Of a stretch of DNA of 64,000 nt, positions 1 through 64,000 are shown piece after piece. This DNA is from Isurus oxyrinchus (taxonomy: Eukaryota): contig JANJGN010000121.1 of assembly GCA_026770705.1 (NCBI GenBank), positions 1,116,001 through 1,180,000 of the forward strand, given 5' to 3'. The notes beneath the pieces are model-generated. The model did no database searches. It saw nothing but the letters and a program-made list of their open reading frames with translations, and was not told the DNA's origin. Position 1 is the stretch's first letter. Each line of letters begins with the position of its first letter. The position numbers and the translations under genes are program-made.

Positions 1-188
1 GGAGTGAAAGGCTGTAGACCATTTAGACCATTTGTTCCGTATGTAGCTTCTCATTTTCCAGATTCCGACATGTGGTTTCTTTACCAAATCTGATGGATAA
101 CTGTAATGACATGGAATCTGTACACACGAACCTTTCTGCGCTGTCACCTCTCGTGGAGTGTCACCTTTCCACTCTTGTGACAATCCAA
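1..188 (-). CDS. Siglec-like gene S1, V-set Ig exon (truncated by window edge)
   Basis: Acceptor tttctctccccag|TT at 188; translates VGLSQEWKGDTPREVTAQKGSCVQIPCHYSYPSDLVKKPHVGIWKMRSYIRNKWSKWSTAFHS; paralogous to the V exons at 13475, 17859 and 57721. Confidence 0.9.
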
Positions 189-499
189 CTGGGGAGAGAA
201 ATATCAATATTTAACTCTGGATGTTTTGTTGATCCACAAGACTCATTATCCACCCCCTCCATCACTCGGGCACAGTGGCTGCAGTGTGGACCATCTACAG
301 GACACACAATGAACTCCACAAGGTATCACACCAGATGGAAGAGAATCCTGGACACAAAAGCGGAAAAGTTCATTCTACATTGGTTCATGGTCCTCAGGAC
401 CCTGTTTGTGCAGAAGCCTGTTCTCCAACAGAACTGAAGTTGGGACAATGCATTTGGAATTCCACTGTCCGGGGCATTGGGTTAACTTGCTGATTTTGT

Positions 500-1212
500 T
501 TTGCCTAAAGCAAACTAGGCTTGTGAGAAGCCAGAAGATCCTAGGAGACACCACAGGTTGGTGACTCATTACTACGGCCATGTGAAGCCATGGTGTTCCA
601 TTGACACGGCTGAGCATTGGAGAGACAGGGCGTGGAAGGAAGGCTGAATGCACGTGGCGATCCAGGGGGCAGGAACATGGGAAGGAGAGTTTGAAATAGT
701 GAAAGTGGACCCTTGTGGAAGGTGTCTGAGTGAAAGTGTCATGTTGGAGAAGATTCCAAAGCGAGTTCTTGGAGAGTCAGTGAGACTGGTTGTCTCACAG
801 TGTAACAAGCGTCTGGGGTCAGATGAGGAGGGAGACTTGGCATTTGTTTCAAGTGGGTTCTGTCAGTTTCTTTCAGAATGTGGTGTCCCTGACCACAGGT
901 CGTCTATTGGTTTATATCGACTGTGCACTTAGTGTGAACATGAGAATATAAGATAGTTATTGTAACTTGTGTTCTACTTATGAATCTGCAAAGGTATAGA
1001 TCTGGGTGAAGGTGTAATGTAATATAGTTTGTCTTTCCTAGTTTAATAAATGTTTTATTCTTTTGTTAGAAGATCATCAGATGACTCCTGTGACTCTGTT
1101 CAGTAGCCGCACTCCACATTCCTAAATAAAAAATAAAAGTTAGGACCTATCAAGCTGAGTTCCACCCTGGGATCTGACTTGCCCAGTAGTAACATCAGCT
1201 GGGATGATAACA
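500..1212 (+). mobile_element. LTR-like repeat fragment in S1 leader-V intron
   Basis: Near-identical to 19420-20176; contains AATAAA and ends ...GATAACA. Confidence 0.5.
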
Positions 1213-1979
1213 CCATCCAGTCCAAGTTTCACTTTGGCCTGTGAGCAGAACACAGCTCACACAGTTTGGCCGCAGGTGTCTCCCAGCTTTCTATCCTTGT
1301 ATATCTGTTCTCATGTCCCTGTTCTAAATAACTCAACCCACAATGTATTTACCCAATTCCGTATCAGTGGCTGGTGCCTTTATATCATTATAAAAACACA
1401 ACATGGTGATCAGCGGTGGCCAAACATTCTGGCAGCAAGATTCAGTACAGGTATGACATGGTGAACAGCCTTAGATCGAACTACATGGCATGAGACGACC
1501 CTCGACGCTTTGGTCAGACCACAACAGAGACACAGCATCAGAGAGGGTTGAAATCGCAGTGTACTGACTGCTCAGGAAACCTTTGAAGACACAGTGACGG
1601 GAAAGAGCTCAAGTAAAGAGCTGGGGAGCAGACGGATCCCTCGTGGTGAGATTACAGCACACGGCCTGTAGGTCAGTGAGTGGGACAGTGTGTATTGCCA
1701 GGACCAGCAGCGGGTTAGCTCAGTCAGGGAAGGCGAGTGACCAGGGTGTGGGCTGGATCGATAGTGAGCGAGGGAGATTCAAACACACAAAAACCATTAT
1801 AAAAATCAGCCCAGAGAAGTTAGTGATTATAACGGGCGGCTTTGAGATTGATGAACAGCAAATTGAATAAAAAACAAAGACTCCATTACTCCGTGGTGTG
1901 TTCCTGCCACAACCCGTCTCCGTGGGCGGAGCTTCAGAAAAGCGCACAAAAGGGGCTAAAGCGACACTCATCCCGGGTC

Positions 1980-3540
1980 CTGTAGAAGAAGGAACGTCAA
2001 AGGAATATTGTCAGAATGTCCACGAAATTCCCCAGTTTGAACTGGGATGTAGCTGACCGACTATCTGAATTCAGAATGTTTAAACAGCGTACAGAGCTCT
2101 GGTTTCCTGATTCAGGTGTGACTGAACCAGACGAACCACCCATAAAAATTCACCTCGCGATTGGGAATGAAGGTCTACACAGGCTGAACACGTCAGGATT
2201 AACAGCAGAAGAGCGAAAGGATCCCCAATAGATATGGACGACATTGGAAGACAGGTTCAGAATCAGGTGAAACTCCATATTCATCAACTAGAGTTTATGT
2301 CATTTCATCAGCCTACACAATCCATAGACCACTTCATCAGCCGATGTAGAGAAAAGGGTACGCACTGTGATTTCAAACACAGAGCCTGCAGACACAGTTG
2401 TTGAGTTGGTGATCGCATCCACTCCCATGGAAGCCTTCCAGAAAGATCTGCTAGATAAGACCAAAACCTATAGCATTGAAGAGTTACTCTAGGATGGACA
2501 TAAATACGAAGTGATCCTCGCAGGTCAACGAAGCTTATAGGTCCTCAGTACAACATCAATTGTTGGCACACTCACTAGAACATCCAAACCTAGTGAGTCG
2601 TGTGGAAGGTGTGGCCTTCTGCGGACACCAAGGAAATGCCCAGCTTTCCACCAATCCATCAAGGCTTGTGGCAGAAAGGGCCATTGACAGCGGCAGGGCA
2701 CTAGAGCAAAGGCTGATGCAGCTACAAAGAGCCGTGCGCTGATCCAAACAAACCCTGCACAACGGGGAACCTTCAAGCAATAAGAATGACCATCCGCTAT
2801 CCCATCAGGAACATATACATGTGGTGACTGACAAACCAGGAAATGGCGATGATGTACACGACGAGACTAGGAGCGGTGATCGATATTCCACCTCTCACAC
2901 ATATCCTGACGTGGCTTGTCAATAAATTGTGGATTGTGGTCTTTATTGATCTCTCTGGGCACATCAAATTAACTGAAAATGTTCCCATAGGGGTGGGATT
3001 TTCTGGCCCCACCCACTTCCATGATTGTCCAGTCCGGCCGAAAGCCAATGGATTTATGTCTGTCCCAGTCTCAGAAACTATCCCATCAGCTCAGTTCATG
3101 ACATAACATTGAAATATGCAGACAGATTCAACAATATTGGCAGGTTCAAGGGAGCTGCAACATTACACCTGCAGGAGAATGCAAGTCTGTCAGACTCCTT
3201 GCATTAAAATTAATACAATCCAACTTTGCCACACTATCTTGAGCCTTAAATGGTCAATAATTTCTATGCCTTCCAGTTTCATTTGCTCTCTCTTCTAATT
3301 TTGGCCGTGCATCTCTCTCTGTTGAACCTCCTCTCGGGATCCCATCCCCTGCCATATTAGTTTAAAGCCTCCTCAGTTGCATCAAGGGTGTAATGTCAAT
3401 TGAAACCAGGGACAACATCGAAGAATGACAATCCCACAGATCAATGTGAGCAATTAAAGAAACCTCCAGACAATTTTGCCACCACAAGATCTCGATATAA
3501 CAGCAGATTACCTCTACGCTTTAGAGACTCAAATATTCAA
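1980..3540 (+). mobile_element. Decayed Ty3/Gypsy gag-pol remnant
   Basis: MSTKFPSLNWDVADRLSEFRMFKQRTELWF gag-like start, frameshifts and stops; paralogous to 20617-23400, which retains protease and integrase pieces. Confidence 0.65.
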
Positions 3541-4578
3541 CAGATCTATACACTTATATAATTGTCAAGAAATATGAAAATGATACCAGGAACCTCTTGT
3601 TCCCTGTCCTTCTCAAAGATCCATCCCTGCAGCAGGAGCCTGAAGAGTTACTGATGTGGGGCTTAATTTATCAGATTGTAGAATGATCCGGAAATGAAGG
3701 ATGCCATTTGGCCCATCGAGCCTGTGCTGGGCATTTGAAAGATCTGTCCAATTAGTCCCACTCTAACCTCTGCTCTCTCCTCCACAGCCCTGCAAAATGT
3801 CCCCTTCAAGTATTTATCCAGTTCCCCTTCTGAAAGTTCCTGTTGAATCTGCTTCCACCGCCCTTTCAGGCAGTGAGTCAATGGTCTCTCTCTGAGCTGC
3901 AAAGTGCTAATGTTCTGAGAACTTTAAACTCTGCAGCAGATCAGAAACAATCATGATAACTCAGAATATTTGACAGTTTTCACACGGACAGCTTTACCTT
4001 CCTTCTCTCTTTCAGTTATCTTGCTCCCTTATTGAAGTATCTAGCAAGGTGAGAATGGACAGGAAGTGTGACACTGAACAGCCTGTCTATTCTAGGAGCT
4101 GCTGTGCTGTCTTCATGGGAAATTCTGACAAAATCAGCAAAAGACACTAATTTCAGGCCATTGTTATCCGAGTCCTAACATCGGGATCGACCTCATTCCC
4201 CAGTTTTTATCCCTGATTCTCTATTCAGCCGATCGCTCCCCTGTCACTGGCTGAACTACACTGGCTCCCAGTCCAGCAATGACTCAATTTTCAAATTCTC
4301 ATAATCGATTTCTTACCCCACCATCCCCCCTCTACACTCCCGATCCCTGTAACCTCCTCCAACCCTAAAACCCTCTGAGATCTCTGCTCTCCTCCAATTC
4401 TGCTGTCAGACAGGGAGTCAGTGTATATCACTGAGCACAGGGGTGATGGGTGAATGGGACTTGGTGTGAGTTTGTACACTGGCTCACTGCTGAATCGGTT
4501 CCCAATCACAGCTCAATAAAAATGATCTTTTACAAAGACTATTAGCCATAAACCTGTCCGAGCTGACGATGTTATTAC

Positions 4579-4618
4579 CTTGGAGAAGAGACAGGAGGAA
4601 GTAGGATTTCCCGATCAT
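4579..4618 (-). CDS. S1 signal-peptide exon MIGKSYFLLSLLQ (phase 1; exon 4579-4660)
   Basis: ACAATGA start, 40 nt, AAG|gtaat donor; joins the V exon in frame (Q-V-G-L-S). Confidence 0.85.
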
Positions 4619-4691
4619 TGTCCACTCCCAGATATTTCATAAGCTTCTGACACTCAAACTCTGAAAGAGAAAGGAGTTAATGAGACCTCAC

Positions 4692-5160
4692 CTCTTGTCC
4701 GACAGCTCTCAAGAGATCAGAACTGCTTTTGGACAATGTCTTGACAGACTAATTTGATTCTCTGTGGGATGATAGGTGCTCTGCAGAGAGTTACAAGGCT
4801 TTAAGAAAGAAAAGCAAGGAAGGACTTGCATTTCCATAGCACCTTTCACCAGCTCAGGACGTCCCCAAGCTCATGTCTCTGCACTTCCCTCATCCCTTGA
4901 GCTAGAAAGATGTTCTGTACAACAGACTTGAGTCTCACACCCAGATCTCAATAACCAGTAGAAATCTTTCAAAGGCATCAATCATTGGAATCTGTCTTTA
5001 TAAAGTCACAACAACAACAAAGGACGGTGTTGGTGGTGGAAGTGAATTCCAATCGTTCTGTTACTTACCCAGTACCTGTCCGACTGCTCGCCTGGGGAGG
5101 AACTGCCCACACGCTCTGCTTGGGCTGAATGACCTCTTCCTGTGCTGCCCCCTCTGTGTG
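4692..5160 (-). other. S1 non-coding 5'UTR exons: exon 2 4692-4780 and exon 1 ending at 5069 (5' end undefined)
   Basis: ctgcag|AG...GAG|gtgag and TGG|gtaagt sites; exon 2 conserved in four leader copies, exon 1 in five. Confidence 0.7.
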
Positions 5161-5209
5161 TTTAATTAGAAAGGGTGGATGTGTCACTGTGAGACAAAAT
5201 GAGGAAGTG
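5134..5209 (-). promoter_or_regulatory. S1 candidate promoter: PU.1/Ets site AAAATGAGGAAGTG (5196-5209), TAATTAAA box, second Ets core CAGGAAG
   Basis: Match to the PU.1 consensus; same position upstream of exon 1 in paralogous leaders. Confidence 0.6.
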
Positions 5210-5439
5210 GGTAACCAGTGAGAAGATCGAGGATGTTTTGTGCTCTCAGCAAAACGTTTACCATGTGATGATCTGTCAGCTCATATTTGGGCAGCTGTAG
5301 TCATCAAGCTTCTCCATTGGCTCCATGGGTTTAGACTCCTCCCCCTCACCTCGGAGGATGAAACTCAGGCGATAAGAGTTCCCAATACAGGTCTCTGGCC
5401 CTATGATACATTTCAACGATCCCTGATCATTACGGAGTG

Positions 5440-6723
5440 AGTGCTGCACTGTCAGCGTGACTTTACTGTGGGAGTGCTGCACTGTGGGAGGGTCAGTAAT
5501 GAGGGAGTGCTACACTATCAGAGGGTCAGTAATGTGGGAGGGCTGCACTGTCAGAGGGTCAGTAATGTGGGAGTGCTGCACTGTCGGAGGGTCTCTACTG
5601 AATGAGTTCCGCACAGTTGGAGGGTCAGTATTGAGGGTGTGCCAGACTGTGGGAGGGTTAGTACTGAGGTAGAGCGGAGTGTGAGGAGATATTCTTTCAT
5701 GGCAAAGTTTAACTGGAATTTATTTAAACAGAGATTCTTGTACTGTGTGTTATTGCAAAAGAAATGATTTGAGGAACTAAGTCTTGTTCCCGTGAGCCTA
5801 AAAATAATTTTCAACGATTTCTATGATTTAGCATTGAAACCTGCCTCTTTGGGCACCAGTCTTAATTGAAACAACTCGCACAGCAATGTGGGAGTGTGAG
5901 TACTGAGGGAGTGCTGCACTGTCAGAGGGTCAGTAATGTGGGAGGGCCGCACTGTCAGAGGGTCAGTAATGAGGGAGTGCTGCAACATCAGAGGGTCAGT
6001 AATGAGGGAGTGCTGCACTATCAGAGGGTAAGTAATGTGGGAGTGCTGCACTGTCGGAGGGTCTGTACTGAGTGAGTTCCGCACAGTTGGAGGGTCAGTA
6101 TTGAGAGTGTGCCGGACTGTGGGAGGGTTAGTACTGAGGTAGAGTGGAGCATGAGGATATATCCTTTCATGGCAAAGTTTAACTGGAATTTATTTAAACA
6201 AAGATTCTTGTACTGTGTGTTATTGCAAAAGAAAGGATTTGAGGAACTAAGTCTTGTTCCCGTAAGCCTAAAAATAATTTTCAACTATTTCAATGATTTA
6301 GCAATGAAACCTCCCTCTTTGGGCACCAGTCTTGATTGAAACAACTCGCACAGCACTGTGGGAGGGGGAGTACTGAGGGTGTGCTGCACTGTGGGAGGGT
6401 GTGTACAGAGGGAGGGCTGCACTGTGGGAGGGTGAGAATTGAGGGTGTGCTGCACTGTGGGAGCATCAGTACTGAGGGAGTGCTGAATTGTCGTAAGGTC
6501 AGTAGTGAGGGAGGGATACAGTATCAGAGGATCAGTACTGAGGGAATGCTGCACTGTGGGTGGGTGAGTACTGAGGGAGTGCTGCACTGTCAGAAGGTCA
6601 GTGCTGACGGGGTGCTGCACTTGAAAAGGGTCAATAATGAGGTAGTGCAGCACTGTCAGAGGGACAGTAATGAGGGAGCGCTGCACTGACGGAGGGTCAG
6701 CACTGAGGAAACGCTGCACTGTC
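5440..6723 (+). repeat. 33-bp minisatellite arrays embedded in a ~470-bp tandem duplication
   Basis: Unit GGGAGTGCTGCACTGTCAGAGGGTCAGTACTGA; spacer 5680-5885 repeated at 6150-6355. Confidence 0.9.
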
Positions 6724-7105
6724 AGTTCTGAGCATGGTCTGCACTGTCCTAAGTGCATTCTAGGCACTGCCCAAGGTTCCGGCTGATGTCCGTGTAACAA
6801 CAACATCATGTACACGTCGAGAATATTTCTCACTGTGTCGGTGCAGCAAGACAGCTTTGGAATGGCACCACCACTGGCAGGAGTGTGCAACTACAATGTG
6901 ACATGTTTACATGGGAAATTTTTATTATAAAGATGGGCACAGGAATTCATATGATAGAGAATATGTGACAACATGAAGTAATGTCTTTGAGCCAAAAATT
7001 TGGTTGCAAAATAAGAATTTTAATCTATAAATATCTACAGAAAAGGCTGAGCATTTTAATCACTTGAGGAAATCAATGTAATTTTATTCATAACCCAAAT
7101 GCTTC

Positions 7106-7425
7106 TTACAATCTATCGCAGCATGAAAAAGGTGCAGCATTCAGAAAGCACATTCCAATCAGAGAACAGAGTTTAGCAACGTCACATTTCTGTTCATTCC
7201 TATTCGACCATGTTGGCTGCACACAGCCAGACAATGCCGTGGTTATGATGTGTCCACACAGCAGGACTGGGGAGCACCAGGTATAAGGAAAAGTTTCAGC
7301 TTGCTGAGGAGAAGAAGGAGAATCTCTCGTTGCAGGTTTCTCTCCGTACATTAAGAAGCAGGCATGCCGATGTTTCATTGCACTCTGTCTGCTGATGGGA
7401 GTCCGCTTGGAAATTGCTGTTTGTG
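7106..7425 (-). other. Probable non-coding terminal exon of S2
   Basis: Acceptor ttctttccatcag| at 7425; 7117-7225 is homologous to the S4 3'UTR at 44055-44165. Confidence 0.5.
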
Positions 7426-7439
7426 CTGATGGAAAGAAT

Positions 7440-8045
7440 AAGCTTTTCATAAATCGAGGGATTGAGAACAAACACAGGGAGGTTATGCTGAACATTTATA
7501 AAGCTCTGGTTAGGTCACAACTAGAGTATTGTGTCCAGTTCTGGTCTCCTCACTTTGGGAAGGAAGTGAGGGTCCTTGAGAGGATGGGGAGGAGATTGAG
7601 CAGAATGGGTCCAGGGATGAGGGATTTTAGCTACAAGGTTGGGTTGGAGAAGCTGGGGTTGTTCTCCTTGGAGCAAAGGAGATTGAGGGGGGATCTGATC
7701 GAGGTGTAAGAGATGATGATGGGTTTAGATAAGGCAGACAAAGAGAAGCTGTTGCCATTAGCTGATGGTACAAGGACTGGGGGACACAGATTGAAGGTTT
7801 TGGGCAGAGGGGGGATGTGAGGAGGAACTTTTTTACACAGTGAGTGGTAATGAGCTGGAACTCGCTGCCTACGAGGATGGTGGAAGTGGAGACGATGAAC
7901 GATTTCAAAAGGAAATTGGATGGACACTTGAGGGGAAATAAACTTGCAGAGATACGGGGATAGAGAGGGGGAAATGGGACTGACTGGATTGCTTTACAGA
8001 GAGGCAGCATGGACTCAATGGGCTGAATGGGCTCCCACTGTGCTG
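7440..8045 (+). mobile_element. CR1 LINE 3' fragment
   Basis: NIYKALVRSQLEYCVQFWSPH...LGLFSLEQRRLRGDLIEV RT C-terminus and GGGCTGAATGG 3' motif. Confidence 0.9.
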
Positions 8046-8166
8046 GAATGCCTCTCTGATACGAAGGTGATTCTAACCAGGACACTGACCAGTTTCATTA
8101 CAACTTAACCCAACATCACACGTTATTTGTCCGCACTGACTGACCAGATTGTTGCTGTACAAAGCT

Positions 8167-8306
8167 TCAAACAGTCTGTCGACTTCCTTTCACTGTTTGT
8201 CTCTCCCAGACACAGACTCCAGCGATAGTGATAACCACAGCCACAAGGAATATCACAGCTTGTATTCCCAGGATCAGGATCACGTGCAGAATCTCTCCTC
8301 CACTGT
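8167..8306 (-). CDS. S2 transmembrane plus short cytoplasmic tail exon
   Basis: ttctctag|AC; (Y)SGGEILHVILILGIQAVIFLVAVVITIAGVCVWERQTVKGSRQTV*; no Tyr in the tail. Confidence 0.85.
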
Positions 8307-11300
8307 CTAGAGAACACACAGAAAGAAATCATCACTGACTCTCCGCTTTCAATCTCTCACTCTGGCTGAACAATCAAGCTTCATATCACTGCAACATTTG
8401 CTGTAATATTGACCCATCCACTGGGATTCAATGTGGAATGAATGTTTTCATTGTAAACACTCTAAGAGTGGACAATCGGAACTTTCCCCTTAGCGTGGAA
8501 CATTGGTGAGAATGGATCATTGTGCTGTTGGACTCCCTGTCCAATGTTTCTCTCCATCGCTGTGTACAGGATTGTGCTGTAGAAAATTCTGGAAACGTTT
8601 AGTGCAGGGTGGAAATCCATCTCGGACGTGTGTGCGAATCGGGCAGGATCGAGATGGACTCCCCCACGGAGTTACACCCCCCGCTTAATAAACAGTTCCA
8701 ATCTTTACCCAGAGAGAGGGGAGAATGTGGAACTCACTCCCACAGGGAGTGGTTGAGGTGAACAGTATCGATGTATTTAAGGGGCAGGAGGGTCGGTAAC
8801 CAGAGGGACACAGATTGACCAACTGGAGGGGGAGATGAGGAGAATTTGTTTTGACAGAGCGAGTTGTTGTGATCTGGAAGGTGCTGCCTGAAAGGGCGGT
8901 GGAAGCAGATTCAATAGGAACTTTCAAAAGGGAAATTGGATAAACACTTGAAGGAAGAAGATGGGGGCAATGTGGAGTGGTGGTTAGTGGATCTGATTGG
9001 ATAGAACATTGAAAGACCTGGCACAGGCTCAATGGGCTGAATGGCCTCCTCCTGTGCTGTACCATTCTCTGCTTCCATGATCTCTCCCCCAGTTAGTAAC
9101 CACTCCAGATCCCTCTTGAAGGCAACAGAGAAACAGCAACCACCACACCCACTGACAGCACATTCCCGAAGATCCCGACTCTCTGGGAAAAGATGAACTC
9201 CCCAACATCCAGCCTATTCCTGCTTCCTGGAGAGTGTAAACCCTTCCCAGAGCGCGGATGAACCTTTCAATAAACTGTATTATCAAATCTACCATTTGAT
9301 ATATAAGTTAATTTTGATGACCTTACAGCATGTGTAGCAAATTGTGAAGTGAAGTTGGCTGAAAAGCTGGGAGGTGCAAGGTTAAGCACCACAGTGCCAC
9401 CACTGGTGGGAGGATGTAAAGACAGTGTGACGTTTACATAGGATGCCCCCATTATAAATAGGGTCATTGGACATGATGGCAAAACTGAACACTGGAAAGG
9501 TGAGAAAATGAAGTAAGCTTTTCACTAACAGGAAATCCCTTCCTAAACTTCCTTATCGCTCCCTTTCTCTCAGATACACAAAAAATTTGACACAGGGCAT
9601 TATAAGGAGGAGTTAGGACAGGCAAGAGTGAGGGATTAGGAAGCTTCTTAAAGGAGGGGAGAGATACACGGAGAGGTGGGGAGTATCTGTTGGAATCTTT
9701 GTGCATGTGAGTTTCTGGAATAGACTTTGTAATTTGGATATTCTTCGATAAATATGAATGGGAACACAAATCCCAGAATCCAGGAGAACTCTCCAGTGCA
9801 GTACTGAGGGAGGTCAGGTAACTCACAGGGGAGTGTGTACTACTGTGTTAGTGTGTGAGTGTGTCTTTCTGTGTGCTCATGAGTGTGGGATTGTGTGTGT
9901 GCATGCACTTTGGGTCTGTACATTTGTGAGTGCTTGTGTGTGTGTGTGGGAGAGCATCTGAGTATATGTGTTTGGAGATGAGAGAAATATTAAAGTCTGT
10001 GTACACTCACATTCCACAGTGATGGTTATGAACCCCTCCACTGCTCCATGTTCATTCTCTGCCACACACTGATATTCTCCAGTGTCCCTGGATGTAACAT
10101 GAGGAATCACCAACCACAGCTCATTGTTGGAACTTGTTCTGTTCATTGGGACATTAAGATGTCGCCACATCAGGTTAGAAGCTGGGGAGCTCTCGACAGA
10201 GCAGATTATCACTGCAGAATTCCACTCAATTATACTGATTGATGAAGCGTTAATCATATCTGGAGAAGTAATTGAGAGATTCCGTGGAGCGTCTAAAAAC
10301 AAATACAGATCAGTTAACTTACACTGACTGTGAAGCACTTTGAAAGACACTGAGAATGTGAAAGGTGTGATGTCAATGTAGGTTCTTTCACCACATAGCC
10401 CGTAATCCAGGCAGACACTTCAGTTCAGTATTGAGGGCGTGCTGCACTGTCAGAGGGTCAGTACTGAGGGAGTGCTGCACTGTCAGAGAGTCAGTACTGA
10501 GGGCGTGCTGCACTGTCAGAGGGTCAGTACTGAGGGAGTGCTGCACTGTCAGAGGGTCAGTCCTGAGGGAGTGCTGCACTGTAGGAGGGACAGTACTGTG
10601 GGAGCACTGCACTGTAGGAGGGTTACTGCTGAGATAAAACTGCACAGTCAGAGCGTCAGTTCTGATTGACCAGTGCAATGTTGGAGGAGCACTACTGAGG
10701 GATCATTACACTATTAGAGAGTCAGTAATGAGGGAGTGCTGCACTGTAGAAGGGTCAGTGCTGAGGAGGCAAACATGCTGTTATGTGTGTACTATAGGCC
10801 TCCTGTGATAATGTGGAGTGCCAGGTACCTTTAAGAGAATACAAGTGGATAAACCATGTGACAGTACTGACCAATCACTGGACAGTGTGGGCCACTGGTT
10901 AACTGTAAGTCTAGAGCTGGAGGTGGCTGTGGGAGCAGGCAAGGATTTAGTGCTCTGCCCTCTGTTACAATAAATAATCAGCTTGTTCTAATGTCGGTCT
11001 CTCTTGGTTATTGATAGCGAGCATCAGCTAAGAATAACTCAACAGGTCTGGCAGCTTCGGGGGAGAAGAAAAGAGTTGATGTTTCGAGTCCTCATGACCC
11101 TTCGACAGAACTGAGGTCATGAGGACTCGAAACGTCAACACTTTTCTTAGTGCAAGATGGAAATCCATCTCGGACGCGTGTGCGAATCGGGCAGGATCGA
11201 GATGGACTCCCCCACGGACTTACACCCCCCGCTTAATAAACAGTTCCAATCTTTACCCAGAGAGAGGGGAGAATGTGGAACTCGCTCCCACAGGGAGTGG

Positions 11301-14300
11301 TTGAGGTGAGTAGTAGCAAATTGGGAAGTGAAATTGCTTGAAAATCTGGGAGATGCAAGGGTTAAGTGCTACCGTGCCACCACTGGTAGGAGAGTGTAAC
11401 TACAGCGTGATGTTTACATAGGCAATCCCCATGATGAACAGGGACATTGGACATCATGTGCAAAATGGGCTCTGGAAAGGTGGGAACATGATGTAAGCTT
11501 TTCACCAACAGGAATTCCCTTCCTAAACCTCTCCACCTCTCTCTTACTCTCAGATACTCAAACAATATTTCACACAGATTCACAGAAGGAGGAGTTGGGA
11601 CAGATGCCTGGTCAAAGGGTTTGGTTTGAAGAAGATTCTTCAAGGGAGAGAGAGAGTTGGAGAGGCAATCAGTATCTGTAAGTATCTCTGTGCATCTGAG
11701 TGTCTAATAGAATTTGCAATTTCCATGTTCTTCCAGAAATATGAATGGGAACACAAATCCCAGAATCTACGTCAACTCTCCGATGCAGCACTGATGGAGG
11801 TCAGGTAACCCACGGGGGAGATGTGTTTGAGTGTGTTAGTTTGTGAGTGTGTCATTGTGTGTGCTCATACATGTGGGATTGTGTGTCTGCAGGTGTCTAT
11901 TTAGGTCTGTATATTTGTGTGTGTTTGTGTCATGATTCAATCTGAGAGAGATGTTGAAGTCTGTGTACACTCACGTTCCACAGTGATGGTTATGAGCCCA
12001 TCCACTGGTCCATGTTCATTCTCTGCCACACACTGATAGTCTCCAGTGTCCCCGGATGTAACGTAAGGAATCACCAACCACAGCTCATTGTTGGAACTTG
12101 TTCTGTTCATTGTGATATTCAGATGTCAGGGCAGGACTCAACAGACAGATCGCAGTTTTACCAACAGAAAGTGAACAACAATTTATACTTGATGGGAAGA
12201 GAGTGCTGATTGGTTGGCAAGTGGTCACTGATTGGAGGAGGTGTTGCCATGGAAAATAATGTGTGCGAGGTGTAAAGTTAAGACAGCTTGTCTCTTCATT
12301 CAGCAGTAATCAAATAAAGATCAGTTAACTTCTATCGACTGTGAAGCACTTTGAGAGGAATGAGAATGTGGACACTGAGAACAGGCTGCACTGTCAGAGG
12401 GTCAGCGCTGAGGGAGTGCTGATGTAGAATGAAGGATATCTCAACTTACATTGCACAGTTAGTACGAGGGTCTGCTCCGATGAAACAGATGGATATCTCA
12501 CTCTGCAGCTGAGAGTGTGTCCGTGGTGTTTGAGTGATGGGATCAGGGTCAGAACAGAAGTATAGGTCAGAGTGACACCATGCTGAGTTACAGTGTTTGA
12601 GACTGATCCAGGTACGTCAGTGGGAATGTCCCAGGTTAAGACAGGTGCTGCTGTTCCATTGCACGTTGTGTTGAAGGTGCAGCTTACATCCACACGCTTT
12701 CCTGCAATAATTTCAGCAGGGAATATCGTGGGTTTATCTGTGAAATCTAACAGACAGAGAATGGATCCTTTTAGAGAAATATAACGTGAAGCATCAGTTC
12801 AAATAGAAATCACAGTCCCACAAGAGAAAGCACTTTTACAAGGATGATATCAGAACTGAGAGGTTACAACGATCAGGAGAGAATTTCCTGCTTTGAGACT
12901 TTGGTGTTTCTGTCTCTCAGCTTAATACACGTTCACTCCGAGACACTTGAACTGATAATAGTGGGTGAGGGTGGTGGAGCAGACCAGAGTTTGGAGTGCA
13001 CTACCCCATCAGTCCCTCAGCAATCTGGGCCATTTATTACTTTGCAATTTGTGGGAGATTGCTGTGCACAAATTGGCTGCTGTGTTTCCCACTTTACAAC
13101 AGTAACTACAATTCAGGAATCAGCTCATTGGCTGTGAAGTGATTTGGTCCATGCTGAGATGGTGAAATGTGCTATAGAAATGTGAATATTTCTTCTATCG
13201 ATATGTCAGACTTCGAGACAGGATTAGAGAGATCGGTGCGAGTGGATAACCTGATAACACTGATGGACACAGTCAATACATTTAATCATTGATATTAAAG
13301 TGAGTATTAGATGTTGCTTTAGGACTGAACTGGAAGCTATCACCAGGTTATTGAGAATCAGACAGTGTGTTATAATAAGCTGTGTTTTGTGTTAATATGT
13401 AAACGGCACAGTTTGTGTTATTTCCCATTGAGTGTTGAATGTGAATTGTTGAGTAATTATAACACAGCACTTACCAGAAACATGAAGCTGGGTTACAGGA
13501 TAGTAGCTGTATCTATTTCCGCTGTCAAATTCTATTCTGAAAAAATAAGGTCCTGCATCTCCCCATCTGATGTTATTTATAATCAGGGAACAGTCGCCAT
13601 CTTTCAGGTCTCCAGACAGCCGGGTCCGATGGTGGAAACGTGGTAACTCATGACTGTGATCCTTGGAGTGAAAGGCTATAGACGATGTTCTCCATTCCTC
13701 ATTATTAAACCAGACTCCACCTCGCGGTTGGTTTTCCAGACACAATGGATAACTGTAATGACATGGAATCTGTACACACGAACCTTTCTGAGCTGTCACC
13801 TCTCGTGGAGTGTCACCTTTCCACTCTTGTGAGGGTTCAGCTGGGGAGAGAAATATCAATATTTAACTCTGGATGGTTTGTGGATCCACTGAACCCGATA
13901 TTTACAGATGTGGCTGAATTTGGAGGATGGTCAATACTGAGGAGAATGGCAACAAATTATTTTGGCAGGAAGAATAGTAAAACAGAATATTATTAAAATG
14001 GAGAGAGGCTGCAGAATGCAGTACAGAGGGATCTGGGTGTCCTGGTACATGAATCACAGAAAGTCAGCATTCAGGAACACCACGGAATGAGGAAGGCAAG
14101 TGGAATGTTGGCCTTTATTGCAAAGGGATGGAGTATAAAAGGAGGGAAGTCTTGCAACAGCTGCACAGGGCGTTGGTGAGATTGTAACAGGATCATTGTG
14201 TACAGGCAGTTCAGAGAAACTTCACTGGGCTGATTCCTGGGATTAAAGGGTTTGTCCTGTGAGGAAATGTTGAGCAGGTTGGGCCTGTATCCATTGGAGT

Positions 14301-17300
14301 TTAGAAGAATGAGTGGTGACCTTATTGAAACATATCCGATTCCGAGGGGGCTTGACAGGGTGGATGCTGGGAGGATGTTTCCCCCTCGTGGGGGAATCTA
14401 GAACCAGGGAGCACAGTTTCGGAATGAGGGCTTTCCCATTTAAGACTGAGATGAGGAGGAATTTCCTCTCTCAGAGGGGCACTAGCCTGTGGAATTCCCT
14501 TCCCCAGAGAGCAGTGGAGGCTGGGCCATTGAATAGACTCAAGGCTGAGTGAGGCAGGTTTTTGATCGACAAGGGAGTCAAGGGTTTGGGGGACAGGCAG
14601 GAAAATGGAGTTAAGGCCACAACCAGATCAGCGAGAGCAGGCTCGAGGGGCCGAATGGCCTGCTCCTGTTCCTATTTCTTATGTTCCTACATTCTTACCT
14701 TCTTAAAATATTAAAGCTGCAGAATAAACATGCAAGTGAATGACCCGCTCGACCCACCTTCCATCTGGGGGTCCCATGGGGAGGACCCTTCCTGAGCCAG
14801 ATCCACCAGCCAACATGGTCTAGATCCGTGCACAGGAGACACGGGTTGTGACAGGCCCTGTCTGTCCAATGGCTGGCTTTCAGCTGCCAAGGCCAGAGTA
14901 GTCCTTGCTAAAACTGGCTCAGGACAGGCCAGGACCCCTGTGCAGACCCCCTCCAGCGCTGCAGCCTCTGTACAAACCCCTCATGCGCTTGTGGAGAGAC
15001 ACAAACAAGGCTGCACATTACCCAGGAGAATCCCCTCTACGGACTAAGGGGCTGACTCATCACCTTAAACTCAGCAAATGAGGAGGCTCTCGCTCGGTAT
15101 CGGGGCTTGGCATTCGCTCAATAAAAATAATCAAATGACATTTTGGTCAGAAATCTAAGGAGGTTGTACATTCCCTCAAAAATAAGACTCGATCTGGGGT
15201 CGAGGGTCAAAGGGCAACAACTTATATTTACACAACAACTTTAACATGACCAATCACCCCAAAGTGCTACACAGGAGCGTCATAAAACAAAGTATGTCAC
15301 CCAGACACATGTGGCGATATTAGCGACAGCTGACCAAAAGAGGTCGGTGTTATGGAGAGATAGAGAGAAAGAGACAAAGAGACAGAGAGAGAGAGAGATA
15401 GGGAGAGGATTTGGGTGGGAATTCCAGAGCTTAGGGTCCCAGGCAACAGAAGGCACGGCCGCCAATTTTGGAGCGATAGCATCTGGTGATGGTCAAGATT
15501 CCGGAATTGGAGGAGTGCAGTGATCTCGGGGGGTTGTAGGGGCTGTACTTTGTACAGAGGCTGTAGTGAGGCTACAGAGGTAGGAAAGATTGGAGGGGCT
15601 GTAGGAGTTTACAGAGCCAGGGAGGGTTGTAGGGGCAGGATGGGGTTACAGATATAGGGAAGGTTGGAGGGGCTGGCGGAACTTACAGTGAAAGGAAGGG
15701 TTGTTGGGGCAGGCTGGGGTTACAGAGTTAGGGAACGTTGTTGGGTCTTGAGGAGCTTTGAGCGAAAAGGGGATTGTAGGGACTGTTGGACGTTAAAGGA
15801 TAAGGGAGGCATTAGGGGCATGAGTAGGTTACAGAGACAGAGGGTTTGTAGGGACTGGAGAAATTTACAGTGAAAGGGAGGCTTTAGGGGCAAAAGATAG
15901 TTACAGAGATAGGGAGGGTGGACGGGAATGGGAAATGTTATGGAGATAGGGGGTTTGTAGGTACAGGATTGGGTTACAGAGATAGGGACGTTTGTTGTGG
16001 CTGGAGGAAGTTACAGAGATAGAGAATGCTGTAGGTACTGGAGGAGGTTATCAAGATAGGGAGGGATGTAGGGACTGGAGGAGGTTATCGAGATAGGGAG
16101 GGCTGTAGGGATTGGAGGAGGTTACAGTGAGAAAGAGTGCTATAAGGACTGGGGGAGGTTATAGAGATAGGGAGGGCTGTAGGAACTGTAGGAGGTTATA
16201 GAGATAGGGAGGGATGTAGGTACTGGAGGAGGTTATAGAGATAGGGAGGGCTGTAAGGACTGGGGGAGGTTATAGACATAGGGAGGTCTGTAGGGATTGG
16301 AGGAGGTTATAGAAATAGGGAGGGATGTAGGTACTGGAGGAGATTATAGAGATAGGGAGGGCTGTAGGGACTGGAGTTTATAGAGATAGGGAGGGTTGTA
16401 GGGACTGGAGGAGGATACATAGATAGAGATTGCTGTAGGGACTGGAAGGGGGTTTAGAGATAGGGTTTGTTGGAGTGGCTGGAGAATGGTGCAGAGAAAG
16501 GGAGGGTTGTTGGAGCTGGAGGAAGGTTCTGAGATAGGGGTGGTTTCTGGTCACTGAAAGAAGTTACAGAGATAGGGAGGGTTGTAGGGGCTGGCGGAGG
16601 AGGAGGAGGAGATTACAGAGATAGTGAGGAAACAAAGATGAAAATTTGGACATTGAGACTTTGCTTGACCAGGAGCCAGTCTCGGTCATCGAGCAGAGCG
16701 GGTGATAAGGGAATGGGACTTGGTGTGAGTAAGGACGTGGTCAGCAGTTTTGGATGGCCTCAAGTTTATGGAGTGTAGACCGTGTGTTGGAACAGTCGAG
16801 TCTGGAGGTAATGAAGGCGTGGATGAGGGTTTCAGCAGCAGATGAGCTGAGACAGGGTGAAGTCGTACGATGTTACGGAGGTGGAAATAGACGGTGTTAG
16901 TGAGGGCGCAGATATGAGGCCGGAAGCTCATCTCAGGATCAAATGGGACAACAAAGCTGTGAACAGATTGGCTTCAATCTCAGAGAGCTGCCAGGGAGAG
17001 GAATGGAGTTGGTAGCGAGGGAACAGAGTTTGGAGTGGGGAATGAAGACAATGGCTTCAGTCTTTCCAATATTTAATTGGAGGGAATTTCTGCCCATCCA
17101 GTACTGGATGTCGGATAAGCAGCCTGATAATTTAGCAGCAGTGGAGGAGTCGAGAGAGGTGGTGGTGAGGTAGAGCTGGGGATCCTCAGTGGACAGGTGA
17201 AAACTAATACTGTTCAGATGATGCTGCAAAGCCATTGCAAGTGATTCTCTGGCTACGATGAGATGGATAAGAATGGAGCCAGGGGAGAGCAGTCCCACCC

Positions 17301-20300
17301 AGCTGGACGACAGTGGAGAGGTGTTGGAGGAGGATGGTGTGGTCGAGCGGGTCAAAGGCTGCAGACAGATCGAGAAGGACGAGGAGGGAAAGTTGACCTT
17401 TGTCACAGTCACACAGGATGCCATTTGTGACCTTGATAAGAGCTGTTTCAGCACAGTGGCTGGGGTGGGAACCTGATTGGAGGGATTCAAACATGGAGTT
17501 CCGGGAAAGATGGGAACGGATTCGGGAGATGGAAACACGTTCAAGGACTTTGGAGGGGAAAGAGAGGCTGGAGATGGGACAGGGGTTTACACGGACAGTG
17601 TGAGGGGTGGAAGGTGTAGTGGGGAGGAGATACTTCACTCAGCGGGGAGGTGTCATCACCCCTCAGCTCGGTTTACGTTACAGCTATGATGTGGATTCAA
17701 TCACACACAATAAGCTCATGGATCTGGGAGCAGAAATAGACAAATCATTAAAAATAGTGACGCTGGTTAACACGGCCAAAAAACAAGCAAATCAAACACT
17801 ATTATTTCCCATTGAGTGTTGAATGTGAATTGTTGAGTAATTATAACACAGCACTTACCAGAAACGTGAAGCTGGGTTACAGGGTAATAGTTATGGCTCG
17901 GACCATTGCCAAATTTTATCGTGAAAAAATAAGGTCCTGCATCTTCCCGTCTGATGTTGTTTATAATCAGGGAACAGTCACCATCTTTCAGGTCTCCAGA
18001 CAGCCGGGTCCGATGGTGGAACCGTGGTAACTCGTGACTGTGATCCTTGGAGTGAAAGGCTATAGACGATGTATGCCATTTGTCCCTTCTCATTTTCCAG
18101 ATTCCAACACGTGTTTTCTCTAACAAATGTGATGGGTAATTGTAATTACATGGAATCTGTACACACGAACCTTTCTGTGCTGTCACCTCTCGTGGAGTGT
18201 CACCTTTCCACTCTTGTGACAGTCCAACTGGGGAGAGAAATATCAATATTTAACTCTGGATGGTTTGTAGATCCACTAGACTCGATATCCACCCCCTCCA
18301 TCACTGGGGCACAGTGGCTGCAGTGTGGACCATCTACAGGACACACATGGAACTCCCCAATGTTTCATAACGGATGGAAGAGAATCCTGGACACAGGAGT
18401 GGACAAGTTCATTCTACATTGGCTCATGGTCCTCAGGACCCTGTTTGTGCACAAGCCTGCTATCCAACAGAACTGAAGTTGGGGAAAATCCATTTGGAAT
18501 TCCACTGTCCAGGGCATTGTGTTAACTTGTTGAATTTGTTTTAAATCTAACATATAATTTTGGTCTGTTGCCTTAAATGGAGTGTAACTGGGAGTCAGGT
18601 TAATTAGGAATTTTAGGAGTTATTATAGCAGTCATTGTAGTCTTATGTATGTGCTTGAAATCTTTCATTTTGATGACAAATATTTTAATTTATTGTTTTA
18701 AATCTCTGAAAGTTTGGTGGAGTCATTGCTTCTGAATTCAGTGCACACATCTCAAAATAAATACAAATTGCAAAATCATTATGATAGTGTGACCAGGTTT
18801 CTCTCAGGGACTTGGTCTGCCTGGCACACATCACCTGCCAAGTGATAACACTGTTATAATATGCCTTTCAGGGATAGCAGCATGACATCACTCGAGGGGA
18901 AGTGTGTCATGTGATTTTTAGGAACTGGGGTTGGCTTAAGTAAGTTCTATGTGTATTTCTGTGTGTTAGGCATAAGGTCTATCTTTAAGGTATATATTTA
19001 TGTTTAATTTTAATTTGTATTTCTGTATTTGGGTGTTGAGAAAAGGGGGAGCTTGAGCTAAAAATAAGCCAGCATTCCTTTGAGGTTTTAAGACTCTTGC
19101 AGGAAGTCAAAACAAATACAAGGTGTAAGAAACTGTGCTGTTGCCTAGTAACAGTGATCCAGAGGGAAGGACCCACAGAGACCGAGAAAAACAGAAAAGT
19201 ACTTTCAGTTCTGTTGAAAGGAGTTGCCAGGAGAAGCAGCAAAGGAGCGGGACAGATAGTCAGTCCCAAAGTAAAGAAGAAGCCAAAACCATCGAGTGGA
19301 ACAGGAGAAAGGGCCCAAGAAAACCTTCTAGTCAAATCTGGAAAAGGCCCTGTTAAGTGAAGTTAAGAGTGAGGAGCAGAAGAAGGCTTCAAGCTTAAAG
19401 GGAGAAAGCAGCAGGACACAGGCCTAAAGCAAAATAGGCTTGTGAGAAGCCAGAAGATCCTAGGAGACACCACAGGTTGGTGACTCATTACTACGGCCAT
19501 GTGAAGCCATGGTGTTCCATTGACACGGCTGAGCATTGGAGAGACAGGGCGTGGAAGGAAGGCTGAATGCACGTGGCGATCCAGGGGGCAGGAACATGGG
19601 AAGGAGAGTTTGAAATAGTGAAAGTGGACCCTTGTGGAAGGTGTCTGAGTGAAAGTGTCATGTTGGAGAAGATTCCAAAGAGAGCACTTGGCTCTCTTTG
19701 AGATTGGAAACCCTCATATGGATATCTCAGTTCAGTGAGACTGGTTGGCTCACAGTGTAACAAGCGTCTGGGGTCAGATGAGGAGGGAGACATAGCATTT
19801 GTTTCAAGTGGGTTCTGTCACTTGATTTTAGAATGTGGTGTCCCTGACCACAGGTCGTCTATTGGTTTACATGGACTGTGTACTTAGTGTGAACATGAGA
19901 GTATAAGATAGCTATTGTAACTTGCGTGATCTTTATGAATCTGTATATATCTGTAAATGTATAGGTCTGGGTGAAGGAGAAATGTCATATAGTTTGTCTT
20001 TCCTAGTTTAATAAATGTTTTATTCTTTAGTTAGAAGTTCATCAGATGACTCCTGTGACTCTGTTCAGTAGCCGCACTCCACATTCCTAAATAAAAAATA
20101 AAAGTTAGGACCTATCAAGCTGAGTTCCACCCTGGGATCTGACTTGCCCAGTAGCAACATCAGCTGGGATGATAACACCATCCAGTCCAAGTTTCACTTT
20201 GGCCTGTGAGCAGAACACAGCTCACACACTTTGGCTGCAGGTGTCTCCCAGCTTTCTATCCTTGTATATCTGTTCTCATGTCCCTATTCTAAATAACTGA

Positions 20301-23300
20301 ACCCACAATGTATTTACCCAATTCCGTATCAGTGGCTGGTGCCTTTATATCATTATAAAAACACAACATGGTGATCAGCGGTGGCCAAACATTCAGGCAG
20401 CAAGATTCAGTACAGGTATGACGTGGTGAACAACCTTAGATCGAGCTAGATGACATGAGTCATGCTTCGACGCTTTGGTCAGACCACAACAGAGACACAG
20501 CATCAGAGAGGGTTGAAATCACAGTGTACTGACTGCTCAGGAAACCTTTGAAGACACAGTGATGGGAAAGAGCTCAAGTAAAGAGCTGGGGAGCAGACGG
20601 ATCCCTCATGGTGAGAACTGCTAGATACGACCAAAGCCTATAGCATTGAAGAGCTACTCAAGGATGGACATAAATACGAAGTGATCCTCGCAGGTCAACG
20701 AAGATTACAGGTCCTCAGTACAACATCAATTGTTGACACACTCACTAGAACATCCAAACCTAGTGAGAAGTGTGGAAGGTGTGGCCTTCTGCAGGCACCA
20801 AGGAAATGCCCAGCTTTCCACCAATCCTGCAAGGCTTGTGGCAGAAAGGGCCATTGACAGCGGCAGGGCACTAGAGCAAAGGCTCATGCAGCTACAAAGA
20901 GCCGTGCGCTGATCCAAACAGACCCTACACAACGGGGAACCTTCAAGCAATAAGAATGACCATCCACTATCCCATCAGGAACATATACATGTGGTGACTG
21001 ACAAACCAGGAAATGGCGATGATGTACACGGTGAGACGAGGAGTGGTGATCGATATTCCACCTCTCACACATATCCTGACGTGGCTTGCCAATAAATTGT
21101 GGATTGTTGTCTTTAAAGATCTCTCTGGGCACATCAAATAAACTGAAAATGTCCCATAGGGGTGGGATTTTCTGGCCCCACCCACTGCCAGGATTGTCCG
21201 GTCCGGCCGAAAGCCAATGTTTGTCCAATCTCCCACGGCAGGGCCCATCATGACTGTGCCGGAAAACCCCAGCCTAGAGTTTGTGCAGCACTTGTGCTCA
21301 ACGTATTGTACAATTGTTGAACAATTTCAAACCTTTTACACCATCAATCTCACGGAGAACAGATGCTGTCACATCACCCGCACTATTGGCCAAGATTCCA
21401 ATTTTCTGCCCTGAGAAAGTTGCAACCTCCCCTTTATTGACCAAGATTGACACAGGGGCAAGTACCAACATTCCCCTCCCACAGCCCACCCCAGCAAATT
21501 TTCAAAGACATGTATCCAAGGACATGGGAGTCCATGGGAAAACCTACTGCTGTGTACAACACTTCACCAACTCCATGTGCAGAATCCATAGTCCTGGGGT
21601 GCAAGTACAATCAATCCTCCTGGGTGTCACAGATGTTCTACATCGTGGAGACTAAAGGCTGAGCAATTGCAAGTCTACCGGCATGCGGTGACCTCACCCT
21701 AGAGACAATCCATGGAATCTGTCAGACCTCACATGGGTCAAACTCAGAAACTACCCCAGCAACTCAGTTCATGGACATAACATTGAAATATGCAGAAAGT
21801 TTCAACAGTATTGTCAGTTTCAAGGGAGCTGCAACATTACACCTGCAGGAGAATGCAAGTCTGTCAATTGATCCAGTACATTTAGCACAAGAGAAATGCC
21901 AGCAGCTACAAGAGGGAACAGTGAAAAATTCGGCAGGAACTGTGGAAATATCATTGAAAGGGTGGCCTGATTCAACTTGACCTCATCGAGATAAGCGAGG
22001 TATCTCCCAGGGAGTCTTTTTTAATGGCAGGCAGGGCATCATACCGGCACATTTGTGATCCTATATTCTTCAACAACTTCATCCCTCACACATGGGCACA
22101 GATCAGACAAGGAGACTCACAAGAGATACAGTCCCTGGCCGGGTATGAACAATGACCTTGAAGTTGTTGTAGGGAAGTTCGAGGCTTGTCAAGAGGATGA
22201 GCCAAGTCAACACAAAGAACCACTGATTCCACAGGAAATTCCTGCCTATTCTTAGTCCAAAATCACATCTGAATCCTTTCATGTCCATGTCACTGACTTC
22301 ATCGTCATCGTCGACAGCTTTACCAGATATCCCGTTATTCAAAAATAGCACAACACACCGAGCACAACTGGTGCACACACTCTAAGCACGATTTTCAGAT
22401 TATTTGGTGAACCTAGGGACATGATTACAGATAATCTGGAATATCAATCACACTACTTCTTCTCCTCATTACCCCAGATCTAACAGCCTCGCTGAATGAA
22501 TGATGCACACAGTGAAATCCCTAATTCTCAAATGTAGACAGGCCAAGCAAGATCCACACATTGCAATGTTACATCTGAGATCGACACCTACAACTGCAAC
22601 TTTGTTAAATTCATTCATGGGATGTGGGAGTCACTGGCGAGGCCAGGATTTATTACCCATCCCTAATGTAAGAGTCAACCACATTGACGTGGAGTCTGGA
22701 GTCACATGTCGGCCAGACAATTTTGTTCCCTACAGGGCACTGGTGAACCAGGTGGGATTTCCAACAATGGTTTTGTGGTCATCACTAGACTTTGAATTTC
22801 ATATTTTTATTAAATTCAAATTCCATCATCTATTATGGCCGGATTTGAACCCATATCCTCAGGACATTACCCTGGGTCTCTGAATTACTCATCCAGCAAC
22901 AATACCACTACACCATCACCTCACCTTATTCCATCACTGACAGAGATCATGTTTGGTGTGCCAGTAGTGACCAATTTCGCTACTCTTACCCATTCTACTC
23001 TCTCAGAAACCAGAGGGCAGCTTTTAAAACTACAAGAGAAGATAAGGAATGTTCATGATAAAAATGGAGGTGCAGAGTTGCCAAGTTTAGAGTTGGGACA
23101 AGTTCACATCCAGGATCCCACAGAAGGTTCATGACCACCAGCCGAGGTGACAAGGATTTGTTCAGAACCAAGGGCCTATGGAGTCAAACACACAAGGGCA
23201 CAGCGGTGAGGCGGAACCGAGGATAAATCAGATCCATTCCCGCTCCTATTCCATCGAGGAGAAGATCCCACATGAAATCAGGAACAACATCCAAGGGTGA

Positions 23301-24492
23301 CAATCCCACAGACCACTGTGAGCAGTTAAAGACACCTCCAGACAAGGTAACCAGCACAAGATCTGGGTGGACCAGAAGGTTAAATCCACACTTTAGAGAG
23401 TCAAATATTCAACAGTTCCATGCACTTATGTAATTGTCAATAAATATGAACATGATATGAGAAACCGCTTGTTCCCTGTCCTTCTCAAAGATCCATTCCT
23501 GCAGCGGGAGCCTGAAGTGTTACTGATAAGAGATTTAATTTATCGGATTGTGGAATGATCCGGAACTGAAGGAAGCCATTTGGCCCATCGAGCCTGTGCT
23601 GGGCCTTTGAAAGATCTGTCCAATTAGTCCCACTCTCACCTCTGCTCTCTCCCCCACAGCCCTGCAAAATGTCCCCTTCAAGTATTTATCCAGTTCCCCT
23701 TCTGAAAGTTCCTGTTGAATCTGCTTCCACCGCCCTTTCAGGCAGTGAGTCAATGGTCTCTCTCTGAGCTGCAAAGTGATAAGTTTCAATGAAATATAAA
23801 CTCTGCAGCAGATCAGAAACAATCATGATAACTCAGAATATTTGACAGTTTTACATACAGACAGCTTTGCCTCCCTTCTCTCTATCAGTTATCTTGCTAT
23901 CTTATCGAATTTTCTAGCATGGTGAGAATGGACAGGAAGTGTGACGCTGAACTGCCTGTCTAATCTAAGAGCTTCTGTGTTGTCTTCATGGGAAATTCTG
24001 ATGAAAATCAGCAAGAGAGAAAAATTTCAGGGCATTGATATCGGAGTGCTTGCATCAGGATAGACTTCATCCCCCAGTTTTTATCCCTGCTTCTCTATTC
24101 AGCCGATCGCTCCCCTGTCACTCACTGACCTACACTGGCTCCCAGTCCAGCAATGCCTCAATTTTCAAAATCTCTTCATTGATTCCTTATCCCTCCATTC
24201 TCCATCTCTAATCCCTATCACTGTCACCTCCTCCAGCCCTGAAACCCTTTGAGGTCTCTGCTGTCCTGCAGTTCTGCTGTCAGACAGGGAGTCAATGTAT
24301 ATCAGTGAGCACAGGGGTGATGGGTGAATGGGACGTGGTGTGAGTTTGTACACTGACTCACTGCTGAATCAGTTCCCTATCAGAGCTCCATAAGAATGTT
24401 CTTTTACAAAGACTATTAGCCATAAGTCTGTCCAAGCTGACGATGTTATTACCTTGGAGAAGTGACAGGAGGAAGTAAGATTTCCCAACCAT
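8167..24492 (-). CDS. Gene model S2: short-tailed Siglec-like receptor, join 24453-24492, 17859-18227, 13475-13840, 12450-12746, 10011-10292, 8167-8306 (497 aa: SP-V-V-C2-C2-TM); alternative leader at 26644-26683
   Basis: All listed exons are open, GT/AG-bounded and phase-1 compatible; total 1494 nt. Confidence 0.7.
10011..10292 (-). CDS. S2 membrane-proximal C2-set Ig exon (94 codons)
   Basis: APRNLSI...IICSVESSPASNLMW...GEYQCVAENEHG; 282 nt, phase 1-1. Confidence 0.9.
10425..10765 (+). repeat. 33-bp minisatellite
   Basis: About 10 copies of the same unit as 5440-6723. Confidence 0.9.
11975..12127 (-). pseudogene. C2 pseudo-exon (5' half and acceptor lost)
   Basis: HLNITMNRTSSNNELW...TITVE with intact donor; the upstream part is replaced by unrelated sequence with an in-frame TGA. 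Confidence 0.8.
12450..12746 (-). CDS. S2 Siglec domain-2 C2-set exon
   Basis: FTDKPTIFPAEIIAGKRVDVSCTFNTTCNG...SCRVRY; extra BC-loop Cys typical of Siglec D2; 297 nt, phase 1-1. Confidence 0.92.
13475..13840 (-). CDS. S2 V-set exon V2 (essential Arg present)
   Basis: GSCVQIPC, GDCSL and DAGPYFFRIEF: Siglec B-E disulfide pattern, no F-strand Cys, Arg codon 13536-13538; 366 nt. Confidence 0.92.
13900..14690 (+). mobile_element. CR1 LINE 3' fragment
   Basis: Decayed RT end, FKTEMRRNFLSQR, and GGGGCCGAATGGCCTGCTCCTG...TTCTTATG tail. Confidence 0.88.
15525..16625 (+). repeat. ~37-bp purine-rich minisatellite at an L2 3' end
   Basis: Unit GAGATAGGGAGGGCTGTAGGGACTGGAGGAGGTTATA, about 29 degenerate copies. 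Confidence 0.85.
16640..17600 (-). mobile_element. L2-type LINE RT fragment
   Basis: AETALIKVTN...LLVLLDLSAAFDPLDHTILLQ; LQLNIGKTEAIVF. Confidence 0.88.
17859..18227 (-). CDS. S2 V-set exon V1 (essential Arg replaced by Thr)
   Basis: Open 369-nt phase 1-1 exon; DAGPYFFTIKFGNGPSHNY; ACG at 17920-17922. Confidence 0.88.
18520..20176 (+). mobile_element. Adjacent solo-LTR-like repeats
   Basis: TGT...ACA-bounded segments (18519-18849, 18852-20176) with AATAAA; related sequence at 500-1212 and, inverted, at 43100-43290. Confidence 0.5.
20617..23400 (+). mobile_element. Decayed Ty3/Gypsy element (gag, protease, integrase pieces)
   Basis: KIDTGASTNI aspartic protease motif; WPGMNNDLEVVVGKFEACQ integrase zinc-finger region; SNSLAE*MMHTVKS core; many stops. 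Confidence 0.8.
24453..24492 (-). CDS. S2 proximal signal-peptide exon MVGKSYFLLSLLQ
   Basis: ACAATGG Kozak context, 40 nt, AAG|gtaat donor. Confidence 0.85.
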
Positions 24493-24565
24493 TGTCCACT
24501 CCCAGATATGCCTTTAGCTTCTGACTCTTAAACTGTGAAAGAGAAAGGAGTTAATGAGACCTCAC

Positions 24566-25083
24566 CTCTTGTCCGACAGCTCTCAAGAGATCAGAACTGC
24601 TTTTAGACAATGTCTTCACAGACTAATTTGGTTCTCTGTGGGATGATAGGTGCTCTGCAGAGAGTTAAAAAGCTGTAAAAAAATAAATCAGTGAAGGACT
24701 TGCATTTCTATAGCACCTTTCACCACCTCAGGATGTCCCAAAGCTCATGTCCCTGCTCTTCCCTCATCCTTTGAGCTAGAAAGATGTTCTGTACAACAGA
24801 CCTGAGCCTCACACCCTGATCTTAATAATCAGTAGAAATCTTTCAAAGGCATCAATCATTGGAATCTGTCTTTATAAAGTCACAACATCAACAAAGGATG
24901 GTGTTGGTGGTGGAAGTGAATTCCAATCGTTCCGTTACTTACCCAGGACCTGTCCGACTGCTCGCCTGGGGAGGAACTGCCCACACGCTCTGCTTGGGCT
25001 GAATGACCTCTTCCTGTGCTGCTCCCTCTGTGTGTTTAATTAGAAAGGGTGGATGTGTCACTGTGAGACAAAATGAGGAAGTT
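24566..25083 (-). promoter_or_regulatory. S2 proximal leader: UTR exon 2 (24566-24654), exon 1 (donor 24943), PU.1-type site 25070-25083
   Basis: Paralogous to 4692-5209 with splice sites conserved. Confidence 0.7.
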
Positions 25084-25312
25084 GGATCAAAGTGACAGAG
25101 CAGCTCCTGTTTTGAGATGCTGGTAAACTGTTAACCGTTTGTGTCCTGACCCTGTGGTGATATTTCTGCTCACAGGTGGACAGTCATTGACCAGGAGTTT
25201 CTCCTTTGGGTCAGTGGGTTTCACAGCCAAATTCAGGGGGTCAGAACATTGTGGGGTTCAAGACCCGATTCAGGGGACGTCTGCCCCACACAGTAGACTG
25301 AAACTCCCCAGT

Positions 25313-25527
25313 GTCAGTACTGAGCAAGTGCTACACTGTTGGATGGTCATTACTGAGCGAGTGTTTCACTATTGTAAGGTCAGTACTGAGGGAGATCTCC
25401 ACTGTTTGAGGGTCAGTACTGAGGGATTGCTGCACTGTCAGAGGGACATTAATCAGGGAGTGCTGCAATGTTGGAGGATCAGTACTGAGGGAGTGCTGCA
25501 CTGTTGGAGGGTCAGTATTAAGGTGCT
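25313..25527 (+). repeat. 33-bp minisatellite (degenerate)
   Basis: About 6 units. Confidence 0.8.
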
Positions 25528-25679
25528 GATTTACAAGACAGGACAATGGATTAGGAGCCCTCAGAACTCCCCCCATTATCACCGTCATGAATCACTAATT
25601 AGCCTAACATTCCTGTCTGCTCTTCAACACAGCTGATTGGTTAATCTGATTCAATCTGATTGGTGCACTTTGTATGTTC

Positions 25680-25858
25680 ATTGTCTAAGGAATCTCTTTG
25701 GATCCTCATTGTCTAAGGAATCTCTTTGGATCCTCATTGTCTGAGGAATCTCTTTGGATCCTCATTGTCTAAGGAATCTTTTTGGATCCTCATTGACTAA
25801 GGAATCTCTTTGGATCCTCATTGTCTATGGAATCTCTTTGGATCCTCATTGTCTAAGG
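25680..25858 (+). repeat. 28-bp tandem repeat x6
   Basis: TTGTCTAAGGAATCTCTTTGGATCCTCA; three copies also at 60385-60473. Confidence 0.9.
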
Positions 25859-26643
25859 GATTATTTCTGATCCAAACCCCATATTGTTGTATTGTTGATT
25901 CCGATGCAGCATTGTAGACTGACTTGTCCCCAAGCTCAGCGCTGACCCTACTCCAGCAGACACTGTGAAACACACTAACAAAGTGCCTCTAGCCTGAGCT
26001 CTGCATGTGTCGAGAGAAAGACAAATATACAAACTGAATATTGACCCATTTACACACGGACAGCTTTACCTTCCTTCTCTCTTTCAGTTATCTTGCTCCC
26101 TTATTGAAGTATCTAGCAAGGTGAGAATGGACAGGAAGTGTGACACTGAACAGCCTGTCTATTCTAGGAGCTGCTGTGTTGTCTTCATGGGAAATTCTGA
26201 TTAAAATCAGGAAAAGACACAAATTTCATTCCTTTGCTATCAGAGTCCAAGCATCAGGATAGACTTCATCCCCCAGTATTTATCACTGTTTCTCGACTCA
26301 ACACCTCACACCCTCTGCCACTCGCTGACCTGCACTGGCTCCCAGTCCAGCAGAGCCTCGAGTTTAAGACTCTCATCCTCAATTTCCATTCCCTCCATTC
26401 CTCTTCTCCAATCACTTTCTCCTCCAACCATGCAAACCTCAAAGTCCTCTGCTCTCCTCCAATTCTGCTGTCAGACAGGGAGTCAGTGTATATCAGTGAG
26501 CACAGGGGTGATGGGTGAATGGGACTTGGTGTGAGATTGTACACTGGCTCACTGCTGAATCTGTTCCCAATCAGAGCTCAATAAGAATTATGTTTTACAA
26601 AGGTGATTAGCCATAAATCTATCCGAGCTGACAATGATATTAC

Positions 26644-26683
26644 CTTGGAGAAGTGACAGGAGGAAGTAAGATTTCCTGATCAT
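26644..26683 (-). CDS. S2 distal (alternative) signal-peptide exon MIRKSYFLLSLLQ
   Basis: ATG at 26683, 40 nt, AAG|gtaat donor. Confidence 0.8.
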
Positions 26684-26749
26684 TGTCCACTCCCAGGTAT
26701 TTCATTGGTTCTCAAGCTGTGAAAGAGAAATGAGTTAACGAGACCTCAC

Positions 26750-27267
26750 CTCTTGTCCGACACCTCTCGAGAGATCGGAACTGCTTTTAGACAATGTCTT
26801 CACAGACTAATTTCATTCTCTGTGGGATGATAGTTGCTCTGCAGAGAGTTATAAGGCTTTAAGAAAGTAAAACAATGAAGGACTTGCATTTCTATATCAC
26901 CTTTTACCTGCTCAGGACACCCCAAAGCTCATGTCCCTGCACTTCCCTCATCCCTTGAGCTAGAAAGATGTTCTGTACAACAGACTTGAGCCTCACACCC
27001 AGATCTCAATAATCAGTAGAAATCTTTCAAAGGCATCAATCATTGGAATCTGTCTTTATAAAGTCACAACATCAACAAAGGACGGTGTTGGTGGTGGAAG
27101 TGAATTCCAATCGTTCCGTTACTTACCCAGGACCTGTCCGACTGCTCGCCTGGGGAGGAACTGCCCACACGCTCTGCTTGGGCTGAATGACCTCTTCCTG
27201 TGCTGCTCCCTATTTGTGTTTAATTAGAAAGGGTTGATGTGTCACTGTGAGACAAAATGAGGAAGTG
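26750..27267 (-). promoter_or_regulatory. S2 distal leader: UTR exon 2 (26750-26838), exon 1 (donor 27127), PU.1 site 27254-27267
   Basis: Paralogous leader cassette with AAAATGAGGAAGTG intact. Confidence 0.7.
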
Positions 27268-27374
27268 GTTAGTACCAAGTTAGAAAGCAACTCTTTGCCT
27301 CACACAGTTAGAAAACTGTTAACCCTTTGCGTGCCAAGAATGTGGCTGAAGGGCCATCGACTGTTCACATGCAA

Positions 27375-28135
27375 CAAGCTCGAGGTGGTTGAACGGGCCT
27401 CCTCCTGTTCCTGTGTAACAGGCTTGAGGGGCTGAATGGACCTTCTCCTGTTCCTGTGTAACAGGCTCGAGGTGGTTGAACGGGCCTCCTCCTGTTCCTG
27501 TGTAAGAGGCTTGTGTGGCTGAATGGGCCTCCTCCTGTTCCTGTGTAGCAGGCTTGAGGGGCTGAATGGGCCTCCTCCTGTTCCTGTAAAACTGCCTCGA
27601 GGGACTGAATGAACCTCCTCCTCCGTTTCTTGTGTAAGAGGCTTGAGGGGCTGTTTGGGCCCCCTCATGTTCTTATATAAGATGCTCGTGTGGCTGAATG
27701 AGACTTCTCCTGTTCCTATGTAACTGACTTGAGGGGCTTAATGGACCTCCTCCTGTTCCTGTTCATCAAGCTCATGGGGCTGAAATGACCTCATTCCGTT
27801 CTGGTGTTAGAGGCTTGAAGTTATAAATGGGCCTCCTCCTGTTACTGTGTAACAGTCTCGAGGGGCTGAATGGGCCTCCTCCTGTTGCTGTGTAACAGGC
27901 TCGAGGGGCTGAATGGGCTTCCTCCTGTTGCTGTGTAACAGGCTCGAGGGGCTGAATGGGCCTCCTCCTGTTCCTGTATAACAGGCTTGAGGGGCTGAAT
28001 GGCCTCCTCCTGTTCCTGTGTAATAGGCTCGAGGGGCTGAATGGCCTCCTCCTGTTCCTGTGTAACAGGCTCGAGGAGGGTGAATGGCCTCCTCCTGTTC
28101 CTGTGTAACAGGGTCGCGGGGCTGAATGTCCTCCT
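27375..28135 (+). repeat. ~43-bp minisatellite derived from a CR1 3' terminus
   Basis: Unit GGCTCGAGGGGCTGAATGGGCCTCCTCCTGTTCCTGTGTAACA, about 17 copies. Confidence 0.9.
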
Positions 28136-29473
28136 CTCATTAAAAATAAATACTGCAGATGTTGTAAATCTTCAATAAAAACGGAAAATGCTGCCTTAGC
28201 TCAGCAGGTCTGGCAGCAGCTGTGGAGAGAGAAACAGAGTTTTTGCTTATAGACTCTGAAGAAGGGTCATACGGACTCGAAATGTTAATTCTGTTTATCT
28301 CTGCACAGATGCTGCCAGACCGACTCAGTTTCTCCAGCATTTTCTGTTTTTATTTCAGGTGCTCTCTTGTTCCTGTGTAGCAGGTTCGAGGGGGCTGAAT
28401 GGCCTCCTCCTGTTCCTATTCAATGGGCAGTCAAGGTATGCGTCTGATTTTGGACCTCAAACCCAATTCTGTCCTCAGGACATTGACAGATGGAGAGACC
28501 AGTTACAGATCAATGCAGGAGGATTATTTATTTTCCCAATCTTTTATCCAAGAATGTCATCAAACATAGAGCAGAACCAGGATCAAGGATGTTGGTCTCT
28601 GTAATCTGTAACACATCGCACAGTCCAGCCATCCACTCAGCCTTCAGGATGGATGCTAATTGTACTCTCCAAGTGTGAAAGACTAAAATTGAGGTTTATT
28701 GCAGCTATATCTCATTCTGTTATCAAAGCTGTCTCATCCATCCATGACATATTGAAGAAGGTAAACCTGCAACCAATTTTTCACATCATAATTTCCTATG
28801 TTCATTGGCAACATCAATGTAAACATGTCACGCTGAAATGATGTCCTGCCACCAGTGGTGGCACTGTAGCACATCTGTTATCCTCTGAGCTGCAGAGAAC
28901 TTCTCAAATCTCCAAACAAATTGTTTCCCTGTTTCCCAGATTGCTGTTAGTTTTGCTGTTTAACGATGAAGTGTAAAATCCAAATATATATCTGAAAATA
29001 CATTTGATTACAAAATGCTGAGTAAATTTTGCCAATCTCCTCTGCTCCAATTATCCACCGATCCTGCATTTCCTGAAGTCTACACTGGCTGATGAATATT
29101 CTGTAAACACTGACAGACAGGAAGGTGAATAACAGAATGAAAATTAACTCATAATCATGGACACGGGATTGAATTTGTCCGTTCTGTCCTGGTACATCAT
29201 CGAACGATATCTAAAGACATTTACAATCAGAATGGAGAGAAGGATGTTTCCAACAGGGAGGGACAATTCTGAAGGAGGATGTTCAAATTGAAACCCACAG
29301 ACAATCATCCTGGATAGATCATTCCGAAGAAATTCCATCAGATTGTAACAAGAGGTTTAAATCTATTTCCTGGGAGTGAGTTCCTGTGGATATTAGGAAG
29401 GTAAATTGGAGTTTTGAATGATTCTCCCATTCTGTATTCTCCCCACACTGTGTGTGTCTCATTCTTGCTCAGT

Positions 29474-29590
29474 TTATAAATTCCCATAAACAGAATCCTC
29501 AGCAAATTCACAGTTTGCGTAAAGATCATCATCTGTATCAGGATTGACTCCGCGGTTAGATTTCATTTCCACATCCTTCTCATCTTTCTT
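29474..29590 (-). CDS. S3 terminal cytoplasmic exon with two YxN motifs
   Basis: tttctattacag|AAG; KKDEKDVEMKSNRGVNPDTDDDLYANCEFAEDSVYGNL*; not in the ORF track. Confidence 0.75.
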   Translation of the reverse strand, partial: KKDEKDVEMKSNRGVNPDTDDDLYANCEFAEDSVYGNL

Positions 29591-29686
29591 CTGTAATAGA
29601 AACAGAAATGATCAGAGTGACAATCAGAGTGATCAGTGTTTAGTATTATTGATCCAAATCGAAAATTCCACCCACAATAGATACAT

Positions 29687-30282
29687 TAATTATTGATACT
29701 GAACAGGGTTTGATTATTGATACTGAACGTGGTTTGATTATTGATACTGAACGGAGTTTGATTATTGATACTGAACGGGGTTTGATTATTGATTCTGAAC
29801 GGGGTTTGATTATTGATACTGAACGAGGTTTGATTATTAATTCTGAACGGGGTTTGATTATTGATTCTGAACGGGGTTTGTTTATTGATTCTGAACAGGG
29901 TTTGATTATTGATTTTGAACGGGGTTTGATTATTGATACTGATCGGGGTTTGATTATTGATTCTGAACGGGGTTTGATTATTAATTCTGAACGGGGTTTG
30001 ATTATTGATATTGAACGGGGTTTGGTTATTGATACTGAACGGGGTTTGATTATTGATTCTGAATGGGGTTTGATTATTTATTCTGAACGGGGTTTGATTA
30101 TTGATTCTGAACGGGGTTTGATTATTGATACTGAACGGGGTTTGATTATTGATTCTGAACGGGGTTTGATTATTGATTCTGAACGGGGTGTGATTATTGA
30201 TTCTGAACGGGGTTTGATTATTGATTCTGAACGGGGTTTGATTATTGATTCTGATCGGGGTTTGATTATTGATTCTGAACGG
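29687..30282 (+). repeat. 24-bp minisatellite, about 25 copies
   Basis: Unit TTGATTATTGATTCTGAACGGGGT. Confidence 0.95.
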
Positions 30283-30415
30283 TGTTGGGTGTGAGTTTGG
30301 TTGGGTTTGGGAGTGACTGTATAAAACATTGCAGATACAGGACTGGAGCAGCCATATCAATAACCAGGCTACTGGAGCAGCTGAGAGGCTGGGGATCCTG
30401 TGGTGTGTGACTCAC

Positions 30416-30520
30416 CTGATTCCTCAAAGCCCAACCACGCTCACAGTTTTCATAAACAGGACCTCGATATTCATCAACACGGTGGTTTGATTTGATTCCT
30501 GCTTTCCTCTCGCCTCTCTT
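30416..30520 (-). CDS. S3 internal cytoplasmic exon (phase 0-0) with YEN motif
   Basis: ctctattacag|AAG ... CAG|gtgagt; KRGERKAGIKSNHRVDEYRGPVYENCERGWALRNQ; paralog of exon 29474-29590. Confidence 0.72.
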
Positions 30521-30589
30521 CTGTAATAGAGATGGAAATGGACAGAGTGACTATCAACATGATGTGTATTCGGTGTTGGGTTTGATTAT

Positions 30590-30865
30590 TGGGGAGAGAG
30601 TTCCAGATTTCCACTTCCCTTTGTGTGAAGAAGTGCTTCCTGACATCACCCCTGAACGGCCTGGCTCCAATCTGAAGTTCCGGCCCCCTTGTTCTGGACT
30701 CCACCCGACACCCACCACCCACCCCCACCCGAGGGAATAGCTTCTCTCTATCGACCCTATCGAGTGTTTAATCAGTTTGAACCGTTCAATTAGATCCCTT
30801 CTTAATCTTCTAGACCCGAGGGAATATAATCGTAGACTGTGTGTAACCTGTCTGCATAATTTAAC
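30590..30865 (-). mobile_element. CR1 fragment
   Basis: LYSLGSRRLRRDLIE; DVRKHFFTQREVEIWNSLP. Confidence 0.8.
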
Positions 30866-31310
30866 CAGAAAGATGTTCTGTACAACAAACCTGAGCCTCA
30901 CACCCAGATCTCAATCATCAGTAGAAATCTTTCAAAGGCATCAATCATTGGAATCTGTCTTTATAAAGTCACAACATCAACAAAGGACGGTGTTGGTGGT
31001 GGAAGTGAATTCCAATCGTTCCGTTACTTACCCAGGACCTGTCCGACTGCTCGCCTGGGGAGGAACTGCCCACACGCTCTGCTTGGGCTGAATGACCTCT
31101 TCCTGTGCTGCTCCCTCTGTGTGTTTAATTAGAAAGGGTGCATGTGTCTCTGTGAGTCAAATCAGGAATTGGGGAACAATTGTGAAAACCCTTTCATTGA
31201 AACGTAGGGACTTAGTGTTGTGTTGTAAGCAAACTGTTAACCCTTTGTGTCCTGACTCTGTGACGTGATTCCTGTGTAAAGCTGAGCAGTCGTTGAAAGA
31301 GTTTCAATTC
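30866..31310 (-). promoter_or_regulatory. Orphan copy of Siglec promoter and exon 1 (donor 31032), without exon 2 or signal exon
   Basis: Near-identical to 24778-25070 plus upstream homology to 25125-25200. Confidence 0.75.
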
Positions 31311-31399
31311 ACTGCTCAATCCAGGTGTTGAGGTGGATCTTCTGAAGGAGCAGATGTTGCTCAGCGCTCCTTAAAAATGTGAGAGACTGAACAACGTGT

Positions 31400-31662
31400 A
31401 AGAGGACGAGAGAAAGAATGAGAAGGAGAGCATTAGTGGAGATAGGAGAGAGAGTGAATGAGGGAGAGAATGAGAAGGAGAGCTAGTGGAGATTGGAGAG
31501 AGAGTGAATGAGAGAGAGAATGAGAAGGAGAGCATTAGTGGAGGTAAGAGAGAGTGAATGAGAGAGAGAATGAGAAGGAGAGCATTAGTGGAGATTGGAG
31601 AGAGAGTGAATGAGAGAGAGAATGAGAAGGCGTGCATTAGTGGAGGTAAGAGAGAGTGAATG
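31400..31662 (+). repeat. GA-rich ~56-60-bp tandem repeat
   Basis: GAGAGAGTGAATGAGAGAGAGAATGAGAAGGAGAGCATTAGTGGAG x4-5. Confidence 0.8.
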
Positions 31663-31972
31663 AAACATGGAAAAAGGAAAGAGATTGCATTCACTAACAA
31701 AAGAAAGGTTTTCATTTATATAGCACCTTTCACATCCTCAGTAGGTCACAAAGTATCTTATGGTCCAGGTCAACACTGCCAATTACAGGTCTGAGTTGTG
31801 AAACAGTGAATGTTGGATGAGATGTTAAACAGTAGGTGAACATCAAAACTCTTCAGGGGCTGTGAAGGGTTTTGGATTGTAAAAGGTGTTATAGAAATGC
31901 AAGTTCTTTCTATAAGGAGAGAAGTTTGAAGAAAACATTTTCAAAAACAACCAATTAAACCTTCACACTTAC

Positions 31973-32069
31973 TTTCTCACACACTTGAAGATGAAGAATC
32001 CACTCAGTCCAACACTCAAACAGATTCCAGCTCCAAGCAATCCTGCTTTCCATTCATTGGAATCTCGCC
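31973..32069 (-). CDS. S3 transmembrane exon (phase 1-2)
   Basis: ttttacag|GG ... AA|gtaagt; RDSNEWKAGLLGAGICLSVGLSGFFIFKCVRK; same 97-nt length as, and homologous to, the S4 TM exon. Confidence 0.82.
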
Positions 32070-32244
32070 CTGTAAAATCAGCCAATGAATGACTCCGGTA
32101 CAGTTTGAGAATGGTTCCCTGTGTACATGTAGTAATTCTGAACTTGTGAAGTGATATTGTCTATGCATGAAAGGTCTATACAAATAACATTTATCTATGT
32201 AATATTTATTGATAATATCCATGTACATGCAGGTTTCTATAAGG

Positions 32245-33300
32245 AGGATTCACATATAACAGAGGTGCCAAGCTGCTGAGGTGACACACAGGACTTCATA
32301 CACACCAAACAGCGGAAACAACATGCTATAGACAGAGCAAAGCGATCCCACAACCAACGGGTAAGATCTAAGCTCTGCAGTCCTGCCACATCCAGTCATG
32401 AATGGTGATGGACAATTAAAGATCTAACAGGAGGAGGATGTTCCACAAATATCCCCATCCTTAATGATGGGGGAGCTCAGCACATCAGTGCAAACGACAA
32501 GGCTGAAGCATTGGCAACCATGTTCAGCCAGAAGTGCTGAGTGGATGATCCATCTCGGCCTCCTCCAGAGGGTCCTAGCATCACAGATGTCAGCTTTCAG
32601 ACAATTCGATTGACTCCACGTGACATCAGGAATCAGCTGATGATACTGGCTACAGCAAAGGCTATTGGCCCTGGCAACAACCCAGCAACAGGAAATAATG
32701 TGGCTACAAATGCGAGTATGAGTCTGGGAACTCTGTGGTGAGTAATTCAACTCCTGACTCCCCAAAGCCTGCCCACCATCGACCAGGTACAAGTCAGGAG
32801 TGTGATGGAATAATCTCCACTTGGCTGGATAAGTGCAGCTCCAACAACACTCAAGAAGCTCGACACCATCCTGGAGCAGCTTGTTTGATCGACAGCCCAT
32901 CCACCAGCATAAACATTCATACCCTACATCTCTGGCACACAATGGCAGCAGTGTGTGAACCATCTACAAGATGCGCTGCAGCAACTCACCAAGGCTCCTT
33001 CGACAGCACCTTCCAAACTCTTAACCTCTTCCGCTGAGACAGTTCCAAGTCAGTATGGTGTGTGATTTGGAAGCGAACTTGAGGTGGTGGTCTGCCCTGG
33101 ACTTGGAACTATATCGGCCGTTCCTTCACCATCACTGGGACAAAATCCTGGAACTCCCTCCCTAACAGCACTGTGGGTGTGCCTACACCACATGGACTGC
33201 TTTGGTTAAAGAAGGCAGCTCACCACCACCTTCTCAAGGGGCAGTTACAGATGGGCAATAATTTCTGGTCTTGTCAACAATGCCCACATCCCATGAGCTA
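32245..33300 (+). mobile_element. Non-LTR retrotransposon (LINE) fragments
   Basis: Same family as 41940-43000 and 63340-64000 (SAAPTTLKKLDTI-type RT C-terminus). Confidence 0.8.
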
Positions 33301-33330
33301 ATAACAAGAGAACGTTCAATTCTGTGTAAT

Positions 33331-33589
33331 CCCTCCACTGCTCCATGTTCATTCTCTGCCACACACTGATAGTCTCCAGTGTCCCTGGATGTGACCTGAG
33401 GAATCACCAACCACAGCTCATTGTTGGAACTTGTTCTGTTCATTGGGACATTAAGATGTCGCCACGTCAGGTTAGAAGCTGGGAAGCTCTCGACAGAGCA
33501 GATTATCACTGCCGAATTCCCCTCAATTATATTGATCGATGAAGCGTTAATCATATCAAGAGAATTAATTGAGAGATTCTGTGGTGTGT
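33331..33589 (-). pseudogene. S3 C2 pseudo-exon
   Basis: C2 ORF open to HGAVEG, but the final strand and donor are missing; 13-nt polypyrimidine tract deleted relative to the homologous acceptor at 10293-10310. Confidence 0.8.
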
Positions 33590-33705
33590 CTGATCAGTTA
33601 CTTACATTGACTGTGAAACACTTTGAGAGACCCTGAGAATGTGAAAGGTGTGATATCAGTGTAGGTTCCTTCACCACAAAGCACTTAATTCAGTCAGACA
33701 CTTCA

Positions 33706-34102
33706 GTTCAGTACTGAGGGAGTGCTGTACTGTTGGAGGGTCAGTACTGATGGAGTGCTGCACTGTTGGAGGGTCAGTACTGAGGTAGTGCTGCACTGTC
33801 AGAGGGTCAGTACTGAGGGAGAGCTGCCCTCTTGGAGCGTGAGTACTGATGACCTGCTGCACTGTTGGAGGGCAGGTGCTGTGAAAGCTGCACTGCCGCA
33901 TAGTCAGTACTGAGCAAGTACTTCACTGTCAGAGAATCAGTACTGAGGGAGTGCTGCACTGTTGGAGGAACAGTACTGAGGGAGTGCTGCACTGTCAGAG
34001 GGTCAGTACTGAGGGAGTGCTGCACTGTCGGAGGGTCAGTACTGAGGGAGTGCTGCAATGTCGGAGGGTCAGTAATTAGGGAGCTCTGCACTGTTGGAGG
34101 GT
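33706..34102 (+). repeat. 33-bp minisatellite
   Basis: About 12 units, same intronic position as 10425-10765. Confidence 0.9.
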
Positions 34103-34104
34103 GA

Positions 34105-36083
34105 TAAGACCATAAGACCACAAGACATCAGAGCAGAAGGAGGTCATTCGGCCAATCAACTCTGCTCCGCCATTCAATGACACTATGGCTGATCTGACAA
34201 TCCTGAACTCCACTTTCCTGCCTCTTCCCCATAGCCTTTGATTCCCTGACTGATTAAAAAACTGTGTATCTCAGCCTTGAATATAATTAATGACCCAGCC
34301 TCTGCAGCTCTCTGCAGTAAAGAATTCCACACATTCACTACCCTCTGAGAGAAGAAACTCCTCATCTCTGTCTTAAATGGGTGACCCCTTACTCTGAGAT
34401 TAAGCCCTCTGGTCCTAGACTCTCCCACAAGGGGAAACAACCTCTCAGCATCTACCCTGTCAAGCGCCTAAGAATCTTATATGTTTCAATAAGGTCAGCT
34501 CTCATTCTCCTAAACTCCAATGAGTACAGGCCCATCCTACTCAACCTCTTCTCATATGAAAATCCCTCCATTACTGGGATCAACCTAGTGAACCTTCTCT
34601 GGACTGCCTCCAATACCAGTACATCTTTCCTTAGATAAGGGGACCAAATCTGCTCACAGTATTCTAGGTGTGGTCTAACTAGTGCCTTGTACAGTTTTAG
34701 CAAGGCTTCCCTATTTTTATACTCCATTCCCTTTGAAATAAAGGCCAACATTCCACCTGCCTTCCCTATTAACAGCACTGATCCCTGTGGCAATCCAGAG
34801 GTTGCCATCCTGAAAATGCCCCCCTTATCTCAACTCTCTGACTTCTATTAGTTCGCCGATCCTCTATCCATGCTAATATACTGCCCCCAACACCATGGGC
34901 TCTTATCTTATTAAGTAGCCTTATATGTGATACTTTACTGAACGACTTTTGGAAATCCAAATATATTACATCTACTGGCTCCCCTTTATCTATCCTGTTT
35001 GTTACCTCCTCAAAGAATTCTAATAAATTTGTCATGCATGATTTCCCCTTCATGAAGCCTGTGTGTGATTAAATTATGCATTTCTAAATAGTCTGCTATT
35101 ACATCCTTTATAATGGACTCTAACATGTTCCCAATGACAGATGTTAAGCTCACTGGCCTATAGTTACCTGTTTGTTGTCTCCCTCCCTTTTTGAATATGG
35201 GTGTTACTTTGGCAGATTTCCAATCCTCTGGGACTTGCCCAGAATCTAAGGATTCTTGGAAGATTAAAACCAGTACATCCACTATCTCTGCATCTACTTC
35301 CTTTAATATCCTAAGATGCAACCTATCAGGTCCAGGGGACCTATCAGACTTGAGACCCATGAGTTTCCCTAGTATTACTCTCTAGTGATAGTTATTGTAT
35401 TTATTTCCTCTCCCCACCCCCCTTTTGCCCCTTGATTATTTAGTATTTTTGGAATGCTATTAGTGTGTTCTACCGTGAAGACTGATGCAAAGTATTTATT
35501 CAACTCCTCTGTCATTTCCTGGCTCCTCATTATTATTTCCCCAGCCTAGTTCTCTAAGGGGCCCATGTTCACTTTGGTCTCTCTCTCCCTTTTTATATAC
35601 TTAAAGAAGCTTTTACTGTCCTTTTTTTAATAATTTGCTAGTTTACATAGTTTTCTGCCTCTTTATTTATTTTTTGGTCATCTTCTGTTGGTTTTTAAAA
35701 CGTTCCCAATCCTCTGGCTTACCACTAACCATATTGCATGGTTTCTCTTTCAATTTGACACACACCTTAACTTCTTTGGGTAACCCAGGTTGGTTTATTC
35801 TCTTCCTACAATCCTTCTTCCTCACTGGGATATATCTTTGTTGTGAGTCATGAGCTATTTTCTTAAAGATCTGCCATTGTTCATCCTCCATCTTTTCTGC
35901 TAAACCCCTTTCCCAGTCCACTCCAGACAACCCTGTCCTTATTCCTTTGTAATTACACTTATTTAAGTCCAGCACAGTTGCTTCCGACCCAAGTTTCTCA
36001 GTCTCAGAGGGAATGCTAAATTCTACCAGGTTATGGTCACTGTTTTCCAGGGGATCATTTATTCTGAGATCATGTATTAAACC
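34105..36083 (-). mobile_element. CR1 LINE, ~2 kb ORF2 remnant
   Basis: SPGPDRLH, GNYRPVSLTS, VDVIYLDFQK, LVRPHLEYCEQIWSPY; frameshifted. Confidence 0.93.
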
Positions 36084-36084
36084 T

Positions 36085-61773: not shown

Positions 61774-62274
61774 CTCTTGTCTGAATGCTCTCGAGAGATC
61801 AGAACTGCTTTTAGAGAATATCTTCACAGACAAATTTGATTCTCTGTGGGATGATTGGTGCTCTGCAGAGAATTACAAGGCTTTCAGAAAGAAAAACAAT
61901 GAAGGACTTGCATTTCTATAGCACCTTTCACCACCTCAGGATGTCCCCAAGCTCATGTACCTTGAGCTAGAAAGATGTTCTGTACAACAGACTTGAGTCT
62001 CACACCCAGATCTCAATAATCAGTAGAAATCTTTCAAAGGCATCAATCATTGGAATCTGTCTTTATAAAGTCACAACATCAACAAAGGACGGTGTTGGTG
62101 GTGGAAGTGAATTCCAATCGTTCCGTTACTTACCCAGGACCTGTCCGACTGCTCGCCTGGGGAGGAACTGCCCACACGCTCTGTTTGGGCTGAATGACCT
62201 CTTCCTGTGCTGCTCCCTCTGTGTGTTTAATTAGAAAGGGTTGATGTGTCTCTGTGAGTCAAAATGAGGAAGTT
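61774..62274 (-). promoter_or_regulatory. S4 leader: UTR exon 2 (61774-61862), exon 1 (donor 62134), AP-1 TGAGTCA (62255-62261) next to a PU.1-type site (62261-62274)
   Basis: Paralogous leader cassette; motif matches by eye. Confidence 0.7.
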
Positions 62275-62329
62275 GGAACAAAGTGAGAGAACAGCACTTT
62301 GCTGTGCACTGTCAGTAAACCCTGTGTCT

Positions 62330-62790
62330 GTATAAGAATATAAGAACAGAACAAGTAGGATCAGCTGGACACCCTGACATTTCCCCTCCTTATATTCCAT
62401 CCACTCATTTTTTTACCCACTCTTTGAAACTATTTATCTCCCTCTGCAGCCTCTTTGTGTCCTCCTCACAACTTGCTTTCCTGCCCAGCTGATATATTTC
62501 CTACCTATCTTCACCATACAGTCAGAAAATCTGCCTACAGTACAGTCAGTCCCTTCATCCAAGTCACTAATGTAGATAGTGAATAGTTGAGGCCTCAGCA
62601 CTGATCCCTGTGGCTCTCCACTAGTTACAGTTAACCAAGCTGAAAATCACCCATTTATCCTGGCTCTCTGTTTCCTGTCAGTTCGCCAGTCCTCTATCCA
62701 TATTAATATATCCCCCCCAACACCATCCAATTTCACCCTGTGCAGTATCCTTTGATGTGGCACCTTAACGAATGCCTTTTGGAAATCCAG
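62330..62790 (-). mobile_element. CR1 fragment
   Basis: ACTGATCCCTGTGG and GCCTTTTGGAAATCCA match the CR1 at 34770-34960. Confidence 0.7.
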
Positions 62791-63339
62791 TGTCATGAAG
62801 ATATATTTGTGTGTAACGTGTGCTTGGAAATAATATCTTCAAATAGAATTCTAGTGGTGGTCCATGTATAGGTGTGTGTCTGGGTGTGTCTTAATTGGAT
62901 TAAAGCCAGCTGGTCTGTGTGCTTTGATGTTTAGTAGTTTTGAGATGTTAATTGGGTGAATTGTGAGGAGAACAGTAAATTGTTCATTTGCAATTGTTGA
63001 ATAAACCATTCAAGACTGGGGGTAAAATCTTGCACCTAGTTAGAAGGAGCCAAAAGATGTGTTTTTTCTTGAACTTACTAATGAAATTGGTGCTATGAAA
63101 GGGGGTTTTATTGTTAGAAGAGCTGGAGTTCAGAAGACCTAGTGATACAATGGAAAATTTACATTCAAAGGGAAAGCTAGCTATATAAAGGAAGGAGTTT
63201 GTGTGTGTGAGGCAGGAGCATTTCAGACCTAACCAGCCTGTAGCCTCCAACCAACTTGCAAAGGAACCTCATTCGGAATTCGTAATGTCAAATGTGCTTT
63301 GCCTGGTGTCTATATTATGTCAATGGTTTTATCCCTAAT

Positions 63340-64000
63340 TACCTAGAGAAGGTGGTGGTGAGCTGCCTTCCTGACCCTCTGCACTCCATGTGGTGTAGGT
63401 ACACCCACAATGCAGTTAGAGAAGGAAGTCCAAGATTTTGACCAAGTGGCAGTGAAGGGACGGCGATATATTTCAAAATCAGGATGATGTGTGGATTGGA
63501 GGGGAACTTCCAGGTGGTGCTGTTCCCCTATGCCTGCTGCCCTTGTCCTTCTCGATGGTAGAGGTCGTGGGTTTGGAAGGTGCTGTTGAAGGAACCTTGC
63601 TGAGTTGCTGAAGTTCATGTTGTAGATGGGACACACTGCTGCCACTGTGCATTGACGATGGAGGGAGTGAGTGTTGCTGTGGTTGAGGGACAGCCAATCA
63701 AGCGGGGCTGCTTTGTCCAGGGTGGTGTCGGGCTTCTTGAGTGTTGTTGGAGCTGCACTCATCCAGGCAAGTGGAGAGTATTCCATTCACACTCCTGCCT
63801 TGTGCTATGTCGATGAAGGACAGGATTTGAGGAGTCAGGAGGTGAGTTACTCACCGCAGGATTCCCAGCCTCTGAGCTGCTCTTGTAGCCACAATGTTTA
63901 TGTGGCTGACCCAGTTCAGATTCTCGTCAATGGAAACCCCCAGGCTTTTGATATTCGGGGATTCAGTGATGGTGCTGCCATTGAATATCAAGGAGAGATG
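63340..64000 (-). mobile_element. LINE RT C-terminal fragment
   Basis: MEYSPLAWMSAAPTTLKKPDT; same family as 41940-43000. Confidence 0.85.

What the first reader, a model, noticed from the sequence alone, without database searches (positions are those of the whole stretch)
13840..27267. Nested gene capture: an S1-type promoter+leader+V module sits inside the leader-V intron of an S4-type gene
Seen: the intron behind the distal leader (25527-25665, 25680-26012) matches the S4 leader-V intron (58647-58785, 60385-60627), and V2 matches the S4 V. The block 17800-25300 (proximal leader, Gypsy/LTR-filled intron, V1 of the GIWKMR class) instead matches S1 (189-5210). Paralogous flanks stop about 57 nt after V1 and about 50 nt before V2. 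Inference: exon-module shuffling gave S2 two promoters and selectable N-termini (V2 alone, V1-V2, or V1 alone) on one constant C2-TM part, a miniature variable-head/constant-tail locus.
Basis: partly seen in the sequence, partly recalled or inferred. Interest (0 to 1): 0.8.

Follow-up and report, generated by a model that had tools for sequence, protein, structure and literature searches.

The report
Shark Siglec gene with doubled 5' unit
A shark sialic-acid-lectin (Siglec) gene carries two start units and two sugar-binding-type head exons in the order start-start-head-head, and RNA shows the second head is optional, but the extra start unit looks more like leftover from gene-cluster rearrangement than a designed switch.

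Summary
The described layout is real, but it lies on the minus strand. The order is: distal promoter-like core and leader (L_A, ATG 26683), a 0.5-kb intron stub shared only with S4, a 33-bp satellite, a proximal core and leader (L_B, ATG 24492), a retroelement-filled intron colinear with S1, V1 (18227-17859), a 4-kb TE-filled intron, V2 (13840-13475), then C2-1 (12746-12450).

Both leaders are intact. An RNA loose end gave their position, and great-white-shark annotated proteins carry the same leader.

RNA contigs show:
- V1 spliced straight to C2-1, skipping V2, in 2 of 4 runs laid.
- An 11-letter hint of V1 joined to V2.
- A 12-letter leader-to-V1 junction that fits L_A and L_B equally.

No leader-to-V2 junction was listed, and use of the distal promoter remains untested.

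V1 groups with the S1 V and V2 with the S4 V (14:0:1 informative sites). The leader blocks themselves are star-like (16:11:8).

"Capture by insertion" cannot be told apart from an orphan 5' gene fragment left upstream of an S1-type multi-V gene. I favour the orphan fragment.

The scan has already noted multi-V Siglec genes elsewhere in this genome (s1-871168, s1-864300), and has read this same stretch as s1-871188. Interest is moderate.

The parts
30867..31305 (-). L_C: third, truncated copy of the promoter-like core, with no leader exon behind it
   Evidence: 30867-31172 matches 26962-27268 at 96.1%, and 30867-31305 matches 24778-25201 at 86%. Similarity ends about 40 nt after the core.
26962..27268 (-). 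L_A promoter-like core (distal), with a TATA-like motif at 27062-27050 and a donor-like GTAAGT after 27127
   Evidence: the roughly 300-nt core is 95-100% identical between L_A, L_B, S1 and S4, with L_C equally close, while flanks are 86-88%. Promoter function is not tested.
26644..26683 (-). L_A leader coding part (MIRKSYFLLSLLQ, phase 1, donor GTAATA). A possible acceptor would make the exon start at 26716.
   Evidence: The same leader is joined to a V domain in the Carcharodon models P0001 and P0002.
25523..26012 (-). Intron stub shared only with the S4 leader-V intron: piece a (25770-26012, with a 28-nt tandem repeat at 25678-25858) and piece b (25523-25694)
25310..25523 (-). 33-bp satellite (about 6 units) at the junction between the S4-like stub and the S1-like upstream region. 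The same satellite lies upstream of the S1 leader block (5427-6725).
24778..25104 (-). L_B promoter-like core (proximal), with a TATA-like motif at 24878-24866
24453..24492 (-). L_B leader coding part (MVGKSYFLLSLLQ, phase 1, donor GTAATA). A possible acceptor would make the exon start at 24532.
18228..24452 (-). L_B-V1 intron, colinear with the S1 leader-V intron and filled with retroelement debris lying on the + strand
   Evidence: colinear blocks at 85-95%; weak Integrase_H2C2 hit at 22025-22252, E 0.004, below Pfam's cut-off.
17859..18227 (-). V1 exon (369 nt, phase 1 at both ends), a Siglec-type V-set domain with Thr in place of the ligand-binding Arg (YFFTIK)
   Evidence: Its borders are fixed by the RNA joint and a loose end.
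13841..17858 (-). V1-V2 intron. It holds the 57-nt shared flank (17802-17858), an RT fragment (17207-17638), a 37-nt tandem repeat (15568-16600), a TE copy (14091-14616) and the 49-nt shared flank (13841-13889).
13475..13840 (-). V2 exon (366 nt, phase 1 at both ends), a Siglec-type V-set domain that keeps the Arg (YFFRIE). It is skipped in some RNA.
12450..12746 (-). C2-1 exon, the first constant exon. Its acceptor is joined to the V1 donor in RNA.

Best explanation
S2 is one transcribed Siglec gene on the minus strand. It belongs to the multi-V type that recurs in this shark genome.

Its mRNA starts with a 13-codon leader exon and continues into V1, an outer head that has lost the sialic-acid Arg. 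V2 keeps the Arg and is an optional cassette exon. After V1 or V2 comes the constant part, beginning with C2-1. So the protein has either one head (V1) or two (V1-V2).

The 5' end is doubled. The proximal unit (L_B) belongs with V1 and is colinear with S1. The distal unit (L_A plus 0.5 kb of S4-like intron) is most likely a 5' gene fragment. A deletion or partial duplication in this tandem, conversion-prone array would have left it upstream.

L_A may still fire as an alternative first exon. If it does, it should splice to V1, whose acceptor is the same as V2's and comes first. That would give the same mature protein, differing only in leader residues 2-3. If the L_B leader exon were included in an L_A transcript, the frame would close after one codon.

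Shown: the map, the intact exons, and the V1-to-C2-1 splice. Weakly shown: the V1-to-V2 and leader-to-V1 splices. Inferred: the history, and the role of L_A.
For: - **V1-to-C2-1 splice.** The joint 12746/17859 has GT..AG ends on the minus strand. It is seen in 2 of 4 runs laid: X6 (one 258-nt contig with 100 nt on the short side) and X1 (2 contigs). It is absent from the DNA-sized run X17.
- **Same locus.** One of the contig's 5 differences from the window (17909 C>T) is also the letter in X17 DNA, so the contig comes from this locus.
- **Loose ends in X1.** V2's 5' edge is followed by 11 letters of a V1-type exon end. V1's 5' edge is followed by 12 letters that match the ends of L_A and L_B exactly, and S1 and S4 with 1 mismatch.
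- **Leaders.** Both have ATG, a hydrophobic core and a GTAATA donor. Carcharodon models carry the same leader joined to V.
- **Acceptors.** V1 and V2 are identical over the 33 nt before their acceptors.
- **V types.** V1 groups with the S1 V and V2 with the S4 V at 14:0:1 informative sites.
- **Debris.** A third, truncated core (L_C) sits upstream, showing that 5' debris accumulates here.
- **Mosaic identity.** The same pair of copies ranges from 65 to 100% per 100 columns, as gene conversion would give.
- **Scan notes.** They report S1 with three V exons, and other genes with two or six V exons under one leader. I did not check these.
Against: - L_A's leader-exon window is 97-98% identical to S1 and S4, while L_B's is 92-93%. 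A dead relic should not be the better kept of the two.
- The S4-like stub (92-95%) and V2/C2-1 (93%) are about equally close to S4. That is what the nested-insertion history predicts.
- The decisive comparison could not be made. It needs S1's intron after its first V, which lies outside the window.
- The V1-V2 and leader-V1 junctions rest on one contig each, with 11-12 letters.
- Only 15 of 332 joints and 24 of 926 loose ends were printed. An unseen leader-to-V2 or V2-to-C2-1 joint is therefore not excluded.
- All reads evidence is from assembled contigs, so there are no starts, no strand and no levels.
Confidence: 0.5

Rival explanations
1. An S1-type module (promoter, leader, intron, V1 plus 57 nt) was inserted into the leader-V intron of an S4-type gene, about 50 nt before its V. 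The two promoters now select among V2-only, V1-V2 and V1-only heads on one constant part.
For: - The S4-only intron pieces lie directly behind L_A.
- V2 and C2-1 are closest to S4, at 93.1% and 93.3%.
- The V quartet is 14:0:1.
- The flank limits at +57 and -49 are sharp.
- Both leaders are intact, and L_A is well kept.
- V1-only RNA is seen, and V1-V2 RNA is weakly seen.
Against: - The leader blocks are star-like (16:11:8). L_A is no closer to S4 (87.8%) than to S1 (89.4%).
- The V2-to-C2-1 intron is only 79% identical to S4's, so the 'outer gene' does not have one age.
- About 500 nt of S4-like intron (58160-58643) is missing before V2.
- No leader-to-V2 junction was listed.
- V1 has a full acceptor identical to V2's, so nothing couples promoter choice to V choice.
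- Multi-V genes under one leader are reported elsewhere in this genome (unchecked). They explain V1-V2 without any capture.
Confidence: 0.22
2. The L_A/L_B adjacency is an assembly artefact. A collapse or false join within the 33-bp satellite at 25310-25523 has put the 5' part of one gene in front of another gene.
For: - The junction lies exactly at a satellite that occurs at six or more places in the window.
- No read evidence was obtained for 25.2-26.1 kb, because the single read-laying run covered 12300-18299.
Against: - There is no N run within 13-28 kb.
- S4's copy of piece b is not followed by satellite. A collapse would therefore need an unseen satellite in the lost gene.
- The part of the layout that could be tested holds up in RNA from two studies: V1 upstream of V2 upstream of C2-1 on one transcript.
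Confidence: 0.1
3. L_B plus V1 is a separate, truncated leader-plus-V pseudogene lying in the intron. The working gene is L_A-V2-C2.
For: Short leader-plus-V models exist in the Carcharodon annotation: P0001 at 139 aa and P0002 at 174 aa.
Against: - V1's donor is spliced to the C2-1 acceptor in RNA of 2 of 4 runs laid.
- V1 is joined to a leader.
- The V1 frame and both its splice sites are intact.
Confidence: 0.03

Closest known systems
Primate Siglec-12 / Siglec-XII (two V-set domains)
   Same: It is a Siglec with two N-terminal V-set domains ahead of the C2-set domains. The human form has lost the essential Arg in the N-terminal V (R122C); I saw passages of PMC6288428 on this. Here V1, the outer head, also lacks that Arg, while V2 keeps it.
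   Different: - This is a shark gene from a family in which two to six V exons per gene are reported by the scan.
- V2 is skipped in some RNA.
- The 5' unit is doubled.
- That human SIGLEC12 has one-V and two-V splice forms is my recollection only. No call checked it.
CD33-related Siglec clusters of mammals (tandem arrays shaped by duplication, gene conversion and pseudogene fragments)
   Same: It is a tandem array of paralogues on one strand with mosaic identity, hybrid 5' regions and orphan fragments. The best solved-structure matches are Siglec-5, CD33, sialoadhesin and Siglec-8.
   Different: Orthology to any mammalian Siglec is not shown. The behaviour of the mammalian clusters is recalled, not tested here.
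Variable-first-exon loci (clustered protocadherins, UGT1A)
   Same: Several variable 5' parts are spliced to one constant 3' part. More than one promoter-like unit lies upstream of shared exons.
   Different: - In those loci each variable exon is itself a first exon, with its own promoter and no acceptor (recalled).
- Here V1 and V2 are internal exons with identical acceptors and need a separate leader exon.
- The observed variation is cassette skipping.

Membership tests
Siglec family | N-terminal V-set Ig domain of the Siglec type | tested here: met
   Pfam V-set and Ig_CD22 hits for V1, V2 and the S4 V, all above cut-off. The best PDB matches are Siglec-5, CD33, sialoadhesin, Siglec-8 and MAG, with E 1e-13 to 1e-9.
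Siglec family | Essential Arg in the YFFR.E motif of the V-set | tested here: met
   V2's YFFRIE aligns with Siglec-5's YFFRVE. V1 has Thr there (YFFTIK), so V2 meets the feature and V1 does not. That this Arg is the essential one is taken from passages of PMC6288428 and from recollection.
Siglec family | C2-set domains, a transmembrane segment, and a signalling tail or charged TM | tested here: inconclusive
   C2-set_2 and Ig_3 exons lie downstream. There is a hydrophobic 21-mer candidate near 8298 on the minus strand. No S2 counterpart of the ITIM-like tail ORF at 44197-44442 was found by tblastn.
Siglec family | Binds sialic acid | not testable with these tools
   This needs a binding assay.
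Tandem-V Siglec (Siglec-12-like layout) | Two V-set domains in one mature mRNA | tested here: inconclusive
   In one contig of X1, V2's 5' edge is followed by 11 letters of a V1-type exon end. The frames are compatible, phase 1 to phase 1. No long contig spans V1-V2.
Variable-first-exon locus (Pcdh/UGT1A type) | Each variable exon is a first exon with its own promoter and no splice acceptor | tested here: not met
   V1 and V2 both carry a polypyrimidine tract plus AG, identical over 33 nt, and start in phase 1. A separate leader exon supplies the ATG.
Variable-first-exon locus (Pcdh/UGT1A type) | Promoter choice decides which variable exon is used | not tested
   The only leader junction seen (12 letters) fits both leaders. 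There are no 5'-end data.

The most novel reading that the evidence does not exclude
S2 is a two-promoter, two-head lectin gene in which promoter choice is coupled to head choice. The distal leader would give a V2-first, sialic-acid-binding receptor. The proximal leader would give receptors capped by the Arg-less V1. One constant stalk and membrane part would thus be switched between a binding and a masked or re-targeted state. It would be a small-scale analogue of variable-exon loci, inside an innate immune lectin of a cartilaginous fish.
Probability: 0.1. Interest if true: 0.7.

Novelty: new variant of a known kind. Interest (0 to 1): 0.4.

Why it matters
Shark Siglec clusters are hardly described. 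Three full-text searches turned up no paper on their gene structure.

The locus gives a worked example of how a tandem immune-lectin array builds receptors with one or two heads from cassette V exons. The outer head has lost the canonical sugar-binding Arg, a parallel to primate Siglec-12/XII.

If the distal 5' unit proves active, the gene would also show how rearrangement debris can be re-used as an alternative promoter. If it does not, the region is an ordinary product of unequal exchange in a gene cluster, and annotators should be wary of it.

Tried and rejected
1. **First leader guesses were wrong.** An ATG in the conserved core (MIDAFERF...) has a donor in the wrong phase. An ATG at 26049 spans a deletion junction. 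A phase-1 ATG...GT scan found no conserved candidate. The true leader came only from the RNA loose end.
2. **The 87-aa + strand ORF in the core is not coding.** It is open in all five copies, but 12 of its 15 variable sites change the residue. It has no Pfam hit.
3. **No known RNA family.** Rfam gave 0 matches at gathering score for 13000-31500.
4. **Dating the blocks by identity failed.** I tried this to choose between insertion and orphan fragment. Identities are mosaic, at 65-100% per 100 columns. S2 versus S4 ranges from 79% (V2-C2-1 intron) to 95.5% (piece a).
5. **The 470-nt TE-like piece is not informative.** It follows the leader block in S4, S1 and L_B. L_A keeps its first bases, so L_A lost it by deletion and did not branch earlier.
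6. **Looking for S1's downstream intron failed.** Two look-ups by sequence in the scan's notes gave nothing.
8. **The protein word search was limited.** With V1 alone (122 aa) it scored 3 of 3 candidates, none from this locus. Longer models lie outside its length range. I did not run the big representative search, because the family is not in doubt. I ran no further search on V2.
9. **An X1 loose end at 13080 (255 letters) is irrelevant.** It has no match in the window. It resembles the neighbouring repeat-like stretch, so I took it for another repeat copy.
11. **Supplementary files of papers were not requested.** The whale-shark paper's Supplementary file 9, which lists Siglec families, may bear on how widespread these genes are.
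Full report
**What is there**

The window holds a tandem array of Siglec-type Ig genes, all on the minus strand.

The V exons hit Pfam V-set and Ig_CD22, and the following exons hit C2-set_2 and Ig_3. The nearest solved structures are Siglec-5, CD33, sialoadhesin, Siglec-8 and MAG.

The only proteins the word search returned for V1 (3 of 3 candidates) are shark models. Two are from Carcharodon carcharias (77% and 76% identical) and one is from Rhincodon typus (67%). The S4 V is 115/121 identical to the Carcharodon model P0002. The genome is therefore a shark, probably a lamniform or a close relative.

**Observation check**

- 25523-25694 matches S4 58643-58814 at 92.4%.
- 25770-26012 matches S4 60385-60627 at 95.5%.
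- These two pieces ("b" and "a") match nothing else in the window. In S4 they are separated by about 1.6 kb of extra sequence.

From 25523 downwards the region is colinear with S1 in five blocks:

| S2 | S1 | identity |
|---|---|---|
| 23273-25523 | 3401-5636 | 85.5% |
| 21743-21866 | 3070-3192 | 92.7% |
| 20614-21219 | 2444-3050 | 94.9% |
| 19422-20616 | 503-1651 | 92.1% |
| 18049-18542 | 1-502 | 89.1% |

The junction is a 33-bp satellite (25310-25523), which also lies upstream of S1's leader block.

V1's downstream flank is shared with V2 and S4 for exactly 57 nt. V2's upstream flank is shared for about 49 nt. No N run lies between 13 and 28 kb.

**Exon anatomy**

The real leader exon could not be found by eye or by a phase-1 ATG...GT scan. 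It came from RNA. A contig of run X1 that ends at V1's 5' edge carries 12 further letters.

The reverse complement of those letters occurs four times in the window (0.71 expected by chance). It is exact at 26657-26646 and 24466-24455, and has one mismatch at 4592-4581 and 61674-61663, all on the minus strand. Each hit ends a 13-codon ORF that stops in phase 1 at a GTAATA donor:

| unit | leader peptide | ATG | last exon base |
|---|---|---|---|
| S1 | MIGKSYFLLSLLQ | 4618 | 4579 |
| S4 | MIGKSYFLLSLLQ | 61700 | 61661 |
| L_A | MIRKSYFLLSLLQ | 26683 | 26644 |
| L_B | MVGKSYFLLSLLQ | 24492 | 24453 |

The Carcharodon models begin with the same leader joined to a V domain.

The downstream exons are V1 at 18227-17859 (369 nt), V2 at 13840-13475 (366 nt) and C2-1 at 12746-12450 (297 nt). 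All are phase 1. V1 and V2 are identical over the 33 nt before their acceptors.

About 450 nt upstream of each leader lies a roughly 300-nt core that is 95-100% identical between copies, while its flanks are 86-88%. A fifth, truncated copy of the core (L_C, 30867-31305) has no leader exon behind it.

The core's + strand ORF is not coding: 12 of its 15 variable sites change the residue. No Rfam family matches 13000-31500. Whether the core is a promoter, a non-coding first exon, or both was not tested.

**RNA**

One search found runs. One laying was done on 12300-18299 with X1, X4, X6 and X17, all held as assembled contigs.

- **V1 to C2-1, skipping V2.** A joint from 12746 to 17859 skips 5112 nt, with CT..AC ends, which read GT..AG on the minus strand. 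X6 shows it in one 258-nt contig with 158 nt in V1 and 100 nt in C2-1. X1 shows it in 2 contigs with 18 nt on the short side. X4 and the DNA-sized run X17 lack it, so 2 of the 4 runs laid have it.
- **Locus of origin.** The X6 contig has 5 differences from the window in its V1 part and none in C2-1. One of them (17909 C>T) is also the letter in X17's DNA. The contig therefore comes from this locus and not from a paralogue.
- **V1 to V2, weak.** In X1, V2's 5' edge (13841) is followed by 11 letters equal to the end of a V1- or S4-type V exon. V2's own end differs by one base. One contig supports this.
- **Expression contrast in X1.** Contigs on V1, V2 and C2-1 have depth figures of 270-720, against 13-38 for intron contigs. 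This fits RNA, though the tool warns that contig depth cannot rank parts of a gene.
- **Not seen.** No leader-to-V2 junction and no V2-to-C2-1 joint are among the rows printed. Only 15 of 332 joints and 24 of 926 loose ends were printed, so this is not evidence of absence.
- **Leader identity.** The 12-letter leader junction cannot tell L_A from L_B.

**Which part is of which type**

Among columns shared by all four V sequences, 14 informative sites group V1 with the S1 V and V2 with the S4 V. The two other groupings get 0 and 1.

V1's private differences (39 sites) cluster in two patches, alignment columns 135-218 and 370-407. Elsewhere the exons are nearly identical.

At protein level V1 and V2 are 78% identical. 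V1 has Thr where V2 and Siglec-5 have the Arg of YFFR.E.

For the leader blocks the picture is star-like. Informative sites split 16 (L_A+S4 | L_B+S1), 11 and 8. Pairwise identities run from 86.9 to 90.1%, and L_A is slightly closer to S1 (89.4%) than to S4 (87.8%).

Identity along the blocks is mosaic, at 65-100% per 100 columns. Between S2 and S4 it ranges from 79% in the V2-C2-1 intron to 95.5% in piece a. That pattern is expected from gene conversion. It forbids dating the pieces.

A 470-nt TE-like piece follows the leader block in S4, S1 and L_B. L_A has largely lost it by deletion and keeps only its first bases.

**History**

Two histories give the present map.

An S1-type module was inserted into an S4-type gene's leader-V intron.
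- **D.** An S1-type multi-V gene (L_B-V1-V2-C2...) has an orphan 5' fragment of an S4-type gene (L_A, a, b) upstream of its promoter. A deletion or partial duplication left it there.

D needs one breakpoint, b|satellite at 25523. It takes the +57/-49 flank limits as the borders of an older V-exon duplication.

For D:
- L_C is a second orphan 5' fragment.
- Scan notes report that S1 has three tandem V exons and that other genes in this genome have two or six V exons under one leader. I could not check these notes.
- About 500 nt of S4-like intron is missing before V2.

For N:
- a, b, V2 and C2-1 are all about 92-95% identical to S4.
- L_A's leader-exon window is better kept (97-98% to S1 and S4) than L_B's (92-93%).

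The decisive comparison is S2's V1-V2 intron against S1's intron after its first V. It needs sequence just outside the window. I put D near 0.5, N near 0.2, a false join at the satellite near 0.1, and the remainder on other histories.

**How it most likely works**

The gene makes a leader-V1-C2... receptor and, in some tissues or individuals, a leader-V1-V2-C2... receptor. V2 is a cassette exon.

V1, always outermost, lacks the canonical Arg. The two-head form therefore carries the only canonical sialic-acid site in its inner head.

If L_A fires, its donor meets V1's acceptor before V2's identical one. The expected product is then the same mature protein.

If the L_B leader exon were taken in through its AG at 24533, the frame would close after one codon. 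I checked this in a script that prefixed the leader's last base to that exon. Such transcripts would be unproductive, or would restart at L_B's ATG. These last points are inference.

**Comparison with what is known**

The nearest known layout is primate Siglec-12/XII, with two V-set domains and, in humans, loss of the Arg in the outer V. I saw passages of PMC6288428 on this.

The resemblance to variable-first-exon loci (protocadherins, UGT1A; recalled, not tested) fails on a defining point. Here the variable exons are internal exons with acceptors.

[quoted passage not shown] I read only listings, plus one passage of PMC8455134.

An earlier follow-up in this scan (s1-871168) states that automatic annotation already predicts multi-V shark Siglecs.

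**Limits**

- All reads evidence is from contigs.
- Promoter activity is untested.
- The species is unknown to me.
- S2's 3' part was only sketched: C2 exons at about 9.9-10.3 kb, a truncated C2 copy at 11.8-12.1 kb, a TM-like stretch near 8.3 kb, and no counterpart of the ITIM-like tail at 44.2-44.4 kb.
Exons were searched one by one.

Noticed in passing
window 30867-31305 (-): A third copy of the promoter-like core (L_C) is cut off about 40 nt after the core and has no leader exon. It is 96% identical to L_A's core. It lies inside what another note calls the tail region of S3.
   Followed up: partly
window 4906-5166, 24780-25040, 26964-27224, 30869-31129, 61971-62231: The roughly 300-nt core is 95-100% identical between copies, while its flanks are 86-88%. 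This points to concerted evolution or strong constraint on a non-coding element. It holds ETS-like ACTTCC motifs (named from recollection), a TATA-like TTTATAAAG, and a donor-like GTAAGT.
   Followed up: partly
window 26703-26701 (L_A) and the matching place in S1 (about 4640): An out-of-frame upstream ATG lies 20 nt (L_A) to 22 nt (S1) before the leader ATG in L_A and S1, but not in L_B or S4. It would open a short overlapping upstream ORF that runs out of frame into the V exon.
   Followed up: no
window 5427-6725, 10421-10766, 25310-25523, 33704-34102, 37673-37893, 44624-45843: A 33-bp satellite recurs throughout the cluster, in both orientations. It sits at the L_A/L_B junction, so it is a candidate substrate for the rearrangements.
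   Followed up: partly
window 13475-13840 (-): V2 has an extra Cys (YPLCLEN) and a Trp in IRWGD that the S4 V and V1 lack. Its first codons also differ from those of first-position V exons (AEPSQ versus VGLSQ), as expected for an exon that now sits second.
   Followed up: no
window 11821-12127 (-): There is a truncated copy of the repeated C2 exon between C2-1 and the next full C2 exon (9836-10310). It is 80-93% identical to the S4 stalk exons and is probably a pseudo-exon.
   Followed up: no
window 58968-59083 / 59327-59442 and 59562-59797 / 60550-60788: The S4 leader-V intron holds a 116-nt inverted repeat (97%) and a 240-nt inverted duplication (93%). These make up part of the 1.6 kb that separates pieces a and b in S4 but not in S2.
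   Followed up: no
window 44197-44442 (-): A tail ORF carries ITIM-like ILYANI and TEYTQI motifs. tblastn finds no counterpart in the S2 region, whose TM-like stretch is near 8298.
   Followed up: partly
window 25678-25858: A 28-nt tandem repeat (6.5 copies, 94% matches) sits inside piece a. It has more copies here than in S4's copy of the piece.
   Followed up: no
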